Shown: positions 1-64,000 of the stretch, piece after piece
How positions within the stretch are numbered: the first letter of the stretch is position 1
Layout of the letters: each line of letters opens with the position of its first letter
Assembly: GCA_030603365.1 (NCBI GenBank)
Contig: JAUVXV010000008.1
Span: 1-64,000 of the forward strand
Direction: 5' to 3'
Source of the DNA: Candidatus Heimdallarchaeota archaeon
GTDB lineage: Archaea; Asgardarchaeota; Heimdallarchaeia; Heimdallarchaeales; Heimdallarchaeaceae
DNA: 64,000 nt
Translations under genes and position numbers: made by a program
Notes under the pieces: generated by a model
Seen by the model: the letters and a program-made list of their open reading frames with translations, nothing else
Database searches by the model: none
What the model was told of the DNA's origin: nothing

Positions 1-2
1 TC

Positions 3-143
3 AATGCTGATGTGAATGCAGCGTACAATATTTTAGTCAAAAGCGATCCGAAAGCTGTACCTAAACGTACGGTGAACGGGGTAGGAGGATACGTGATGTA
101 TCCGCTCAGAGTAAGTATAGAACAGTTGCATACTGCCATATGA
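3..143 (+). mobile_element. tnpB: 3' end of IS200/IS605-family TnpB (RuvC-III end), truncated by window edge
   Basis: My translation of frame 3 is NADVNAAYNILVKSDPKAVPKRTVNGVGGYVMYPLRVSIEQLHTAI*. NADxNAAxNI is the C-terminal RuvC motif of TnpB/Cas12f. Not in the ORF track. Confidence 0.85.
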
Positions 144-205
144 TGAACTCTGAGAAAGATATTTAACTATTCTTGTCTAAGGTGACAAGGAGACAACAAC
201 TCATC

Positions 206-1159
206 ATGAGTGAAGAACATATCTGGAAAACATTACTCTCAAATCTTGAACAAAATAAGCAGGCTGTAGTTGTAGTCATTATTCAACGAACAGGTTCTGC
301 ACCAAATATACCAGGTGCAAAAATGCTTGTTACAACGGATAAGGTAATGGGGACTGTAGGTGGAGGAATTTCTGAACATAAATTGCTTGAACACGCTCGT
401 ACTTTACTTGAAGAGAAGATAGTTGCGGTTGAAACAGTGTTTATGGATCACAGTGAAACAGCAACAGAACACCGTTCAGGAATGATTTGTTCCGGTTCAC
501 AGACATTCGCACTAATTTCACTCGGAAAACAAGACATTGTAACTATAAAAAATATAACAGAGGTTTTTTCTAAAGGACAATCAGGAATTCTTACTTTAAA
601 TCAGGAAGGAATCAATTTTGCTTTTGGTGATTCTTTAACTGACGATAATATTTATACTGAAGAAGATAGTTCCTGGACATATCAAGAAAATATCGGAGTA
701 CATGATAAGCTTTTCATAATTGGAGGAGGTCATGTTTCACTTGCATTATCTCGTATTATGGAAACACTAGGGTTTCACATAACAGTTGTTGATGATAGAA
801 AGAATCTTCCGACTATGGATGCTAATAGTTATGCCCATGAAAGAATAGTTATGTCTTACAAAAATATTTTATCTATTATCCCTCAGGGAAACAACATATA
901 CGTCACAATTATGACCTTTGGTCATTCATCTGATGAACTAGTACTCGAAAATCTAATTGCTAAAAAAATAAAATATCTTGGAATGATGGCAAGTGACACC
1001 AAGAAGCACCAGATATTTACAAATCTTAAAAATATAGGAATTTCCAAAGCTATTTTAGATACAGTACATTCACCTATTGGTTTGAAAATTAACAGCCACA
1101 CACCTGAGGAAATAGCTATAAGCATTGCAGCAGAGATAATTTTTATAAAAAATTCTTAA
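206..1159 (+). CDS. xdhC: XdhC/CoxI family xanthine dehydrogenase accessory (Moco chaperone) protein
   Basis: GSAP..PGAKMLV, GTVGGG..E, GMICSG, GGGHVS.AL, YLGMMAS, SPIGL.I...TPEEIAISIAAEI. The ATG at 206 is more likely than the TTG at 173. Confidence 0.9.
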   Translation: MSEEHIWKTLLSNLEQNKQAVVVVIIQRTGSAPNIPGAKMLVTTDKVMGTVGGGISEHKLLEHARTLLEEKIVAVETVFMDHSETATEHRSGMICSGSQTFALISLGKQDIVTIKNITEVFSKGQSGILTLNQEGINFAFGDSLTDDNIYTEEDSSWTYQENIGVHDKLFIIGGGHVSLALSRIMETLGFHITVVDDRKNLPTMDANSYAHERIVMSYKNILSIIPQGNNIYVTIMTFGHSSDELVLENLIAKKIKYLGMMASDTKKHQIFTNLKNIGISKAILDTVHSPIGLKINSHTPEEIAISIAAEIIFIKNS

Positions 1160-1238
1160 TCAAAAGAAGAATAGTTGGACTTTTTGAAAGGTGAATCATC
1201 TAGCTTTTGTTGATGTTTCAGAGATTATATTTGTTTCA

Positions 1239-1625
1239 TTAGACTGATATAATCTCATAGCCATCTTTTACCCACAATTCCAGAGGAGTATGACCAAACA
1301 AATCATCATGTATAGGTAAACCTTGTTTCTCTGCTGATTCCAATGCACCTACAGCTTTTGCACAAACTCTACATACTGAAGCAATTAGCTTTAATTCTTT
1401 CATTTTCTCGAACTTATCATTCACGTTTTCTTCGTACATAGGAATTAGTTTACATCCTTCGCTCTCAAAGACTACTCCAACTTCATATCCTTTTTCTTGA
1501 AAATCTAAAACATTCATCATAACATGTGTGAATGTTCCTTTATTTGCAGACCATATTACAAGAAGTAGTTTTCTCAAATAATCACCTTTTGAAAATATAC
1601 TATCATCAATAAAACTTTTTCTCAT
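1239..1625 (-). CDS. DsrE/DsrF-like family protein
   Basis: About 110 aa alpha/beta protein: GYEVGVVFESEG, VCRVCAKAVG, GHTPL..WVKDGYEIISV. The true start is probably around LRKLLLV. Confidence 0.7.
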   Translation of the reverse strand: MRKSFIDDSIFSKGDYLRKLLLVIWSANKGTFTHVMMNVLDFQEKGYEVGVVFESEGCKLIPMYEENVNDKFEKMKELKLIASVCRVCAKAVGALESAEKQGLPIHDDLFGHTPLELWVKDGYEIISV

Positions 1626-1652
1626 AAACGAAAAAGAAAGAAAAAAGGATTA

Positions 1653-4600
1653 TTAGAATCTTACTGTAGCTATCTTGTAAGCATCAAATACAGGTGTTAA
1701 GATACCTAGTTCTATAAATTCAAAGATTATAGGCAATCCTATCTCAATTCTAATACTATCAATTTCATCAAAAATTTTACTTATTGTTACATGATCATTT
1801 TCCATTATATATGTAATTAATTGCTTCTTGAGTCCTGTAAGTTCTGCGATTATATTTGTTTTATATGGAGAAATAATAAAAGGATAGAATATCCATAAAT
1901 GGATTTCCGTCATTATCTTCTCTGTTATCCCCTGGAGATTGATTCTAAAAATCTCTGTAGAACCATCCCAGTCTTCTGGTATTTGATTAAACATTTTAGC
2001 AAACCAATTACTAATGACTGTAAGCCTTTCTTCAATTTCTTCATTCAAATCAGCTTCAGAGAAAGTGTATATGGTAAATTGACCAGATTCAGTTCCAGTT
2101 ACTAAGAAGTTTTTGTATTGCAACCTTTTAACAGAACCAGCTTTATCACCTCTAAGTTCAACACCCATAGAGGATATAGCTGAAAGAAAACCAGTTATGA
2201 GTGAAGGATCTAAAGTTATTTCGGATCCTAAATCCATTTCATAGACAGGTAAACCAGTAACTTTGTGGACTATAATTATTTTTGTAATTGAAAGAACACT
2301 TTCATATAAACCATAAATTCTTGTGAATAAGGTTTTTTCTGCACGCTTATCTTTGTTCATCTTCCGTCTAATAAAATAAACCATAGGAGTAATAATAATA
2401 GCAGCACCAAAAATACCTATTACAACAAAAAGTATTGGAGGTATTTCTCCTTCGACAGGATTTAGTATAGAAATGGATTTAATAGCAATATCAATTTGAG
2501 ATACATATCCATCTTTGGATATGTTAATAAAAACATTAACAGTGGTTTCTTGGGGTTCATGAATCCTGAAAACTATATAATAAGTACCATCATTTTCATA
2601 CTTTGTAATTAGTTCAGCATCTTGAACATCAAATGAAACATCAAATTCAGCTCCAGAGATATTTTGAGAATGAATTGTATCAACATAAATGAACGCAATT
2701 GTTGTTTCATTACCATAATATAGCTCATCTTCAGAAGAAATTATCTCTATTAGAGTTGGAGTTTCTTGAATGTTCAATGTTACTTGAGTAGTAGCATTTT
2801 CTTGTTCATAATCTACAAAGAAACCTAGTTTTGAGACTGAAATTCTTATAGTATAAGATCCTACGACCAAATCTAATCCAAGACTATTGGAATAAAGTTC
2901 TAATTGCATATCATTTGTACCTGAAAATTCTCTAACTCCATATTCTAAAGTTTCAACTAGTAAAACATCATCTAGATAGAAATACATCTCATCAGGAATT
3001 ATTGGATTGTCTGTTTCATTTGATAAGTCTTCAACTGTAAATGGGATTATTGATTCTGCGTCATTATAATACGAGTTATAATTATAGGAATTGGGAGAAA
3101 TTTCAAAAGTATGATACACTTTTAAATTGAATGTTATTGAATGTGTTTCCAGTAGAAGCCCAGTTGCTGTAAGGGTTATAGAGTAATCACCTGATAAAAC
3201 ATTTATGGGGATGTCTAGTTCATAATATGGTCCAACATAATTCAATAAACCCGAAGTTCCCCAAGAAGTATTGTAAGCTACAGGTGCAGATATTATGGGA
3301 GTTCCTTCTCCTGTGAAAAATGGATCACTAATATTATTATACTGAATTTGAGCTATAATTCCCTGCAGATTTATCCTTTCAATTATGATAGAAGAATTGG
3401 ATATCATGCTTCCTCCTACTGTTTCTTCCCAACTGAAAGAAGCAGTTGTAGACTTCCTCACTGAGATTCTTTCCGAGTAGAAACCTATTTCAGTTCCATT
3501 CTTCCAATAACATACTACAGTCCAGAAACCTTCTGAATCACTGCCATCAATAGAGGGATCGAAAACTGTATTTATTGAATATTGACCAGGAAATTCTTGG
3601 CTTAATTGAAGAATTGTATATTCTGTAACATCATTAAAGATAATATTCGATGGAACATCTGTTTTTAGAGGAACGATGTCACCATTTGGATCATAGAGTG
3701 TGAAATTTAATTCACCAGAAAGAACATCAGAAGAAAGTAAATCTTTGATAAATACATCAGCTATTACTAAAGATCCATTCGTTCCAGTCGCATAAGTTCC
3801 ATCTGTTGTCCAAGACCCTAAATTGAAAATGTGTGTGTTCAGATTTAAATCATAAAGATAATTAGAACTTGTAGATGTGAAAGTAAGGTTTCCAGAAGCA
3901 TATTCTATTCCAGATAAAATTGTGTTTAAGTTGAAATTGTAACCTAGAGTACTTTTAACCCCAGAGATGGAAATTGAGTCATTAACTAGTAAATTGAAAG
4001 TCTGATTATTCCAATCACTAGGCGTTAAAAGCTCTTGAGTTCTTGCTGGATTAGTGTAATTTAAAAGATTCAGTATGCTGATATCCCATACTAAGGTCCA
4101 ATAAACTGTTTCTGCAAGATGAGTTGAGTTAGAAACCACATAATTGGATTTTGCTAATACAGCTTTATCAAAAATATATGTGTTATTCATAGTAATTTCT
4201 ACTGAATCATTGGAAATTAGAGTATGAATACCACTTCCTATTATTTGTTGAGTCAGAGAAGTTACAGATACAGAATTGTCTTCTAAAACAATATTAGAGG
4301 GGTCAGTAATTATTTGTGCTGTCCCATTAGAATATGAATGCTTTAATTCCACTAGCAACCCTCTTGTTTCATCACTAATTTCATTCCAAGAAACACCATC
4401 ATGATCATAACAGGGATAACCAGGGGTTACTATTTGTTTTCCTAACCAATCAAATTCATCATTATTATCATCGACAACTGTTAATTCTATCACTATGAAA
4501 TAAGTTCCTTTTTCTAATATTGCTTCTCCAGTCTTAGAAGTATTTAGAAAATCATAATAACCGTAATTCCCTACTGAACTTGGAGGGATAAGATTTGAGG

Positions 4601-5273
4601 AGTTATAAGGTCCATTAACCTCAACTGCACGAATATCACTTAAATTAGGTTCCCCTAATCCATTAGCTTTTACAACATAAAGCTCTATTTCATCATTACC
4701 TAAAGTTGGACCAGTGGTTACTAGGTTAATTTCAGCACTGTAAAATACACCATAATCCCAAATTATCTGAAAAGCTTGAGCTACTCGAATACTGCCACTA
4801 TCAAGACGAGCATGTTTATTTTCTACCGCTCCATCATAAACTGCATAAGAATCTTGTATTGAAGTAATTGTCATATCATACTGAAGATAATCAGCACTGA
4901 AATCTGAGGGTGGTTGAATGTTGAAGCTTTCTTCCCAATCATTACTAGAATTTAGAATAAGGTTATTAATATGAGATACAGACAATTCATCTCTTATAGA
5001 AAAGTTATCACCTACTCCTGTTTGAGTATCAATAGGTGTATAGTATAATTGAGGATTTTCCGGAAAAATTTCAGGATTTTCAACACTATAGATTTCATAT
5101 AAATCATTAGGATTTGTTATTTGATCAAGATATATGGAATTATCACTACCTAATGGATTTCTTCTGTGTATATCTGAAAGCACATAATTCGAAGCCAGAT
5201 TGATAATTACTAAAATGCATACTATATACTTTTTATACTTATTCTGACCCATAAAATGAAACCCCAATATCAA
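1653..5273 (-). CDS. Large single-pass surface protein: signal/TM, beta-rich (Ig-like) ectodomain, TM, cytoplasmic longin-like + winged-helix domain (paralogue 1)
   Basis: N-terminal hydrophobic segment, many NxS/T sequons, TM ILFVVIGIFGAAIIITPMVYF followed by RRK, then KIIIVHKVTGLPVYE..DPSLITGFLSAISSMG.E..G.VKRLQY, a typical Asgard longin-like pattern. Confidence 0.8.
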   Translation of the reverse strand: MILGFHFMGQNKYKKYIVCILVIINLASNYVLSDIHRRNPLGSDNSIYLDQITNPNDLYEIYSVENPEIFPENPQLYYTPIDTQTGVGDNFSIRDELSVSHINNLILNSSNDWEESFNIQPPSDFSADYLQYDMTITSIQDSYAVYDGAVENKHARLDSGSIRVAQAFQIIWDYGVFYSAEINLVTTGPTLGNDEIELYVVKANGLGEPNLSDIRAVEVNGPYNSSNLIPPSSVGNYGYYDFLNTSKTGEAILEKGTYFIVIELTVVDDNNDEFDWLGKQIVTPGYPCYDHDGVSWNEISDETRGLLVELKHSYSNGTAQIITDPSNIVLEDNSVSVTSLTQQIIGSGIHTLISNDSVEITMNNTYIFDKAVLAKSNYVVSNSTHLAETVYWTLVWDISILNLLNYTNPARTQELLTPSDWNNQTFNLLVNDSISISGVKSTLGYNFNLNTILSGIEYASGNLTFTSTSSNYLYDLNLNTHIFNLGSWTTDGTYATGTNGSLVIADVFIKDLLSSDVLSGELNFTLYDPNGDIVPLKTDVPSNIIFNDVTEYTILQLSQEFPGQYSINTVFDPSIDGSDSEGFWTVVCYWKNGTEIGFYSERISVRKSTTASFSWEETVGGSMISNSSIIIERINLQGIIAQIQYNNISDPFFTGEGTPIISAPVAYNTSWGTSGLLNYVGPYYELDIPINVLSGDYSITLTATGLLLETHSITFNLKVYHTFEISPNSYNYNSYYNDAESIIPFTVEDLSNETDNPIIPDEMYFYLDDVLLVETLEYGVREFSGTNDMQLELYSNSLGLDLVVGSYTIRISVSKLGFFVDYEQENATTQVTLNIQETPTLIEIISSEDELYYGNETTIAFIYVDTIHSQNISGAEFDVSFDVQDAELITKYENDGTYYIVFRIHEPQETTVNVFINISKDGYVSQIDIAIKSISILNPVEGEIPPILFVVIGIFGAAIIITPMVYFIRRKMNKDKRAEKTLFTRIYGLYESVLSITKIIIVHKVTGLPVYEMDLGSEITLDPSLITGFLSAISSMGVELRGDKAGSVKRLQYKNFLVTGTESGQFTIYTFSEADLNEEIEERLTVISNWFAKMFNQIPEDWDGSTEIFRINLQGITEKIMTEIHLWIFYPFIISPYKTNIIAELTGLKKQLITYIMENDHVTISKIFDEIDSIRIEIGLPIIFEFIELGILTPVFDAYKIATVRF

Positions 5274-5422
5274 TTACAGACTTAATTATGTTATTCTTTA
5301 CAGTTTCTTTATTCTTTATAAATTATTAGTTAATTTCTATTTAAAAAGTTATGAAAATGACTAACAAAAGGTAGAAATACTTTTTCACAATCTTTTATGA
5401 TGTAAAGTTTGATTTTTCATTC

Positions 5423-8400
5423 CTAAAAACGAACTGTAGCAATCTTATAAGCATCGTATTCAGGTTCTAGAATATTGCTTTCAATTAGTTCAAAGATAAC
5501 TGGTAATCCTTGTTCAAATGTGATATAATCAATATCATCAAAGAGACGACTGATTGTGATATTATCTATTTCTTGAATGTAATTAATTAATTTCTTCCTA
5601 AGACCTGACATCTGTTCTATTTCTATGGTTTTATTTGGTGCGACTCTAAAAGGATAGAATATCCATAGATGAATTTCTTTCATTATTTTTTCAGTTATTC
5701 CTTGTAGATTAAGTCTAAAGGGTTCTGTTGATCCATCCCAATCTTCTGGAATGTTACTGAAGAGCATAGCAAACCAATCACTAATTACAGTCAGTTTTTT
5801 CTCTATTTCTTCATTTAATTCTGCTTCTGAAAAAGTGTAAAGTGTAAATTGTCCTGATTTTGATGCTGTAACTTGGAAATCCATATATTCTACCCTTTTA
5901 ACGCTTGCAGTTTTATCACCTTTCATTTCCCCTCCAACACTTGAAACAGCTGAAAGAAATCCAGTAATTAAGGATGGGTCTAAGGTAATCTCAGATCCTA
6001 AATCCATTTCATACACTGGTAAGCTCGTTGCACTATGAACAATTATCAGTTTAGTAACAGACAGGATACCCTCATAGAAATTATAAATTTGAGTGAATTG
6101 AGATTTTTGAGCTCTTTTTTCTCTAATCACTTTCCTTCGAGCAAATAGTACTATAGGTATAATCAATATTACAGCTCCGATAATCCCAGCTATAATGAAG
6201 ATGTAAATTGGAAGTCCAGTTGGAGAAGGTGGTGGAGTCTGTATAATATTAATACTAATACCAACTAATCTAAAATCAGCTTTTGCTTCATATCCTACTT
6301 TAGAAACATTGACATAGATATTAAGAGATGATACTGATGGCTCTAAAGTTTTGACAATTATAGAATAAATTCCATTTACTTCAGGATCTAACCAAACTTC
6401 AACATTCGATATGTCGACTCTAACATCCACATCTGCATTTCTGATAAGCGTTGAGTGGTTAGTATCAAAGTAGCTAAACTTGATTATAGTTTGACTATTC
6501 TTATCTATTTCTTCTACAGTTTCTTCTATAGTGATGTCAGTTGCAATTGTTAATGTGTTTAAACTGAAACTTTCTAGAATATTTCCTTGACCTGTCGAAT
6601 CTATGAAATTGGTTTTGGTTATATTTACATCAAGATTATAGACACCAATTCCAAGATTTAATGATCCTGAATTAAATTCTAAAATAATTTTCCCATTAGA
6701 GATTTCTTGTGAATAGTCTGACTGGAGCAAAATTGTTTCGTCGATTTTTAGAATAATTTGATCAGGTTCAACTGGATTACTCATATTGGTTATATCAATT
6801 AAATCAAATCGAATAATGAAGTCATTAGTATAATTTGTGTAATAATCGTTTTTCTCTTTGTTTAACTGAAACACATGAAGAATTCTTACAGTAAACTGAA
6901 CCGTATGATTTTCTAAGAATTGACTTTGAGCACTTAAATCGATTGTATAAGTGCCTGCTTGAACATTAGTTAGAATCTCTCGTTCATAGGAAGACACACC
7001 AAAAGCGATGAGCCCTGTTTCTAACCAACCTGTTGAATAGGTTACTGATGCACTGGTAATTAATGTCCCATTTCCAGTGAAAAAGGGATCACTTATATTG
7101 TAATAACAAATTCGAACCTTTATTCCTTCACCATTAATTCTATCAATAGTTGATAGGCTATCATTAACCCAATTATCACTTCCCTCTATATCTTCCCATT
7201 CAAATTCAGCGAAGGTTGGCTTAACCACAGTTATTATTCTTGATGTGAAACCGACATCAGTTCCATTTTGCCAAAGATAAACTACAGTCCAATAACCCTC
7301 TTTGTCACTACCATAAACAGATGGGTCAAAGAGTGTACTTGCTGAATACTCTCCAGGTCCTGACTGAGTGGAGATTATTTGAGTGTAATAACTAATATCA
7401 TTATAGATTAATTCACTAGGTAAGCTGTTCTTAAAAGATATAATCTGCCCTTCAGGGTCAAAGAGTGTAAAATTCAGATTTCCATTTGTAACTTCACTAT
7501 CAATTGCTTCCTTAACATCTATAATGGAGTTCAAAGGAGAACCTTGATACCCTGTGGCATGTGTTTCATTTGTTTCCCAGTAACCTAAATTGAACGTGTC
7601 AGATGATTGTATAACTTCATAGAGAAGATTTCTACTTGTTGACTGGAAGGAAATATCTCCCTCTAGATAGCTAGAACCTGAAAGTAACTCAATCATGTTC
7701 AAAGTAAAAGTTCTGTCAGATTTTAAGTATGAAAGAGGAGTAGCATCATTTAGAAGTAAACTAAATGAGAAATCATTCCAAGTTTTTGGGATTGTAAAAG
7801 TTTGAGAGCGAGTAGGATTATCATATCCTGAAAAATCAACAGAAGAACTTAGCCACGAAATATTCCATGAAACACTATAATCGTAGAAAGTAGAATTTAT
7901 TGCAGTGTATGATGAACTTCCAACAAATGAACGGCTAAATGAGTAGGAGTTGTTCAGGTTTACAGCAACAGTAGTATTAGAAGTTAGTTCATGGGATCCT
8001 ATCCCACTGATTATTTGAGTTGTTGATGTTATATCAACTCCGTTATCTCTTAGCTGAATTGAAGTTGGGTCTTGATAAATTATAGGTGATCCGTTAGCAT
8101 AAGTTTGCATCAACTCAGGTGCTAAAATGAAATCTTTGTTTATAATTCCTGACCAGACTGTTCCATCATGAGTGTATGAATCAGTATATACTGAGCCTTG
8201 TTGTCCGCGCCAATTAAATCCATCACTATCAACTGCATCAAAACTAGATAAATTAGCTACAACATAATATTTCCCTGTTGTTAATACTACATTATGAAAA
8301 TCATAAAAGACGGTATTTCCTGGAGTACTTTCTGTTATCGGATTAATCGAACCAAAAGGATCATTTGTTGCATTTGAAAGAATGAAACCCATGTCTGGTT

Positions 8401-9022
8401 TTCCATCAACTATACTTGCTTTGACTAAAAACAATTCCAATTCATCCGCCCCTATTGCTGTTTTAATAATTAGGTAGATTTTTGCTCCAGAAAAAACTGC
8501 ATAATCATAAACTACATCAAAACTCTGTGCAACTCTAATATTGGTTGATTCAAGTACTTCGTCTTTATTATGTATAGTCTGTTGAGTAATAAATTCCTGA
8601 CTGGTAGTTATTGAAGTGATATTGTATTGTAAAATATCTTCCGAATAATCAGCTAGACCGCCTATACTATATGAATTTGTTAGACTATTATCAGAGTTTA
8701 ATGAAACAGATAAGGGGTGATGAACGTGCAAGTTGTCATCTACAAGAAAATCATTACCTGAACCTGACAAATCCAATATAGGATCAAAATTCAGTGAATT
8801 AGGATTATAAGATGGTTTTTCTCCTAAAAATATAGTATTAAAACTAATTTCTGCATCCTGTTTGAAGTCTTTATTCATGTTTACTGAAACAGTATCTGTA
8901 GAAATAGCATTAGTTATTCTGTTAGTAAAAGGAGAACTAGATAGAATGAAAAGTGAAATTATTATAATAGACTTTATCTTATCTCGATTTTTCCTAATCT
9001 CAAAACGATAAATAGATTCCAC
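5423..9022 (-). CDS. Large single-pass surface protein with cytoplasmic longin-like + winged-helix domain (paralogue 2)
   Basis: Same architecture as 1653-5273. Shares RVAQ.F, LG.W.T..T.A.G..G, NFTL.DP.G, FDPS..GSD.EG.WT, EMDLGSEITLDPSLITGFLSA and the C-terminal DAYKIATVRF. Confidence 0.8.
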   Translation of the reverse strand: MESIYRFEIRKNRDKIKSIIIISLFILSSSPFTNRITNAISTDTVSVNMNKDFKQDAEISFNTIFLGEKPSYNPNSLNFDPILDLSGSGNDFLVDDNLHVHHPLSVSLNSDNSLTNSYSIGGLADYSEDILQYNITSITTSQEFITQQTIHNKDEVLESTNIRVAQSFDVVYDYAVFSGAKIYLIIKTAIGADELELFLVKASIVDGKPDMGFILSNATNDPFGSINPITESTPGNTVFYDFHNVVLTTGKYYVVANLSSFDAVDSDGFNWRGQQGSVYTDSYTHDGTVWSGIINKDFILAPELMQTYANGSPIIYQDPTSIQLRDNGVDITSTTQIISGIGSHELTSNTTVAVNLNNSYSFSRSFVGSSSYTAINSTFYDYSVSWNISWLSSSVDFSGYDNPTRSQTFTIPKTWNDFSFSLLLNDATPLSYLKSDRTFTLNMIELLSGSSYLEGDISFQSTSRNLLYEVIQSSDTFNLGYWETNETHATGYQGSPLNSIIDVKEAIDSEVTNGNLNFTLFDPEGQIISFKNSLPSELIYNDISYYTQIISTQSGPGEYSASTLFDPSVYGSDKEGYWTVVYLWQNGTDVGFTSRIITVVKPTFAEFEWEDIEGSDNWVNDSLSTIDRINGEGIKVRICYYNISDPFFTGNGTLITSASVTYSTGWLETGLIAFGVSSYEREILTNVQAGTYTIDLSAQSQFLENHTVQFTVRILHVFQLNKEKNDYYTNYTNDFIIRFDLIDITNMSNPVEPDQIILKIDETILLQSDYSQEISNGKIILEFNSGSLNLGIGVYNLDVNITKTNFIDSTGQGNILESFSLNTLTIATDITIEETVEEIDKNSQTIIKFSYFDTNHSTLIRNADVDVRVDISNVEVWLDPEVNGIYSIIVKTLEPSVSSLNIYVNVSKVGYEAKADFRLVGISINIIQTPPPSPTGLPIYIFIIAGIIGAVILIIPIVLFARRKVIREKRAQKSQFTQIYNFYEGILSVTKLIIVHSATSLPVYEMDLGSEITLDPSLITGFLSAVSSVGGEMKGDKTASVKRVEYMDFQVTASKSGQFTLYTFSEAELNEEIEKKLTVISDWFAMLFSNIPEDWDGSTEPFRLNLQGITEKIMKEIHLWIFYPFRVAPNKTIEIEQMSGLRKKLINYIQEIDNITISRLFDDIDYITFEQGLPVIFELIESNILEPEYDAYKIATVRF

Positions 9023-9151
9023 TCTCTTTTACTCTGATAGATACTTTATGTAATTTGAACTTAAAATTCTTTCCAATATTCTAATATTATCTATATAAAA
9101 GAGATTAACAGTAAAAAAATACTTAATCAAACCTTCTAAAATGTCCGTATT

Positions 9152-12100
9152 TCATCCTGTAAAGGATGAGAATTGCATTCTTTCTAGAATACCTTTGTTT
9201 ACAAGTTTAAATACACTAGTTAGTGTATCTTCCATCGGGGAATCATGGAATTTTGTGAGAAGTTCGCTAATAGCTGCTTGTTCTTTTTTCTTCATGTAAA
9301 GAGCAATTCTTACATCGTTCTTTTCTAGCTTCTTTATTTCTCCAGCTTTTGATTGATTGAATTTTAGAGGAAAATAGAGCCATATATACAAAGAATCTGC
9401 AACTTTATCTTGAATTAGATGTCTCTTTTTCTGAAACATCTCAACTCTTCCATCCCACATATCTTCTTTAATTTGAAAACTATATTCAAACCACATTATT
9501 AAATCGAATAGTCTTACTTGAACTTCTTTGATTATGTCTTCAGTTGAAAAGAGGAAAAGAGTGTAAGTATCTGATCGGGCACTATTAACTACAAAGTTTC
9601 TATATTCTAGTTTTTTAATTTCACCAGCTTCTGTTCCACTTATTGTTTTCCCCATTTGAGTTAAAGCCGCTAAGAAACCTGATACTAGAGTAGATTCGAC
9701 AAAAGATTTTTCACCGATATCTACTTCGAAAATTGGTAAACTTGTTTCAGTATGAAGTATTAGAACTTTCTTCATAGCTAAAACACTATCTAGTAGACCA
9801 ACAACTTTAGATTTATCTTGAATATCCATTATTTCAGCTGGTCTCTTTCTATATGATATTGCTATAGCCATAATAGCTATAATGGTTATTATCATGAATG
9901 CAGCTACTGCAATTATGATAATTGCATACAATGGTAGTGGAAGCTGTGCAGAAGCTGTTATTTCAACTGAAAAACTGACTGATATTGCTTCATCTATGTA
10001 GGAAGATTTGAAATTCTCTTTTGTAATATCTAATGTAATGTTTGCTTTTCCTGAAGTTATCCCATAATCTGCTAACTTTACTGTAACATAAACTATACTA
10101 CTTTGGTTTGAAACAGAATAAAAATCACTTGAAACTGGGTTATTATTGATTTTTAGTGATATTGTATCAGGAAGAATTGAACCTTTCGTTGGATCTGTTT
10201 CATTAATTACACTGAATGCTAATATCACTTCTTCTGAAGTATTGGTTTCAATGCTTTGTTGCACAGGAAGTATACTATATACATTGAATATCTCAATTTG
10301 AATATCTACCATCTCTTGAATACTCCAAGAATCATTCAACACTAAAGTAACGGTTCTCAAACCAGCTGTTGTTAATATTGGAATTGCTCCACTAAACTCA
10401 AGTGGATATTCGTCTAGATATCCTTCAAGATTCCAACTAGTTAAGTAACCTATACTAGCATTTTCAACTGGTGAACCGAATTCAGTGAAGAAAGGCTCAC
10501 TATTAGAAAAGAACGAGGCTTTAACGTTTAGAGCATCCCCATTCCTTCTGAGTATTGTCTGAGAGTCATCATTTGTCCAGATATCATTTGAGGGGAGTGT
10601 TTCCCAAGAAGCATTAAAGATTATAGAAGCGTGGACAGATATTCGGATGGAATATATTCCGATTTCTGTTCCATTTTCCCAGAACACAAAAGCAGTCCAA
10701 TACCCAACAGGATCACTTCCATAAACTGAAGGATCTAAAGAAATGTCTGAGGTAAATATGCCTAGACCACTAGAAGTAATTCCAGAATGTGAGTAAGATG
10801 AACTATCTGTATAAGACAGATTTGAAGGGAAAGAAGTCTTGATAGGAAGGATAGAACCTACCGGATTAAAGAGAGTAAAATTTGTTACACCACTGATTTC
10901 ATTGTTCTTTATATTTAATGTAGCAAAAATAGTGTCTCCTTCATAACCATATGCATTAATTCCATCGTTAGTCCAATATCCTAAAGTAAATTCTTCGGTT
11001 AGTTCACTTCCATCCGAGAGTGTTAACTGTTGTACATAATTAGGACTACTCGTATAAAGATCGATAACTCCTGGTTCAGTATTATTACCAAGTTGAAGAA
11101 GGTATCCTTCAACATTTTTTGAGATGATACTAATAGATGATAAATTATAATTTGCAGTAAAAACATCATTCCAATCCGTAGGTACAATAAGAAGTTGTGT
11201 TCTATTTAGGTTTGAATATGGAGAATAATCAATATAGCCAATATTCCAAGTAAAATTCCACAAAATGGAATAAGAATCGAAAGATGAATTAAAAGCTTGG
11301 TAGGTTGAAGATGCTGTTTTCTCATCATAGAATGTGTACCTATTAACTAAATCAATCTCAATTGAAGTATCTGAGGTTATGTGATGTAATCCGGTAGAAG
11401 AAATAGAATCTGTAAAAGTATTTACTATTACAGAATTATCTTCAAGTAATATCCCAGTCAAATCAGTGAAAACCATTGCTGAACCACTAGCATTCGAAGG
11501 TAAAATATCTACAATCATTGTATGATCTATAGAAATCAAAGAAGACCAAATAAAGCTATCATTTCTATAATAGGTGTCTCCACCGAAACCAGAACTTTTT
11601 AAGTGTCCTCTCCACATAAATTTCTTTTGAGAAGTTGGATCCCTTTCAGTTAAATTTGCTACGATGAAATAAAATCCTTGTTCTAATAGAACATTAGTAA
11701 AATCGTAGTAAGAAGTACTTCCAGGGGAAGGTAGTGGATTAGCAGTGTTATATGGATCATTAACATCACTTGAAATTATATTACTCATATTTGGTTTTCC
11801 AGTGGACTCTTCTGCTTTAACGAGTAATAGTTCTAATACATTCAAACCTGTGTGACTAACTGTACCAAAAAGGTCCAAATTAAGGTAAGCTCCATAGAAA
11901 GTTGCGTTTGACCAAGGAATTTCAAATCCTTGTGCTATTGTTATTATTGGATCTATAATTACTTGTTCATCAGCAAAGAGATTTTCGATAGTATAGTTGT
12001 CCCTTTTAGCTCTAACTTCTGTTATTCCATAGTATAAAAACTCAGCTGAAAAACCTGTTAAAGGGTCAATTGTATAATCAGATGCGAATTTATCATCTAT

Positions 12101-12406
12101 ATCATCATATGTAAGATTCAAGCTTAACTCATGGTCTACTGTAATTCTATCCCTTGCAGTAAAGCTTGAACCTGGGTTTGACACATTTGTTATTGGATTA
12201 TAATCATTCAATGAGTAATATGTCGTATCAACAGAATTCTCACTTAAGAGCAGCTCATTTGAATCAGGAAAAACATCAGAATTCGGAACAATATTAGCTG
12301 TTATTACGTGTTCAGATTGTACTGCTATAGTACCATAAAGCATAGTCATAATTAGTATACTTACAGTAATCTTTCTTGAAACGTTCTTTCTCCATGAGCT
12401 TCTCAT
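9152..12406 (-). CDS. Large single-pass surface protein with cytoplasmic longin-like + winged-helix domain (paralogue 3, more divergent)
   Basis: IAQGFEIPW, LGYWTNDG..AYGYEG, LDPSVYGSDPVGYWT, TM LYAIIIIAVAAFMIITIIAIMAI, then KVLILHTETSLPIFE..STLVSGFLAALTQMG..GEIKKLEY and IWLYFPL. Confidence 0.8.
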   Translation of the reverse strand: MRSSWRKNVSRKITVSILIMTMLYGTIAVQSEHVITANIVPNSDVFPDSNELLLSENSVDTTYYSLNDYNPITNVSNPGSSFTARDRITVDHELSLNLTYDDIDDKFASDYTIDPLTGFSAEFLYYGITEVRAKRDNYTIENLFADEQVIIDPIITIAQGFEIPWSNATFYGAYLNLDLFGTVSHTGLNVLELLLVKAEESTGKPNMSNIISSDVNDPYNTANPLPSPGSTSYYDFTNVLLEQGFYFIVANLTERDPTSQKKFMWRGHLKSSGFGGDTYYRNDSFIWSSLISIDHTMIVDILPSNASGSAMVFTDLTGILLEDNSVIVNTFTDSISSTGLHHITSDTSIEIDLVNRYTFYDEKTASSTYQAFNSSFDSYSILWNFTWNIGYIDYSPYSNLNRTQLLIVPTDWNDVFTANYNLSSISIISKNVEGYLLQLGNNTEPGVIDLYTSSPNYVQQLTLSDGSELTEEFTLGYWTNDGINAYGYEGDTIFATLNIKNNEISGVTNFTLFNPVGSILPIKTSFPSNLSYTDSSSYSHSGITSSGLGIFTSDISLDPSVYGSDPVGYWTAFVFWENGTEIGIYSIRISVHASIIFNASWETLPSNDIWTNDDSQTILRRNGDALNVKASFFSNSEPFFTEFGSPVENASIGYLTSWNLEGYLDEYPLEFSGAIPILTTAGLRTVTLVLNDSWSIQEMVDIQIEIFNVYSILPVQQSIETNTSEEVILAFSVINETDPTKGSILPDTISLKINNNPVSSDFYSVSNQSSIVYVTVKLADYGITSGKANITLDITKENFKSSYIDEAISVSFSVEITASAQLPLPLYAIIIIAVAAFMIITIIAIMAIAISYRKRPAEIMDIQDKSKVVGLLDSVLAMKKVLILHTETSLPIFEVDIGEKSFVESTLVSGFLAALTQMGKTISGTEAGEIKKLEYRNFVVNSARSDTYTLFLFSTEDIIKEVQVRLFDLIMWFEYSFQIKEDMWDGRVEMFQKKRHLIQDKVADSLYIWLYFPLKFNQSKAGEIKKLEKNDVRIALYMKKKEQAAISELLTKFHDSPMEDTLTSVFKLVNKGILERMQFSSFTG

Positions 12407-12532
12407 TCTTAGACCTCTAAACTAAAGGATTCACTTTGAAACTGCTGGTTAATCTATTTATATCTGTGTAAAGCACAAAATATATCTTGTTATTTAGGAA
12501 AATGGAGTAAAACTCTATTTTATTTTAGCAAT

Positions 12533-13213
12533 CTACTTCTTATCAAATTCAAAAAAAGTCTGTGTAAATTGGTCAGAGGTTTCTGTTATAATAAATTCCT
12601 TTTCAACAAGTTTGAAAATCAGTGTTAATAACTCTTCATGAGTATAGTTATCTAGCTCATTCATCAATCTCATTATGGAAGTCTGTTTGTGTTCTGCAAA
12701 GTGTGTCAAAATTTCTCTCAATAGTGTGCTTTCGCTCTCTATTTCAGCTAATTTTGATATATCAATTTCAAGTGGATAGAGAAGCCATAAACTGAAGAGA
12801 TGAGTCATCTTATCCAGTATACTCATTTTGTAGTAATCAGAAAATTCAATTGAATAATCACCTTCTGTACTATCAAAACCAAAAATTAAGTCAAACCAAT
12901 TAACTAAATCATTCACTTTTATCCCTAAGTCGCTAAGCATCTCTCTTTCACAGAAAAGATAAGCGGAATACGAACTATAGCTTCCACAATATACTACAAA
13001 ACCATAGTATTTAATTAAGCGAACATCTGCGATCAAGCCTATTGTCTCTACTTCTAGAGGGTCTTCATTTTCGAGGATATCACAGATAATAGATGGATCC
13101 AAATTAATCTGACTATTCATATCCATTTCAAACAGAGGTAAGCATTGTTCATGTTGCACTACAAGGATTTTTCTTATCATGAAAACATCTTGGAGTATTT
13201 TTTCATATTCCAT
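12533..13213 (-). CDS. Soluble stand-alone longin-like + winged-helix protein, paralogous to the cytoplasmic tails of the three downstream membrane proteins
   Basis: IRKILVVQHEQCLPLFEMDMNSQINLDPSII, DLVNWFDLIF, LWLLYPL and LIFKLVEKEFI align with the tails of paralogues 1-3. No TM segment. Confidence 0.75.
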   Translation of the reverse strand: MEYEKILQDVFMIRKILVVQHEQCLPLFEMDMNSQINLDPSIICDILENEDPLEVETIGLIADVRLIKYYGFVVYCGSYSSYSAYLFCEREMLSDLGIKVNDLVNWFDLIFGFDSTEGDYSIEFSDYYKMSILDKMTHLFSLWLLYPLEIDISKLAEIESESTLLREILTHFAEHKQTSIMRLMNELDNYTHEELLTLIFKLVEKEFIITETSDQFTQTFFEFDKK

Positions 13214-13335
13214 CTCTTGCTAACCTCTTCTTCTCTAAAATATAATAAGAACTTTGTACTTATTTAAAATTGTTAAAGTGTCCATTGATTTGGTATAGTA
13301 TAATATAGGGCTTTACCAATTAGATTCAGGTATCA

Positions 13336-13521
13336 ATGGGTAAAATTGGAGATTCTATCTCAAGAATTTTTTTGAAAATGATTCCTCAAAAAAAACCCGT
13401 TCTTCCAACCTCTGAGCAACAGTTTTATGAGAAAGGAGGAAGAATTTTTAGAGATATCAAAGGAAGAAAAGATAAATCCCGTATTGTAGAAGGGATGGCA
13501 AAAAGAGATTGGGGTTGGTAA
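13336..13521 (+). CDS. Small basic hypothetical protein (61 aa)
   Basis: Fills the gap between genes. AGGT lies just upstream of the ATG and an AT-rich TATA-like element lies further up. No recognisable domain. Confidence 0.5.
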   Translation: MGKIGDSISRIFLKMIPQKKPVLPTSEQQFYEKGGRIFRDIKGRKDKSRIVEGMAKRDWGW

Positions 13522-13536
13522 AACACCAAAATCCCA

Positions 13537-15051
13537 TTATTTTCTCTTAGATTTATAATATCTCAAGAATATAATTGTACAAATCCCAACAATATCAGCT
13601 ACTAACCAAATTACAATATAGTTTGTTTTTGATATAAGGAACGCTGGTTGATCAATCTCTAGAAAAACATTCGGCTCATCGGTAGTAACTGATGTTACTC
13701 CTAGTGTCCATACTTGTTGAAATCTTGATGCAATATTTACTGTCCAGACATTAATGTCTATACCCGCTTCTGCAAAATCCTTGAAGAATTTGTCATTTTT
13801 CCCATGGTGTGTATTAATCATATCATATCCAGTTGCTTGGAATTCTTCTACAGTTATATAATCTACAAGGTCCAGAGTCAAAGCAGTTGTCATACTAGGA
13901 GCACTTAGGATTACTTTATCTAACCAGTCTCTCTCATACGAGGTCACCCAGATTTGTTCATCTATACTTGCATTGATAAGTACATCAAGAATTATGTCGA
14001 AGTATTGATCATAATATGGATGACTCTCTTCGAGTGTATATTTGAAATCCACTTCTACTAATAGATTAGCATCTCGTGAGAAATTTAGAGCTTCTTCTAA
14101 AGTTGGGATTGAAGCATTCTGATATATATCTAGCATAGATTGTTGTATTTCACCTCTGGCTATTGTTCCATGAGGATCTTCATTAACAAACCATGCACCT
14201 GCATTCAACTGCTTTATTTCACTCATAGTAAAGTTACTAGCTGGTTCATCTTCTCTTTCTGAAAATTCTTCTGAAACATTTGTAGTTCTTTTCAAGGTAC
14301 CATCATGCATAAGGAATGGAATGCCATCATAACTCAGCTGAACATCAATTTCCCAACCACTTGCATTGATCTGTTGAGTAAATAATCCTGCTTCTATAGT
14401 ATTTTCTGGAGCAAAATGAGCTCCTCCACGATGAGCGATGATTTGTGGTTTTGCTGGTAGTTCCCCAGCTAGTACATAGGTTGGTTGAAGAACAAGAGGC
14501 ATTACAACTATCCAAGCATATAGAAGAACAATACTAGTGATGGCTAAAGCTTTTTTCAGTCTCGGTATGAAGAAAGGATTAGCTGGTTTTTTCAATATTC
14601 TTAGAAATTCCTTTGAGAGTGGATAGAGAAATATCAAGAATCCTACTGTTATGAATACGAAAATAAAGAGGCTGTAATATTGGAGAGTCTGAGTTATTAT
14701 TACAGAATCTTCTCCAAAGGTAAGTATTAATTGTACAAACAAGGCAACACCTAATACTAACGATAATATAGAAAGTATCTTGTTTACCAATGCTGGTTTA
14801 GTTTCATTTTTGTTTTTCAGATGAAAAGAATATCTAACTAGGAATATTCCTGTGTATATAAGAGGAACACAGAAAATAAGCATAATAATTAGAACATAAT
14901 TAGTTTTCAAATTGAGCATATTAGATAAGACTTTATTGAAATCCCAGTATAGTGGTCTCATCATAAGGAGAAGAATTTCTAAAAATAATATGAACAAGAA
15001 AATTATTGTGAAAAGTAAAATCCACTTTTTACCTTTTTTATTAGGAAACAT
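13537..15051 (-). CDS. Six-TM glycerophosphodiester phosphodiesterase, GDE2/GDE3/GDE6 (GDPD5/2/4)-like
   Basis: IIAHRGG...APENT, WEIDVQLSYDGIPFLMHDGTLKRTTNV, LNAGAWF..DP, INVWTVN, GVTSVTTD. Five N-terminal TMs and one C-terminal TM (YIVIWLVADIV). Confidence 0.9.
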   Translation of the reverse strand: MFPNKKGKKWILLFTIIFLFILFLEILLLMMRPLYWDFNKVLSNMLNLKTNYVLIIMLIFCVPLIYTGIFLVRYSFHLKNKNETKPALVNKILSILSLVLGVALFVQLILTFGEDSVIITQTLQYYSLFIFVFITVGFLIFLYPLSKEFLRILKKPANPFFIPRLKKALAITSIVLLYAWIVVMPLVLQPTYVLAGELPAKPQIIAHRGGAHFAPENTIEAGLFTQQINASGWEIDVQLSYDGIPFLMHDGTLKRTTNVSEEFSEREDEPASNFTMSEIKQLNAGAWFVNEDPHGTIARGEIQQSMLDIYQNASIPTLEEALNFSRDANLLVEVDFKYTLEESHPYYDQYFDIILDVLINASIDEQIWVTSYERDWLDKVILSAPSMTTALTLDLVDYITVEEFQATGYDMINTHHGKNDKFFKDFAEAGIDINVWTVNIASRFQQVWTLGVTSVTTDEPNVFLEIDQPAFLISKTNYIVIWLVADIVGICTIIFLRYYKSKRK

Positions 15052-15286
15052 ATGAATCCTTTACTATTACTATCAGTACTATAAAAAACTTCTAGCTGGT
15101 CTACTAGTAACATCCAGTAACATCCCTTTTTGTAATGTCTCCTTTCTTGGAAGAAGACCTTTAGACATTCTTACTTAACTACAGGTAATTTTTTGTGGAG
15201 AAGCTAATATAGAATGTCTATATCTAATATCTATGGAGTAATCGAATCACTAATGGTATTATTTGTAATATTAATAAGTAGAAGAA

Positions 15287-15320
15287 GAATAAACTAAAAA
15301 CGAAAGTTTATTCCCTTTTT
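15287..15320 (+). terminator. Hairpin followed by T-tract (terminator-like)
   Basis: Perfect 9-bp inverted repeat GAATAAACT (15287-95) / AGTTTATTC (15305-13), then CCTTTTT. Confidence 0.35.
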
Positions 15321-15603
15321 CATTTTATTCACTCTAAGCAAATGATAACTTTAGTCGAAATTCCATATAAATGTTTCTTGAAACAATGTATTCTTTAAGT
15401 TAATTGAAGCACCCGATTCCTAAACAATATCCAGTTTTAAACAGTAATACACTAGTTTGACTAATTGTTTGCATAATTTTGAAAATTATTAAATCGCTTC
15501 ATGAAAAATAAAATTTGTGAATATCTCAAGAAGCTCTTCAATCATTTTCTCTGATTCAAAAGAGTTTTGAGGAAAAAAAAGAGTGGAAAGAAGAATCTGA
15601 ATC

Positions 15604-16734
15604 TTAATTCTTCCTTTTCCTTCTAAATCTCAAACTTAAGGCTAAAACACCTACAGCTAAGACAATGTAGATAGATGATAAGAATGATTCTTCTAACAAA
15701 TCTTCAATTTCACCTAGACCTGTAAATACTGGAATAGCATTTAGAGGGTACAAATCTTCAGAATTTGCAGGACCACCTATTAAATATGATCCACTTCCAC
15801 TCCAATCATCCCAATAATTCCCTTCATTGCTATCATCATTATACCAAATGTTTGATGTACCTTCATCCTCTGCTTGAGAAGAACCTAGTACATTATTATC
15901 TATAAACACATTATGATGGATTTTATTTTTACTTGCTATATCGCGTAGGTATATACCATATTCATTATTGCTAACAAGTGTATTATACATCAAGTCGTTA
16001 TTTTGGGCATCATACAATTTTATACCATACTCTGCATTATCTATACAAGTATTATTAGCTACTGTACAGTCTGAAGCTGTCCCTAGACTTATCCCTATCT
16101 TAGTTTCTACGAATGTATTGTTTACTAGTTTACAGTTATCAGTTTGATAAAATGATATACCATCCATAAAACTCTCGTAAATAAGATTTTCTAAGATTAC
16201 GGACCCATCTGCTGTTTGTAGATAAATACCTTGATTTACGTCAATAAAATTGTTCCCCTCTATTAGAAGATTGAAACCGAATCTGACTTCCAATCCAATG
16301 CCTATACACGTAATATAATTATCTATAACTTTACCTGCACCATCGTTAACTTTTTTTATGGTGATTCCTGGACCGCGTGTTTTAACATAGCAATTTTGTA
16401 TGGTAAAATATTTCTTAGAATCTTCTATATATATACCTGGAATTCCAAATTGTTCTGAATTTATATTCAGGTTTTGAATCAAATATGGATCTTCTTTAGT
16501 TCCTGACCCTGGGAAAGAATAATCGGTGAAATTATCATTTATTACATTAATTGTTGTGTGATTAACTAGTCCTGAAGGTGGTGGTGGAACTTCAATTGAT
16601 ATCAGAGTTTTTGTCTGTTCTATATTAGTTGCGGATGCACTAAAATTATGAGAAGTAAAAGAAAGCAAGATTAAGAAAACTGTTAATACTGCTAGAATTT
16701 CGTTTTGGTTTTGGTTTTTGTTTTTTTTCGACAT
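15604..16734 (-). CDS. Secreted parallel beta-helix (NosD/CASH-type) protein with C-terminal TM anchor
   Basis: Signal peptide, GSGTKEDPYLIQNL, repeated GI.L...NN motifs, GNYWDDWSGSGSY.I.G..DLYPL, C-terminal hydrophobic segment then RRKRKN. Confidence 0.85.
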   Translation of the reverse strand: MSKKNKNQNQNEILAVLTVFLILLSFTSHNFSASATNIEQTKTLISIEVPPPPSGLVNHTTINVINDNFTDYSFPGSGTKEDPYLIQNLNINSEQFGIPGIYIEDSKKYFTIQNCYVKTRGPGITIKKVNDGAGKVIDNYITCIGIGLEVRFGFNLLIEGNNFIDVNQGIYLQTADGSVILENLIYESFMDGISFYQTDNCKLVNNTFVETKIGISLGTASDCTVANNTCIDNAEYGIKLYDAQNNDLMYNTLVSNNEYGIYLRDIASKNKIHHNVFIDNNVLGSSQAEDEGTSNIWYNDDSNEGNYWDDWSGSGSYLIGGPANSEDLYPLNAIPVFTGLGEIEDLLEESFLSSIYIVLAVGVLALSLRFRRKRKN

Positions 16735-17053
16735 TTTATAACTTCCTTAACTTAGGTATATAGACCATCGAAAATAACTATTTAAACATTAGTGAGAAAG
16801 ATATAGAAACTGCTAACCGTGAACAACTGAAAGTGAAAAGTTGCTCAATCTTGCCAAAGAGGGAGAAAAAGGATAAGAAAGGCTTTTCAGAGAAAAGAAG
16901 AAAGAAAAGAACATATTGCTGCTAGTGCATTTGGTTTAATGGATAAAATATGTAAATGATATAATTACCAATTAGCTACATCTTCAAATGCCTTTTTAGA
17001 AAATTTGAACTTACCCAATAGTTTATGAACTCCCAAAAAAATTACTAATTAAG

Positions 17054-17156
17054 TAGATTTAAACTAGTTAGTTATGACTGTTTTAATTCTTCACAAGATT
17101 TAGCGTCATCTGATTAATAAGTTTAAGATTTATTGGATGTCACTTCCTTAAAGTGA
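17054..17156 (+). promoter_or_regulatory. Structured 5' leader of first cold-shock gene
   Basis: Long imperfect hairpin 17054-17132 (UAGAU-UUAAAC/GUUUAA-G-AUUUA, UAGUUAG/CUGAUUA, AUGAC/GUCAU) plus a small hairpin TCACTT/AAGTGA, upstream of SD GGAGG at 17166. Confidence 0.5.
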
Positions 17157-17179
17157 AAAACTAATGGAGGAAAAGCTAT

Positions 17180-17377
17180 ATGAAAGGCACAATCAAGAGG
17201 ATCATGTATGATAGAAACTTTGGTTTTATCCAGACAGAAGACGAAGATAAAGATATCTTTTTCCATCAATCTGGTGTAACTGTTGAATTCGGTGATCTAA
17301 AAGAAGGAGATACTGTAGAATTCGATGTTGAAGATACTGATCGAGGACAACAAGCAGTCAATCTCAAGACAGTATAA
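17180..17377 (+). CDS. cspA: Cold-shock domain protein
   Basis: MKGTIK...RNFGFI (RNP1), DIFFHQS (RNP2), LKEGDTVEFDVE...RGQQAVNL. SD GGAGG. Confidence 0.95.
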   Translation: MKGTIKRIMYDRNFGFIQTEDEDKDIFFHQSGVTVEFGDLKEGDTVEFDVEDTDRGQQAVNLKTV

Positions 17378-17391
17378 AAGTCACAGAAAAA

Positions 17392-17430
17392 GTACGATAT
17401 TATAGCAATATCTTACAACTCTCTTTTTTT
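17392..17430 (+). terminator. Hairpin + T-tract after cold-shock gene
   Basis: GTA-C-GATATT / AATATC-T-TAC stem followed by T7. Confidence 0.45.
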
Positions 17431-17509
17431 ATAAAAGAAGAAAGATCAGCAATTTTTAAAATGCTTATTTATTTTCAAAATGAAATCCAAAATTCCATGG
17501 TTTGTATGA

Positions 17510-17665
17510 TTATTCAGCTAACTTCTTGAGAGCTTTATTCATTTCTCCAAAACTTTTTTTTGTTCTTTTGTCTAGATTTTTGGAGAATAGTGGAACAAGT
17601 CTACCTCTGAACTCTTCTTCATATGTAAACTTTATCTTGTCTTTACCTACTTCTTTAAATTTCAT
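17510..17665 (-). CDS. 51-aa ORF resembling the C-terminal half of an SRPBCC/START-fold protein (possible remnant)
   Basis: My translation is MKFKEVGKDKIKFTYEEEFRGRLVPLFSKNLDKRTKKSFGEMNKALKKLAE. The F..EEF.G.LVPLF....F..MN.ALK..AE pattern is typical of SRPBCC proteins. AGGTG SD upstream. Confidence 0.55.
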   Translation of the reverse strand: MKFKEVGKDKIKFTYEEEFRGRLVPLFSKNLDKRTKKSFGEMNKALKKLAE

Positions 17666-17690
17666 GTTTTTACACCTAATCTGCTTTATC

Positions 17691-18560
17691 TTAATCTGTT
17701 AAAGGCCACATGCTATCGAAAAATTCCTTTGGGGGATGAGTAAGGTCATCATTTATTCTTGTATCATGGAGTATACAAGAGCAGTAAGGGTCTCCTCCAA
17801 CTATCGTATGCTCCATCGTTAAGATGAAATATTCATTATTATTGTTATAACTCTGAAAATCACCATAACAAGCAGCTAGATATTTTAGCTCTACATCAGG
17901 TAATTCCTTTATTGCATCATCCCACATACAAGTATCCTTTCTTTGTGGAAACTTACCGTTTTCGATTAGACCTTGGACGATTACCCAACCAATATTAGGA
18001 GATTCTCCTTCTCTTGGGATTCTTGCTATTCTATATTCTTCTAGTGTATCATATTTTGGTCTCTCTGAGGATATGGATTTAACATAAGCTGTAATATAAT
18101 CCTTGAATAATTGAACTGCTTGATTTCGTTCTAGAACTTCAGTTAGAACTAATGCATTATAATATCTATGATGAAGAAATGACTGTATATAGTTTATATT
18201 CAGTACTTTGATTTTAGATTTTGTCCAATTCTTTGAATTATCAAGGTTAAGTAATTGAAGATAATATGCTAGACTATTTTGTAGTAGATCTGGATACAAT
18301 TTAAGATGAATAAAATCCTTACTTATCTCTGCTAATTTGATAATCTGTTCAGATCCATAGGGTTTTTTCAAGAGCTGAGTGAACTTCTTATTTAATTTTG
18401 TGACATAACTTGGCAAAATTCCTGGATTCTCTTTTTTAATGAATCCAAGTAGATAGTTCAATCTTTTCAAGACAGTTCTCTTTGCAAATTCTAAGGGTTG
18501 TAATTCTTGTAATCTATCAAGATCACTTATATGGTATTGACCGGTTCTAAAGATTTCCAT
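17691..18560 (-). CDS. Protein with C-terminal ATC-hydrolase-like (V4R/HNOX clan) Cys domain
   Basis: C-terminal CMWDDAIKELPDVELKYLAACYGD...LTMEHTIVGGDPYC. Confidence 0.7.
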   Translation of the reverse strand: MEIFRTGQYHISDLDRLQELQPLEFAKRTVLKRLNYLLGFIKKENPGILPSYVTKLNKKFTQLLKKPYGSEQIIKLAEISKDFIHLKLYPDLLQNSLAYYLQLLNLDNSKNWTKSKIKVLNINYIQSFLHHRYYNALVLTEVLERNQAVQLFKDYITAYVKSISSERPKYDTLEEYRIARIPREGESPNIGWVIVQGLIENGKFPQRKDTCMWDDAIKELPDVELKYLAACYGDFQSYNNNNEYFILTMEHTIVGGDPYCSCILHDTRINDDLTHPPKEFFDSMWPLTD

Positions 18561-18562
18561 TT

Positions 18563-19435
18563 CTATTCCTCTATATTCTTCCCAATGTTTTCGGTAAATT
18601 CCAAAGAAGGTTGTTCTACTTCTGGATGAACATAATTATTCCAATAGAGCTCATCGCAGAATTTAGCATGATGAAGAGTTTGTGTTCTTCGAAGATGGAT
18701 TATCTCATTTTCATTCCATTCAGGGACATCTGCGATGTAACATGAAGCTAAATAAGCGACATCAGGGTCATTAAAATCCTTCAAAGCTTCTGGAGTTAGA
18801 CAACTATCAAAACGATATACAATCTTGTGGTCATCAAAAATATAGTATGCAAATTCTGCAAGACCAACTTTGCACCAAGATTCAATCGACCTCTTATTAG
18901 AGCCTAAAATTGTTACTTCTTTAGGATCAGCAGGTTTTTCTTTTTTATCCTTAGATTTTATTTCTTTAATCATATGAGGAACTATCTGTTTATAAATTTC
19001 AGTTCCTTCCTCTTTTCCATAGATATCGACTAGAGTCCTGACTAGATAATAAGAAAGTCTTTCCATTGCTTTAATTCGATCAAAATAAAATAATTCTATC
19101 TCTCCTTTATCAGATTTATAGTCATCCGGTAATTTAATCATTTTACATGTGTAGTTGAATATTGCTTTTTCAAGGTTAGGGAAATTGGGTAACAATTCTA
19201 GTTCTTCCCTTATTATTTCCCAGTCGAAAGCATCTGATTTGAATTCATAATCTCCAATTGCTTCTTCTATTTTGTTTTTTAGTGCAGAGATATATAAGCT
19301 CAAATCTTCTGGTCTTATCTTTCTGAAAATTCTTATGACTAAATCTGCTCTCCCAAATCGCGCTTTAATTTGATCTAAAGGGTTTGTCTTTCCTTTTTTT
19401 GTTAAACTGAAACACTTGTGGTTCTCAATTTTCAT
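18563..19435 (-). CDS. Protein with C-terminal ATC-hydrolase-like domain, tandem paralogue of 17691-18560
   Basis: LVDIYGKEEG, CLTPEALKDFNDPDVAYLASCYIAD...LRRTQTLHHAKFCD. Same length and layout as its neighbour. Confidence 0.7.
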   Translation of the reverse strand: MKIENHKCFSLTKKGKTNPLDQIKARFGRADLVIRIFRKIRPEDLSLYISALKNKIEEAIGDYEFKSDAFDWEIIREELELLPNFPNLEKAIFNYTCKMIKLPDDYKSDKGEIELFYFDRIKAMERLSYYLVRTLVDIYGKEEGTEIYKQIVPHMIKEIKSKDKKEKPADPKEVTILGSNKRSIESWCKVGLAEFAYYIFDDHKIVYRFDSCLTPEALKDFNDPDVAYLASCYIADVPEWNENEIIHLRRTQTLHHAKFCDELYWNNYVHPEVEQPSLEFTENIGKNIEE

Positions 19436-19576
19436 TTGTTAATCATCTTACCAATATTTGTTACAAAATTCATTCAATTATATAGTAAGCTCAAAATCTA
19501 TGCACTTATTAATGTTTCATTGAACATAAGATCACCCTTCAATGACTAAGAAAACTGATGCTTTTACATTTATTTT

Positions 19577-20446
19577 TCAACTCTCAGAAGTATTTTCTTC
19601 AAGTAATATAGGTTTTTTGAACATATTTTTTCTATCAAAGAAAATGATCGTCAAGAGGATAATGAAGTAAATTATTCCCCCCCAGATAGGTCGATGGTAT
19701 TTTATAAACACTCTGTTTGCTAGATTATGCATTACATGAAAAATAATCATTATAGGTAAATTCTCTGTTTTAAGATAAATCCAGACATATATACATGAAA
19801 TTACAGTTACAGTAAAAACAAACTGTGGAAAGGTCTCCCAAGATCTACCTCCATAAACATACTGCAATAGATGCCACACAGCCCAAATTACGCCAATAAT
19901 AATTCCAGAGACAGTAGGTCGATATTTTTTGTTCATTTTAGGAACAGCAAATCCTCTCCATCCTGGTTCCTCAGCTATTCCAGCAAAAATAATATTGGTT
20001 ATTATCACTGAAAAATCTATACCCCATATACTTACATCAAAATATGATAGATTGTAAGGATTACCAAATATCAGATTAATAATTATTGGAATTGAATATA
20101 CGATTATGGGCATAAAAAATGCCATTAAGTACCAATAGTACTTTACTTTGAATTTGATAAATTGCTTAAAGAACTTCTTTAGTCCTTCTTTCCCTTCAGA
20201 ATACCAGATTGTTAATATTGCTGCAAAAAATGGTCCAAAAGATTGAAGTCCTACGAAGATATAACAGAGGACACCAATAAAACTATCAAAACTTCTCATT
20301 TGATAGATGAAACTAAGAGGGTATATGAACAAGAACAACATCCCCCATGTGATAAAAAATGAGAGAATAAAGAAAATTAGGAGAGGTGGAAACTTACCAT
20401 GATTTTCTTGATCACTTATTTCGTTCCCATCAATCATCTGAGCCAC
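19577..20446 (-). CDS. CPBP (CAAX protease/Abi) family intramembrane metalloprotease
   Basis: EEPGWRGFA, WAVWHL and FHVMHN motifs in a multi-TM protein. Confidence 0.9.
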   Translation of the reverse strand: MAQMIDGNEISDQENHGKFPPLLIFFILSFFITWGMLFLFIYPLSFIYQMRSFDSFIGVLCYIFVGLQSFGPFFAAILTIWYSEGKEGLKKFFKQFIKFKVKYYWYLMAFFMPIIVYSIPIIINLIFGNPYNLSYFDVSIWGIDFSVIITNIIFAGIAEEPGWRGFAVPKMNKKYRPTVSGIIIGVIWAVWHLLQYVYGGRSWETFPQFVFTVTVISCIYVWIYLKTENLPIMIIFHVMHNLANRVFIKYHRPIWGGIIYFIILLTIIFFDRKNMFKKPILLEENTSES

Positions 20447-20579
20447 CTGAGCTAATCTTAGTATTTGGGGATAGTTTTCTTTTTCACACAGTTATAACAA
20501 TATTGTTGATTTAACGCTATATCTTTTTTTTTCTTTTTAATTCTATACTTTTTTAAATTAGTTTGTGTAAACTAATAAG

Positions 20580-20963
20580 ATGAAATTCCTCTGTAAAAAG
20601 TGTGATTCAAAATTTGATGAAGAATATAATGATTTATTTGAACATATTAAATGTCCAAATTGCAATCATAAGGACATTGTCTTGAACTTCATTGTACAAG
20701 GGGTTCATCCTCCAGAAGTAGGTCTTGGTATATCTTATTGGGAATTTGAGGATGTTTTAGAAGAAGGTAAAATCAACTATCTTAAGCAGTTCTTTGATGA
20801 AGAGTTCAATCTTCAGTATTCTCGAACTGGAGACGATTTTTCGTTATCTAGGAAATCTGGTCATAAAGTTGACATTAAAGAAATCTATGAAATAACACAG
20901 AAAGATGGTAAGCTCCAGAGAATAATCTACAATATTTATTACGTTCTTCTTCAAGGAAACTAA
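20580..20963 (+). CDS. Zinc-ribbon hypothetical protein
   Basis: N-terminal CKKC...CPNC. Confidence 0.6.
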   Translation: MKFLCKKCDSKFDEEYNDLFEHIKCPNCNHKDIVLNFIVQGVHPPEVGLGISYWEFEDVLEEGKINYLKQFFDEEFNLQYSRTGDDFSLSRKSGHKVDIKEIYEITQKDGKLQRIIYNIYYVLLQGN

Positions 20964-21085
20964 AAACAGCAATAAATACTTATAGAACTCATTGAGTTAG
21001 ATATAGGTGATTCTTGGCTTAACCACATACTTTATTAGTGGGGTTCTCAAGTCCGTATATAGGTTAAAAGTTGTTTGATTAGATT

Positions 21086-21190
21086 TTGACGTAGTCTTTA
21101 AAAGTTAGGTAAATTTCTGATTAACAGTTTTTGATTAAAACAAGATACTAAAAGTGTCAACAAAGAAATAATTTACGGAGGAATTCCTTT
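21086..21190 (+). promoter_or_regulatory. Structured 5' leader of second cold-shock gene with SD-sequestering hairpin
   Basis: TTGAC(21086)/GTCAA(21156) closes a long stem containing AGTTAG/CTGATT. GGAGG-AATT-CCTTT hairpin at 21177-21190 covers the SD and part of the TTG start. Confidence 0.5.
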
Positions 21191-21386
21191 GAAAGGTGTT
21201 ATTAAAAGAGTAATGTACGACCGAAATTATGGTTTTATCAATGTTGAAGGAGAAGAAAAAGATATTTTCTTCCACAGTTCCGGATGCAAAGCAGATTTCC
21301 AAGATCTAAGAGAAGGTGTTGAAGTCGAATTTGATATTGAAGAAACCGATAGAGGTAAACAAGCTACAAATGTAGTTACTGCATAA
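21189..21386 (+). CDS. cspA: Cold-shock domain protein (paralogue of 17180)
   Basis: RNYGFI, DIFFHSS, LREG.EVEFDIE.TDRGKQA. TTG start with GGAGG SD. Confidence 0.95.
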   Translation: MKGVIKRVMYDRNYGFINVEGEEKDIFFHSSGCKADFQDLREGVEVEFDIEETDRGKQATNVVTA

Positions 21387-21529
21387 AATACAGCAGGAAG
21401 AAGTCAAAAGTGTTGCCAAAGAATATATTGCTCAGTTCCCAATTGAAGTAAAAATCTTTGTTGCAAACCCTACTTTTTTTTATTTGTTTTATAATTCTAG
21501 TTTTTGTCTATTTGAAGAACCAACTATTC

Positions 21530-22780
21530 TCAAGTAAAGCTTATTTGTATATAGAGATCGATTTCTTGATTTTTCCTTAAAACTCCACTGACATAGAAAG
21601 TTTCGTAATTACGGATATTCTGTTCCTTTAGAGTTAAATTTAGTTCAACTTCTTCAGGGTCTTTTTTGTCTATTCTCCAGAAAGTAGGTGGAAATTCTAA
21701 ATCATGCGTGTAACCTTTGTTTTTAATTATTGTAAGAATAGTATCAACTGTTGTTGTATTTGGGAGTTTAAATTTCTTTATCACAGCAGCATTTGGTCCA
21801 CACAGAACACATTTTTTATTTGGAGGTTTTTCAAAGTAGAAAAATTTACCAATTAATCCATTATAAATTGTGTACTCATTATTTACTGATCCTAGTTTAA
21901 CTCCTTTTACATGATGCAAGAGTTTCAATGCTTCTTGAGATTGAAGAGATGCTATTATTGCATTTATTGTTATAATTGTGGGATCATGCTGATCAACCAT
22001 TTTTACTACTTCATCTATTGTAAAAATGCTCTCCTTTGGAAAATGTTCCTTAGTAAGCTTATTTGCATAGGCTAAAACAATTCTCATTTCTTCAAGGACA
22101 GTTGTATCAGGTGGTCGATTATGTTTTGATTCAAAATGTAACTGCCCTTTAAGTAAACAATGCGACCTTTTTCTTGGGATTCCAACTAGTGTACAAGCTG
22201 CTAAAGTTTCTCTTTCTCTTTCTGCTTGAGGGTCACATTGAAGGCATGCATTTTTTCCGGGTAAATAGGTATAAACATGACCATAATATGTTACTGTTCC
22301 ACCATCTATCAATGGTTTCCTGTAATGAACTGCTCTTCTATTCAGTTCACTTCTTGCTATAACTGAATCTAGACCCGAGATTAGAAGATCTGCATTAACA
22401 TAAATTTGAGGATCTATATCTTCCAGATTTGAATGATGCCATATATATCTACAATATGGGTTAATTTTTCTTAGTGTCCTTGCTGCAACTTTAGATTTTG
22501 GCTCTCCTTCATCAGCGTCAGAAAACAAGATTTGTCTGTTCAAATTCGAATACTCTATGATATCTAAATCTATCAGATGTAAAGTCCCCACACCAGCCAT
22601 TGCAAGATTCTTAGCTACTTCAGTACCTAATCCACCTATACCTACAATAACTACTATTGAATCTTTCAATGCTTTTTGATTCCATCCAGGTAATCGTAAT
22701 TGTCTATCAAATCGTTTTCTTTCTTCGGAAGAGAAAGATTCATCAAAAAAATTAGACTGTTGTTTAGTATTTTTATCCAT
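21530..22780 (-). CDS. Ubiquitin-like activating enzyme E1 (ThiF fold with Uba3-like catalytic-Cys and C-terminal ubiquitin-fold domains)
   Basis: RFDRQ, GIGGLG, D.D.IEYSNLNRQ.LF, CLQC and CVLC zinc pairs, catalytic AACTLVGIPR..SHC, C-terminal beta-grasp-like extension. Confidence 0.9.
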   Translation of the reverse strand: MDKNTKQQSNFFDESFSSEERKRFDRQLRLPGWNQKALKDSIVVIVGIGGLGTEVAKNLAMAGVGTLHLIDLDIIEYSNLNRQILFSDADEGEPKSKVAARTLRKINPYCRYIWHHSNLEDIDPQIYVNADLLISGLDSVIARSELNRRAVHYRKPLIDGGTVTYYGHVYTYLPGKNACLQCDPQAERERETLAACTLVGIPRKRSHCLLKGQLHFESKHNRPPDTTVLEEMRIVLAYANKLTKEHFPKESIFTIDEVVKMVDQHDPTIITINAIIASLQSQEALKLLHHVKGVKLGSVNNEYTIYNGLIGKFFYFEKPPNKKCVLCGPNAAVIKKFKLPNTTTVDTILTIIKNKGYTHDLEFPPTFWRIDKKDPEEVELNLTLKEQNIRNYETFYVSGVLRKNQEIDLYIQISFT

Positions 22781-22889
22781 TAGTATACAGCTCTGTGATT
22801 TTTGTTTTATACTCCCATAGAATATTGCATTATATTAAAAAATTAAAAGGAAAGGAGAAACTATTTCGTCCAATCCCAAGAATATTTTT

Positions 22890-23252
22890 TTACTTACCAG
22901 CTGTTGATACAGGAATAAGTAGGACAGTATCTCCGTCTTCGACACCATAGTCTTCAAATGTATCATCAGGATCACATGTTCTACCTGCATGAGATAGATG
23001 AAATTCGTCTGGAGGTAATCCAAAGATTTGACTTACAGTGTATTTGATATCCCCAATTGGTGCATCAGTAGCTACAACTAGTTTTTCTTGTTTTGGACTT
23101 GGTCCGATTGTACTTTGGAAATAGACACTGATCTTTTTACCAGCAGGAGTCTTAGACTTTTCTGGTGTCTTAGAAATAATGTCTTCTTCTTCAACTTCCT
23201 CTTCTTCTTCCTCAAAGGATAATTCTTCAAATTCTTCGCTCATTTTTATCAT
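22890..23252 (-). CDS. Ubiquitin-like protein with acidic N-terminal extension, C-terminus ...STAG-K
   Basis: IGDIKYTVSQIFGLPPDEFHLSHAGRTCDPDDTFEDYGVEDGDTVLLI matches the ubiquitin beta-grasp pattern. Directly upstream of the E1. Confidence 0.88.
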   Translation of the reverse strand: MIKMSEEFEELSFEEEEEEVEEEDIISKTPEKSKTPAGKKISVYFQSTIGPSPKQEKLVVATDAPIGDIKYTVSQIFGLPPDEFHLSHAGRTCDPDDTFEDYGVEDGDTVLLIPVSTAGK

Positions 23253-23485
23253 TCCTATTTTAACACATCTTATATTTAATTAATAAGCATATTAAAAATT
23301 TCCTTTTTGGGTATAAAAAACATTCTTATTTAGAAAAATAAATAACAAAAATAGTTTGAAACTATCTAAAAGACTAATAAAAGGAAAAAAGATAACCTAA
23401 ATGACAGATATATATTGTAAAGAGGAGCAAGAAATTCTAATTTTGCGATAGAAAATGAAAGGCAAAGAGTGAGTGTGACTTACTG

Positions 23486-24217
23486 ATGAAAGATAAAAAC
23501 AAGCAAAAACGGCATTCATCAAAGAAACCTAAGCAGAAATTCCCTATAGATTCAAAGATACCAAGACAAAAATCTCCTTCTGATAAAATTCCTAAACAAC
23601 GAATTGGGGATGATAGTCTACTTCCTCCTAAAAGACAGAGATCAAGAAAAGAATCATCAGCTCCCAGTAAGTCCAGATTAAAACAAGATGAAATAAGGAA
23701 GTCTAACAAAGGAATTGAAAAAGAAAGAATAGTAACTAAGAAACCTAAAGGAGAGAGATTTGTAGATCAACCAAAACAAAGCAAAGGAATTCCAAAACAA
23801 AAAATTCCCAAAACTAAAATTCCACAACAAGATAAACTAGAGAAAACCAAGGAAAGGAATATTATTCCTGATGACAGTGAATCAAGAAAAAAAGAGAAGA
23901 AGGAATCAACACCACCAAGAAGAGAAAATTTTAGAGAGATTAAGACACTAGATTCGAAAGCCTTGGAGAAAACTGAGAGGGAAAAAAGAGAATCTTCTCC
24001 TCCTCCGTCAAACAATAAGGATCAATTTTCTGAAACTGAAAAACATGATTCAAGAACGGTTCCAAAAGAAGAGAAAGTAAGAGAGAAGAGGGAAAGAGAA
24101 GCTCCAGTTACAAGAGAAATTGAGGAAAAACCAAAACACAAACAACCAACTCAGAAGATTCCAAGCCAGAAATATCCTCAACAGACAAAAAAACCTAAAC
24201 AAAAGAAACCTAGGTAA
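23486..24217 (+). CDS. Lys/Arg/Glu/Pro-rich intrinsically disordered protein with P-x-Q-K-(I)-P repeats
   Basis: 243 aa open frame, almost no hydrophobic residues. Repeats KPKQKFP, IPRQKSP, IPKQRI, IPKQKIPKTKIPQQ, PTQKIPSQKYPQQ, KPKQKKP. Confidence 0.7.
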   Translation: MKDKNKQKRHSSKKPKQKFPIDSKIPRQKSPSDKIPKQRIGDDSLLPPKRQRSRKESSAPSKSRLKQDEIRKSNKGIEKERIVTKKPKGERFVDQPKQSKGIPKQKIPKTKIPQQDKLEKTKERNIIPDDSESRKKEKKESTPPRRENFREIKTLDSKALEKTEREKRESSPPPSNNKDQFSETEKHDSRTVPKEEKVREKREREAPVTREIEEKPKHKQPTQKIPSQKYPQQTKKPKQKKPR

Positions 24218-24239
24218 TTCCCTTCAGAGAGACTTTTTT

Positions 24240-24833
24240 TCATACAAATAAAGTTAACAGAGCTGAATAGAAGTATACAATTCCAAAAATCATTAAAAAT
24301 AGATTTTCTAGATAAAACAATGTGATCAGAATATATATTGCAGGTATTATTAGCATTAATAGAAAACCAAAAAGTTTTGGGGGAATACCTTTTTCACTTG
24401 TACCTTTCATTCTTATGAATGGATATCTGATGAAAGTCCTAAATAGCAAGAAATTACTGAAGATGTAATAAGGTAAAAGGAAGAAATCAACAATTGTGAT
24501 AAAAAAATCATAAGATGAACTACCAATATTAAATGTGCTTGTTGAAATTATAGCTGAATCAAGATCATTTATTCCTAACAATATTTGTGCTAAAACGATT
24601 ATTACTGGGACTAAAGGAACTATTAATACAAAGAAAACTTCGTTGAACGTTGCATTATGTTTTAAGTAATATATACTTCTAAATGTGAAGAAAAGTGTCA
24701 AAAATGCGAAAATTGCAATAAAAATATATAACTTACCAAACTCATTGTTTTCTTCTATGAAATAGTATATAGATACACCTACCAGTGTCAGAGACACAAG
24801 AAATGCAGCAGTGAGTTGTGATATTGTTCTCAT
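24240..24833 (-). CDS. Polytopic membrane protein, RING-less paralogue of the TM domain of 24902-25984
   Basis: About 6 TMs. YYLKHNA vs HYKKHNA, and DFFITIVDFFLLPYYIF vs EFFFNLISISLLIPSIIF. Confidence 0.75.
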   Translation of the reverse strand: MRTISQLTAAFLVSLTLVGVSIYYFIEENNEFGKLYIFIAIFAFLTLFFTFRSIYYLKHNATFNEVFFVLIVPLVPVIIVLAQILLGINDLDSAIISTSTFNIGSSSYDFFITIVDFFLLPYYIFSNFLLFRTFIRYPFIRMKGTSEKGIPPKLFGFLLMLIIPAIYILITLFYLENLFLMIFGIVYFYSALLTLFV

Positions 24834-24901
24834 GTTAACACCAAGTTTCTTCAGTATGGTTCTATTTTAACTATTTTTTAAAATATTGGCATATCTTACA
24901 T

Positions 24902-25984
24902 TTATAGTTTTTCAATTATCTTCTCAATATATATTCGTATTGTAATTCGATATTTTGGATTATTAACATATCGTGTTGAGATAGGTTGATTACACCTTGC
25001 ACATAGTCTGGACTTCTGAAACCAGTTAAGAAATTCGTCTTCATGTGCAGGATATTTACAGTTAGGACATAAAATAATTTTTCTTGTATCTTTCTTATCA
25101 AAATCCATATAGCAAATTATACATTGCATCTCTTCTTTCTTAGGTGTTCCAATTGGGAACATACTTTTGCTTACTGTTGTGATTGTTTTAGTAGTCTTAG
25201 TTCTTCTTCTTGTTGTAGTAACATCTATACCTGGATCAACTCTTGCTCTTGTTGAAACGCTCCTTTGTCTATTTCTTGAAGATACGGAAACATCTCCTCT
25301 TCTCTGAGAGCTAGAAGCCCTTGAGGAAGCTGTTCGAGTAGATGCACGTCTTGTAGTTACTTTAACTTCTCTTCTTGATTTATTTATTGCAACATAAACA
25401 AAGTATCTGAATATATAGACTATATACAATATCACGAAAATAAAACAAACAAAGTCAATTTGTCCATTAATAAAGAAGCCAATTAAAAAGGTTAAAACGA
25501 TCAAACTGTGAAATAAGAAAGGAAGTGTCCTTCCTCTTTTTATTTTTCGATTTATAGCCATTCCAGGCCATTTTCCTGAATAAAAATTACTGAAGAATAT
25601 TAAGAAAATAATTGAAGGAATTAAAAGTGATATTGATATCAGGTTAAAGAAAAACTCAATAGTTCCTCCTCCTGACAGATTAGTAGTTGTCGCGAAAATT
25701 TCAGCTGCCCAAGCTTCTGGAGAGATATAATTTCCCATTAACATTACAGAGAAAGGTAAAATCAAGAATTGGCTACTGGCCAAAATAGCATTGTGTTTCT
25801 TATAATGCTGTCTTTCTAGAATATATTTGAGAGCTACAATGAAGTACAATGTAATAAAGAAAATAGTTAGAGTTACTGGTCTATCACGCTGGATAATTGC
25901 ATAAAGAGTACCTATAGTTGAACCAATAATTGCAATTGCTAAGTAAGTTTTCCAGTTATTTAATTCCAATTTTAAGCAACTCAA
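24902..25984 (-). CDS. Polytopic membrane RING-finger protein (putative E3 ligase)
   Basis: About 6 TMs, R/S/T-rich linker, then CIIC-x14-CPNC-x4-H-x2-E-x3-W-x6-CARC. Confidence 0.85.
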   Translation of the reverse strand: MSCLKLELNNWKTYLAIAIIGSTIGTLYAIIQRDRPVTLTIFFITLYFIVALKYILERQHYKKHNAILASSQFLILPFSVMLMGNYISPEAWAAEIFATTTNLSGGGTIEFFFNLISISLLIPSIIFLIFFSNFYSGKWPGMAINRKIKRGRTLPFLFHSLIVLTFLIGFFINGQIDFVCFIFVILYIVYIFRYFVYVAINKSRREVKVTTRRASTRTASSRASSSQRRGDVSVSSRNRQRSVSTRARVDPGIDVTTTRRRTKTTKTITTVSKSMFPIGTPKKEEMQCIICYMDFDKKDTRKIILCPNCKYPAHEDEFLNWFQKSRLCARCNQPISTRYVNNPKYRITIRIYIEKIIEKL

Positions 25985-25989
25985 ATGTT

Positions 25990-26712
25990 TTAGTCATTCT
26001 GATTCAACTTAGTTTTCATAAACATAGTAATTGATTCATAACTTGCTTCACTGCTCATTCCTTGTATCTCACAAGACAGTTCATAGTAATTCCTTTTATC
26101 GTCATGAATACGGAACACACCTACACCAAAATTTGCAGGAGTAATCATTAGAGGATCGATGACCAATGCTATCGATTTATTCCAAAAAGTTTGATATCTC
26201 AAATGTGTACTATAGTCATCATCACTAAGAAAGGGAGTATAGCTTGGATGAGAATGTGCCCAGCCTATAATAAAATGATTACTATCTTTTTTATTGAAAA
26301 TTTCTGTAAAGATTCTTTGATCAACTATTTCAACGCTCACTGCATCACCTTGATCAACTGGCCAGTAATCTTCAACAAATATCTGTTCTAAAGGTGTATC
26401 TTCATTTCTGATTTTTCCTGTTAACAGACCAATAACTTCCACCCAATCCTTTTTTGGTACGTTCTTGTTAGCATAAGTTAGGGCATGTTTTGCAAGTTTA
26501 AGGTAAGCTTTTGGGTTCAAAGCAATTTCTGATCTTGGTTTAATTTGAAGATCATCTTCTGAAATTGTTTCTATACTAATACTCTCTGTATCTGTTACCT
26601 TTTCTTCTATAATATTGTCTATCTTGTAAAGTTCAAGCGCTTTTTCTAAAGCTTCGACTTTTTTAAGGAGTATCTTGTACTCCTCTGGAAAATCGTTTTC
26701 TTCGTTTGTCAT
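25990..26712 (-). CDS. JAB/MPN+ (JAMM) metalloisopeptidase, Rpn11/Csn5-like
   Basis: EVIGLL.G, GWAHSHPSYTPFLS..D (JAMM H-x-H-x7-S-x2-D), ALVIDP. N-terminal coiled-coil-like segment. Confidence 0.92.
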   Translation of the reverse strand: MTNEENDFPEEYKILLKKVEALEKALELYKIDNIIEEKVTDTESISIETISEDDLQIKPRSEIALNPKAYLKLAKHALTYANKNVPKKDWVEVIGLLTGKIRNEDTPLEQIFVEDYWPVDQGDAVSVEIVDQRIFTEIFNKKDSNHFIIGWAHSHPSYTPFLSDDDYSTHLRYQTFWNKSIALVIDPLMITPANFGVGVFRIHDDKRNYYELSCEIQGMSSEASYESITMFMKTKLNQND

Positions 26713-26749
26713 TTTTTGAACTCCAAAGTTTATTTTCTAGTTTTTCTAA

Positions 26750-27280
26750 TTACCAGAATGATTTTGCATATTTCTTGCTAATTGTGCTTGCTTTCTTTAT
26801 GAACTTCTTTTTATCATTTAAGAACTCCAATGCTGCCTCTTTATTGAAAACATCTTTAGGATTCACATAAGCTCCTTCAATGTTAAACATTGCAAGAATT
26901 GAGTGAATTACAGTAGTGATATTCTTTGCCGGTGACCATCCATCATGATTTCCGATTAATTCATTATCAACTAAAGCTAGACAGATGTTACGCTTTTTGG
27001 GATATTCTTTAGGATTTGGCCAAAAATTGGGATGCCAAATTGGAGTGTGAAGTCGTACAAATGGAGGTTTGTAGGGGTAATTTGGACCGAAGAATAGCTC
27101 AAGTTTATATTTTCCTCCTACATATGGAGTCCCTTTAGGACCGACAAAACCTATAGCTATGTGATCCATCGATTTCTTTTTAGCTGGGAATGCTTTAACT
27201 TGAGAGATTATTCCTTCTCTATGAAGTTTTCTTAGTGCATTATAATCTTTGATTACTCTTTGTTTTCTAATTTTTATCAC
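26750..27280 (-). CDS. Ubiquitin-conjugating enzyme E2 (UBC fold)
   Basis: GPKGTPYVGGKY.L, YPYKPP.V, IWHPN...ICL (catalytic Cys), WSPA..I.TVI.SI, FN.EAA. Confidence 0.93.
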   Translation of the reverse strand: MIKIRKQRVIKDYNALRKLHREGIISQVKAFPAKKKSMDHIAIGFVGPKGTPYVGGKYKLELFFGPNYPYKPPFVRLHTPIWHPNFWPNPKEYPKKRNICLALVDNELIGNHDGWSPAKNITTVIHSILAMFNIEGAYVNPKDVFNKEAALEFLNDKKKFIKKASTISKKYAKSFW

Positions 27281-27421
27281 CGCTTATTTACCAGAATCAA
27301 TTCGGTTTGAACCCTGAATCAACAATTATTTAGTCCAAGAATTGATATTAAAACTTTATTTTAAAGGTATACAAATAAAAACTAAATCTTTCTACTTTAA
27401 AATTAGTAAATTAGGAGATAA

Positions 27422-27991
27422 TTAGAAAAGTTGCCATAGTATGTATTGCTCTTCTCCTAATTTTAGAATGAACTTTTCTTTTAGGAATACCTGTTTAATT
27501 TCATTGATTTCTTCTTGAGAAGGTCTCATACCAAGATAAAATAAACTTTCATATGGCCATTCATTTTTGAACCAATCTATCAGCTGTTTGAGTATTTTTT
27601 CAAATAGATTTTGTTCCCATCCTTTGGGTGTTATCCAAAAGGAAATTCCAGGATCATTATCTTCTAACTCTAAATGATCACACATTCTATCGTTGAAAAA
27701 AGCGAATTTCAAGAAAGGAGAAATAGGTTTGACGAATAAACACCCATAACATACTGATTCATCTTTATTCAAGATAGTATAAGCAAATTCTATCTTGTTG
27801 TTATGATCCAGTTCATGTTTTGATATTTGTTCTAGATTTACATCTTTTGGAAAGCTTTCAGGTCTAAAACCACTCTCAATAGCTGCTTGATAATCAAGTT
27901 CATTATCAGTACTTAGTAGTTGTCTTATCTTAATATTATCAAAAGTTAGTTCCTTAGGAACTTCCTTATTATCAGGAAAAAAGGCATCCAT
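27422..27991 (-). CDS. GNAT-fold acetyltransferase-like protein
   Basis: IRQL...D.ELDY.A, HE.DH..K.EFAYTIL..DE..CYGCLFVKP, SFWI, WF..EWPY. Confidence 0.6.
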   Translation of the reverse strand: MDAFFPDNKEVPKELTFDNIKIRQLLSTDNELDYQAAIESGFRPESFPKDVNLEQISKHELDHNNKIEFAYTILNKDESVCYGCLFVKPISPFLKFAFFNDRMCDHLELEDNDPGISFWITPKGWEQNLFEKILKQLIDWFKNEWPYESLFYLGMRPSQEEINEIKQVFLKEKFILKLGEEQYILWQLF

Positions 27992-28108
27992 GATTGAGTC
28001 TATTTTTAGACTCTTATAAACGTTAACAATTCAATTTCGCAGAAAAGAACAATATTCTAAATTCCTCTGAAGATAGGTTTAATTAGTTTAATAGAGAGAA
28101 ATTATACA

Positions 28109-28885
28109 ATGGAAATCATTGACGCCCATGCTCACATTCTTTCCACTCCAGATTATGTACTTGATTTAATGACTGAAATGAATAGGTTAGAAATTTCCAA
28201 AGCTTGCATTAGTGGTCTTGGTTCAATGTTCAATTCGGTAACTAACAAAGAAATTCTCAAAATAGTTGATGATTTTTCACCTAGATTAATCGGCACATAT
28301 TTTGTTCGACCTGGGGTTACTAATGCTCTAGAGATTCAAGATGCATATTCACAAGGATTCAAAATGCTTAAAGTAGCCATTCCAAAGAAACCCTACAATG
28401 ATCAATCTTTCTTACCTCTATGGGGAGCAGCTCAAAGGTTGAATATGCCTGTTCTTTTTCATACTGGGATTATTACTGTTGCTGAATCATCACCTAAAGA
28501 TATTATCCTATCACTTGACATGCATCCTTTGCGTGTAGAACCGATTGCGAATATGTTTCCAGATTTAAACATCATTTTGTCTCAACTTGGTGGTCATTGG
28601 AACAGAGATGCAGCAGAACTAGTACGAATGAGAGCAAATGTCTTTGTTGATTTGACAGGAGAACAAGATGGTTGGCGCCAGAGGATAGAGAGTGAAGGAT
28701 TGGAGAAATATCTATACTGGCCAAATGCTTTTCAAGATATAGTTTTCGGTACCAATACAGAACCATCAAAAATAAAACAGATTCTCAGTGAGGATAGAGA
28801 CAGATATAACAAATTGAATCTTGATGAAAAAACTATTGAAATGATATTTTCAACCAACATAAAGAAAATGCTCAATTTATCTTAG
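28109..28885 (+). CDS. Amidohydrolase_2 family protein (two metal ligands substituted)
   Basis: IIDAHAH, PVLFHTG, FPDL.IILSQLG (normally AH), FGTN (normally FG[ST]D). Confidence 0.8.
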   Translation: MEIIDAHAHILSTPDYVLDLMTEMNRLEISKACISGLGSMFNSVTNKEILKIVDDFSPRLIGTYFVRPGVTNALEIQDAYSQGFKMLKVAIPKKPYNDQSFLPLWGAAQRLNMPVLFHTGIITVAESSPKDIILSLDMHPLRVEPIANMFPDLNIILSQLGGHWNRDAAELVRMRANVFVDLTGEQDGWRQRIESEGLEKYLYWPNAFQDIVFGTNTEPSKIKQILSEDRDRYNKLNLDEKTIEMIFSTNIKKMLNLS

Positions 28886-28948
28886 TTTCACTTTCAAAGA
28901 AGGGTAAATATTTTCTCTGTTTTTATATCTAAATGTCATTAAATATAC

Positions 28949-29167
28949 ATGATAAACGAGCTATTTGTTTCCCAATATAATATCGCTGAATGTAGTATTG
29001 ATGGAGAAGAATGGATAGATATTTCAGAGATAGCGGTTTTGTGTGCAGTTAACAATCATTATTGTACTAAAGATTTGGATGCTGTTTTGATTCACTATAA
29101 TAATGGTCACATAGTTCCTGTTGAATTTGTACTGTATAGGAAAAAAGATGTAGCAAGACTCATTTAA
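28949..29167 (+). CDS. Small hypothetical protein
   Basis: 72 aa ORF co-oriented between two genes, protein-like composition. Confidence 0.45.
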   Translation: MINELFVSQYNIAECSIDGEEWIDISEIAVLCAVNNHYCTKDLDAVLIHYNNGHIVPVEFVLYRKKDVARLI

Positions 29168-29220
29168 AATTAATATTCAATCAAAAGAGATATCATTCTA
29201 TTCCACTTAGTAATACTGTA

Positions 29221-29811
29221 ATGTATTCCTTTGATCTTTGGTATCTGACTAATCCTAAACTTGAAGGAGAAGCAGATGAAGAGCTAGTCAATTTAGTTGA
29301 TGAACTCAAAAAGGGTAAAGCTTTAGACATTGGTTGTGGTCAGGGAAGAAACACATTATACTTAGCAAGCTTAGGGTATGAAGTTGTGGGTATTGATGGA
29401 TCGAATATTGCCATTCTGCAGTTGATGGAAAACGCTAAAGTTTTAGGTTTAAACATAGAATGTGAAACTTGTTTTATATCCGATTTTCAATTTGGGGAGC
29501 AATTTGATTTGATTGTATTCAGCTATGTTCTTCATTATATATTAGAGAGACCTGAACAGATAAGTTTCTTATACAAAATTATGGATTATACAAGTGTTGA
29601 TGGTATAGTTTTTATCAAAGTACCACTAACTGAAATGCAACTAGAAAGCCTGTCTTTAAAAGAAGGGTTGTTGAACAGAATATTCACACACTCACACTAT
29701 GAATGGGAAATCATGTATGATTACATCAAACTTAGTGGAGAAAAGAAGGATTTTGAGACAAATGTTTTTATTGCAAGGAAATTAGGTATAAAAGAAAATC
29801 AGATGAATTGA
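29221..29811 (+). CDS. Class I SAM-dependent methyltransferase (TehB-like)
   Basis: ALDIGCGQGRN.LYLA..G.EV.GID, FDLIV...VLHY. Confidence 0.88.
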   Translation: MYSFDLWYLTNPKLEGEADEELVNLVDELKKGKALDIGCGQGRNTLYLASLGYEVVGIDGSNIAILQLMENAKVLGLNIECETCFISDFQFGEQFDLIVFSYVLHYILERPEQISFLYKIMDYTSVDGIVFIKVPLTEMQLESLSLKEGLLNRIFTHSHYEWEIMYDYIKLSGEKKDFETNVFIARKLGIKENQMN

Positions 29812-29820
29812 ATTGCTTAA

Positions 29821-30465
29821 TTATTCTTTTTCATCAAACTCATATCCACTAGCTTTCCAAGCTTCGTACATTTCTGGGTTTTTCTTTAGAAACTCATCTC
29901 TGATTTCTTTTGGAACACGATTAAGGATGCAAGAGAAATTAATACAATCTGTACAAACCTTCCACTGAATAACAATATACCATAATACTACTCCAAATAT
30001 ACAAAGACCTAGAAACACCCATTTCTGCCCTACAGCTAAAAATACTATAGGGATTAGAAACATAATATTGGCTCCTATTAAGAATTGTATTTTTTTCCAA
30101 ATACCAGCTGGTCCTGGATTGAATTTGAATTTTATCAGAAGACCATAGTTTATTGAACAATGTAATGTTCTTGTTTCTCCTTCTGCATAATAAGGGCAGT
30201 GAGAACAAAGAATAGGAGGTTCCCAAACCAAGAAGAAGAAAATCATATATCCAATCAAGACCAAAGTTGAAATCAAGTTTAGAGGAAAAGTTAAGAGAAT
30301 GAGACCCACAAAAGCTGGTACAAATCCTACTAAAAATGTGATAGCAAAAATTATTGTGTATTTTTTATTCAGGTGACAGTGCAACCTACCCTTAAGTTTA
30401 CAGTCCTCACAATTTTCTTCATCTTCCCAAATGCATATACAGTGAGGATTTTTATCGTTCATCAA
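29821..30465 (-). CDS. Four-TM Cys-rich (metal-binding) membrane protein of unknown function
   Basis: C.W....C..C.L...L.C, CSHCPYY...LHC, CTDCINFSC.LN around 4 TMs. Confidence 0.7.
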   Translation of the reverse strand: MMNDKNPHCICIWEDEENCEDCKLKGRLHCHLNKKYTIIFAITFLVGFVPAFVGLILLTFPLNLISTLVLIGYMIFFFLVWEPPILCSHCPYYAEGETRTLHCSINYGLLIKFKFNPGPAGIWKKIQFLIGANIMFLIPIVFLAVGQKWVFLGLCIFGVVLWYIVIQWKVCTDCINFSCILNRVPKEIRDEFLKKNPEMYEAWKASGYEFDEKE

Positions 30466-30484
30466 ATTGATAATTTATTATTTA

Positions 30485-31762
30485 CTATAAAACTTCTGTG
30501 CTGCTGAGTTTATCTTTTCGTAATCGATTGAAGATATAAAATACAGTAGCCATTATAATTGCACCAATTCCATAAATCATTGAAGCTTTGAGCATAGAGA
30601 AAATTCCCATTGAGGATGAATCAGCAATGAATCCTAATATTAGAATACCTGATACATATCCAAATGTTCCAGCTGCATTCATAATTCCAAACGCTGTCGC
30701 TCTTCGTTCTTCTGATGAAAATTTTGATACTATTGAGTATAAAGTAACAATAGAGAGAGGATACATAGGTAAACTATAGATCAAAATAAATAGAATCCAA
30801 TTCAACGGAAACATCATCATGAAGAAGTACATTACGAACGTCCAAATAGAAAAGACTAAGACTAACAATGTATTTGTATGATGTTTTTTCACCCGTCCCA
30901 GCAGAATTGACATTGGGATTGCTAGAGCAGTCTTTAGAATCAGATACAGTGAATAAATACCTCCATCAATCTTTAAAGTTTCAAGAAAGTAAATCGAGGT
31001 AAACGCCCAAAAACCCCCTGTTATCTGCCATACAATGAATGTTAGAATTACTAGTGAAAACAATATAGGTAGGTAGGTTAATGGCTTTTTTTTGTTTTGT
31101 TCTTTGGGTTCATCTGCTTTCTGTACAGGTTTTGTTTTGATTTGAGAAACAAATAGTAGAGAAACTATGCAAAATATTACCGCCAAACCCAGCTGAATCC
31201 TCATAGAAATAATTTTCTCTTCTTCAGGATACAGATCATAAATCCATCCTACTATTGGACTCATAATTACCCATGAAAAACTGATACTTGCAATCATTTT
31301 AGCAAATACTAAGGATTTTGGTTTATCTATTGTTTTAACTCCTAAAGCATAGAAGTTAGAGGTTTGAGCTGCACCCAAAAGACTTCCTATCAATACAGCA
31401 ATCAAGAAATATATTGAGGAAGTTGTGAAAATCAAACTAAAGAAGAGAATAGCATACGCTGAAATGCCTAAAAAAACAAATCTCTTAATACCGAATTTAT
31501 CTGCTAAATATCCCCAGATTGATGTCCCAATTGCTACTGCTATACTTGGTATAGCTACTACAAGACCAATTATTAGGAATGAATCAACTTTGAAAAGTTG
31601 TTGCAACCAAAAAGGTGCATAAGGCTCATAATTTGCAAATGCTGCTCCAATAAAAAAGAAACTAACTAAAAGGAATATTTCATTCCTCTCGAAGTTAAGC
31701 CAATCACTTGAGAGGATTCTTTCTTTAACGGAGCTTGTTTGTTTAGGTTGCATAGGTATCAA
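30485..31762 (-). CDS. MFS transporter
   Basis: About 12 TMs, WGYLADKFG.KR (motif A), ERRATAFG. Confidence 0.9.
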   Translation of the reverse strand: MIPMQPKQTSSVKERILSSDWLNFERNEIFLLVSFFFIGAAFANYEPYAPFWLQQLFKVDSFLIIGLVVAIPSIAVAIGTSIWGYLADKFGIKRFVFLGISAYAILFFSLIFTTSSIYFLIAVLIGSLLGAAQTSNFYALGVKTIDKPKSLVFAKMIASISFSWVIMSPIVGWIYDLYPEEEKIISMRIQLGLAVIFCIVSLLFVSQIKTKPVQKADEPKEQNKKKPLTYLPILFSLVILTFIVWQITGGFWAFTSIYFLETLKIDGGIYSLYLILKTALAIPMSILLGRVKKHHTNTLLVLVFSIWTFVMYFFMMMFPLNWILFILIYSLPMYPLSIVTLYSIVSKFSSEERRATAFGIMNAAGTFGYVSGILILGFIADSSSMGIFSMLKASMIYGIGAIIMATVFYIFNRLRKDKLSSTEVL

Positions 31763-31815
31763 GTTGGGTCAGATATTAGAGTAAGGAAATATTAATCTCT
31801 TAATAGCTTTGTGTA

Positions 31816-32364
31816 CTATATCTGACGGATATCATCCCACACATAACCAACTACTTGATATTCTTTTCCTTCCCTTTGATCAATCATCGAATCTTTTGCT
31901 AATCCACCAATTTTCTCATAAAATATACATGCAGGATTTTCTTTTAGAACCCAGATTACCATTGTTCTATAATTGCATGTCTTAAGAAACTTAAGCATTT
32001 CTTGATACAGCTGAGTTCCAATTCCTTGTTTTTGATATTCTTGAAGTATATAGAATGCATACATTTCACAATCATAGGATTGCTCTTTGTGAAAAACTTC
32101 TCCCCCTGCAACGAAACCTACAATTTTACTATTTTCATTTTCTGCAACAATTATTTTTCTATTTGGATAATCAGCTGAATCCCCTTCAAAACCTTTCCAA
32201 TTTTTTTTCAAATGTTCGATTCTGCTTTCTGGTGTTCGAGACCTTATGTAATCATCTGGAAAGATGCCAGTATAGGTTGTTAACCAAGAATGATATTGAA
32301 CATATGCTATTCCTTCTACATCAGAACGTTTTGCTTGTCTAATGATAATTTTATTCTCTGTCAA
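31816..32364 (-). CDS. GNAT N-acetyltransferase
   Basis: IRQAK..D, SWLTTY.GI, YQKQGIGTQL, N.AC.FYEKIGG. Confidence 0.9.
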   Translation of the reverse strand: MTENKIIIRQAKRSDVEGIAYVQYHSWLTTYTGIFPDDYIRSRTPESRIEHLKKNWKGFEGDSADYPNRKIIVAENENSKIVGFVAGGEVFHKEQSYDCEMYAFYILQEYQKQGIGTQLYQEMLKFLKTCNYRTMVIWVLKENPACIFYEKIGGLAKDSMIDQREGKEYQVVGYVWDDIRQI

Positions 32365-32870
32365 CTTTCCTTTCTCCAGACTATTTCAACTAAATCTAAT
32401 CCTTCTTTATAATCAACTTTTTCTTTTCTAATCTTAAAATCATGCTTTTGATAAAAACCCAGAGGACTAGGGTATATAGACCCATCCTCTCTCGTGTAAC
32501 CATCTTTTGGTGTACACCAGCCATGAAGCTTATCATACAGCTGTTTGGCTTTGTTTACAAGGACAGTGCCTATACCTTTTTGTTGAAAACCTCTTTGTAT
32601 AACCATCGAAAACCATGGGACTAATTTCTCTTTCTTACTTTGTCTGATAATCATTAGACCAACAAGTTTAGAACCTTCAGAAGTTATATTTCTTGCAGTA
32701 ATGATTTTGATCTTATCATCTATATTTAGTAATCGTCTTTTAGCATATTCAATTGTTACTCTGTCTAAAATAGTTGGATATTCTGAATTGAACATATTCT
32801 GATATACAGTACAGTCTTCCTCATCAATATTAGTATAGTCCTCAACTGAATAGGCAATTCTTTCATCCAT
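32361..32870 (-). CDS. GNAT N-acetyltransferase
   Basis: FQQKGIGT.LV..AK, Y.SPLGFYQKHDF. Confidence 0.8.
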   Translation of the reverse strand: MDERIAYSVEDYTNIDEEDCTVYQNMFNSEYPTILDRVTIEYAKRRLLNIDDKIKIITARNITSEGSKLVGLMIIRQSKKEKLVPWFSMVIQRGFQQKGIGTVLVNKAKQLYDKLHGWCTPKDGYTREDGSIYPSPLGFYQKHDFKIRKEKVDYKEGLDLVEIVWRKES

Positions 32871-32947
32871 CTAGTATACTATTCATTCCAGAGATTTAAG
32901 ACTTATTGAAAAACTTATATCCTTACTAGCAAGTTTTTAAGGTTATT

Positions 32948-34114
32948 TTGGTTTTTAGAGATATGGATTATGATGTAGTCATTGCAGGAGGAGGTGTAGC
33001 AGGTTCTACAGCAGCTCGATTTTTAGCTGAATCTGGATTCAAGACGCTTTTTGTTGAAAGACACAAAACACCTAGAAATAAACCATGTTCAGGGATTCAA
33101 TTTGGATACTTTGAAAAAATCCTAGGTGTTAAAATTCCAAGAGAACGTTTGTGTAATATTGAACTTAAAAAAATTAAGATGTATCTACCAGATGGCAGTT
33201 CATTTGGTTCTCATTTCAAAATGTTCAATTTTATGAGAAAACCTTTCGATGATTGGTTAAATATTATAGCCCAGGATGCTGGTGCTGAATTTATTGATGA
33301 GTGTGTCTGCCAAAGTGTTGAAGAAAAAGATGGTTACAATAAAGTTACACTAGTGAAAACTAAAGAAAAAGAAACTGTTAATCTTACAGCAAAATATGTC
33401 ATAGATGCTTCAGGTCTTCGACCAAAGCTACGTAACCAAATTCGTCCTCAAGATTTCTCTTCCGACTTTCAGGGAGCAACATTGAATTACTACATTGATG
33501 GAGAAGCAGATTTAGACCCGGAAACTCTGTATCAATTCTGGAATATGGACTGGAACAATGCAATGTTTGCTTGGATCTATATTAAAACCTTAGATGATGG
33601 AAAAGACTATTGGGTTGTTGGTACAGGATACAATAATGATGATATAACAAAAAGACAAGAATTATTCTATACTGCAATGAAAGAAAAATTCAATATCACT
33701 GGTGAAATTGTTAAACGTGAGGGATATAAAACCTCAATGAATATGTATTCTAAGGACCGTGTATGGCTTGGGCAAAACAGGATTTTGATGGTTGGAGATG
33801 CAGCTGGTTTAGTTGATATGGTTAGAGGAGTAGGTATGGATGCAGCTGCTCTTTCAGGTCGGTTAGCTGCTAAAGCAATAATGAAGGCAGAGAAGAAAAA
33901 TTCTGAAGTATTGAAAGTTTATTCCAAATTCATGAAACGAGTAACTTCTCAAACAATCCGAAATCAGCAGAGAGAAATAAATATTTTCAAGACAAATGAA
34001 GAATTGCACACCTACATGAAGAAAAGTATGGTGAAAATGGGAATCAAGATGATACTACAGTCTAATCTCAATAAAATTCGTTCTCCAGAAAAACAAGTTT
34101 TACTCCCACAATAG
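32948..34114 (+). CDS. Geranylgeranyl reductase family FAD-dependent oxidoreductase
   Basis: DVVIAGGGVAGS, PRNKPCSG, R..FDDWL...A..AGA, VIDASG, LMVGDAAG.V....G.G. Confidence 0.85.
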   Translation: MVFRDMDYDVVIAGGGVAGSTAARFLAESGFKTLFVERHKTPRNKPCSGIQFGYFEKILGVKIPRERLCNIELKKIKMYLPDGSSFGSHFKMFNFMRKPFDDWLNIIAQDAGAEFIDECVCQSVEEKDGYNKVTLVKTKEKETVNLTAKYVIDASGLRPKLRNQIRPQDFSSDFQGATLNYYIDGEADLDPETLYQFWNMDWNNAMFAWIYIKTLDDGKDYWVVGTGYNNDDITKRQELFYTAMKEKFNITGEIVKREGYKTSMNMYSKDRVWLGQNRILMVGDAAGLVDMVRGVGMDAAALSGRLAAKAIMKAEKKNSEVLKVYSKFMKRVTSQTIRNQQREINIFKTNEELHTYMKKSMVKMGIKMILQSNLNKIRSPEKQVLLPQ

Positions 34115-34150
34115 TTTCTGTTTTCTCCATTTTAGATTTTTCAATATCAC

Positions 34151-34190
34151 AACTTGTGTTCACAATATGTGAGCAAGTTACTTTTAAATA
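34151..34190 (+). promoter_or_regulatory. Inverted repeat abutting a TATA-like box
   Basis: AACTTG-TG-TTCACA-ATA-TGTGAG-CAAGTT (34151-34179) followed by TTTTAAATA. Confidence 0.4.
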
Positions 34191-34218
34191 AGGACCTATG
34201 TTAGGACAGGTGCAAAAA

Positions 34219-34323
34219 ATGCGAAAACCAACAAAAATAACTGAAAAAATCAAACAAGACTTAAAGAAGGAGAGACGAAATGCAATTAACTCTCTAATTA
34301 TGCTCAAAGGATCTCTCTTCTAA
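34219..34323 (+). CDS. 34-aa basic microprotein
   Basis: MRKPTKITEKIKQDLKKERRNAINSLIMLKGSLF*, preceded by an AGGTG SD and a TATA-like box. Not in the ORF track. Confidence 0.4.
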   Translation: MRKPTKITEKIKQDLKKERRNAINSLIMLKGSLF

Positions 34324-34398
34324 CCTTTTATTTTATTCTTCTGTCTATGTAAAACTTAAAAGTAAGTCACTCTTTCTTTTACTGTATAAGGTGATTAT

Positions 34399-34935
34399 TT
34401 GGCTAGTCGAAAAACACATCTTTTTGGTGGCACTCTTTTTTGGGGCCTTGCAATAGGCATTTTCTATGCTCTTGATCTAAAAACCAGCTTTATTGATTTA
34501 GGTTTGTCAGGTACTATACCTGATTTAGAATTTCATTCTCTATGGATAGTATTATCGTTCATGGCGTGTCATTTTGGAGCACAATTACCTGATTATGATT
34601 TACTTTGGGATAAAATTCTACCTCACAGGAATGTTATAACTCATTCATTCTTCTTACCCTTAGTAATCTCAATTCCAATATTTTTTGTTCAAGAATCAAC
34701 ACAATTTCTTGTTCCAATTTACGCATTTTATCATATAGGACATGCATCGCATCTTTTCTTAGATTTAAAACCAAAAGATTGGAAAGGAACTGCTCTTGTA
34801 CATATTTTCTGGGCAAATGATAATGGAAGAAAAACTATGCCACCAAAAGTATCTAGATTATTTTTACTAATCAATGGTTTAATAGTTTTGTCAGCAGGTA
34901 TTATACTTCTATACTTCTTCCAACTGTGGATTTAG
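34399..34935 (+). CDS. Membrane-bound metal-dependent hydrolase (YdjM-like)
   Basis: THL, GAQLPDYD, HRN.ITHS, GH.SHLFLD. Confidence 0.85.
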   Translation: MASRKTHLFGGTLFWGLAIGIFYALDLKTSFIDLGLSGTIPDLEFHSLWIVLSFMACHFGAQLPDYDLLWDKILPHRNVITHSFFLPLVISIPIFFVQESTQFLVPIYAFYHIGHASHLFLDLKPKDWKGTALVHIFWANDNGRKTMPPKVSRLFLLINGLIVLSAGIILLYFFQLWI

Positions 34936-34983
34936 CAAACTTCTTCTTTTTTACTTTTTCTTTCTCAAATCAGTAGAAACAAA

Positions 34984-37284
34984 CTAGATTTTCTTCATTT
35001 CTTTCTCCTTAATTACAGCTAAACAGCTGTAGTAAAATCGATCAGTTTTATTAGAGTTCAAATATGTTTCAATTACCCTAGAAGCACTAAAACTTTGAGA
35101 TTTAATTAATGATCTGAGCATGATATCTGGAATCTTTCCATAAGTATCTTTTAACAAAGCCCACAAGAAAGTTGTATTCCTAGGAGAGGAGGAAATAAGT
35201 CGTAAAATCAATCTATTTACTTCAGTTTCATCCTTACTAGAAACTAGCTCTTTTATTAGAAGAAAACCCCAATAAAGTTTCTTCAGCTCTTCGTATTTCT
35301 CTACTAGTTCACTTGACCCTATTTTATAAATCATCAAACTTGCTGTAGTATCAGTTATAGATGTGGGGGCAGTATCAACCATTTTGAAGGGTGCAGACAA
35401 CACTTTCCAGTCAGGTTTGATTTCCCAAGGATATTTTACACCTATTTTCAAAAGTTGTTCTTGAATGAATAAGGAAATAGATTCTCTTTCTCCTAATTCT
35501 AAAGTCTGTGATTGTTTTAATAGTTGCTTCTTCAATTTATCTGAAACAAGATTAGTGCAAGCTAGATGTCTCTTTTCTGATGGACTTAGACTATCCATAA
35601 CCCATCTTATCATTACTCTATCCCATGTTTCTACTCTCTTTATTTGAGTGAAAACGGGTATACAACTCAACCAAAACCGTTTTTCAGAGGTAGAATCCAT
35701 ATAAAACTGCAATTTTCTACTGTTTTCAAGAGCTTTTGATCCTTTCAGAGTTCGGATTATATCCTCTGTTAAGAAATCAAATGCATTAAGATGCAATGTC
35801 AGTAACAGAGCTATTTCTTTAGGATCAACATTTGACCTTATTCTTTGTAGAACGTAATTACTGAAATTTTTTGATTCTTGCTTGTCGATTAGATTTTCTA
35901 TGTAATTTGGTATCCAAGTACTGATTTTCTGCTGCTTTAGTTTTCGAAGCAATTTCTTCTTTTTAGAATCAAAAACTATCATTGAGACTAAATAAGAATC
36001 TAAGTTTTTTAGTGAAGAAAGTTTTTCTGCTGAACTATATTCTCGAATTAATTCTTTCCAATTTACTTTAGGTAGAAAGGGATACTGAGCTATCTGATTA
36101 AGTTCATTCATCACGAAAAACTTGAGCATATTATTCTTAACTGCTGTTTTTGTAATATGATGGTTTTCTATCTTCTCTTCTACTAAAGTTTTCATCTTTC
36201 CTTTTAGAACATCTACTAGAATCAAATTATACATGAAAGAAAATTCTTCTTTGTTTTTCAACCATAAGGGAATTAACATATCCCATTTCCAGATAGTTAC
36301 AGGAAGAGTCAGAGGTAAATCTGTTAAGAACGCATCCCCTTCATCAAATAATATCTTAGTATTTCCATGCTTTAGAATTTGAATGTCCTTCTTTTTATTG
36401 AAGTACATATAGTAGAAGACATTCTTATTGAAAGAGATACTTTCAACTGTTTTTTCTTCATCATCTAATTGGATTTTGAATGGATTGTCTGTTTTAGGAT
36501 CATAGATGAACTTCTTTATGTTCTTTATTGAACAGTTGTAATTTGTATTAGATTGATTGAATTTCTCAATCATCTCCATTCTCATCTCAGCTGATAGTTC
36601 GGTGACTTCTCCTTTCTTCTTATGTTTGGGAGCTTTTCTATAAACGGTTGATCCTTCTGATACAAGCTTGTATAAAGTTAGCTTATTCCCAATTAGCTTA
36701 TTTAGATAAAGTGTCTCATTTACTAAGCTGCTATACCATTTAGAATTCATACTTGAAGCCTGGAGTAGAGAATGGTCTATAACTGAAACATATTCATTGT
36801 TTTCAAGATTTATTCCATTTATCTTGTAAATTTGACCATAGTATTTTCCAGAACCATAAGAAGATCGTCCTATACCTTGGATTTCTAAAGGAAGAAGCTC
36901 TAAAATATCTGTTTGCTTAATATTGATTGGTTTTAATAAATCACTCTTCTCTCTTCTGTTAAAGTCATTATGTTTGACAAACTTCGATTTGATAGTTATT
37001 ATAGTCTGATGGAGCATACTTGTTATTAAGGCCAATTCTTCTCTTTCCAATCTAGACCATTCTTTTTTGTTTTCTTTTATCAGGTCTAACAAGCCGTTGG
37101 TTTTTTCAGTTAAATACTTAAGATTTAGTTTTTCTATTTTTTCAAGGAAATCAGTCAATGCCTTAAGATCTGCCTTTTCTAAAGAATCGGCTCCTACTAG
37201 AATAATTTTCATAATTATATTTTCCAAAGGAGAAAATAGATCTTCAATCTGAAGTGTTTCTTGTGCTGTTATTGTCAGTTCCAT
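34984..37284 (-). CDS. Large hypothetical protein, last gene of MoxR/VWA operon. N-terminus resembles 37286-38554
   Basis: Starts 1 nt after the previous stop. N-terminal helical segment KIILVG...K.DL..L resembles KVFLNG...KENL..L. Confidence 0.6.
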   Translation of the reverse strand: MELTITAQETLQIEDLFSPLENIIMKIILVGADSLEKADLKALTDFLEKIEKLNLKYLTEKTNGLLDLIKENKKEWSRLEREELALITSMLHQTIITIKSKFVKHNDFNRREKSDLLKPINIKQTDILELLPLEIQGIGRSSYGSGKYYGQIYKINGINLENNEYVSVIDHSLLQASSMNSKWYSSLVNETLYLNKLIGNKLTLYKLVSEGSTVYRKAPKHKKKGEVTELSAEMRMEMIEKFNQSNTNYNCSIKNIKKFIYDPKTDNPFKIQLDDEEKTVESISFNKNVFYYMYFNKKKDIQILKHGNTKILFDEGDAFLTDLPLTLPVTIWKWDMLIPLWLKNKEEFSFMYNLILVDVLKGKMKTLVEEKIENHHITKTAVKNNMLKFFVMNELNQIAQYPFLPKVNWKELIREYSSAEKLSSLKNLDSYLVSMIVFDSKKKKLLRKLKQQKISTWIPNYIENLIDKQESKNFSNYVLQRIRSNVDPKEIALLLTLHLNAFDFLTEDIIRTLKGSKALENSRKLQFYMDSTSEKRFWLSCIPVFTQIKRVETWDRVMIRWVMDSLSPSEKRHLACTNLVSDKLKKQLLKQSQTLELGERESISLFIQEQLLKIGVKYPWEIKPDWKVLSAPFKMVDTAPTSITDTTASLMIYKIGSSELVEKYEELKKLYWGFLLIKELVSSKDETEVNRLILRLISSSPRNTTFLWALLKDTYGKIPDIMLRSLIKSQSFSASRVIETYLNSNKTDRFYYSCLAVIKEKEMKKI

Positions 37285-37285
37285 T

Positions 37286-38554
37286 TTATCTACTCCTAAA
37301 TTTCATTTGATTTAAGGAGAAATCACATGCTTCTATTATTCTATAATCTGAGAGCATAACACCTAAAGGCCAGATCCCACTGATAGGCCAAAATGACATA
37401 TTTCCATCAGAAGCGATTCTTGCTTGTCCGAAAATCCAAGGTGGAAAGGTTTCAGAACTAATCAAATCCTTAAAAGTCTCAATAGTGTAATGATTTCTTC
37501 CCTTATCAGATATAGTTACATCCATGGAATTGTAGTTCTTGTCATATACTTTGAAGGAGTAAGTTCTTTCTATATCATCATGTTTCATCTCTGAGAACCG
37601 TTTGATTTTAAATAACCCAAACAGCTGGGGGAAGAGGGAGAGACCTTCTGATTCTATATTATGAATATGTTCCTGGACTTCTATCCAATCATCGTATTTG
37701 ATTGTTTTAAATTTGCTAGAGATCCAAGGAAGAGCTTTGTATCTGAAAAGTTTAAGATACTTTCCAAGAGATAGTTTTGATGGATAAGCTTGGGTTATTT
37801 TTGCATTCCAGATTTGAAACGAAGCACTAGTAAATTCGTTCATTGAGATGTCAGAGTTTGTATTAATGTTGAGAATGGTTTCAATATTTCTCAGCTCACT
37901 GTTTGCTGAGGAAGATGATGATCTTCGACTTCGTCTATACCTATTTCTGTCCATATATTTCATTGCAGTCAAAGGTCTAGCATTTGTTGCAGCAATAATT
38001 TGTCTATTACTCAAATCATAGAGATAAGCTGTAACTCCTACAAAACCAGATTCTGTCATCCACCCACTAACTCCCAAGGTTTGAGCTATAATCTTCTTGT
38101 ATTCTTTCTTTTCATCTTGAGTGCCAGTAAGAAGTTTTATCAAGCGAGGAGACAGTTGCTTACCATTTTTGTAGTCTCTAATTGTTTTACAAGTTATAGC
38201 TATTCTAGATAAGATAGAAGTTATTCTGCTAAAATTAAATGTCGGATCTTTGTTGAGATAAAGTTCCATAATCTTTTTGAGCGATTGTATATCGCGTTCA
38301 AGTCTTGCTACTTTTGTCGTATGAGCAGTTATAATCAAAGCCTGTAATTCATCTAGGTTCTCTTTTGATATTCTTTGCACACCGTTCAAAAAAACTTTAC
38401 TAAACCAATCATTGATTTTGTTCAAAGCTGTTTCTATATTTTCAGGTAATTCAACAGGTTGAATTATTTCTTCCTCAGTCTCTTCAAGAATCGAGAGATC
38501 CAATTCGGGGAGACTATTTTCTTCTTTTACTTGTATATTCTGTTCAGTGTTCAT
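37286..38554 (-). CDS. YehQ-like accessory protein of YehL-type MoxR operon (no SWIM finger seen)
   Basis: Operon position, helical N-terminus, LG..GW.T.SGF.GVT.YL.D.....RP motif. Confidence 0.55.
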   Translation of the reverse strand: MNTEQNIQVKEENSLPELDLSILEETEEEIIQPVELPENIETALNKINDWFSKVFLNGVQRISKENLDELQALIITAHTTKVARLERDIQSLKKIMELYLNKDPTFNFSRITSILSRIAITCKTIRDYKNGKQLSPRLIKLLTGTQDEKKEYKKIIAQTLGVSGWMTESGFVGVTAYLYDLSNRQIIAATNARPLTAMKYMDRNRYRRSRRSSSSSANSELRNIETILNINTNSDISMNEFTSASFQIWNAKITQAYPSKLSLGKYLKLFRYKALPWISSKFKTIKYDDWIEVQEHIHNIESEGLSLFPQLFGLFKIKRFSEMKHDDIERTYSFKVYDKNYNSMDVTISDKGRNHYTIETFKDLISSETFPPWIFGQARIASDGNMSFWPISGIWPLGVMLSDYRIIEACDFSLNQMKFRSR

Positions 38555-38557
38555 CTT

Positions 38558-39937
38558 TTATCGCCCCATATTTTCAGCTACCCATTCTGCTAGTTCTTTA
38601 GGTGAACTTACAGCTACCTTCATTCCAGCTTCTTCGACTTGTCGTGCTAACTCACGATCATAGTTTGCAATGTATTCATAGTCCAATGCAGCTAGACCAA
38701 TCATCTTTGTACCTGAAGCTTGTAATTCTCTAACTGTCTGAATTAGTCTGTTTTTATTTCCTCCTTCATAGAAGTCAGTTAGTAAGATGAACAATGTTCT
38801 TTCAGGAGTTTCTACTTTTTTCGCGGAATATTCAACTGCTTTTGCTATATCCGTACCTCCACCCAGTTGAACTCTCATCAAGACCTCTACAATATCCTCA
38901 ATTTGATTTGACAAATCAACAACTCTTGTATCAAATACAACTAGAGACACATCGACATTTGGTAAAGCAGCAAAAATACCTGCCATTACAGATGAATAAA
39001 TCACAGAACTTGTCATACTTCCAGACTGATCAATCACTAGAATAATGTGATATCTGAGTTTATTCCTTCTCTCCCAGAAGAATACTCTTTCAACAATAAG
39101 CTTATCCAGTTCTTTATCATAATTCTTAAGATTGTAGCTAATGGTTCTTTTCCAGTCTGTAGAACTAAATCTTTTGTGTGGAGAGTGCTCATTTCTATGA
39201 ATTTGACCTAGAAGAGCAGGTTGAACTTCTAAGAATATTTTTTCAGCAATCTGATCTGATATTTTTCGAATGATTTTTTTAGCTTTTTCAAGTACATCTG
39301 GTTTCATTAGATTCTTAAATTCAAGTATAGCCTTAAGCAAATCAAAATCAGGTTCAATCTGATCTAATATATCTGGATCAACAACAAGTTGTGAAAGTTT
39401 GTATCTATGAATTGCATCATTTTGTAATATCTTAGTAGCAGCTTCGGGAAATAGTTCCTTTGCATTATTAATCCAACTGGGTATTGACAAACCACTTGAT
39501 GATCTTCCAGCTGATTTAGGACCAGTATTTGGATCATCTCTCATTTCGTATTCCCTTTGATAAAGGAAGGATAAAGTAGAATCCATTTGCTTCAAAGCTT
39601 CTATTCCAGCTTTACTATCAGACCCTCCTGTACCTCTTCTTCCTTTTGGTCCAGGTTGTTTCATTCCTTTATTTCTTGTATTGGAAGGTTGTGGAACTGG
39701 TTTTCTTTGACCTTGAGCTGACTGCTTTGGTTTGGTTTTATTCATATCTTGTCCAGGAGCTTGATGTTCTCTTTTTTGGTCTGTCATCTTCTCTCTTGGA
39801 CCAAGTAGAGATTCTTCTCTTTGCTTATCTTCAAAATCAAGTTGTTTGTAACTATATTTTCCTAAAACCAATCGCCATCTATTCATATCATTTTTCAACA
39901 TTTCTTCTAATTCATTCTCAGATATCATAAGCCCCAC
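38558..39937 (-). CDS. VWA (CoxE/YehP-like) domain protein
   Basis: RWRLVLG, L.FLY.RE, DWKRTI..NLKNY, MIDAS DQSGSM, VQLGGGTDI..A, LTDFYEGG. Confidence 0.9.
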   Translation of the reverse strand: MGLMISENELEEMLKNDMNRWRLVLGKYSYKQLDFEDKQREESLLGPREKMTDQKREHQAPGQDMNKTKPKQSAQGQRKPVPQPSNTRNKGMKQPGPKGRRGTGGSDSKAGIEALKQMDSTLSFLYQREYEMRDDPNTGPKSAGRSSSGLSIPSWINNAKELFPEAATKILQNDAIHRYKLSQLVVDPDILDQIEPDFDLLKAILEFKNLMKPDVLEKAKKIIRKISDQIAEKIFLEVQPALLGQIHRNEHSPHKRFSSTDWKRTISYNLKNYDKELDKLIVERVFFWERRNKLRYHIILVIDQSGSMTSSVIYSSVMAGIFAALPNVDVSLVVFDTRVVDLSNQIEDIVEVLMRVQLGGGTDIAKAVEYSAKKVETPERTLFILLTDFYEGGNKNRLIQTVRELQASGTKMIGLAALDYEYIANYDRELARQVEEAGMKVAVSSPKELAEWVAENMGR

Positions 39938-42321
39938 TCTCCAAATTTTTCTTCTACAACTTGATCTGCAAACTCTAGAATATTAGCAAGTTTCTCACTT
40001 ATTTCAATACTTTCAATTTCCGCCATATCGCGCTTCTTAGCAACATTGGAAGCAATTATATCAATCTCCTTTGGAGAGAATAACGAAAACGACCTTCTCA
40101 GTATAGGTAGTACAATCAAGAAGTCTTTTTCAGGTAACAAACAAATCATATCATCTATTGTATTTAAGAACGATTTCCGTAAAATCATTATTTCTCTACA
40201 AACTGTAAACAATCCATAGAGATAATTTCCTCCATCAACAGCTGATCCTCCAAGTGTATAACCGTTTATTTCTCGAGATAAAGTCGCGGTGTCCATAACT
40301 TTGAATGAATAAAGGACACCTGCTAATGCTCCTCTAACTGCATAATTTCCTTTTGAATCTTTGACCGCAGATTGTATTTGTGAAACATATAGATCTTTAT
40401 CTATTGGCAAATCTGTGAATGATAAAACGAAATTAGTTAGAGCTTTTATCTTCTCAATTATTATCTCTTCTTCCTCTTCAGAAACTGTGAGAATGCTTGG
40501 TATAAGAAAAGCTGCTCTGATGTAAGCCCTATGTATTAGTTTGAGTAATGGTTTGTATCCTTCAGTAAGAAGGGATTCTTGAAAATTGTAGAGTGAAACT
40601 AGTTGGTATAAAGCTTGAACTAAACTCTTGAAATTCCTATCTTTATCAATGGTGTCTATGAGTTTGTCTCCTAATTCATTCAACAGTTCTATTAACCCCA
40701 TTTGGGCTGCATTCAACAGAAGTTCACTAGCTACACTTGATTCAGTGGTGGAAGCAAATTTCTCTTTTAGTAGTGTTAAACATGCATTTCGAACAGTGTT
40801 TCCTAAGCTTATTAATTGAATAAGTTTCAATTCTACATTTCTATTGTATGCTACATTCCATTGTTCTGCCAGTAAGTGCATATCTTCTTTCTTGACGAGA
40901 TTAGGACCTTTGACCATTTCTGCAAAACCAGATTCTAAAAACACATTCTGATGTAAAAATTGGGATTTCTGCTTCATACTACTTTTTTGGTAAAGATTGA
41001 CTCTCAACAGCTTTGTAGTTGCTACGAGATTGATTCTTAATTTCTTAGCTTGATACTGAAAATCAGCAAGAAGTGGTGTTGTAGATAAACTTGGGTCAAT
41101 CTCTCCAAATTCATTTCCTATAAAAATTTCATCCATTGCACGGTAAATAGCTTGTCCATAAATCTCATCATCTCCTTTAATATAGACAGTTTTAACAGCA
41201 TCAGCTAAATCATAGTATCCTGTATTGACTTTACCTCTGAATTTCCCAAGATTTTTTGCTACTCTAATGGCATGAATCCCATCAGCAACACTAACAACAG
41301 AACCAAATTCTCTAGCTTGATTCTTTACTTCTAATGCAAGCTCCAGATTTACTTTATCTAAATATTTTGTAGATTTTAATTTGATATTATTCCATATTTT
41401 ATCATAATATCTAGGTGCTGGATTACCTGAAGAATATCCTCTAGAGAGAGCTATTTGATCATAAGTATAAGGTACTGTGATGAAAACATTATCACCTTTT
41501 TTGATAGCTTGTTTCTTGCCTTTGATGAAAGGAAGAACTACAGAATGAAAGGCACCTGAAATTACTAGTAACTTACCTTTTCTATTTCCCTCAGGTAGCA
41601 AATTATATGCTCTACTTATTCTAAATTTCATATATGCTTCTCTTATCAGAGCTCCTTCAGCTTCAAGAAATTCCTCAGAGAGAGATTGACGTGCAACTAA
41701 ACCAAAAGCTAAAATTTTCCTCACGAAATCCTCAGGTTCCATTGAGAAATTAGTTTCAAACATTAATTCCCAGACTTCATGAAAGTTTCTACATCTTAGT
41801 TTCTGAGCGAGTTTAGTACCATATGCATTAAATTCGAATAATTTCTCTTCAGGATAGAATAAGGAGACTGGTGATTTTTTGAATCTATAAGGTATTAAAT
41901 TCCTTAATGGTAAATCAATAAATTCCACTTCAATATTTCTATCCTTAGCAATTTTCAATGCTCTATATTCAGGTGAATATGAAACCATTGGATGATAGCC
42001 TTCAAATCTTACAGGAATACTCTCATCAGGAGATAAGATCCCATTTAATTCAAACGTATTTTTCTTATCTACGAAAAATGAATGTAAAGCAACTGGTGGT
42101 TTTGTTTGATCAGAATACAGAATATCTAAGTTTGTTTCAGCTCCAGTTGGAAGCTCAATCAGTAGTTTAGTCGGTTTATACTTTTCTATTATCTTATCTA
42201 GATAAAAAGAGCAAGCAACTGAATGATGACGTATTGGAAAATACATTATTTCATCATTCATTATTTTCTCTACTTTATCCTTCACACCCTCCATCGTATC
42301 TATAGAGTTAGAATCATTCAT
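39925..42321 (-). CDS. DUF5682 / YehM-like protein
   Basis: FPIRHHS.AC, LIELP, YSPEY.AL, FIDLP, REAYM, GAFH, GY.SGNPAPRYY. Confidence 0.85.
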   Translation of the reverse strand: MNDSNSIDTMEGVKDKVEKIMNDEIMYFPIRHHSVACSFYLDKIIEKYKPTKLLIELPTGAETNLDILYSDQTKPPVALHSFFVDKKNTFELNGILSPDESIPVRFEGYHPMVSYSPEYRALKIAKDRNIEVEFIDLPLRNLIPYRFKKSPVSLFYPEEKLFEFNAYGTKLAQKLRCRNFHEVWELMFETNFSMEPEDFVRKILAFGLVARQSLSEEFLEAEGALIREAYMKFRISRAYNLLPEGNRKGKLLVISGAFHSVVLPFIKGKKQAIKKGDNVFITVPYTYDQIALSRGYSSGNPAPRYYDKIWNNIKLKSTKYLDKVNLELALEVKNQAREFGSVVSVADGIHAIRVAKNLGKFRGKVNTGYYDLADAVKTVYIKGDDEIYGQAIYRAMDEIFIGNEFGEIDPSLSTTPLLADFQYQAKKLRINLVATTKLLRVNLYQKSSMKQKSQFLHQNVFLESGFAEMVKGPNLVKKEDMHLLAEQWNVAYNRNVELKLIQLISLGNTVRNACLTLLKEKFASTTESSVASELLLNAAQMGLIELLNELGDKLIDTIDKDRNFKSLVQALYQLVSLYNFQESLLTEGYKPLLKLIHRAYIRAAFLIPSILTVSEEEEEIIIEKIKALTNFVLSFTDLPIDKDLYVSQIQSAVKDSKGNYAVRGALAGVLYSFKVMDTATLSREINGYTLGGSAVDGGNYLYGLFTVCREIMILRKSFLNTIDDMICLLPEKDFLIVLPILRRSFSLFSPKEIDIIASNVAKKRDMAEIESIEISEKLANILEFADQVVEEKFGEWGL

Positions 42322-42326
42322 CTACA

Positions 42327-43451
42327 TCACGAGAAGTATTTCTTCGAATTGTAGTACTGATCCCAAAGTTTGTTTTCGCTACCTCTTCGTTTAACAACAA
42401 GATCCCAGTATTGATTTAGTTTCTGAACATCTTCGATATTGTCTTTGATTACCGCTCCTTTAATATTAAGAGCTAAGTGTTCAGGTTTAACAATGCTATC
42501 TTGGTAGTACTTCGCATATAAGCCAGAGTTATAAGCTACTGAAACTGCTTCTGCAGTAGACATAACAGTGGATGGAATGTTTACTTTGATACCATCAGTG
42601 GTTTCTCCTTGTCGCAACTCATGGAAAGTTGTCACAAGTAATTCATAGATATCATGCGAAAAGTCAACTTTGACCTTATCTTGACCTAATAGATTCTTTG
42701 TCTGACTTTCAACGACCTCTATTTCCTCTTCTACACTTCCTATGGGAGCTACAGTTTCAAAATTAAATCTTCTTTTCAAAGCTGAACTCATTTCGTTGAC
42801 TCCCTTATCTCTAGTGTTAGCTGTTCCAATAATATTGAAACCTTTATTTGCTAGAAGAACCTCTTTTTCTCCCAATTCGGGAACAAGTAAGATTTTATCT
42901 GACAGAATACTAATGAGTGTATCTTGAATTTCTCTAGGACATCTGGTCACCTCTTCAAATCTAGTGATAACTCCTTCCTTCATCCCTACATAAACAGGAC
43001 CAGGAACAAGTGCTTTGTTTGAAGGACCTTCTGCCAAAAGTAGTGCATAATTCCAAGAATACTTTATCTGATCCTCTGTAACTCCAGCTGTTCCTTGAAT
43101 ACCATTCAGTGAGTTATTAGATATTCCAGCTGCGAGGTGTTCTGATAACCAGCTTTTAGCTGTGCCAGGTTCTCCAATCAAAAGTAAACCTCTATCTGAA
43201 GCGAGTGTTATAATGCTTCTTTGAACAAGAACATTATCTCCGTAAAACTTCCGAGAGATTTTGATTTTTTTAGTTTTATCTTTTACTTTATACTCATAGG
43301 TTTCATCAGATCCTAGAATAAATGTTTCAACCATTCTAGGACTTAAGTACCAGTTGTCTGGTTTTTCGTAAGTGTCATTCTGTTTTAAAGCTTCAATTTC
43401 CTCCCTGTTTCTTATTTCTGCTGGTTCACGAATTATCTTTTTTTTCGACAT
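42327..43451 (-). CDS. MoxR-family AAA+ ATPase, YehL subfamily
   Basis: Walker A GEPGTAKS, IQGTAG.TEDQIKYSWNYALLLA, RFEEVTRC, TANTRDKGVNEMSSALKRRFNF. Confidence 0.93.
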   Translation of the reverse strand: MSKKKIIREPAEIRNREEIEALKQNDTYEKPDNWYLSPRMVETFILGSDETYEYKVKDKTKKIKISRKFYGDNVLVQRSIITLASDRGLLLIGEPGTAKSWLSEHLAAGISNNSLNGIQGTAGVTEDQIKYSWNYALLLAEGPSNKALVPGPVYVGMKEGVITRFEEVTRCPREIQDTLISILSDKILLVPELGEKEVLLANKGFNIIGTANTRDKGVNEMSSALKRRFNFETVAPIGSVEEEIEVVESQTKNLLGQDKVKVDFSHDIYELLVTTFHELRQGETTDGIKVNIPSTVMSTAEAVSVAYNSGLYAKYYQDSIVKPEHLALNIKGAVIKDNIEDVQKLNQYWDLVVKRRGSENKLWDQYYNSKKYFS

Positions 43452-43580
43452 AGTGAATCATACAATAACATATAGTTCAGTATATAAACCACAATATTAC
43501 AGAAAGCATTCTAATCGAAAATTTCGCCTTATTAAGTGAATTATTTATATAGTGAAAACTCTCTAATATTTATTTGAGAG

Positions 43581-44600
43581 TTACTTTTTCATCTTGATTT
43601 TTTCATAGTTTGATTCCAATGCTTTCAAAAAATCACCTGGCATTTCAAGTAGCTTCTTAGGATCTAGTACTACTAGTTGAATTTGATATCTTCTATTCAA
43701 TCTATCTCTATGAATAATTGTCCAAGTAACAGGCTTTTCTAGTTCTTTTTCGAACTGTTTTTCTGTTTTTTCAATTGCTTTCACACATTCGCTATGACTA
43801 TCATCTGAGTGAGTTGCCCATTTGAGTGGGTAGGAGTATTCTGTTTCTCCAACTCTTCGACCATAAAGTATAATCTCTTTTATGTCACCTTTTTCATCTG
43901 GTGCTTCTACAACAGCTATACTTTCTATTTCTAATTCTCTCAATCTACTATTAGGGATAACAGAAGTTGATTCATCTGGTTGGAGGATGGTAATATAATT
44001 TATGGAAATTGTTTGAATTACACCTTCAACATTGATATCTGGGATGATAATATAGTCACCCACATTATGATGCTTACTGAAAACCATGTAAAGACCAGAT
44101 ATAAGGTCACCAACTGATCTAGCAGCAGCAATACCAAAAGCTGCACCTACAGTTGCTGCTACTCCTATTATTGAACCAGTAAAAGGTTCAAATTTGCTAA
44201 TATATGCTACCAGAAAAATCGGTAAAACAAGTGCTCTTAGCAGAACATGTAAAGTGTTGTGAATGTCAGGTGAAATTCTTTTTCTAATCGCATGTAAGAT
44301 CACATTAGCAACCCATAAAATCACTATTACACTGAAAGTATAGATAAAGAAATCATCTACATATTCGTTTAACAAACCATCAAAAGTGGCATAAGCTGGA
44401 GCTTCAGCCTTCAGTGTTTCATTACTAAAATACCACTCTTCGTTAAGTTTCATCCTATCATTATAAGCAATCTCAATTAGATTATCGTCTGAAACTTTTG
44501 CAGTTATGTAGATAGCTAATATAGAAATGAATAATATTGCTAAAATTCCAAAGAAAAAATATTTTCTTCTATTAGTTTTCATGTGATCTTTGAATTTCAT
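43581..44600 (-). CDS. mscS: Small-conductance mechanosensitive channel (MscS family)
   Basis: GAAFGIAA...GDLISGLY......VGDYI, EG.I..I.I.Y.TI......IPNS. The start is likely the ATG at 44600, because the longer ORF overlaps the upstream gene. Confidence 0.8.
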   Translation of the reverse strand: MKFKDHMKTNRRKYFFFGILAILFISILAIYITAKVSDDNLIEIAYNDRMKLNEEWYFSNETLKAEAPAYATFDGLLNEYVDDFFIYTFSVIVILWVANVILHAIRKRISPDIHNTLHVLLRALVLPIFLVAYISKFEPFTGSIIGVAATVGAAFGIAAARSVGDLISGLYMVFSKHHNVGDYIIIPDINVEGVIQTISINYITILQPDESTSVIPNSRLRELEIESIAVVEAPDEKGDIKEIILYGRRVGETEYSYPLKWATHSDDSHSECVKAIEKTEKQFEKELEKPVTWTIIHRDRLNRRYQIQLVVLDPKKLLEMPGDFLKALESNYEKIKMKK

Positions 44601-44656
44601 TTCATTCACTTTGCTAGAGGAAGAATGAAGGTTTTTAAGATTTGTCCTTAATATTG

Positions 44657-45568
44657 CTATTTTTTCTTGAACCACGGAATTATCATTGATACTTCCTTTT
44701 GATATTTTGAATAGTCCGGATAATGTTTTTTCAGCCTTTTTTCTATCATGGGAATACTTACAAAAGTAAATAAAATTATCATAGCAACAGGACCTGCAAA
44801 AGCCCACCAGTAAGATGTATCAGCTGCTAAAGCAAAGAAATACAATCCCCACCAGAAACTAATCTCCCCAAAGTAGTTGGGATGTCGGGATAAATTCCAA
44901 AGCCCGGTTTTCAGTAGTTCACCTGGTTGTTTCTTCTTATTGAAAGCATGTAATTGTTCATCCGCAAGTGTTTCGAAAAATATTGCTACTATAGTAAGGA
45001 TAATACCTATAATGTAAAATATATTATTTGATGCTATTGGAGTAGTAAATGCAGGTAGAAGTGATATACAACCTAGATAAACTATGATTGTAGGCATTAG
45101 CTGTAAACCAGTTATATTTATGAACCAGAATAATTTAGGCTTTTCTTCTCTGAATTGAGTATATCTCCAGTCTTCATGTTTTATCCCTTGCCATCCTCTT
45201 ACCCAATTATAGGTCAACCTTAAGCCCCACATACCTACTATAATAAGAATGATGAAATGAGTAGCTTCAAAACCAGATTCTAGTGCCCCTACAATGAACC
45301 AGTATATGGCAATTATAATTGGAATTACACTCCAATAAGGATCATATAAACTTGTATTTTGAATTATAATACTGATAAAGTATACAACTAATGTAGCTAT
45401 AATATCTGTTACTAGGATTAAGAGAAGAGGGTGCAAATAGTCGTAGAGAAAATAGCCAACAATAACAGCGATACCAATAGCTAGAATGTAAGAAAATGTA
45501 CATATAATAAGGGAGATCATTCTTTTTTTTCGTCTAGATTCATTTTCATCATTCATAATGAAATTCAA
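44657..45568 (-). CDS. DUF1295 (steroid 5-alpha-reductase-like) membrane protein
   Basis: N.SLYDPYWS, WGLRLT.NW, EDWRY, ADEQL..F, TGLW.LSRHPNYFGE..FWWG. Confidence 0.9.
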   Translation of the reverse strand: MNFIMNDENESRRKKRMISLIICTFSYILAIGIAVIVGYFLYDYLHPLLLILVTDIIATLVVYFISIIIQNTSLYDPYWSVIPIIIAIYWFIVGALESGFEATHFIILIIVGMWGLRLTYNWVRGWQGIKHEDWRYTQFREEKPKLFWFINITGLQLMPTIIVYLGCISLLPAFTTPIASNNIFYIIGIILTIVAIFFETLADEQLHAFNKKKQPGELLKTGLWNLSRHPNYFGEISFWWGLYFFALAADTSYWWAFAGPVAMIILFTFVSIPMIEKRLKKHYPDYSKYQKEVSMIIPWFKKK

Positions 45569-45603
45569 AGAAAATCACTTCAATATAATTCTTTCTAAGG
45601 TGT

Positions 45604-46011
45604 TTAACTAAAGAATTGTATTCCATTAGGACTTTCTTTGAAGAATTTTAAGCTGTTTAGACTATTTTCTTCATCTTGAGTACAGAAAATAAGAGTATTT
45701 GGCTTATTGATGCTATCTAGATATACCTCCTCTGTTAGGATGGTAAGAGTGTCATCTACATATAGATACAGCTTAAAAGGTAGCATCCTCTCTTCAGATT
45801 CTTTTTCGTATGGCATAGTAAAATCAATTTCTCTCTTAATGGCGTCTACAAATTCATTAAAAGACATGATTTCGAAATTAAAATCAGTGTAGCTTAAAGA
45901 ACCATAAACCCAAGTATTATTTAGAAAAGCAGCAAAGAAACGTACAATCCTAGATTCAGTGAAGTTGTCTAAGATTTTGTCTTTGTCCATAGGGAAACTT
46001 GATTTTGTCAT
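45604..46011 (-). CDS. Hypothetical protein
   Basis: 135 aa ORF co-oriented with downstream genes, no recognisable motif. Confidence 0.55.
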   Translation of the reverse strand: MTKSSFPMDKDKILDNFTESRIVRFFAAFLNNTWVYGSLSYTDFNFEIMSFNEFVDAIKREIDFTMPYEKESEERMLPFKLYLYVDDTLTILTEEVYLDSINKPNTLIFCTQDEENSLNSLKFFKESPNGIQFFS

Positions 46012-46106
46012 TATTTAAACTATATCGTGAAATCTCATTAGAGAGATATTTTCGTGATCATTTTCAGATAGTGAAGTATTTAATCAGGATATTAAACTGC
46101 GAGTTA

Positions 46107-46346
46107 ATGGTTGAAGATATTACTGTTGCAGTTGGAAAAAAACGGAATAAGAATTATATTGAGATCGTAATTCGTCAGTATAAACCTATTCTATTCGGCA
46201 TCCTTTCATGTGTTTGTTTAGTTTTAGCAGCATTAGAAATTGTAGCAGGAATCTTCTTCATCTTCTCTCTAACATTCCTTTTACTTACAATAGTTACAAT
46301 TGTCACAGGTCAACAGAGAAACACCAGAAAAATACGACTAGAATGA
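46107..46346 (+). CDS. Small two-TM membrane protein
   Basis: Likely start MVEDITV at 46107. Two hydrophobic segments followed by a basic tail. Confidence 0.5.
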   Translation: MVEDITVAVGKKRNKNYIEIVIRQYKPILFGILSCVCLVLAALEIVAGIFFIFSLTFLLLTIVTIVTGQQRNTRKIRLE

Positions 46347-46462
46347 TTTTTTATTTAGTGACGATTTAACATACTACTTTGCATGAAGAACAACGCTTTT
46401 AATTATAAAATTGATAAATTTAAGGTTAGAAAGCAATCTAATGCTAGTTGGCATGGGGAAAA

Positions 46463-46612
46463 ATGAAGTGTCCAAATTGTGGTCGTTACGTAGACCAAAT
46501 TAGTCGAGAGAAATACTTTTGCAAGAGATGTAGTTTACTCTATTATTTTCTCTTTCCTAACCAACCACCAAGAGTTTACAAAATGAGTAGTGAATCTGTT
46601 GCTCTAGCTTAA
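46463..46612 (+). CDS. 49-aa CPxCG zinc-ribbon microprotein
   Basis: My translation is MKCPNCGRYVDQISREKYFCKRCSLLYYFLFPNQPPRVYKMSSESVALA*. GGGG lies upstream. Not in the ORF track. Confidence 0.65.
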   Translation: MKCPNCGRYVDQISREKYFCKRCSLLYYFLFPNQPPRVYKMSSESVALA

Positions 46613-46625
46613 AATTGTTAATATT

Positions 46626-47087
46626 TTACTCTTCAAGCTTTGAAACATCAATTCCTGCCTGTTTAAGATGATGAATGTCATGCCACCAAATTGAGAAGAA
46701 CCCTAGAAATTCTTTATTTTCTTGAGGATATTTTTCTACTATTTCTTGATAGACATCAATCAATTTCTTTCTCAGCTTCTGGAATTTGATATTAACTTCT
46801 TCATAACCTAAATCCTTGTTATCCTCAAAGAATTGCTGATTTTTTGTTTCTCCATCTTCTTCGTAAAATGCATAAAACGCTTTTTGTTTTCTCATTTCAT
46901 CAGCAAACTGGATAAATTCATCATCCCAACCAGATAAATGAATAAGAAGCTCTCTCTTTGTCCAACCATTTGGAAGTACAGTATCAACAGTAAGATCATT
47001 TAGCACATCGGTTGTAATTTTGAGTTTGGCTATCCATCTTTTAGCTATGTCTATAACATTGTCCATATGCGAAATTATTTTACACAT
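46626..47087 (-). CDS. DinB/ClbS/DfsB-like four-helix bundle protein
   Basis: WTKRELLIHLSGWD, N.QF, WHDIHH. Confidence 0.7.
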   Translation of the reverse strand: MCKIISHMDNVIDIAKRWIAKLKITTDVLNDLTVDTVLPNGWTKRELLIHLSGWDDEFIQFADEMRKQKAFYAFYEEDGETKNQQFFEDNKDLGYEEVNIKFQKLRKKLIDVYQEIVEKYPQENKEFLGFFSIWWHDIHHLKQAGIDVSKLEE

Positions 47088-47175
47088 TTATGACTGTATG
47101 CAAAAATGTATGTCAGCTGTTTTACTTTTGTTTATATACGATTCTGCACATTATATTGATAAGAGACTGACTTTA

Positions 47176-47556
47176 ATGCCTAGAAGACTGACTCACATTG
47201 TAGGAGGTTTAGTATTTTCCCTACCAATTGTAGGAGTATCTTATTGGGGATTCTCTGAAAATTTTGATTATTTGCAATTAACGTTAGTTTTAGCAATTTC
47301 TGTTGTTTGTATTTTTATAGGTTCAATCCTTCCTGATCTGATTGAAAGACCAACTAATCCTGATCACAGGAAATTTTTTCACTCTTGGTTTATGTTATCA
47401 GCTTTTTTCATAGTATCTTTTGTGATGTGTTTTGTTGTTGTTCCAGCATATGATCAGAAAGTCTTTATTTATCTGATTTTCGCGTTTCTGTTAGGTTACT
47501 TAAGTCATCTCCTTCTTGATGCAACAACAAAAAAAGGATTGAAAGGAAAAGGTTAA
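47176..47556 (+). CDS. Membrane-bound metal-dependent hydrolase (YdjM-like)
   Basis: Start MPRRLTH, GSILPDLIE....HRKFFHS, GYLSHLLLDA.T.KGL. Confidence 0.85.
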   Translation: MPRRLTHIVGGLVFSLPIVGVSYWGFSENFDYLQLTLVLAISVVCIFIGSILPDLIERPTNPDHRKFFHSWFMLSAFFIVSFVMCFVVVPAYDQKVFIYLIFAFLLGYLSHLLLDATTKKGLKGKG

Positions 47557-47718
47557 TTTTCCTAAAGAGGAAAAACAGCATTGGATGAGAATCTCATCAC
47601 TATTCCTCAGCTTTAGAAATGTTTTATCAAAATTTCCATTGAACTATTTACAAAGGTTTCACTTTTTTTCTGTGTGGTTTTAAAGTAATCAAATGATTTA
47701 ATCTATTAGTGATACCAA

Positions 47719-48000
47719 TTGGTAAAGGTAATTCTCTTATTCGAATCTACATGTTCAAAGTGTGGTGCTAAAGCCAAGTTCTGTTGTTCTAAATGTAGTA
47801 GGCCTCTTTGTGGTAGATGTTTAACAAAGGAAAAAAGAGACCTAATGTCAAATATAATTATTCCAGCTGGTATGTGTAAAGATTGCTCTATCCAGAGAAT
47901 AGAAGAATATAATGAGGGTTCTTTTAATACACTTTCAGAGGCGATTACTATTTACGTTCCTGACCCATTGAATGATAGAAAGATTATTGACAATAGCTGA
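47719..48000 (+). CDS. Small Cys-rich zinc-finger protein
   Basis: CSKC...CCSKC.RPLC.RC...CKDC (four Cys pairs). Confidence 0.6.
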   Translation: MVKVILLFESTCSKCGAKAKFCCSKCSRPLCGRCLTKEKRDLMSNIIIPAGMCKDCSIQRIEEYNEGSFNTLSEAITIYVPDPLNDRKIIDNS

Positions 48001-48055
48001 ACTTCTGAGAAAAAAGGTAATATAAGGCTTCTTTCTATACTACCAAGAATAGTCG

Positions 48056-49477
48056 ATGAATGCAAATACTGTGGAGAAACAAGTTCGAAAGAACATTTTG
48101 AAAAATCCGCTAATGTGGAAATTTAAATTTTACGGATTTTTTAAGAATTTAAGATTCTTTGAACCCTTTCTAATTATCATGCTCTACGACTATCTCGCTA
48201 AATCGTATCTAGATAATATCCAATTTCTTACAGGATTTTATCAGATTGGTCTGAAAACAACCTTTTCTTCTCCCTTGGGATCTCAATTCATTTTATTTCA
48301 AATTGGTTTGATTTTTTTGGTTCAAGAAGTGATTACTTATTCTCTAGAAATACCTTCTGGGATTCTAGCAGATAAATTTGGTAAAAAGAATGAGTTGCTC
48401 TTCTGTTTTATTTTCTACATTGTTTCCTTTGTACTCTTTTTTATCGGATTAAGTTTACCAGTTAATTTCTTCTTTGTAATATTCCTAGCTGCTGGAATGT
48501 ATGGCTTAGGGGAAGCATTTCGATCTGGAACACACAAAGCAATGATACTAACATGGATGGATAAAAAAGGCTATCAAAAGCATAAAACATTTGTTTATGG
48601 AAGAACAAGATCCTGGTCATTAATTGGATCTACTTTAAATGGGGTTTTAGCCATCTTATTCATCCTATTTGTTCCAGAAGCACAATGGGTATTTATCATA
48701 GCTATTATTCCATACATTATTGATTTTATTCTAATTGCATCATATCCTTCTTATATGAACGACCATGTTCCTACTGAAACTACATTCCTAAAAGAAATTG
48801 GTAAGGGGTTCAAAGGGATGATTGTAGCATTTAAAGATAGAAAATTACGGAAGGGAATTTTCTCATCTTCTAGCTACGATGCAGTATACAAAAGTCTGAA
48901 GGATTATATTCAACCAATAATTAAAGTCTATATACTCCTAGTAATCATTAACATTGGTTTTGCTCCTTCAAATATTAACCTAAGTGAAGACAATTTTATC
49001 AAAGTTATACTTGGAGTGATGTATTCTATATTCTATCTGATTTCATCTTTTTCATCTAGAAATGCATATAAGGTTAAAGCTTGGTTGAAAAATACAAAAA
49101 ATGCGATGGATATCTTGTTTTATTTATTTGCAGCTGTTCTACTATTAAATGCAATTTTCATTTGGGTAAATCTTCCTCTGGTTGTTATCTTCTTATATCT
49201 TCTAATATACATTTTTGAAAACATAAGAAGGCCACTAAGTGTTGATTATTTAGGAGAAACTATCAAGAAAGACCAGCGAACAACAATGTTAAGTGTGGAA
49301 GCACAAATTAAGTCTATCTTGGTTTTTATCTTTGCACCACTATTCGGCCTAATCGCTGATTTCTCAATTCCAGCACTATTTCTTGGTATTTCTATTCTTA
49401 TGGTACTTTACAATTTCTTCTTCCTTCAGGGAGATGGAAAAGCTCTTAAGAAAAAGACTGAAAAGGAAAAAACTTAG
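48056..49477 (+). CDS. MFS transporter
   Basis: EIPSGILADKFGKK, GEAFRSGT, many TMs. Confidence 0.9.
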   Translation: MNANTVEKQVRKNILKNPLMWKFKFYGFFKNLRFFEPFLIIMLYDYLAKSYLDNIQFLTGFYQIGLKTTFSSPLGSQFILFQIGLIFLVQEVITYSLEIPSGILADKFGKKNELLFCFIFYIVSFVLFFIGLSLPVNFFFVIFLAAGMYGLGEAFRSGTHKAMILTWMDKKGYQKHKTFVYGRTRSWSLIGSTLNGVLAILFILFVPEAQWVFIIAIIPYIIDFILIASYPSYMNDHVPTETTFLKEIGKGFKGMIVAFKDRKLRKGIFSSSSYDAVYKSLKDYIQPIIKVYILLVIINIGFAPSNINLSEDNFIKVILGVMYSIFYLISSFSSRNAYKVKAWLKNTKNAMDILFYLFAAVLLLNAIFIWVNLPLVVIFLYLLIYIFENIRRPLSVDYLGETIKKDQRTTMLSVEAQIKSILVFIFAPLFGLIADFSIPALFLGISILMVLYNFFFLQGDGKALKKKTEKEKT

Positions 49478-49479
49478 TT

Positions 49480-49670
49480 TGAAGATGAACAATTATTACA
49501 TAATTAGGGGGTTCTTTGAGCTTACCTATCATCCATAACCAACGTTTTCTATCTAAGAAGAATGCTACTAATGTGATAACCTCTTGGGGTATTCCTCCAG
49601 CTCAATCTAGATATACGAAAACTGCAGTTATACCTAATACTCCAGAAGTAAATTCCACCAATATTCTTAA
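49480..49670 (-). pseudogene. Possible remnant of a small membrane protein gene
   Basis: Frame reads LRILVEFTSGVLGITAVFVYLD*AGGIPQEVITLVAFFLDRKRWLWMIGKLKEPPNYVIIVH, with one internal TGA at 49602-49604 and no clear start. Confidence 0.35.
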
Positions 49671-49786
49671 CTAACTTTCATGCTAAGATGAGAGATAAGA
49701 TTACTTTTTAGTTGAAAGATAAAGATTATATATTTCTTCAAAACACCCTATTAATCAGAAGGATTCAAGCACTAAGGTGAATATTT

Positions 49787-50302
49787 GTGAAAGAAACTCT
49801 AATTGTATATGGGACAAGATATGGTGCAACAACCGAAGCATGTGCTGTTATTCAAAAAATCCTTGAAAAGGAATATGATCAGCATGTTGAAATCTGGGAT
49901 TTGGAAAACTGGCATGCATGTCCTGATTTAAATGATTTTGACAATGTGATAATAGCTAGTGGAATCAAATACGGTGAATGGACAGAGAATTCTAGAAAAT
50001 ACTTGAGTAATGATTTTGGTAGTAAGAAGGTTGCAGTTTTCATCTCATCCATCTATGCTGGTGAAGATGAGCATTACGAACACGCTTATGAAAAATTTCT
50101 AGTAGATGTGCTAGAAGAACATCCTAACTTAAAACCCGTCGCTAAAGCAGCTTTTGGTGGTCGTATTCCAAAAGAACAACTTCCAAACATAGCTCCAGAA
50201 AGAATATTAATCAGATTACCTGAACATCAATATGATAATAGAAACTGGGATCTTATTGAAGAGTGGGCACATCAAGTAGGAAAACTCTTCAAAGAAGATT
50301 AG
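49787..50302 (+). CDS. Flavodoxin-domain protein (HemG-like)
   Basis: LIVYGTRYGAT, FD.VIIASGI..G.W, AFGG, DNRNWD.IEEWA. Confidence 0.85.
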   Translation: MKETLIVYGTRYGATTEACAVIQKILEKEYDQHVEIWDLENWHACPDLNDFDNVIIASGIKYGEWTENSRKYLSNDFGSKKVAVFISSIYAGEDEHYEHAYEKFLVDVLEEHPNLKPVAKAAFGGRIPKEQLPNIAPERILIRLPEHQYDNRNWDLIEEWAHQVGKLFKED

Positions 50303-50321
50303 TTGAAGAGTATCATTACGT

Positions 50322-50840
50322 CTATGCTCTCAGCAATTCTATTTTTTCAAATTCATTGTTTGTTATATACATACGTATACCTTCACAGGTATCTAGAGGA
50401 TCTCCCCATTTCTCATATTCTTCTTGAGGAAAACAGCCTATTGTAGTTATTTCTAACCACCCTCCATGACCAACTACTAATGCTGATTCACCTTCAGAGA
50501 TTAGGTTTGCAATGTCTTTCACAAACAAAACCATTTTAGTTGCATATTCAGCTGTTTTACATCCTTTTCTTATAGCATCTCTATATTGAACAAAATCCAT
50601 CCCCCAAGTAACCTCATCTTCTATTTCTGGAAGTGCCTTACTTATTTCGTCTACTATCTTATCTACCGCATAGCCCATTGCAACAGCTGTTTCTACTGCT
50701 CGGGGTGCATTACTTGATAAAACCAAATTAAATTCGCCTAATGTATCTCCTACTTTTCTTGCTTTCATCACACCTTCTTGTGTTAGATGAGGAGAAGGTC
50801 TAATTCTAATCGAATGTCTTCTAAACTCAATTATTTTCAT
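50322..50840 (-). CDS. Histidine phosphatase (phosphoglycerate mutase-like) family protein
   Basis: RRHS, LTQEG..A, SS..PRAVETA, LVVGHGG. Confidence 0.85.
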   Translation of the reverse strand: MKIIEFRRHSIRIRPSPHLTQEGVMKARKVGDTLGEFNLVLSSNAPRAVETAVAMGYAVDKIVDEISKALPEIEDEVTWGMDFVQYRDAIRKGCKTAEYATKMVLFVKDIANLISEGESALVVGHGGWLEITTIGCFPQEEYEKWGDPLDTCEGIRMYITNNEFEKIELLRA

Positions 50841-50928
50841 GAGTATATAGTTCTTTTATCTAATAAAATACTTTGTGAGAAGAAGATAACTAGAAAAGCG
50901 TTAAAGCAAAATTGTTATTAAGAAAGAA

Positions 50929-52347
50929 ATGAATTCCTTCTTGAATAAAATGAGTTTCTATAAATCTAAGATTTTTATCATATCTTCAGCACTTATTATT
51001 GCTGCTGCTATCATTATTCCTACTGTTATTTTAACAACAGAGAAAGACACTTTTCCCCCTGTAATAGAGATACTTAATCCTGAAAGAGACGAGATTTTAT
51101 CTGGTACAGTAACAATAGAATGTAATGCTTCTGACACAGGCCCGACTACAACCAGTATTGATACTATAGAACTTTGGTTCAATGGAGTAATCGTATCTAC
51201 TTCCCTTCAATATCAGTTGGATACAACTGCTTATCCTGATGGACCTTATACAATCAAAGCAATCGCATATGATTTAGTTGGTTTATCAGCAATGGTAGAA
51301 GTCAATGTTGTTATTGATAATTTTCTTAATTCTGCACCAACTGATTATTTTAAACTTCTGAACTACAATGTTAAAGAGAGTGGAACAGAGATTGAATGGA
51401 AGGAAATCGTAAAAGATGAGAATGCGGACATTATAATCTTCGTAGAAACAGGTACTTGGAATGAAAATGGAAATTACAAGTTAGGCAGATTACTCACTCA
51501 ATTTAATGGTTATTTCTATGATGAGGCTCCTTATGAAGGTTATACGGCACAAGGAGATATTTTTATTACAAGTGGTGAAGCGATTTTTAGTAGATATCCT
51601 ATTTTAGAGTTCCATCAATTAGGTATACTTACTTTAGATGATAATACTTCTTATGATGTAACTCATGATTTCATCCATGCAGTACTAAACATTACTAACA
51701 CCGAAGTACATATTATTGGTTGCCATTTAAAAGCACTAGAAGGAGCAGTAAATGAACAAAGAAGAGAATGGGAACAAGAAGGCATCATTAACTATATGGA
51801 TGATTTAGGAGATGTTCCTATAATTTATGCGGGAGATTTTAACTCCTTATCACCAGTTGATATTGATGATTTAGCAGGTTTGCCTGGAGCAGATTTCGGA
51901 TATGGTCCAGTAACAATGCTACTTGATCCTGAAGATCTTATCTATGGAAACTATTCTTCCAAAGTTCACAATTTTACTGATGTTTTCCGCGTACTGAACC
52001 CTGATGACCCAGGATATACCATGAATGTTCCAACAATTCTTTCAAGAATTGATTTCATTTTTGTAAACCAACACTTTGAAAACGCTTTCGTAAGCAGTTC
52101 TGTGGGAAGTAACTCAGGGTTTGATGACATTGGTTCTGATCACTACTCAGTTGAAGCGATATTTCAAATAGCAAATATTTCAGCTTCTGTGCTTCCTCAA
52201 TTGAATATTCAGAATGAAGAAACAAAAATCTTCCAACCAGTTAGTGGTTTAGTGATACAAAAAACACCAGAAATACATGTTATGTCTTTCACAATACACC
52301 CTCTTACTTCATTAGAAAAGGGTTTAAAATGGTTATTTAAGAGCTGA
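50929..52347 (+). CDS. Membrane-anchored extracellular Ig-like + endonuclease/exonuclease/phosphatase (EEP) protein
   Basis: N-terminal TM, DT.PP.I.I.NP...SGTV.I...DTT.YPDG.YTI.A.AYD (Big domain), LLNYNV, GDFNS, RIDFIF, SDHY. Confidence 0.85.
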   Translation: MNSFLNKMSFYKSKIFIISSALIIAAAIIIPTVILTTEKDTFPPVIEILNPERDEILSGTVTIECNASDTGPTTTSIDTIELWFNGVIVSTSLQYQLDTTAYPDGPYTIKAIAYDLVGLSAMVEVNVVIDNFLNSAPTDYFKLLNYNVKESGTEIEWKEIVKDENADIIIFVETGTWNENGNYKLGRLLTQFNGYFYDEAPYEGYTAQGDIFITSGEAIFSRYPILEFHQLGILTLDDNTSYDVTHDFIHAVLNITNTEVHIIGCHLKALEGAVNEQRREWEQEGIINYMDDLGDVPIIYAGDFNSLSPVDIDDLAGLPGADFGYGPVTMLLDPEDLIYGNYSSKVHNFTDVFRVLNPDDPGYTMNVPTILSRIDFIFVNQHFENAFVSSSVGSNSGFDDIGSDHYSVEAIFQIANISASVLPQLNIQNEETKIFQPVSGLVIQKTPEIHVMSFTIHPLTSLEKGLKWLFKS

Positions 52348-52423
52348 AAGACATTAAATTTTCTTTTTTTTTACATAACATCTTTATAGTTGATTGCTAG
52401 TTTTACTAGTTGGGAAACTGTTT

Positions 52424-53089
52424 ATGTCCTCTGAAGAAAAGCCCAAACAGGATATTGCAGAAACAATCTTATATTGTTCAACATTAATCAGTGACACCTT
52501 AATTCGAATGGCAGATCTCACCACATTAACACTTTTGTATCATCCTGGAATTGAAGAAAGGGTTGAAAAAATGGAGCATTTATATCAAAATGTTGTTAAT
52601 TTTGTTGATGATATTACTACAACAATTTATCAGCCAATTGATAGATTTGTAATTTCAATTAACCAATATGATCCTATTTTCACCCATCTTAAACATGTAG
52701 CTAAGCTAATGGCAGAATTGATTTCATTACTATCTCAAGAGCATATAAAAATGCAATTACAGACTCTAGAATATTATTATAATTTGAATAAATCAATTCT
52801 AGAGTGTATAAATGTTTTCAGTCACATTATTCACGCTAGTTTATCCACGATTGAAGCTTTTGAAAAATCAATAATTACGAATATTGAAATTGGAGCTCAT
52901 CAGCTTTATAGAATGATACTGCAAGAACTGCCATCAGAAAAAACAGACTGGAAACAGATTTTCATATTCTATCTAATTGCAGAAAAAATGAATTCAATTG
53001 TATTTCACTGTAGTGAGGCATGTAAGAAAGTCTATGCTGTAAGATTTGCCACAATTGGGATAAAGAAGAATGATCCGAGCCCTAAATAG
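52424..53089 (+). CDS. All-helical PhoU/DUF47-like protein (divergent)
   Basis: Helical. I..RV..ME, TIY.PIDR, IE..A..LYR..L..L...DW..I....I.E resemble DUF47. Confidence 0.45.
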   Translation: MSSEEKPKQDIAETILYCSTLISDTLIRMADLTTLTLLYHPGIEERVEKMEHLYQNVVNFVDDITTTIYQPIDRFVISINQYDPIFTHLKHVAKLMAELISLLSQEHIKMQLQTLEYYYNLNKSILECINVFSHIIHASLSTIEAFEKSIITNIEIGAHQLYRMILQELPSEKTDWKQIFIFYLIAEKMNSIVFHCSEACKKVYAVRFATIGIKKNDPSPK

Positions 53090-53149
53090 AATTTTTAACA
53101 AATAGTAATAATTTTTTATACCGAGTTCTTATTTTGAATTGAGGAACAT

Positions 53150-53911
53150 ATGAAATCTTCATTCTTTGAGGTTGCACCTGATCTCCTGATAGTTGATAAT
53201 CAACCTATTCTTTTTCTAAAGGATATTAACGCGGTTGTTATTGCTGACTTGCATTTAGGTGTTGAAGCAATTATGCAAGAAGATGGTTCTTTTGTTCCAC
53301 ACAATCTTACATCACAGATTACTGAAAAAGTTGCAAGATATCTCAAGGATTTGAAACCCGAAGTTCTAGTTCTCAATGGTGATGTGAAGCACAGTTTTCA
53401 AGAACCTACTAAGATTGAAAATAGGGATGTGAAAAAATTCCTTCGTGAAGTAAGTTCCCTAGTTCCTGTTATTCATATAATGAAAGGCAATCATGACACT
53501 TTTCTTTCATGGGCACTCAAAAATTTCGAAAATGTTACTCTCCATAATTCATTATCTATTGGTAAATATCATTTTACTCATGGAGATAAAGAATTGGATA
53601 TTGAAATTCTAAAGGACATCGAGTATATTATAATTGGTCATTTGCACCCAGTTTTTGAATCAAAGGTTGATGGATTACAGAAAGTAAGATCTCCCACATT
53701 TCTAATGGGTCCTCTAAATGAAGGTTCTCAGAGTTTATTAGTACTACCTGCTTTTACTGAATATTCTTCTGGTTGCCCTATACATCCAGATTCTCAAGGT
53801 CACTATATTGTTCCAATTCTGAAAAATAAGGCAGATATCCAGAATTTTGAACTATATGTACTCGGAGAAAGAGAAACTTTTCATTTTCCAGAACTTAAGC
53901 TGTGGATGTAG
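53150..53911 (+). CDS. Calcineurin-like metallophosphoesterase (ICC-like)
   Basis: ADLHLG, LNGDVKH, GNHD, THGD, GHLHP, VLPAF. Confidence 0.9.
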   Translation: MKSSFFEVAPDLLIVDNQPILFLKDINAVVIADLHLGVEAIMQEDGSFVPHNLTSQITEKVARYLKDLKPEVLVLNGDVKHSFQEPTKIENRDVKKFLREVSSLVPVIHIMKGNHDTFLSWALKNFENVTLHNSLSIGKYHFTHGDKELDIEILKDIEYIIIGHLHPVFESKVDGLQKVRSPTFLMGPLNEGSQSLLVLPAFTEYSSGCPIHPDSQGHYIVPILKNKADIQNFELYVLGERETFHFPELKLWM

Positions 53912-53993
53912 TTGAATACATGAAATTTAGCCAAAATTAATAAGTCTTGACTATATTATCATACCTAGTTAAAATCTATGATAGCTGAGTTCT

Positions 53994-54278
53994 ATGAGTA
54001 GAAAAGAATCTTTTCGTCCTACAATCTGTATGTTTCCATGCCCAGTATGTGCAATAGACACTGACATAGATATTTTTGAAGAATCGACTCGATCTACATT
54101 TTACTGTAGAAGTTGTGGAAGGGTGTATATCTGTAAACTACCTTTGGGTTCAATTCAAGTAGGAGATGATATTCGATATATTTGCCCGATTGACCATACA
54201 GAACTTGAAGAATCCCCTTTCAGAGCAAGAGAAATTGAATTACTTATCGAAAAGGCTAAAGAGGGGACAGATTCATAA
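53994..54278 (+). CDS. Small zinc-ribbon protein
   Basis: CPVC, CRSCG, CPID. Confidence 0.6.
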   Translation: MSRKESFRPTICMFPCPVCAIDTDIDIFEESTRSTFYCRSCGRVYICKLPLGSIQVGDDIRYICPIDHTELEESPFRAREIELLIEKAKEGTDS

Positions 54279-54291
54279 TTTCTTGATAAAA

Positions 54292-55263
54292 ATGAATCAT
54301 AAGAAAAAGGTTCATTCTAGAGTAAACCCTATTGATATTGAAAAAGTATCTTCCATCGATGAATTAATTGACCAATTTGATCAATCTGGTGTATTTGGTC
54401 CGGGCAGAATTGCAAAAGCTGTTAATATTTATTCTAGTATGATTGAAGAAGGTGCTACTGTATTCTTAGGTGTTGCAGGAGCTTTAGTTCCTGGTGGTAT
54501 GAGAAAGGTACTTACAGATATGATCCGAAATGACATGGTTCATGTAATAGTATCTACAGGGGCAAATGTAACTCATGACATAATTGAAGCATTTGGTGGT
54601 CAGCACATTAAACAGGTTTCTTATCATTCAGATGCTGAATTGAGAGAGAAATCTATTGATAGGATTTATGATGCTTTTGTTGAAGACGACTCTTTCATGA
54701 AACTTGAAGATCATATTCAACCAATATACAAAGAAATTTGGGAGAAACATAAAGATAGTACAAATACACTTGCTATATCAACAAGTGACTTACTTAAATT
54801 TATAGGAGAAAAGATAGAAGATCCGAATTCTTTTGTTCGAGCTGCTTATGAAAAAAACATCCCAATTTTCGTCCCAGCGTTAAGTGACAGTGTTTTAGGT
54901 CTACAATTATGGCTCTTTTCACAAATGAATAGAACATTAATTGATGCTATGGGAGATTTAGGAAAAATACAAAGCTTAGCAGGAGATGCTGATAAAACTG
55001 GGGCATTTTTCCTTGGTGGAGGAGTTCCAAAGAATTATATTTTTCAATCAAAACTTATGTCTCCAAAATCTTTTGATTATGCAATTCAAATTACAATGGA
55101 CAGAGTAGAAACAGGAGGTCTTTCTGGGGCGTCTTTGGAAGAATCCATTTCCTGGGGAAAAACATCTTCTAAGAGTAAAATGGTTACAGTTGTTGCAGAT
55201 ATTACCATAGTTTTACCATTGATTTATGCCGGTGTATTAGCTCGAATTAAACAGGTTGACTAG
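54292..55263 (+). CDS. dys: Deoxyhypusine synthase
   Basis: FLG.AGALVPGG.R, TGANVTHD, DRIYD, P.LSDS.LG, GGGVPKN, GGLSGA.LEE.ISWGK. Start likely MNHKK at 54292. Confidence 0.93.
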   Translation: MNHKKKVHSRVNPIDIEKVSSIDELIDQFDQSGVFGPGRIAKAVNIYSSMIEEGATVFLGVAGALVPGGMRKVLTDMIRNDMVHVIVSTGANVTHDIIEAFGGQHIKQVSYHSDAELREKSIDRIYDAFVEDDSFMKLEDHIQPIYKEIWEKHKDSTNTLAISTSDLLKFIGEKIEDPNSFVRAAYEKNIPIFVPALSDSVLGLQLWLFSQMNRTLIDAMGDLGKIQSLAGDADKTGAFFLGGGVPKNYIFQSKLMSPKSFDYAIQITMDRVETGGLSGASLEESISWGKTSSKSKMVTVVADITIVLPLIYAGVLARIKQVD

Positions 55264-55308
55264 TACAAGGACAAAATTATTAATTGAACCTCCTTTCTAT
55301 ATTTATAG

Positions 55309-56112
55309 ATGAGTGAGAATCATATGCAAATCTTTGTTTCCATACCTGATTTAATCTCAAATCTCACACCGGAAAACTACAAAATTTTAGATTTGAGAGA
55401 GATTCAAAGATTTGAAAAAGGTCATATTAAAGGTTCAATTCATATTGATAATAATTTTTTCACTCTACAAAATGAAGATGGCATAAATATCATTCCTGAT
55501 AAAGAAGTTTTGACAGATTATCTTCAAGAAAAAGGTATTAATTGTAACGATAAAATAATTTTAGTAGACGATGTTTTTAACCTCAATTGCTCTCTAGCAG
55601 CTTGGACTCTTCATTATTTTGGTTTTAAGAATGTTATTCTTTTAGATGGTGCTTTCTCAAAATGGGAGAAGCAAATCAATGAATTAACTACAGAAATAAT
55701 AGAATTTCCTAGAGGTGATATAATTTTAGAAGAGCGTAATGCAGATATTTTGATTTCCAAGGATGAAATCTTGATGAATATCCATTCCGATGATTTCCTT
55801 TTTGTAGACAATAGATCTGAATATGCTCTTCTACTTGACCAACAAGGTGGGAATATACCAGGTGCGATTCATCTTTGGTATCTTGAGGTATTCGAAGAAT
55901 ATCCAGATTACTTTGTTCTGAAAGAAAAAGATTCAATTATTGAAGAATTGAATGTCAGAAATATATCGAAAAACAAAAGTATTATCGTGTACTGCGAATC
56001 AGCTCCACAATCTGCATTAATCTATTTAGTACTCAAAGAATTAGGATATCCAGATGTTCGTCTCTATCTTGCAGGATATGACGAATGGAGGCTATCTAAT
56101 TCATTTATCTGA
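55309..56112 (+). CDS. Tandem-domain rhodanese / sulfurtransferase
   Basis: LDLR...F..GHI.GS, LLDG.F..W, VDNRS, G.IPGA, IVYC, LY..G..EW. Confidence 0.9.
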   Translation: MSENHMQIFVSIPDLISNLTPENYKILDLREIQRFEKGHIKGSIHIDNNFFTLQNEDGINIIPDKEVLTDYLQEKGINCNDKIILVDDVFNLNCSLAAWTLHYFGFKNVILLDGAFSKWEKQINELTTEIIEFPRGDIILEERNADILISKDEILMNIHSDDFLFVDNRSEYALLLDQQGGNIPGAIHLWYLEVFEEYPDYFVLKEKDSIIEELNVRNISKNKSIIVYCESAPQSALIYLVLKELGYPDVRLYLAGYDEWRLSNSFI

Positions 56113-56113
56113 T

Positions 56114-57946
56114 CTAAATATCAGAACTTGTAACCAACTTAGATGCGATTAAAGAGTAATCAACACCATACAATTTAGCTACTTCTTGATTAATTTTATT
56201 TTTTATTTCTTTTACTTCATAATCTTGTTTTTTTGAGTTTTTAATTTTATGAAGAATTTCTTTTACTAAGTAAATTAAAATGTCTTTTTCTTCAGTTCCA
56301 GGTATTGGTATTTTTTTTAGAGGATCACTAAAGAATTCTAACATTTTACCTTTTCTTTTCCCTGCTTCTGAATACCAAAAATTCATTAAGTCACTATTTA
56401 AAATTCCAAGTAGAAAATAAAAATCCTCTTCCAATTTCGGGATTATTACATAGATATCAGTAGCTCCAAAGGAACCGTTTTCATCAATACCAAATCGAGG
56501 ATGAATGCTTCTATATGGAACCATAATTTTCGTTTGATGATTCATAAAGATTTTAAGATTTCTGTAAACACTGAAATCAAACCATCTTATCTTATTTGAT
56601 TTAATTAACCTTTGTCGATCTGGACCCTGTTCCAACTTCCTTTTATTTTGTTCTAGATATTGTCTAATGTTTGGAAAATTCTCTAAATCATCTATTTTTG
56701 AGGGAAGTATAGCAATTTTCAGATTTTCATTATTCACAATCCATTCTCTGACATCTTTATTCGTTAAAAAAGGAACCAGAGCTTCTTTTTCCAGAGATAG
56801 TCTTTCAGAATTGGATTTGGTCATAACAAATATTTCCTTTACTCCTGGTGAAAGCCCTTGAGAGACTTGCGCTAATTGTTCTAGTTTGATACATTTACCT
56901 TTGTCCTCAATTTGCTTTAGTAATTTCAAATGAGGCGATAGTACCCATTTTTCCTTTCCAAGATTAGCTTGATCTATCTCAAAAAAGAGTTTGTCTATCG
57001 TAGATTTTCTTCTTTTGTGATTTTCCAAAATAGTTTTAGGGATATTCTTTACGACCTTGACATTTCTTGTCGGAAAACACTTTTGAATTGTTGTTATACA
57101 AGTTGATACATTAAGCCACTTTCCATTGTCTTTGAAGATATTTAGATTACTCAAATCCAAGAATTCCAAAATTTGATTTTTTACAATTTGTTCTCTTAAA
57201 ATATCACCATACTTATTCTCTACCCAATAATTCGGAATAATAAAAGATAGTAATCCATCATTTGAAAGATAATTTAATGATTGTAGAATAAAGTAATAAT
57301 AAATGTCAGAGGAAGATCTGAAGAATTGTTTCCATGTTTTAGACTGTTTTAAGTATTTGAACAACAGATTTGCATTCTTATCTAAAAGTTCCATCTTCTT
57401 TAAATTGTAATATGGAGGATTTCCAATAATAACATCAAAAGAATTTCTGGGATGAAAAGTTTTTTTCCAGTCTAATGGGTTAAGTTGCTGAGCCTCTTCT
57501 GAAGGAAGCACTTGAAATGAATCGTTGTTGACGATGCTGTTACCCACATACATATTTGCAAAAGAATTACTACTAAGCATTGGAAAGAAAAAAGAAATCC
57601 GTTCCTTACACTCGTCAAGAACATCAGGTTTGAGCTCTATCCCATAGATGTTTGATTCAGAAAAATTCTTGAAAAAAGTATTCTTTTCATCTTGTTTGAT
57701 ATCTTTGAATTTCTTTAACTCATTCCAAACTCTTTTTAAAATGCCAATAACAAAATTCCCAGTTCCTAGAGAAGGATCACAAAAGTATAATTCTCCTAAA
57801 GATTTCTGAAAGTAATTATAAGTGTTAGTTATTAGTTTATTTTCCTCAGTTAAATAATTGAAAACACGTTCAATCATGAAGTCCACTACAAAAGATGGAG
57901 TGTAAAATGAACCAGTTCTTTTCTTATTCCCTTGGTGTTCAATCAT
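56114..57946 (-). CDS. N6-adenine DNA methyltransferase (Eco57I/TaqI-like, gamma class) with C-terminal TRD, no nuclease adjacent
   Basis: GSFYTP, DPSLGTGNF, GNS, FDVIIGNPPY, DIYYYF, LLGILNS. Confidence 0.88.
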   Translation of the reverse strand: MIEHQGNKKRTGSFYTPSFVVDFMIERVFNYLTEENKLITNTYNYFQKSLGELYFCDPSLGTGNFVIGILKRVWNELKKFKDIKQDEKNTFFKNFSESNIYGIELKPDVLDECKERISFFFPMLSSNSFANMYVGNSIVNNDSFQVLPSEEAQQLNPLDWKKTFHPRNSFDVIIGNPPYYNLKKMELLDKNANLLFKYLKQSKTWKQFFRSSSDIYYYFILQSLNYLSNDGLLSFIIPNYWVENKYGDILREQIVKNQILEFLDLSNLNIFKDNGKWLNVSTCITTIQKCFPTRNVKVVKNIPKTILENHKRRKSTIDKLFFEIDQANLGKEKWVLSPHLKLLKQIEDKGKCIKLEQLAQVSQGLSPGVKEIFVMTKSNSERLSLEKEALVPFLTNKDVREWIVNNENLKIAILPSKIDDLENFPNIRQYLEQNKRKLEQGPDRQRLIKSNKIRWFDFSVYRNLKIFMNHQTKIMVPYRSIHPRFGIDENGSFGATDIYVIIPKLEEDFYFLLGILNSDLMNFWYSEAGKRKGKMLEFFSDPLKKIPIPGTEEKDILIYLVKEILHKIKNSKKQDYEVKEIKNKINQEVAKLYGVDYSLIASKLVTSSDI

Positions 57947-58201
57947 TTAGCTGCATGAACACAATTTCTTGACAAATATAAAAGTATCTACAAGTTAAGT
58001 AAAGATTCTCCCTCCCATATCCGGTGTATGAAGCTTTGCCACGAAGATGGAATAGCCTTGTCAAAGGAATTATTGTCTGAAGTAATTTAAGAATGGCTGA
58101 AAAAATTGCAGTTAGGTTGCATGTCAAGAATTTTCCTTTGGGTTTTTATACTTTTACAACTATTGGGTAAAATTTAACAATATCTATGAAAAAGATAAGC
58201 T

Positions 58202-59905
58202 GTGCCCGAATTAAGAGTGCTTGAAAAGGTAAAAAAAAGATTTGTTGACAACAAGTATGACATCTTCCTACAGATAGCTATCGTAGTATCCTTATTTGTC
58301 ATCTCGATGTTGATCAGATCAAACTTAAGAGAATGGATTTATGCAAATTATGACTTATCTGTGAATGTTATAAATGCTCTTCATTATACTTATCTTAATC
58401 CAGAAGCTTATACTTGGGAAATATTCCCTGATGCTCAAACTTACTATGTAGAGTATCTTGATGCTTTCAAATTTGAGCAATGGAATCCTTATAACTTAGA
58501 CAGAGGAAGACCTCTATCTGGTTATGTATATGGACCTATTTTTGTATATGGTTTAACATTAATGTCATATTTAGTAGGGATCTTCTTTCCAGGGCTTTCT
58601 GCTTCACAAAAAATCTGGTTATCAGTTCAAATTTCTCCTTTAATTTTTGATTCAATTACAACAGTTTTCATCTATTGTATATTACTCAAAAAGAGGAAGG
58701 AAGGAAAAAGAAGTAAGATAAATATGATTTATTCGTATATAGCAGCTATTATTTTCATCTTTATGCCTCTAGTTCTTTTTTACAATGACACATTATATCT
58801 GAACACATATATGTTCACAACATTTACAGTAATTTCTCTTTATTTCCTAAGTAGAGATAAACATAAACAATCAGCAATGTTTTTGGCCATAGCTATATTG
58901 ACCAAACTAAACGCTCTATTTATTGCGCCATTCTGGTTGGTATACGTAGCTAGAAACAATTTAAAGAAAGGAATAGAATTTCTTTTAGTTCTAGTAAGTG
59001 CCTATCTTATTTTCTCTTTACCTTGGATTATTTTATCTCCCAAGATGTATTTCTACCAACAGTTTTGGCCAGGAAAAACGGGAAACACTCACTTTGGAAT
59101 AGAGGATTTGTATGTACTCTGGTCTACAACTCCTTTCCATGCTTTTCTATATTGGGCACAAGAAACAGGATCAACATTCTGGTCAGATGCTGCGGTTTTT
59201 TATAGAGACTTGAATGCCATCTATTTACCTTTATTGATTTTTGTCGCAATCTGCTGTTTAGTTGCTTTGTTAAGCGGAAAAAATATGAAGCAAAATCGTA
59301 GTACTTTCTTTTCCTATACCGCTATGTTTACCATTGGAAGTCATATTTTCTTATCTCGAGGAAATTACAAATACTATGACCCATTTTTCATACCCTTTGT
59401 GGTTATTGCCATAGCTTCTTGGGCACAAGATTTAGATAGGAAATTATCAAAAACAACAAAAATAGTTTTGAGTATTCCTTCATCTATAGGAAAATATAAG
59501 GAAGATGAAACGAAAAAACCGAGCAACAAAGCTATTTCAAAAATAAAAAATATATTAAGTACTATTGACGAGAACAAGAAATTCCAAATTACAATGAAAA
59601 TTCTAGCTTTTCTTATCTTCTGTGGAGTAATATCATGGATTTTTATTTTGAATTACTGGATCATTCTTAGAGTCAAATGGTTACATATGTTTTACACTTT
59701 TCTACTAGCAGTTACGATGATTGCAACTTTTGATTTCAAAACTCATATAACTTTAGTAGACAAAAGAAATTACAAAGATTTGTGGGAATTTATCAAATAC
59801 GAATATCAGAATTTTGTTCAATGGATAAAAACATTCAGTAGGAAAATAAAAACATTAGGAAAAAGAAAAGAGGCAAGTAGCATTAATGGAGAGAAGCTTT
59901 CCTAA
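58202..59905 (+). CDS. GT-C fold polytopic glycosyltransferase (GT87/PIG-M-like)
   Basis: About 11-12 TMs, first loop IFPDAQTYY...NPY...YVYGP, FD, A.LTKL.ALF. Confidence 0.7.
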   Translation: MPELRVLEKVKKRFVDNKYDIFLQIAIVVSLFVISMLIRSNLREWIYANYDLSVNVINALHYTYLNPEAYTWEIFPDAQTYYVEYLDAFKFEQWNPYNLDRGRPLSGYVYGPIFVYGLTLMSYLVGIFFPGLSASQKIWLSVQISPLIFDSITTVFIYCILLKKRKEGKRSKINMIYSYIAAIIFIFMPLVLFYNDTLYLNTYMFTTFTVISLYFLSRDKHKQSAMFLAIAILTKLNALFIAPFWLVYVARNNLKKGIEFLLVLVSAYLIFSLPWIILSPKMYFYQQFWPGKTGNTHFGIEDLYVLWSTTPFHAFLYWAQETGSTFWSDAAVFYRDLNAIYLPLLIFVAICCLVALLSGKNMKQNRSTFFSYTAMFTIGSHIFLSRGNYKYYDPFFIPFVVIAIASWAQDLDRKLSKTTKIVLSIPSSIGKYKEDETKKPSNKAISKIKNILSTIDENKKFQITMKILAFLIFCGVISWIFILNYWIILRVKWLHMFYTFLLAVTMIATFDFKTHITLVDKRNYKDLWEFIKYEYQNFVQWIKTFSRKIKTLGKRKEASSINGEKLS

Positions 59906-60863
59906 CTAATCGTTGCCATTTTTCGTCAATCTCATCCTGTATTTCTATCATCTTCTTCTTCCATTCAGGTTTAAACAGATGTCTAAACCGTCCTTGTGGT
60001 TTTAAGAAATCTTCAATTGGAAGTTTTTTCTCAGGATTTTTAGCTAATCTAGCTGAAATACCTGTTAAGATCCACTCATCTTTGTAAGTATGGAAAAGTG
60101 GGAAAAAGCAAGTTTTTACTGCAAGTTTGGATATTTCTATAGATTGATCTGGGGCATATCTATGTCCAAGATTGCATGAAGAATCAACTAACATAAATGC
60201 TGGTCCATCATGTTTAAGTCCAGCCTGAACTTTTGCCATTAAATCTCTTGGATAGGCAGGACTAGCTGTAAAAGTAGGGATATCATGTGCAGCCATTATT
60301 TCAGCTAAGGGTTTTTGCCACTCTATTTTTCCAGGAATTTCAGTTCCTGGTGGACTTGTTGTAGTAGCAGCACCTTGAGGAGTACCTCCAGAACGTTGGA
60401 TTCCAGTATTCATATAAGCTCCATTTGAGTAACATACGTAAAGGAAGTCATGACCCCGTTCTATGGCCCCAGAGAGGCTTTGAAGACCAATATCATATGT
60501 TCCACCATCCCCTGCAAACACAATCATATTTACTTCTCGTTCTCTCATAATTCCTTTTCTTTGCATAGCTTTCATAGCTTCAATTGCTCCTGAAGCTGTT
60601 GCGGCTGCATTCTCAAAGGCATTATGTAACCATGGTGCATCCCAGGCTGTATATGGATATATTGTTGTTGCTACTTCTAAGCAACCTGTTGCATTTACCA
60701 ACATGAATGGGTCACCCAATGCTTTTGCAGCAAGAGTTACTTGCCTTGCCATGATACCAGCTCCACATCCTGCACATAATCTGTGTCCTGAAGTTAATAC
60801 TTCGCCTAGTTTAGACCAATCTTGAAGGTCTTTTACAGAAACTTTAGGTAATTGTATTGTCAT
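59883..60863 (-). CDS. porB: Pyruvate/2-ketoisovalerate:ferredoxin oxidoreductase beta subunit
   Basis: GHRLCAGCG, TGCLEV, FENAAA.ASG, GDGGTYDIG, YMNTGIQRS. Confidence 0.95.
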   Translation of the reverse strand: MTIQLPKVSVKDLQDWSKLGEVLTSGHRLCAGCGAGIMARQVTLAAKALGDPFMLVNATGCLEVATTIYPYTAWDAPWLHNAFENAAATASGAIEAMKAMQRKGIMREREVNMIVFAGDGGTYDIGLQSLSGAIERGHDFLYVCYSNGAYMNTGIQRSGGTPQGAATTTSPPGTEIPGKIEWQKPLAEIMAAHDIPTFTASPAYPRDLMAKVQAGLKHDGPAFMLVDSSCNLGHRYAPDQSIEISKLAVKTCFFPLFHTYKDEWILTGISARLAKNPEKKLPIEDFLKPQGRFRHLFKPEWKKKMIEIQDEIDEKWQRLVRKASLH

Positions 60864-60873
60864 CTTCTTCTCC

Positions 60874-62061
60874 TCACTTCCTATATCCCACCCAATCTGT
60901 CGTTGTAGTCATCCCAATATCATGATAGTCTTTTGTTTTCTCAAATATTTCTTCTATCTCAGGTAGTGTTAGCACTCTTCCTCCTAAACCATTGATATAT
61001 CCATGCAAAGAAGGAACGTTTTCTTTACCATAAAGTGCTGATGCTAGGTCAGTTTGCACTATGGTTCCAGGAGAACCAAAAGTTGCAGACCTATCTAGAA
61101 TGCTTACTGCTTTTATTCCACTCAAAGCTTCATGAATATCCAAGGATGGAAAAGGTCTGTAAAGTCTAATTTTCAAAGCCCCTACTTTTTCTCCTTTTTC
61201 TCTTAATCTATCCACTACTGCTTTAGCATTACCTGCTGTTGCTCCATAAGAGACAAAAGCGTATTCAGCATCTTCTAGTTTATATTCTTCTATAACTTCC
61301 ATCTTTCGTCCTGACATCTCTGAAAATTCAGCCATAACATCTTTAGTTACTTGATATGCTCTTTGTATAGCTTCTTCTTGTTGTCTTTTGATTTCCATGT
61401 AGTAATCCTGTAAAACTAATGATCCGAAGGTCATTTTATCGTCTGGATTAAATCGGTATTTTAATGACCTGGATTCAGGCAAAAAGTCTTCAACTTGTTG
61501 TTTACTTAAGGTTTCAACTCTTTCAAGAGCATGGGTTACAATAAAACCTTCAATTCCAAACATTGCAGGTAGCATTACATCTGGATGTTCAGCTATTTTG
61601 AAAGATAATATTGTCTCATCGTATGCTTCTTGTGCTGATTCTCCGAATAACGACACCCAAGATGCATCCCTGCAAACCAGCTGATCTGTACATTCTCCAT
61701 GGATATTGATTGGTGCTGAAAAAGCTCTATTTGCAACTGCCAATACAATAGGACATCTCATTCCTGATGCAACATATAGAATTTCATACATCAATGCCAA
61801 ACCTGCACTAGCTGTTGCAGTAAAGACTCTAGCACCTGTTAATGATGCCCCCACACATGCAGACATTGCACTATGTTCAGATTCAACAGAGATAAAACTA
61901 GTATCAACTTCACCATTATTTACAAAGTCACTATATCTTTCAACAATGATTGTTTGTGGTGTAATCGGATAGGCCGCTACAACATCTGGGTTAACAAGTT
62001 TTGCTGCATTTGCAACTGCTTCATCTCCAGTCATACCTTTAACTTCTCTTATTCCACTCAT
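60874..62061 (-). CDS. porA: Pyruvate/2-ketoisovalerate:ferredoxin oxidoreductase alpha subunit
   Basis: AAYPITPQT, ESEHSAMSAC.GA, TATAS.GL, NRA.SAPINI, RLYRPFP, GLGGR. Confidence 0.95.
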   Translation of the reverse strand: MSGIREVKGMTGDEAVANAAKLVNPDVVAAYPITPQTIIVERYSDFVNNGEVDTSFISVESEHSAMSACVGASLTGARVFTATASAGLALMYEILYVASGMRCPIVLAVANRAFSAPINIHGECTDQLVCRDASWVSLFGESAQEAYDETILSFKIAEHPDVMLPAMFGIEGFIVTHALERVETLSKQQVEDFLPESRSLKYRFNPDDKMTFGSLVLQDYYMEIKRQQEEAIQRAYQVTKDVMAEFSEMSGRKMEVIEEYKLEDAEYAFVSYGATAGNAKAVVDRLREKGEKVGALKIRLYRPFPSLDIHEALSGIKAVSILDRSATFGSPGTIVQTDLASALYGKENVPSLHGYINGLGGRVLTLPEIEEIFEKTKDYHDIGMTTTTDWVGYRK

Positions 62062-62378
62062 CTTGTAACCCTCCTTATTTCAATTGCATCAACAGGACAA
62101 TTTTTCGCACAAATCCCACAACCTTTGCAGAATTGAGTATCACATTCAGCTTTCATTTCATCGTCCATAATAATAGCAGAATCAGGACAGTAGTAGAAGC
62201 AATTCATACAGCTGATACACTTCTCTTTATCTATTATAGCCTTAAATGCACTCCAGTCCCCTGTTTTATATGCATAAGCTGAGTGGTAGGGCACAATTCC
62301 ACCTTCAGGTAGTTTAGATGCACCCCATTTTTCTTTTACCCATCTTTCAAATTCATCTGGTGCTTCTTTTACCATCAT
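62058..62378 (-). CDS. porD: 2-oxoacid:ferredoxin oxidoreductase delta subunit (2x[4Fe-4S])
   Basis: KTGDW, CISCMNC..YCPD, CKGCGICA..CP. Confidence 0.95.
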   Translation of the reverse strand: MMVKEAPDEFERWVKEKWGASKLPEGGIVPYHSAYAYKTGDWSAFKAIIDKEKCISCMNCFYYCPDSAIIMDDEMKAECDTQFCKGCGICAKNCPVDAIEIRRVTR

Positions 62379-62938
62379 TCAACCTCTCCGAACGCTCTAT
62401 TAATCGCAACTTCATTCTTTTCTCCCAATACCCCTCTAAAACGATTAAGAGTAACTTTGACTAAGCTTTCAAGTTTAACAATATTGGTTACTTTGATTAG
62501 TGCTCCAAGCATTACCAGATTTGGAACATTTCTCCCAATTTCCTCTGTAGCAATTTTTGATCCATTAACCTTGTAAATATTTGCATGAACTCCTTCGAAA
62601 AATTTCACTAGATTATCCTTCATGCCATCATAATTTACTACAATTGTTCCTCCATCTTTCAATCCTTTTGCTACAGGAACATCATCAAGTAAAGTTGGGT
62701 CTATAACTACCACAATATGTGGTTCATAAACCTCAGTTTTTTCTGTGAAAGGTTCAGGAGATATTCGAGCATATGAGGTAACAGGTGCTCCTGCTCTTTC
62801 TGGACCAAAATTGGGAAATGCATGGACATATTGTCCTTCTAAAATAGCTGCTTCAGCCAATAATCTCGACGCGGTAACTGCCCCTTGACCACCTCTACCG
62901 TTTATTCTTATATCAGTGATTTCAGCCACCATAATCAC
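62375..62938 (-). CDS. porG: 2-oxoacid:ferredoxin oxidoreductase gamma subunit
   Basis: GRGGQGAVTA, FGPERAGAPV, PN..MLGA. Confidence 0.95.
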   Translation of the reverse strand: MIMVAEITDIRINGRGGQGAVTASRLLAEAAILEGQYVHAFPNFGPERAGAPVTSYARISPEPFTEKTEVYEPHIVVVIDPTLLDDVPVAKGLKDGGTIVVNYDGMKDNLVKFFEGVHANIYKVNGSKIATEEIGRNVPNLVMLGALIKVTNIVKLESLVKVTLNRFRGVLGEKNEVAINRAFGEVE

Positions 62939-63123
62939 CTTGATTTGTCATTATTAACCCACTGTACTGGACGGAAAACACGCATAAATTAAAGTTTATG
63001 ATGTAACCCCAATGCTATATGAGATAAAGTTACTATGTATGAGACAGTTATTTAAAACCTCTTTTCATTTATTGAGAAATAACAAAATACAAAATTTAGA
63101 ACACTGAAGGTTGAGATAGAAAA

Positions 63124-63675
63124 TTACTTTTCTGCTTCAATAGATTTATCTATCATCATATCTGTCAGGTGGAAGTATATTTCTGTTATGTTTGTTCCTT
63201 CCTTAGCAGATACTTCGTAGTATGGTAATTCTTCTAATTTGTAAAGTTCTCTCTTCTTTTCAGCATAAGCTAAAGCTTGTTCTTGAGTCACCCTTCTTTC
63301 TTCAGAAATATCAGCTTTATTACCGATTAGAATTGCAGGAATTATTTCTTCACAATTGGAATAAACTTCTTCAAACCATTTATCTAGATTTTCGAAAGAT
63401 TCTTCATCTGCTATGTCATAGACTACTAGAACTCCATAGCTTCCTTTGTAATATAGGGGGCGTACATAGGAAAAACGATCGTGACTACCTGTATCCCAAG
63501 TTTGTAATTTAACTTGTTTCCCCTGGACTTCTATATCTTTAACTGAAAACTCCACTCCGATAGTTGGTAAATATCTTTCTCTAAAAGTACCAGTTGCAAA
63601 TCTCAATGTAATTGAGGTTTTACCTACACCTGGTGAACCAACTATAATTGTTTTAAATAGATAGTCAAACAGCAA
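63124..63675 (-). CDS. Rab-like small GTPase with non-canonical G3 box
   Basis: GSPGVGKT, PTIGVEF, KLQTWDTGSH, YYKGS, VVYDI, GNKAD, EVSAK. No C-terminal Cys. Confidence 0.92.
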   Translation of the reverse strand: MLFDYLFKTIIVGSPGVGKTSITLRFATGTFRERYLPTIGVEFSVKDIEVQGKQVKLQTWDTGSHDRFSYVRPLYYKGSYGVLVVYDIADEESFENLDKWFEEVYSNCEEIIPAILIGNKADISEERRVTQEQALAYAEKKRELYKLEELPYYEVSAKEGTNITEIYFHLTDMMIDKSIEAEK

Positions 63676-63785
63676 TGCTATTCACTAATTCTAATCCCCT
63701 AAATTCTTTCTTAAAGTTATTGAAAGTTGTAGCTAACCTTTTCAAGACGAAAGTTATATAATCTCTTGAATTCAGATATTATATT

Positions 63786-64000
63786 GTGAAATTTCTTGTA
63801 ATTTTTGGTCCTCCAGCTACTGGAAAAATGACTGTTGGTCAAGAACTCTCTAAAATCACATCATTGAAACTTCTTCATAATCACCTGACTATTGAACTGC
63901 TCTTGAATTTTTTTGATTATGGAACTCCTAAATTTGTTTTGCTGAATAACGAATTTAGGCAAAGAATCATGGAAGAATCAGCTTCAAGTGATCTTCCAGG
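63786..64000 (+). CDS. P-loop kinase (shikimate-kinase-like) N-terminus, truncated by window edge
   Basis: My translation is VKFLVIFGPPATGKMTVGQELSKITSLKLLHNHLTIE... Not in the ORF track. Confidence 0.8.
   Translation, partial: MKFLVIFGPPATGKMTVGQELSKITSLKLLHNHLTIELLLNFFDYGTPKFVLLNNEFRQRIMEESASSDLP

Follow-up and report, generated by a model that had tools for sequence, protein, structure and literature searches.

Three large genes of a Heimdall-group Asgard archaeon encode type I single-pass surface proteins that are probably N-glycosylated, and the tail of each is predicted with high confidence, on structural modeling, to be a folded module of about 210 aa in which a short helical linker joins a longin/roadblock-type alpha-beta sandwich to a winged helix. 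The longin-type module as a membrane-anchored cytoplasmic tail would be new; Asgard roadblocks and longins of the soluble kind are already known. The literature that we examined on Asgard roadblock, longin, and GTPase-fusion proteins mentions neither such a domain as the cytoplasmic tail of a surface protein nor a module of longin plus winged helix.

The gene array and its surface proteins

The window, i.e., the whole stretch of 64,000 nucleotides analyzed, carries four co-oriented ORFs on the minus strand, to which the features of these four genes given below also belong; the ORF list places them exactly at the coordinates given beforehand, with gaps of 126 to 149 bp between them. The first gene (12533..13213) encodes a soluble protein of 226 aa, a paralogue of the tails that lacks a TM helix and consists of a longin-like domain and a winged helix (ORF, BLASTP, and module HMM). 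It is followed by the genes for three paralogous membrane proteins: protein 1 (9152..12406; 1084 aa), with a signal-like N-terminus, an ectodomain of 796 aa, one TM helix, and a cytoplasmic tail; protein 2 (5423..9022; 1199 aa, GTG start); and protein 3 (1653..5273; 1206 aa, TTG start), which is 44% identical to protein 2 over the full length. In protein 3, the Met at residue 8 may be the real start. The same gene order (soluble, ~1065, ~1195, and ~1210 aa) is seen again in other Heimdallarchaeota genomes, and hence the array is not due to chance. The first-pass annotation had described such an arrangement of one soluble gene and three paralogues, had assigned the tails an Asgard type of fold, and had proposed synteny across Heimdallarchaeia as a check; the ORFs and the BLASTP homology bear out the arrangement, the order is conserved, and the organism is a Heimdall-group Asgard archaeon. 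In another Asgard family, ~750-aa proteins with a TM helix and the module occur in tandem arrays.

Proteins 1 to 3 each begin with a charged and then hydrophobic, signal-like stretch and contain a single TM helix, at aa 828-846 in protein 1 (9869..9925), aa 941-959 in protein 2 (6146..6202), and aa 947-965 in protein 3 (2379..2435). Because an R/K cluster follows directly after the helix (YRKRP, ARRKVIREKRAQK, and IRRKMNKDKRAEK, respectively), the tail is predicted to lie on the cytoplasmic side, as the first-pass annotation had it. The ectodomains span aa 31-826 of protein 1 (9929..12316; 23 sequons), aa 40-938 of protein 2 (6209..8905; 20 sequons), and aa 34-945 of protein 3 (2439..5174; 24 sequons). 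Shuffles of these 796 to 912 aa give an expectation of only ~14 N-x-S/T sequons, and the tails contain 0 to 2; likewise, the K+R content is ~0.04 in the ectodomains versus 0.11 to 0.14 in the tails. The AF2 model of the protein 2 ectodomain (pLDDT 87) is an all-beta string of Ig-like sandwiches, and its Foldseek matches include titin Ig arrays, archaeal and bacterial S-layer proteins, complement MG domains, and contactins. The ectodomain of protein 1, which is acidic and rich in S, T, and N, is homologous to it (33% identity). Hence, topology and sequon counts agree with the earlier description of paralogues with a signal peptide, a sequon-rich beta ectodomain, one TM helix, and a tail of ~230 aa, and the Ig/beta-sandwich fold expected for the ectodomains appears in the model of protein 2.

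These predicted features, namely a signal peptide, an array of beta-sandwiches, many sequons, and a C-terminal TM anchor, are those of TM-anchored archaeal surface-layer glycoproteins, and the ectodomain matches include a Nitrosopumilus S-layer protein. The difference lies in the predicted folded cytoplasmic domain of 230 aa after the anchor. Could the three proteins then be purely structural, with tails that oligomerize or fasten an S-layer-like envelope to a cytoplasmic scaffold (cytoskeleton, ESCRT, or another lattice) without any GTPase or signaling? The S-layer and other Ig-like matches would fit this explanation, as would the tandem paralogues, which are common for envelope proteins, the nature of roadblock/longin domains as classical dimerization adaptors, the lack of a GTPase gene nearby, and the joining of the module to many unrelated domains. 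However, an archaeal S-layer protein that is anchored by a C-terminal TM helix usually leaves just a handful of residues in the cytoplasm, and fusions of the module to GTPases exist. Moreover, the 210-aa module is better conserved than the ectodomain (~69% versus ~40% identity between proteins 2 and 3), which suggests a specific cytoplasmic partner and counts against a mere anchor. We consider a purely structural role possible, if rather unlikely.

The tail module

The module occupies aa 870-1076 of protein 1 (9179..9799; module HMM E-value of 1e-69, with the same coordinates from the genome search), aa 979-1187 of protein 2 (5462..6088), and aa 987-1194 of protein 3 (1692..2315; sequence comparison, module HMM, and genome search). 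Proteins 2 and 3 share the C-terminal end ...DAYKIATVRF. The tail of protein 2 was used for modeling (AF2, VIA-align, and Foldseek) and gave a confident AF2 model (pLDDT 91, pTM 0.86) with an N-terminal helix (residues 2-13), strands 15-22 and 27-33, helix 42-60, strands 69-72, 75-82, and 85-91, helices 97-113 and 126-142, and then the winged helix. From the first strand on, the order of two strands, helix, three strands, and two helices is that of a longin domain, a five-stranded antiparallel sheet with one helix on one of its faces. In a VIA-align comparison with 48,161 chains, the best matches were longin domains, among them those of the AP-4, AP-3, and AP-5 small subunits, TRAPP Bet5/Trs23, Fuzzy, BLOC-3, Sec22, and Mon1-Ccz1 (Z 9.5 to 11, with 119 to 127 residues aligned at an rmsd of about 3 Å over model residues 14-147). 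Asgard and bacterial roadblocks (9jue, MglB, and LAMTOR) reached a Z of 8 to 10 over model residues 10-116, and the best Foldseek matches were MON1A-CCZ1, Fuzzy-Inturned, and Ragulator, at E-values of about 1e-3. Like roadblock/LC7 (PF03259), the tail has an N-terminal helix, yet it has two C-terminal helices as in longins and no Pfam match. The longin plus winged-helix fold that the first-pass annotation had assigned to the tail is thus what the model predicts. With Pfam and NCBIfam, neither the tails nor 70 family members gave a significant longin or roadblock match, and the module has no Pfam model of its own; the genome also encodes a distant paralogue with a sub-threshold match to PF19036, Fuz_longin_1 (E-value of 5e-5, 23.8 bits, below the cut-off of 26.1).

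This paralogue adds to the likeness between the tail and the eukaryotic longin GEF platforms. Of these, Mon1-Ccz1, Fuzzy-Inturned/CPLANE, BLOC-3, and TRAPP Bet5-Trs23 lead the Foldseek matches and rank near the top in VIA-align. These platforms work as longin dimers; however, they are soluble, peripheral, and often built from three tandem longins, no transmembrane receptor has one of them as its tail, and their sequence identity to the tail is 7 to 14%. The roadblock, longin, and GTPase-fusion proteins already described from Asgard archaea (Tran et al. 2024; PDB 9jue, 7yh1, 8yqg, 9m28) belong to the same phylum and fold class but are soluble, whereas the tail is membrane anchored. VIA-align matched the tail to Prometheoarchaeum Roadblock3 (Z 10.0), Lokiarchaeota Roadblock-Longin (Z 9.5), and LokiRagM (Z 8.2).

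The top structural matches also include the longins of AP-4, AP-3, AP-5, AP-2, and COPI small/medium subunits and of Sec22/VAMP7, as would be expected if the tail were a sorting or trafficking device that, in the manner of an adaptor small chain or SNARE longin, marks the protein as cargo or nucleates a coat or membrane-remodeling assembly. In favor of this idea, genes for adaptin-like and ESCRT components are present in Asgard genomes (Liu et al. preprint). However, the locus contains neither a SNARE motif nor an adaptin-like gene, and fold similarity does not separate the longin classes, because their Z values lie within 1 to 1.5 of each other. We regard a sorting function as improbable.

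The winged helix at the end of the module raises the question of a membrane-tethered transcription regulator, which would bind DNA at the membrane as ToxR and CadC do, or after proteolytic release, with the soluble copy as a free regulator. Profile comparison matched it weakly (E-value of about 0.4) to the penicillinase repressor and to an archaeal HTH regulator. Against this, the third ("recognition") helix is acidic/hydrophobic in the array proteins, with net charges of −3, −3, −1, and −2 (family mean, −1), and not basic as in ToxR-type regulators; in three of the four proteins, the winged helix as a whole has a net negative charge; and related family members carry protein-binding winged helices of the PCI/DDRGK type. 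A role as such a regulator appears very improbable.

A further candidate function is that of a catalytic GAP of the folliculin/SMCR8/NPRL2 type, in which a Rag- or Arf-like GTPase would receive an arginine finger from the tail longin. FLCN/SMCR8-type longins that have both a GP motif and an arginine finger are known from Heimdallarchaeia (Traffic 2025, PMC12290439), C9orf72-SMCR8 is among the structural matches (Z 7.5), and a conserved [GS]-L-P lies in the tail loop between strands 1 and 2. However, a GAP longin as defined in PMC12290439 has the arginine finger together with a GP motif in the strand 1-2 loop, whereas the loop motif of the module is LP, and no column in the 70-sequence family alignment has more than 10% arginine. 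The lack of a conserved arginine makes folliculin-type GAP activity, to which the first-pass annotation had alluded, unlikely and leaves no catalytic residue to be named; we consider such a function extremely improbable.

The full module is present in several Asgard families. A TM helix lies within ~50 aa upstream of it in 101 of 154 family proteins, with ectodomains ranging from tens to more than 2500 aa, and 15 modules stand alone. The best-conserved family motif, D..LISGFL.AI...G.E (G47, 94%; A51, 96%), sits on the central helix; in published structures of roadblock/longin platforms, this helix makes the surface for dimerization and for contact with the GTPase (Tran et al. 2024, PMC10933270). 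Elsewhere in the family the module is fused to TPR, LRR, a HerA-like ATPase, PCI/DDRGK winged helices, and FG-GAP propellers. Because these domains are many and unrelated, a general adaptor fits the module as well as a GTPase platform.

Small GTPases and the proposed role of the module

Not every longin or roadblock fold serves GTPases: SNAREs, adaptor small chains, and dynein light chains use these folds for other functions. Does the module work with small GTPases? On one unrelated contig, two diverged neighboring genes fuse a Rab-like GTPase to a complete module. A word-index search found no further GTPase-module fusions beyond that contig, and hence such fusions look rare. Asgard GTPases fused to longin or roadblock domains are known in general (Tran et al. 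2024, PMC10933270). Of the 38 Ras-family matches in the genome, none lies in or beside the array or beside the four paralogous loci of the genome; the one nearest to the array (63157-63654) is ~50 kb away. The link of the module to small GTPases is thus indirect and would draw on the fold resemblance to GTPase-platform longins and on the two fusion genes. The support for the receptor-to-Rab link drawn in the first-pass annotation is accordingly indirect: the resemblance and the fusions speak for a tie to small GTPases, and the lack of a GTPase gene beside the locus speaks against it.

In MglA/MglB and in the Streptomyces conservon (sensor CvnA, roadblock CvnB, HTH-like CvnC, and small GTPase CvnD), a roadblock protein is coupled to a small GTPase. 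The tail matches MglB and a Streptomyces roadblock in structure, and the conservon likewise combines a membrane sensor, a roadblock, and a helix-turn-helix-like protein. However, the GTPase gene is inside those operons, whereas neither the array nor the four paralogous loci have a roadblock-type gene next to a GTPase gene. In addition, the tails have no Pfam roadblock or DUF742 match, and the parts are fused into one receptor-like chain.

We hypothesize, giving the idea about an even chance, that the tail module is a membrane-anchored docking and dimerization platform for cytoplasmic partners, most plausibly small GTPases. Modules would pair via the conserved central helix and the sheet edge, as other longin/roadblock proteins do, and the pair would consist of two tails or of one tail and the soluble copy. 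Cytoplasmic partners, most plausibly one of the many small GTPases of the genome, would be recruited to the surface so formed, and the surface glycoproteins would thereby be physically tied to eukaryote-like GTPase machinery. Such a tie might pass information inwards, as in sensing, or outwards, or might do no more than position or sort the surface proteins. The logic would be comparable to that of Ragulator, which anchors Rag GTPases on a membrane. In both cases a roadblock/longin-type platform is at the membrane and there are GTPases with the same kind of C-terminal domain (Rag in eukaryotes, the Rab-like GTPase-module fusions here), and LAMTOR chains are among the structural matches of the tail. 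However, where Ragulator uses a lipidated scaffold on an organelle, the anchor here is the TM helix of a giant surface glycoprotein; in addition, the module has an extra winged helix, the GTPase partner is putative, and the longin topology with two C-terminal helices suits the tail better than a pure roadblock.

More tentatively, and with considerable doubt, the module could be the cytoplasmic output of widespread Asgard single-pass receptors, in which engagement or clustering of the ectodomain would change how the modules pair, among themselves or with the specialized soluble copy, and so recruit or regulate Rab/Rag-like GTPases. Ligand-controlled dimerization and GEF/GAP activity of the tails are pure speculation. 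If the receptor explanation were true, it would mean that prokaryotes have a pathway from receptor to small GTPase, from which Ragulator and other membrane-anchored longin/roadblock platforms could plausibly have arisen.

The soluble copy

On sequence comparison, the 226-aa protein looks like a free, specialized copy of the tail module. Its homology to the tails, also claimed in the first-pass annotation, is that of a true paralogue (BLASTP E-values of 8e-24 and 2e-29, with 25 to 30% identity over about 200 aa), and it matches the module HMM over aa 4-210 (E-value of 8e-60). In its orthologues (68 to 89% identity), ICD[IV]L..Q.P replaces the family SGFL.A motif; this divergent central helix (alpha1) is kept among them, which points to specialization rather than decay. 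The same orthologues have EG[DE]YS where the family has WDG.

Architecture of the array proteins

The array comprises four minus-strand open reading frames (1653-13213) that are spaced by 126 to 149 bp in a window with a G+C content of ~31%. The 226-aa protein (12533-13213, minus strand) is devoid of hydrophobic segments, and the other three minus-strand genes encode large proteins of 1084, 1199, and 1206 aa. The 1199- and 1206-aa proteins are 44% identical over their whole length; identity between the 1084- and 1199-aa proteins is 33% in the ectodomain and 26% in the tail. Alignment of the soluble protein with the large ones covers their C-terminal ~200 residues (E values of 8e-24 and 2e-29), and 26 columns are invariant in a four-way alignment of the soluble protein and the three tails. 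Each large protein starts with a signal-like N terminus, charged and then hydrophobic, and has one more transmembrane (TM) helix (aa 828-846, 941-959, and 947-965 in the 1084-, 1199-, and 1206-aa proteins, respectively). A cluster of Arg and Lys residues directly follows this helix in all three proteins, so by the positive-inside rule the tails are cytoplasmic. The ectodomains are acidic, with only ~4% Lys/Arg and abundant Ser, Thr, and Asn, and each contains 20 to 24 N-x-S/T sequons (versus ~14 expected from shuffling), compared with 0 to 2 in the tails. The first-pass annotation had described the genes, signal peptides, sequons, TM helix, and homologous tails; since the open reading frames, homology, topology, and sequon counts all agree, this description is correct wherever the sequence alone can decide. 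The architecture of the array proteins is close to certain.

The predicted structure of the ectodomain bears out the beta-sandwich fold expected by the first-pass annotation. An AlphaFold2 model based on 31 homologues is all-beta with a pLDDT of 87, and Foldseek matched it only to strings of Ig-like sandwiches, as in titin, S-layer proteins of Nitrosopumilus and Bacillus, complement MG domains, and contactins. On the basis of this model, the array encodes beta-sandwich surface proteins, and the structural matches point to no ligand. Pfam and NCBIfam hits of the ectodomains to Ribophorin II, Filamin, and hemicentin were weak and fell below the models' own cut-offs.

The proteins also differ at their extreme C termini. 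The 1206- and 1199-aa proteins (window positions 1653-1685 and 5423-5455, respectively) and an orthologue from the module family (P0008) share an identical end, ...DAYKIATVRF, beyond the winged helix. This ending is absent from the 1084-aa and soluble proteins, and the soluble-protein family has a separate conserved ending, TSDQFTQTFFELD. Both endings could be short docking motifs. Aligning the upstream regions of all four array genes revealed no common promoter-like motif.

Predicted fold and distribution of the module

No Pfam or NCBIfam model matched the tail in the four window proteins or in 70 family members, and searching PDB sequences with a profile built from the 70-sequence tail alignment yielded no hit below an E value of 0.1; its hits to hemagglutinin HA2 and HTH proteins were at noise level. 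AlphaFold2 modeled the tail of the 1199-aa protein from the same alignment with a mean pLDDT of 91 and a pTM of 0.86. The model has a short helix (residues 2-13), two strands (15-22 and 27-33), a long helix (42-60), three strands (69-91), two helices (97-113 and 126-142), and a C-terminal three-helix winged helix with a short hairpin (166-213). In an exhaustive comparison with 48,161 solved chains, longin domains ranked first (Z scores of 9.5 to 11, 119 to 127 residues aligned at ~3 Å, model residues 14-147), among them the AP-4, AP-3, and AP-5 small chains, TRAPP Bet5/Trs23, Fuzzy, BLOC-3, Sec22, and Mon1-Ccz1. Roadblock proteins came next (Prometheoarchaeum Roadblock3, MglB, LAMTOR, and a Thorarchaeota roadblock among them), with Z scores of 8 to 10 over model residues 10-116. 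Independently of this comparison, Foldseek placed MON1A-CCZ1, Fuzzy-Inturned, and Ragulator first (E ~1e-3), and the winged helix matched a solved winged-helix domain with a Z score of 7.6. Given the confidence of the model and the matches obtained by structural comparison and Foldseek, the longin and winged-helix tail proposed by the first-pass annotation is supported as a confident prediction. In the model, the domain unites a roadblock-type N-terminal helix with the two C-terminal helices typical of longins.

Conservation within the family is highest in the motif D..LISGFL.AI...G.E on the central helix. In roadblock and longin dimers of known structure, this helix provides the surface for pairing and for facing the GTPase (summarized in PMC10933270). 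In the soluble protein both this motif and the WDG motif are replaced, and the replacements are kept in its orthologues (68 to 89% identity). Because of this conservation, the soluble copy looks specialized rather than decayed. Relatives also have a second soluble type that retains the canonical motif. Prediction of a complex between the soluble protein and the tail of the 1199-aa protein gave scores of 0.36, 0.00, and 0.00, which count neither for nor against binding.

A profile of the array's four module copies, searched against 1.84 billion representative proteins, retrieved 260 relatives at an E value of ≤1e-3 and 39 at ≤1e-30. The match is C-terminal in nearly all listed relatives, which are 200 to 2900 aa long. 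In 101 of 154 family proteins a TM helix lies within ~50 residues upstream of the module; 15 are stand-alone modules, and the remainder have soluble N-terminal extensions. Close relatives of the tail (69 to 82% identity) are in Candidatus Heimdallarchaeota genomes, including AB_125, and the soluble protein's orthologues carry no annotation other than hypothetical proteins of Heimdallarchaeaceae. Synteny across Heimdallarchaeia had been suggested as a check, and gene order is indeed conserved in related Heimdallarchaeota genomes: one relative keeps the array order (genes for 233, 1064, 1194, and 1210 aa), in another, two soluble copies precede genes for 1066 and 1200 aa, and several genomes of the same genus likewise pair module genes for ~235 to 250 aa and ~1070 to 1220 aa.

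Strong full-length matches to the module occur in the window's own family and in about nine other Asgard families, in one of which genes for ~750-aa TM-module proteins form tandem arrays; the neighbors of these arrays (FMN reductase, U32 peptidase, and sulfatase) are uninformative. A shape search of the ESM Atlas found three near-identical folds, in clusters of 233, 734, and 753 aa, all from Promethearchaeota, that library's name for the Asgard phylum. The tail profile matches 289 of 301 Asgard genomes at an E value of ≤1e-10, a figure that reflects the spread of the broad Asgard longin superfamily and not of the full module, because weaker matches (five genomes from distant families) mostly span the longin part only.

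Four further module copies are present in the same genome outside the array. Besides a 1669-aa surface protein, there is a 220-aa soluble paralogue on contig 1, directly upstream of a gene for an 848-aa protein with a Peptidase_M48/BlaR1-type M56 domain; this two-gene locus (L004:3086-6348) thus pairs a free module with a membrane sensor-protease-like protein. The other two, TPR-longin proteins of 623 and 674 aa, match the tail profile more weakly, and the latter just misses the cut-off of Pfam Fuz_longin_1, the first longin domain of MON1/FUZ/HPS1. At its locus (contig 15, L003:5176-11424) TPR genes for 674, 723, and 681 aa stand in tandem, and the products of the first two end in a longin-like domain matched by the tail profile. 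The distant TPR paralogue with the Fuz_longin_1 match, whose tail-profile match has an E value of 3e-14, provides one sequence-level bridge from the tail to a Pfam longin family.

Possible partners and roles of the module

The direct link between the module and GTPases is thin. On one metagenomic contig (L013), a Rab-like GTPase is fused to a complete module in two neighboring but strongly diverged genes (3311-4687, plus strand, 458 aa; 5106-6428, minus strand, 440 aa), each with a ~60-aa low-complexity linker. A word-based search for more such fusions returned the query alone, and ~460-aa module proteins from another Asgard family, considered as candidates, contain no GTPase. None of the 38 Ras-family matches in the genome lies near a module gene, and other fusion partners include TPR, LRR, a HerA-like ATPase, PCI/DDRGK winged helices, and FG-GAP propellers; these observations weigh against a simple GTPase-regulator reading. 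Some members (P0090, P0109, and P0141) join the module to arrays of PCI/DDRGK/UFL1-like winged helices, and P0109 additionally has an FG-GAP/BBS2-BBS7/ITFG2-like beta-propeller. The third helix of the module's winged helix is acidic, which argues against DNA binding.

What, then, does the tail do? The main alternative is a purely structural tail that anchors or oligomerizes envelope proteins. The GTPase fusions fit such a role less readily, and we regard it as unlikely; even an anchor would be an unusual means of fixing envelope proteins. The most likely role, which we favor with about even confidence, is that of a membrane-anchored platform for docking and dimerization to which cytoplasmic partners are recruited, small GTPases being the foremost candidates. 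Both the GTPase step and any direction of signaling are inferred.

Both longin and roadblock proteins and GTPases fused to these domains have been amply described from Asgard archaea (Tran et al. 2024, PMC10933270), and PDB structures exist for several soluble examples. In a limited literature search, no paper was found to describe single-pass surface proteins whose cytoplasmic tail is a longin-type module, or a longin and winged-helix unit. The fold class is known and the receptor-like context is new. Asgard archaea, whose cells lack obvious organelles, are known to have many longin, roadblock, and small-GTPase genes, and the array may bear on how these are tied to membranes and the exterior. 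In most family representatives a surface glycoprotein carries the longin-type module at its inner end. If it docks GTPases, it would provide a concrete, testable physical link from the cell surface to a eukaryote-like switch machinery, as well as candidate partners for pairing orphan Asgard GTPases with regulators. Tran et al. (2024, PMC10933270) note that the lack of operons otherwise makes such pairing difficult.

Other genes in the window

The DNA runs matching the window are metagenomes of cold seeps and marine sediments, most of which have small shares, and no RNA run is among those listed. The gene upstream of the array (13537-15051) codes for a protein of 504 aa in which several TM helices at the N terminus are followed by a soluble domain and a last TM helix. 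Judged by eye from translations, positions 21530-26712 resemble a ubiquitin-like conjugation neighborhood, with a 416-aa E1-like protein, a 120-aa ubiquitin-like protein with an acidic N terminus, a multi-TM protein with a Cys-rich RING-like end, and a 240-aa JAB/MPN-like protein. Two paralogous 65-aa open reading frames on the plus strand, 4 kb apart (17180-17377 and 21189-21386; MKG.IKR.MYDRN.GFI...), resemble cold-shock-domain proteins.

Follow-up and report, generated by a model that had tools for sequence, protein, structure and literature searches.

Parallel modifiers with private E1/E2 pairs, together with membrane E3s, are usually regarded as eukaryotic innovations. In archaea, only the ubiquitin toolkit has been found, and SUMO and Ufm1 are considered eukaryote-specific (PMC4327156). 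The ubiquitylation operon of C. subterraneum is composed of genes for Ub, E1, E2, the srfp RING protein and Rpn11 (PMC5654768). The locus analyzed here lies in a window of 64,000 nucleotides from Candidatus Heimdallarchaeota (Heimdallarchaeia, AB_125 group) and combines genes for a ubiquitin-like protein (Ubl), E1, E2 and a JAMM protein with a multi-pass membrane RING protein (TM-RING). What is such a membrane-bound cascade for, and is it related to ERAD or to ESCRT? A preliminary description read it as a dedicated system with all conjugation components and a membrane RING, which our analysis upholds, and as a candidate for ERAD ancestry or ESCRT-bound sorting, for which we find no support.

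All seven ORFs of that description were found, with the same positions and strands (Table 1), and motif inspection bore out its claim that the catalytic residues of E1, E2 and JAMM are intact. The E1 also has a GxGxxG motif at residue 47 and both CxxC zinc pairs; its best matches in PDB are UBA1 (7.5e-36) and UBA3 (2.5e-35), with UBA5 reaching only 6e-14. A 7-residue insertion precedes the catalytic Cys of the E2, whose motifs are kept in those homologues with an intact active site. The likely start of the Ubl is Met4, at 23243. For the TM-RING, the longest ORF runs from 25984, and the most likely start is 25969 (P0210), because close homologues begin with MELNN or MDLNN. A promoter scan of the locus gave matches at chance level, and no proteomic evidence for the module was found in the published supplementary data searched.

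Table 1. Features of the conjugation locus, with positions in the window
Feature	Position	Strand	Evidence
E2 conjugating enzyme	26750..27280	-	UQ_con, PF00179 E=6e-26; HPN83-85, Cys100
JAB/JAMM metallopeptidase	25990..26712	-	PF01398 E=5.5e-12; metal site E92, H153, H155, S163, D166
6-TM RING protein, candidate membrane E3, 355 aa	24902..25969	-	hydrophobic segments, AlphaFold, fold matches, E2 docking model
Six-helix membrane domain of TM-RING, no known family	25397..25948	-	hydrophobicity, AlphaFold
Disordered Ser/Thr/Arg-rich cytosolic linker of TM-RING, lysine-poor	25157..25396	-	pLDDT, composition
Variant RING C4-H-E-C2	24992..25123	-	invariant columns; RING/U-box fold matches
RING-less 6-TM paralogue of TM-RING	24240..24833	-	hhalign, AlphaFold
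Lys-rich disordered protein, K-[I/T]-P repeats, candidate substrate	23486..24217	+	co-inheritance, motif counts
Ubiquitin-family Ubl, acidic N-terminal arm, ends STAG-K	22890..23252	-	PF00240 E=5e-7
Two tandem SKTP motifs in Ubl arm (Lys28, Lys34)	23145..23174	-	candidate chain-acceptor lysines
STAG C-terminal motif of Ubl (conjugating Gly), then one Lys	22896..22907	-	Ubl alignment
Single-chain E1, UBA1/UBA3/UBA2 type, catalytic Cys196	21530..22780	-	ThiF, PF00899 E=1.8e-56

Of 301 Asgard genomes, 115 have the module, as a single copy; Hodarchaeales, Lokiarchaeia and the cultured L. ossiferum (E2, UYP46709.1, NEF87_002994) are among the carriers. No module was detected in several Asgard genomes that are complete or nearly so. 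The counts given here take related genomes together and are thus not independent. The E2, JAMM and TM-RING genes are neighbors wherever the contig permits (34 Heimdallarchaeia stretches), and all 20 loci picked by E2 alone have Ubl, E1, E2, JAMM and TM-RING; in two of them, a gap or contig end truncates the TM-RING. A gene-order survey of Asgard genomes had been proposed, and a TM-RING unlinked from Ubl genes elsewhere would have spoken against the original reading; the linkage holds in other genomes. The TM-RING, Ubl and E2 families have near-identical distributions, and the E1 and TM-RING trees are largely congruent and largely follow taxonomy.

Judged by its sequence, the tag is not ubiquitin proper. 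STAG is present in 56 of 57 Ubls; of the 57, 39 end at Gly and 18 carry variable tails of 1-5 residues. The tag thus ends in Ala-Gly and not in Gly-Gly, a feature that the preliminary description missed. The I44 position is occupied by Ser in 54 of the 57 sequences, the K48 position lacks Lys in all of them (R, V or I instead), and there is no Arg at the R72 position. The N-terminal arm is acidic and carries SKTP motifs. The tail and a described Asgard Ufm1 (PMC12962969) led us to consider UFM1; this identity was rejected, as the tag matches the ubiquitin family and the E1 is nearer to UBA1/UBA3. A search of this genome with the Ufm1 family (PF03671) was negative at E<=0.1.

The same genome has a canonical ubiquitin-ESCRT cluster, separate from the module (contig C1, 324-332 kb), whose ubiquitin ends in RTKGG-S and lies beside its own E1, UEV and ESCRT genes. 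The module shares organisms and enzyme classes with such Asgard clusters (PMC9192718; bioRxiv 10.1101/2023.07.25.550441), but has its own E1, E2 and tag, and no ESCRT or UEV neighbors. Asgard UEV binding requires the I44 patch (PMC9192718). ESCRT-bound sorting is therefore not supported for this tag, which lacks the patch, and ESCRT is linked to the other, canonical ubiquitin.

The TM-RING and its paralogue each have six hydrophobic segments, and both AlphaFold models have six helices at these places. Their TM domains are paralogous (hhalign 96.6%, E=5.9e-10), in agreement with the relationship first proposed. The positive-inside rule predicts an N-in/C-in topology for the TM-RING, with an outer beta-hairpin between TM3 and TM4; conserved residues of the TM domain are on cytosolic loops. 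Among the genomes searched, the RING-less paralogue occurs only in Heimdallarchaeia, and an exhaustive search with its profile returned only 21 clusters, of which the named ones checked were Heimdallarchaeota. No bacterial homologue of the 6-TM domain was seen.

The linker is predicted to be disordered (pLDDT<50 for residues 208-266) and includes a 54-residue stretch free of Lys. Its K/(K+R) is 0.12, versus a median of 0.75 for 51 comparable windows, and the linkers of 52 homologues total 383 K and 864 R, in a genome whose overall K/(K+R) is 0.66. The Arg excess is not GC-driven, because the Arg codons are mostly AGA. Lysine-poor regions likewise occur in San1, Slx5 and Hrd1 (PMC13696103). Being rich in Arg, the linker is also similar to RNA- or lipid-binding RS regions, which a few further proteins of the genome contain.

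The RING has the spacing C-x2-C-x14-C-x2-C-x4-H-x2-E-x3-W-x6-C-x-R-C, with invariant columns. Ligand 6, overlooked at first, is Glu in all 52 homologues, and Asn, not Arg, follows the last Cys. Pfam RING matches are weak (E 0.006-0.016, below cut-off), and structure and fold searches match RING/U-box folds. His or Glu also occupies this position in other RING proteins of the genome. Archaeal RINGs had been taken to be small and soluble, which proved too narrow a premise, as 10 of the 14 RING proteins here have predicted TM segments. The TM-RING is supported as the module's only E3 candidate.

A model of the E2-RING complex scored 0.74 (best of 3 controls, 0.32), with at least 94% contact agreement between runs and partner pLDDT of at least 82; the docking mark is reached by 51 of 78 solved pairs and 2 of 108 mismatched pairs. 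Likeness to solved E2-RING complexes may account for this model's passing it. In this model, RING residues I290 and W321 contact P69-Y70 and S116-P117-A118 of the E2. Corresponding surfaces were shown to be necessary in the C. subterraneum system (PMC5654768). A RING that does not bind the E2 would have counted against the original reading; the model predicts an interface.

The K-[I/T]-P repeats of the Lys-rich protein are gathered near both ends and are the same motif as in the Ubl arm. KTP is present in 51 of 60 Ubl arms, with 102 K[TIV]P versus 12 non-K [TIV]P. In the Lys/Pro-rich neighbors the motif was observed 161 times versus 24 expected, and 145 of 208 sites are in the terminal fifths; these ends retain it even when the middle is a coiled coil. 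Only 3 proteins of the genome pass the same motif criterion. Under a strict criterion, the KxP protein was identified in 36 of 54 genome stretches, some of them short. These patterns suggest that acceptor lysines lie at KxP motifs, which could instead be docking or phosphorylation sites. The preliminary description had the system tagging membrane proteins; none was identified as a substrate, and the best candidate is this soluble neighbor.

We consider it somewhat more probable than not that the module is a second Ubl pathway, orthogonal to ubiquitin-ESCRT and acting at the cytoplasmic membrane face, which is SUMO-like and motif-directed and has a membrane-tethered E3. The JAMM protein would trim any tail after STAG and later take the tag off. 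By established chemistry, for which the residues are intact, the E1 would adenylate the Gly, form a thioester at Cys196 and transfer the tag to Cys100 of the E2. The variant RING of the 6-TM protein is predicted by docking to bind the E2, and the protein would serve as E3; in Heimdallarchaeia, the paralogue would be its likely partner subunit. The tag would go to lysines that form part of a linear [S/T/E/Q]-K-[T/I]-P motif; the presumed targets are the arm at its own N terminus, where it would build SUMO-like chains, and both ends of the Lys-rich protein. The output would most likely be membrane-localised signalling or assembly, not K48-type degradation.

SUMO has a Gly-Gly end and a psi-K-x-E consensus. 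By analogy, the module resembles the SUMO system in its orthogonal Ubl, its flexible arm, whose short Lys motif is found again in the candidate target, and its UBA2/UBA3-type E1; it differs in the K-T/I-P motif, the AG end, the single-chain E1 and the membrane E3. A fuller proposal falls somewhat short of probable and is offered tentatively: Asgard archaea, including Hodarchaeales, may have two orthogonal cascades, one using ubiquitin for ESCRT and the other using an undescribed Ala-Gly modifier with an E3 of unclassified 6-TM fold, a K-T/I-P consensus, arm chains and a dedicated, co-encoded substrate.

Alternatively, the module may serve membrane-protein quality control as a convergent ERAD analogue, in which the TM domains would sense misfolded or unassembled proteins, the RING would tag them and Cdc48/proteasome would remove them. 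The Hrd1-like architecture (multi-TM, lysine-poor disordered linker, C-terminal RING; PMC13696103), the two Cdc48 genes in the genome (unlinked to the module) and the single-copy, housekeeping-like inheritance are consistent with this function. However, the K48 and I44 equivalents are missing in the tag, no conserved Cdc48, protease or substrate gene was found in the neighborhoods, conserved TM residues face the cytosol, and several complete or near-complete genomes lack a detectable module. We regard this function as unlikely.

Stress or antiviral conjugation of the Bil/Bub type, with the membrane protein as a sensor, is quite improbable. The module's Ubls, with a single terminal Gly presumably matured by JAMM and with variable N-terminal fusions, recall BilA/BubA (PMC11601596), HerA-Ubl and other Ubl fusions occur in Lokiarchaeia-side loci, and presence of the module is patchy. 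On the other hand, Bub uses Tyr/Ser oxyesters and its operons tend toward defence or mobile regions (PMC11601596), and Bil/Bub lack RING E3s, whereas the module has a RING alongside Cys-based E1 and E2 enzymes, is single-copy with largely taxonomy-following trees, and has ordinary, variable flanks in which no defence or mobile genes were seen; PADLOC returned generic E1 matches only.

It is very improbable that the module is a true ancestor, i.e., a homologue, of the Hrd1/gp78/RNF145 or Doa10/MARCH6 membrane E3s. Hrd1, gp78 and RNF145 share with the TM-RING a multi-pass N-terminal anchor, a lysine-poor cytosolic linker and a cytosolic C-terminal RING, but have RING-H2 (C3H2C3) instead of C4-H-E-C2; in Doa10/MARCH, an N-terminal C4HC3 RING-CH precedes the TMs. 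ERAD ancestry is not supported: the tag lacks K48, and sequence and fold comparisons of the TM domain yielded nothing significant for Hrd1, Doa10 or Derlin. Foldseek gave no match at E<=0.001 for either TM model, an Atlas search gave TM<0.5 and no feature match, and profiles run against PDB sequences linked the TM region to no ERAD protein. With the higher-confidence paralogue model, VIA had no HRD1 among its best 50 and Doa10 only over a 59-residue hairpin. These failed searches do not show that the 6-TM fold is new. DER1 was not found in this 89% complete genome.

Some RINGs are scaffolds, not ligases; a non-catalytic RING that merely localises an E2 selecting substrates itself, as Ubc9 does, would fit Glu at zinc ligand 6, Asn after the last Cys and a linear motif permitting E3-independent transfer, but is the least probable reading, given a lysine-poor linker that suggests exposure to charged E2, the retained E2-binding Ile and Trp, and other RINGs of the genome with His or Glu at ligand 6.

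Bacterial Prok-RING_1 (PF14446) members have TM helices and Ub/E1/E2/JAB neighborhoods, which gives a precedent for membrane RINGs in Ubl operons of prokaryotes. The TM-RING shares their C-x2-C-x4-H spacing, with weak matches to the family in 11 of 33 TM-RING homologues (best E 1e-4), but scores 15.6 bits versus a cut-off of 29.1 and has Glu at ligand 6. The module is like the C. subterraneum operon in its conserved, linked set of Ubl, catalytic-Cys E1, HPN-type E2, RING and JAMM, and in the predicted E2-RING contact residues. It differs in having a 6-TM E3 in place of a small soluble RING-H2, a tag with an AG end and acidic SKTP arm in place of Gly-Gly and the I44 patch, and the additional TM paralogue and KxP protein. 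No description of the locus, the AG tag or an Asgard membrane RING was found in the literature, with Burroughs et al. 2011, 2012 outside the comparison.

The proposed second pathway is directly testable, with small soluble parts, named candidate acceptor lysines and an operon that is intact in cultured L. ossiferum. If true, a second co-inherited cascade in Heimdallarchaeia and Lokiarchaeia would place parallel modifiers and membrane E3s before eukaryotes.

The preliminary description had proposed a complete ubiquitin-like conjugation locus, and all seven of its genes were found as described: E2, a JAMM protease, a membrane protein with a C-terminal RING (TM-RING), its RING-less paralogue, a lysine-rich gene, a ubiquitin-like protein (Ubl) and E1. 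Pfam confirmed E2, JAB, ubiquitin and ThiF, with weak RING matches, and residue inspection showed the catalytic sites to be intact, as claimed (E1 Cys196; E2 HPN and Cys100; JAMM E92/H153/H155/S163/D166). Pfam PF14446 mentions TM-bearing RINGs within bacterial Ubl neighbourhoods. The enzyme classes and operonic cascades were already known (PMC5654768, PMC9192718, bioRxiv 10.1101/2023.07.25.550441), and a literature search found no paper describing this locus. Elsewhere in the window, a CAAX-protease (Rce1-like) gene lies between two cold-shock-type ORFs that resemble each other, an arrangement not noted beside the operon in other genera examined, and three tandem proteins of ~1100-1200 aa with signal-like N-termini are probably surface proteins.

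TM-RING, which probably starts at 25969 and is named "hypothetical" or equivalent in databases, is indeed a paralogue of the RING-less protein (hhalign 96.6%), the latter seen only in Heimdallarchaeia among the genomes searched. Each contains six hydrophobic helices, and because loops 2 and 4 are basic, the two ends of each chain, and with them the RING, are placed on the cytoplasmic side. The variant RING has a C4-H-E-C2 ligand set, with the Glu invariant in 52/52 homologues, and its modelled fold resembles RING/U-box domains. The E2-RING complex model scored 0.74 against 0.32 for the best control (contact agreement at least 94%, partner pLDDT at least 82); the benchmark mark is passed by 51/78 solved and 2/108 mismatched pairs, and E2-RING pairs can reach it through likeness to solved structures. 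Predicted contacts join RING I290/W321 to E2 loops 4 and 7, matching those described for C. subterraneum (PMC5654768). The linker is the lowest in lysine among 51 basic disordered proteome windows (0.12 versus a median of 0.75), a depletion kept across 52 homologues (383 Lys, 864 Arg; genome K/(K+R) 0.66), and its Arg codons are mostly AGA. Lysine-free flexible regions guard San1, Slx5 and Hrd1 against self-tagging (PMC13696103); the lysine-poor linker lends indirect support to the RING as an E3, independently of the docking model. The Arg-rich linker may also serve RNA or lipid binding. Nine further RING proteins of the host genome, unlinked to the locus, are predicted to have 1-7 TM segments and carry His or Glu as ligand 6.

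A TM-RING orthologue occurs, nearly always as a single copy, in 115/301 Asgard genomes from nine families, and the tag and E2 show essentially the same family pattern. Homologue cluster names include Hodarchaeales, Ca. Hodarchaeum mangrovi, Lokiarchaeota, Borrarchaeum and L. ossiferum; close relatives of the host, AB_125 among them, are labelled Heimdallarchaeota. In the same survey no orthologue turned up in the other Asgard families (0/76, 0/19, 0/11), and a direct check of five complete or near-complete genomes did not find it either; it is therefore dispensable. The gene-order survey called for by the preliminary description recovered Ubl-E1-E2-JAMM-TM-RING in 20/20 loci picked by E2, which looks like the ancestral order; the Ubl-E1 block is relocated downstream in the host's family. 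The E1 tree largely agrees with the TM-RING tree, and both track taxonomy apart from three small families nested within a Lokiarchaeia family.

The gene previously called divergent and disordered belongs to the system: its Lys-rich K-[T/I]-P product recurs in 36/54 fetched stretches, in many of them encoded head-to-head with the Ubl, and only 3 proteins of the whole host genome meet the K-[T/I]-P criterion. With related genomes pooled in all counts, the motif occurs 161 times against 24 expected in these proteins, at their ends, and 51/60 Ubls carry it in their acidic N-terminal arm; Lys precedes [TIV]P 102 times and other residues 12. The Lokiarchaeia protein has a coiled-coil middle and retains SKTP repeats at both ends. 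The simplest reading, by analogy, is that K-[T/I]-P would be a SUMO-like acceptor consensus for chains and a dedicated substrate. Alternatively, the motif may be a docking site; a phosphorylation site is a further alternative, and Ile variants speak against phospho-Thr. Beyond this gene, two Lokiarchaeia loci encode a soluble protein with a C-terminal RING.

Coordinates of features (G000, host genome; C, its contigs; L, fetched stretches)
Feature	Location
HerA-like ATPase with C-terminal Ubl (SRAG or STAG end)	L115:14072-15814 (-); L116:911-2719 (+)
Two-TM Ubl-domain protein	L121:12701-13489; L122:4144-4938; L124:13076-13876; L128:4392-5201; L131:4243-5037; L133:12597-13394
N-terminal CxxC domain-Ubl fusion	L114:11770-12660; L126:9703-10470 and 10765-11658
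Tandem STAG Ubl pair	L056, L057, L058, L061-L064, L066, L106, L107
Further RING proteins with predicted TM segments	G000 C13:153523-154902; C11:103593-105891; C9:104522-105229; C9:128262-129212; C3:62346-63626; C3:136552-137073; C13:313647-314966; C16:4625-5557
~690 aa soluble RING protein	L114:2285-4372; L125:13432-15507
Cold-shock-type ORFs	window 17180-17377; 21189-21386
CAAX-protease gene	window 19577-20446
Three tandem proteins	window 1653-12406 (-)
Canonical ubiquitin-E1-UEV/Vps28-ESCRT cluster	L112 = G000 C1:324-332 kb
Second E2	G000 C1:144264-144731

Several loci encode further Ubl proteins. HerA-like ATPases carrying a C-terminal Ubl of the tag family, possibly conjugatable, adjoin the operon in family f20. 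In Lokiarchaeia, the genes upstream of the operon include one for a membrane-anchored protein whose Ubl domain has no terminal Gly; its neighbours are a winged-helix regulator and a second STAG Ubl. In another fusion, an N-terminal CxxC-containing domain precedes a short-tailed STAG-type Ubl. Pairs of tandem STAG Ubl paralogues occur in family f3, where the second copy has no SKTP arm and might act as a chain cap, and in Hodarchaeales, with a small ORF between them.

The window Ubl is a ubiquitin-family member; an identity as Ufm1 was rejected. Its STAG end is kept in 56/57 copies, 39 terminating at Gly and 18 with variable tails, the signature of a JAMM-trimmed conjugating Gly. The host genome additionally encodes canonical ubiquitin, with the C-terminus RTKGG-S, in a cluster with an E1, a UEV protein and ESCRT genes; clusters of this type have been studied previously (PMC9192718). 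A second E2 lies apart from it among what look like queuosine-pathway genes. Aligned to ubiquitin, the window Ubl carries Ser in place of I44; the K48 position is never Lys, and the R72 position is never Arg. We infer that this Ubl would be charged solely by its own E1 and, because the I44 equivalent is required for Heimdall UEV binding (PMC9192718), would be poorly read by UEV.

Follow-up and report, generated by a model that had tools for sequence, protein, structure and literature searches.

The 64,000-nt stretch of a Candidatus Heimdallarchaeota genome analyzed here (contig JAUVXV010000008.1, positions 1–64,000; hereafter, the window) contains a ubiquitin-like tagging cluster in which two multi-pass membrane proteins are encoded side by side, one with a RING-type finger (hereafter, TM-RING) and one without. 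This arrangement raises the question of whether the two proteins are copies of one membrane domain and, if they are, what part a copy with no RING would play next to a ligase. The nearest relatives of the genes at this locus come from Candidatus Heimdallarchaeota or Heimdallarchaeaceae records. Reading along the minus strand, the genes follow in the order E2, JAB, TM-RING, the 197-aa membrane protein, the ubiquitin-like protein, and E1 (Table 1), with a plus-strand low-complexity ORF between the 197-aa membrane protein and the tag. The TM-RING frame is open up to 25984 (first TTG, 360 aa), whereas the recorded gene call uses the second TTG, from which residues are numbered throughout.

Table 1 Features of the tagging cluster, with positions counted from the first nucleotide of the window
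Feature	Position	Strand	Remarks
E1-like activating enzyme, 416 aa	21530–22780	-	PF00899, E 1.8e-56
Ubiquitin-like protein, 120 aa	22890–23252	-	Acidic N-terminal extension; ends Thr-Ala-Gly-Lys
RING-less paralogue, 197 aa	24240–24833	-	Six predicted TM helices
Spacer of 68 bp separating the TM-RING and RING-less genes	24834–24901	-	TATA-like TTTAAAAA and GGTG just 5' of the ATG (by eye)
TM-RING protein, 355 aa, TTG start	24902–25969	-	6-TM domain, disordered linker, and RING-type finger
RING-type finger	24992–25123	-	Ligands C283-C286-C301-C304-H309-E312-C323-C326; Trp316; Asn327 at the linchpin position
S/T/R-rich disordered linker, residues 206–266	25172–25354	-	pLDDT <50
Six-TM domain of the RING protein, residues 1–197	25379–25969	-	Homologous to the 197-aa protein
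JAB/MPN deubiquitinase-like protein, 240 aa	25990–26712	-	PF01398, E 5.5e-12
E2 conjugating enzyme, 176 aa	26750–27280	-	PF00179, E 6e-26

The plus-strand ORF (243 aa, 23486–24217), which is rich in K/E/R/P/Q and matches no Pfam family, is conserved at 41–73% in Heimdallarchaeaceae only and divides the cluster into two units. In most Heimdallarchaeaceae loci, E1 is followed by a zinc-ribbon protein (127 aa, 20580–20963 on the plus strand in the window) with 65–76% identity.

An alignment made by eye in the initial annotation had suggested that the 197-aa protein and TM-RING share a TM domain. Both minus-strand reading frames and all four segment pairs quoted there were found in the sequences, and the shorter protein indeed contains neither linker nor RING. 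Such an alignment alone is no proof, because pairwise BLASTP of the two proteins is borderline (24% over 123 aa, E 0.004) and shallow profiles built from close relatives are not significant (HHalign: 7–9%; genome-wide HMM search: E ~10). Depth was required for significance: when homologues from three further families were added, HHalign matched the two families over 181 columns (96.3%, E 1.7e-9). Control comparisons with reversed profiles gave 0.1%, local column shuffles scored ≤43 versus 64–68 for the real profiles, and 147 unrelated multi-pass proteins or families reached ≤2% and ≤7%. Each single window protein also matched the profile of the other family (71% and 59%), and the single-copy Loki-type proteins, a third group, matched the RING-less and RING-bearing families at 98%. 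A profile of RING-less proteins only, searched against the 4.2-Mb genome of another Asgard class, had a single match, the membrane portion of the RING gene (E 4.9e-6). The 197-aa protein is thus homologous to the first ~197 aa of TM-RING, and the two are distant paralogues.

AlphaFold2 models of both proteins show an identical order of elements (helices at 6–26 and 30–58, helix 3, a beta-hairpin, helix 4, short strands, and helices 5 and 6), with pLDDT 91 and pTM 0.85 for the RING-less paralogue and pLDDT mostly >80 in the TM part of TM-RING. The beta-hairpin between TM3 and TM4 is acidic and predicted on the outer face in both, and Lys/Arg counts place the N-terminus, loops 2–3 and 4–5, and the C-terminus inside, with the hairpin outside. 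Because this bias is alike in the two proteins, the chains are predicted to run parallel rather than inverted, in agreement with a cytosolic RING. No internal repeat was found in the membrane domain, the halves of which do not align (<1%). An ESMFold2 complex prediction with alignments for the two TM domains scored 0.00, which speaks neither for nor against pairing.

Conserved residues of both proteins sit in loops 2–3 and 4–5. Those of the RING-less family cluster in two inner loops, as the cytosolic motifs A-T-[FL]-N-E (61–65) and R-x3-R-Y-x-F-I-R-x4-S-x2-G (132–149), where A61, N64, Y137, R141, and G149 are invariant and T62, E65, R132, R136, F139, I140, and S146 are nearly so; these motifs are more invariant than their counterparts in the RING copy and different from them. 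In the alignments, conserved polar residues lie mostly in cytosolic loops or at helix ends, and no conserved charge was seen in mid-membrane. The invariant residues suggest a putative cytosol-facing binding site at the inner loops of the RING-less protein rather than a pore lining. The RING-less gene is under purifying selection (dN 0.15–0.28, dS saturated) and is slightly better conserved than the TM part of TM-RING. Most widely common to both copies are Ala/Ser61, Phe68, Pro118/121, and a basic-aromatic pair after TM4. The string Y-x-K-H-N-A, earlier put forward as a family signature, fails as one, given that it occurs in only 3 of 95 Heimdall-type sequences (2/54 and 1/41) and in 0 of 20 others.

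Scans of the TM domain against Pfam, NCBIfam, and PDB sequences returned nothing consistent, and fold searches yielded nothing that exceeded background (best Foldseek E 0.28; best VIA Z 8.1, helical bundles; Atlas TM ≤0.47), which does not prove a new fold. An all-protein HMM search with a shallow alignment, which may have missed eukaryotic or bacterial relatives, produced 23 matches, none recognizably outside the family. A search for longer fusions gave only RING-length proteins (360–386 aa) among the matches listed. The searches run found no eukaryotic relative of the membrane domain, and literature searches found no published description of the TM-RING/RING-less pair. The membrane domain is a so far unclassified family, seen only in Asgard archaea in these searches.

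To describe the distribution of the domain, a pooled profile was used, which found it in about 188 of 400 Asgard genomes and not in about 210 others sampled. Outside Heimdallarchaeia, 133 genomes in eight families match, nearly all once (including Lokiarchaeum ossiferum, CR_4, Helarchaeota, Sigynarchaeota, and Borrarchaeum). All 35 non-Heimdall copies inspected carry linker and RING, 33 of them lie beside JAB, and the order is Ub-E1-E2-JAB-TM-RING wherever the flank reaches far enough. Where a genome has two matches (five cases), the additional one is another RING-bearing copy, a gene split between contigs, or noise, and a search of five closed or well-assembled non-Heimdall genomes with the RING-less profile revealed no further copy. 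The RING-less copy was found in Heimdallarchaeia only, where TM-RING is present in 51 of 83 genomes, the RING-less gene in 54, and both in 50, counts that are not independent because the genomes are kin. In the five genomes with just one of the two genes, the locus lies at a contig end or gap or the bin is 68–70% complete. Neither gene is present in 28 genomes of the class, two closed genomes among them, and these also have no operon E2. The tagging cluster is lost in some Heimdall-group lineages, and the RING-less gene is lost along with it.

Where both genes occur, they are directly adjacent and co-directional in 43 of 50 genomes from four families (Heimdallarchaeaceae, the Hodarchaeum-type family f5, f6, and part of f4), as counted from listed gene coordinates; of the other seven pairs, two are inverted and two genes away, three are unlinked, and two are undecided. 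Family f4 and G013 include at least five genomes in which the two genes are apart or inverted. The 68-bp spacer may hold a promoter of the RING-less gene itself, to judge from its TATA-like element; a sigma-70 scan, based on a model not applicable to archaea, reached chance level only. Because of these separated pairs and the possible promoter, co-transcription does not appear to be obligatory. Five near-complete Heimdall-group genomes (G015, G016 [closed], G011, G012, and G054) are without operon E2, JAB, and both TM genes and have distant paralogues only. A contig labelled Thorarchaeota (L010, JBHLQZ010000038.1) carries a Heimdallarchaeaceae-type cluster with 51–84% identity, and its label is probably a binning or naming error.

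Phylogenetic analysis placed the RING-less and the Heimdall RING-bearing copies in separate groups (support 100/97 and 100/99) with similar branching of the families. A topology holding the non-Heimdall proteins together, i.e., with a Heimdall-specific duplication, was not rejected (p-AU 0.41), and because of this a single tandem duplication at the base of Heimdallarchaeia would be the simplest account of the unrooted tree. Single-copy proteins are nevertheless closer to the Heimdall RING-bearing copy than to the RING-less copy, and an older duplication followed by losses is possible on this ground. A long branch parts the RING-less proteins from the RING-bearing copies. One divergent, long-branch RING-less member (P0114 from ENA ERZ23498360, a 912-bp contig) has a ~40-aa S/R/D-rich tail and no RING, and it looks like a truncation intermediate, a short tail being what is expected of a truncated copy. 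Inspection by eye suggested, from Asn64, that the two copies had neatly divided the ancestral conserved residues among themselves, but the pattern proved weak when counted: three residues are kept by the RING copy only, three by the RING-less copy only, four by both, and 20 by neither.

The E2 keeps HPN (83–85), Cys100, and the E3-binding loops P69-Y70 and S116-P117-A118, and the same genome encodes Cdc48 (two genes) and ESCRT-III (two genes). In 66 homologues, the C-terminus of the tag is Ser-Thr-Ala-Gly, i.e., Ala-Gly instead of Gly-Gly. Two tandem tags lie 5' of E1 in family f5 and part of f4. The linker of TM-RING is variable in sequence, yet it is kept in all lineages. The finger, with the ligand series C-C-C-C-H-E-C-C, does not match the standard sets of eight Cys/His ligands (C3HC4, C3H2C3, C4HC3), the sixth ligand being Glu, a residue able to bind zinc. 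All 69 sequences compared have both Glu312 and Trp316; at the linchpin position they carry Asn, Ser, or Asp, never Arg. Hydrophobic residues for E2 binding are kept (I284, between ligands C1 and C2, is nearly invariant and W316 is invariant), on a RING face that, like the RING-contacting E2 loops, is known from the Caldiarchaeum system (PMC5654768). The top Foldseek matches of the finger are RING/U-box domains (probability 0.93–0.99, but E 0.1–0.4), and the best sequence match is RNF24 (E 1.3e-5). Against Pfam RING models, the finger stays below cut-offs (Prok-RING_1, PF14446: 15.6 versus 29.1 bits). Its C-P-x-C-x2-P-A...E pattern resembles the C-terminal degenerate RING of the protocoatomer-type protein IFT144/WDR19 (E 0.003–0.005). 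In a Hel-type copy (L119:946–2214, minus strand; G127), the otherwise invariant Glu at ligand 6 is replaced by Ala, and the N-terminal TM region is longer. Other RING-type proteins are encoded in the genome to which the window belongs (G000; C13:153523–154902, C13:313647–314966, C16:4625–5557, and C15:414344–414913); three of these have predicted TM segments (7, 2, and 1), and the sixth ligand is Leu or other residues.

Compared to known systems, the cluster resembles archaeal ubiquitin operons in grouping tag, E1, E2, JAB, and RING, in the E2-binding Trp of the RING, and in the PY and SPA loops of the E2. The operon of Ca. Caldiarchaeum subterraneum encodes Ub, E1, E2, a small RING finger protein, and Rpn11/JAB (PMC5654768). 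Its E3 is a small soluble RING-H2 protein, whereas the 355-aa protein described here has six TM helices, a long linker, and a C4-H-E-C2 finger; the Caldiarchaeum-type tag has a C-terminal Gly-Gly in contrast to Ala-Gly, and here a RING-less paralogue follows. The E1/E2/RING cascade of Helarchaeia acts on UEV-Vps23, and the accessible part of that report describes no membrane domain for the E3 (10.1101/2023.07.25.550441), which differs from the 6-TM protein found here. The system is a variant of the archaeal ubiquitin operon with a membrane E3, an atypical finger, and an Ala-Gly tag.

Among other membrane-associated systems, bacterial membrane-linked Ubl/E1/E2/JAB/RING operons were reportedly predicted by Burroughs, Iyer and Aravind in 2011. 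Prok-RING_1 is likewise a prokaryotic RING with C-x2-C at ligands 3–4, and it is said to be tied to membranes and ubiquitin-like operons; apart from the sub-cut-off score, the TM domain here is a separate family. The RING-CH, MARCH, and Doa10 ligases share the C4-H order of ligands 1–5 and are multi-pass membrane E3s, but their RING is N-terminal, whereas it is C-terminal here with Glu as the sixth ligand; the structural match to Doa10 is limited to a 59-residue helical hairpin (Z 6.9).

The initial annotation had likened the pair to Hrd1-Der1 and to the Asi complex. This parallel holds for a RING ligase that has a non-RING membrane subunit, but not for descent, since here the putative subunit is a paralogue of the ligase's own TM domain, and the searches showed no homology to the Hrd1-Der1 or Asi proteins. 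In yeast, Asi1 and Asi3 are paralogues that both carry RINGs, and Asi2 is unrelated to them. Here, one RING gene is accompanied by one RING-less paralogue, and the comparison is an analogy only. Asi2, the non-RING subunit beside the multi-pass RING ligase of Asi1/Asi2/Asi3, binds TM domains of substrates (PMC6941229), a role that the RING-less copy might have by analogy. TM-RING resembles Hrd1 in its polytopic TM domain, disordered linker, C-terminal RING, and second non-RING membrane chain, but Der1 is a rhomboid pseudoprotease unrelated to Hrd1 (PMC13328587). There were no sequence matches to Hrd1 or Der1, the structural match to HRD1 was at noise level, the rhomboid TM-score was only 0.36, and the cluster contains no Hrd3- or Usa1-like genes.

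Based on homology, the common predicted fold, gene order, co-retention, selection, and distribution, we propose that TM-RING is the dedicated membrane-embedded RING E3 of the conserved Asgard Ub-E1-E2-JAB cluster. Its six-helix domain would lie in the cell membrane with both ends inside, and the long flexible linker would let the RING carry the charged operon E2 to lysines of membrane or membrane-near proteins. The tag carried on the E2 would be the Ala-Gly-ended ubiquitin-like protein, JAB would serve in its maturation and removal, and tagged proteins would pass to Cdc48/proteasome or ESCRT. In an ancestor of Heimdallarchaeia, tandem gene duplication would have given rise to a downstream copy that lost linker and RING. 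This copy may have become a non-catalytic subunit of the same ligase, assembled with its paralogue into a hetero-oligomer whose chains share one orientation, and its strongly conserved inner loops may help to bind substrate or a cytosolic partner.

That TM-RING is a membrane E3 for ubiquitin-like tagging, with its duplicated RING-less copy as a non-catalytic partner subunit, is the reading we favor, and we give it an even chance. Only tentatively, and with clearly less confidence, we extend it to Heimdallarchaeia as a whole (including Hodarchaeales), which would possess a two-subunit membrane ubiquitin ligase of an undescribed six-helix fold, duplicated from the single-gene Asgard E3 and selecting membrane proteins for Cdc48- or ESCRT-dependent removal. 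The idea of a two-subunit membrane ligase, already raised in the initial annotation, fits the RING/RING-less pair, its conserved linkage, and its co-retention, but the ligase occurs alone in most Asgard lineages that have it. Because those lineages (Loki-, Hel-, Sigyn-, and Borr-type genomes) have no second gene, the RING-less copy is an addition confined to one lineage rather than something that every such ligase requires.

The RING-less copy may instead serve the same pathway outside any stable complex, as a separate membrane factor such as a decoy or regulator competing for the substrate or partner of the ligase, or as a regulated substrate of the ligase. Its loss together with the cluster would suit such a factor, as would the unlinked or inverted genes of several genomes, the possible promoter of its own, and inner-loop motifs that are more invariant than, and unlike, those of the RING copy; given the direct adjacency in 43 of 50 genomes across four families and the strict one-to-one copy number, we consider this rather unlikely, although it is the alternative to be taken most seriously. 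That the copy has taken up a function unrelated to tagging, and is still found near the cluster simply because it arose there by tandem duplication, is very improbable: the long branch from the RING-bearing copies and its position away from the cluster in some genomes would be in line with this, but it is absent from all 28 genomes of the class without ligase and operon E2, the closed ones included.

Two further alternatives, both improbable in our view, concern what the membrane domain and the finger do. Two six-helix paralogues that adjoin a ubiquitin cascade in a genome with Cdc48 could form a pseudo-symmetric channel for retrotranslocation, or a transporter, much as Hrd1 and Der1 each contribute a half-channel, and residues 1–133 of the RING protein do align with HRD1 140–266 (Z 7.6, rmsd 3.5, 115 aligned), though within the noise of helical bundles. 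The conserved polar residues, however, lie away from mid-membrane, both chains have the same predicted orientation with no internal repeat (unlike inverted-repeat or dual-topology transporters), the cluster has no luminal receptor gene, and single-copy lineages would need a homo-oligomeric pore. Alternatively, the finger may bind zinc in a purely scaffolding role, like the fingers at the C-termini of IFT-A proteins, with the pair anchoring or sensing for the tagging system and another RING of the genome acting as ligase. The invariant Glu at ligand 6, the missing linchpin Arg, the motif in common with IFT144/WDR19, the scores below Pfam cut-offs, and the further RING-type proteins of the genome fit this scaffold; it is opposed by the invariant E2-binding Trp and the capacity of Glu to bind zinc, and also by gene context, as the cluster of tag, E1, E2, and JAB encodes no other RING and several Asgard classes keep this one behind E2-JAB.

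Ubiquitin cascades and a ubiquitin-binding ESCRT-I are documented in Asgard archaea (PMC9192718; 10.1101/2023.07.25.550441), and the searchable literature describes neither a membrane-embedded E3 nor ubiquitinated membrane cargo in this group. The TM-RING family offers a concrete membrane E3 candidate, which well over 150 of the Asgard genomes sampled have behind E2-JAB, and a testable one because it is present in the cultured Ca. Lokiarchaeum ossiferum, where it adjoins the E2 NEF87_002994. If the more tentative reading of a two-subunit membrane ligase throughout Heimdallarchaeia is true, the pair would be an archaeal, independently built counterpart of the quality-control ligases of ER and nuclear membranes, and it would carry out the tagging at the membrane that lies upstream in the Asgard ubiquitin-ESCRT route. 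Since the searches brought up no descendant of the TM domain in eukaryotes, the family may not be ancestral to ERAD but a side branch within Asgard archaea. With the RING-less duplicate, the class nearest to eukaryotes offers a two-gene form that can be compared naturally with the one-gene form.

A different membrane protein was seen beside a Loki-type operon (L097:2600–3391, minus strand), ~264 aa long, with about two TM segments and, at its C-terminus, a ubiquitin-like domain; equivalents are present in L083, L084, L086, L091, L093, L094, and L098. Its neighbors are a double winged-helix protein and another free tag, and in lineages that have no RING-less copy it might be a membrane-anchored Ubl partner.
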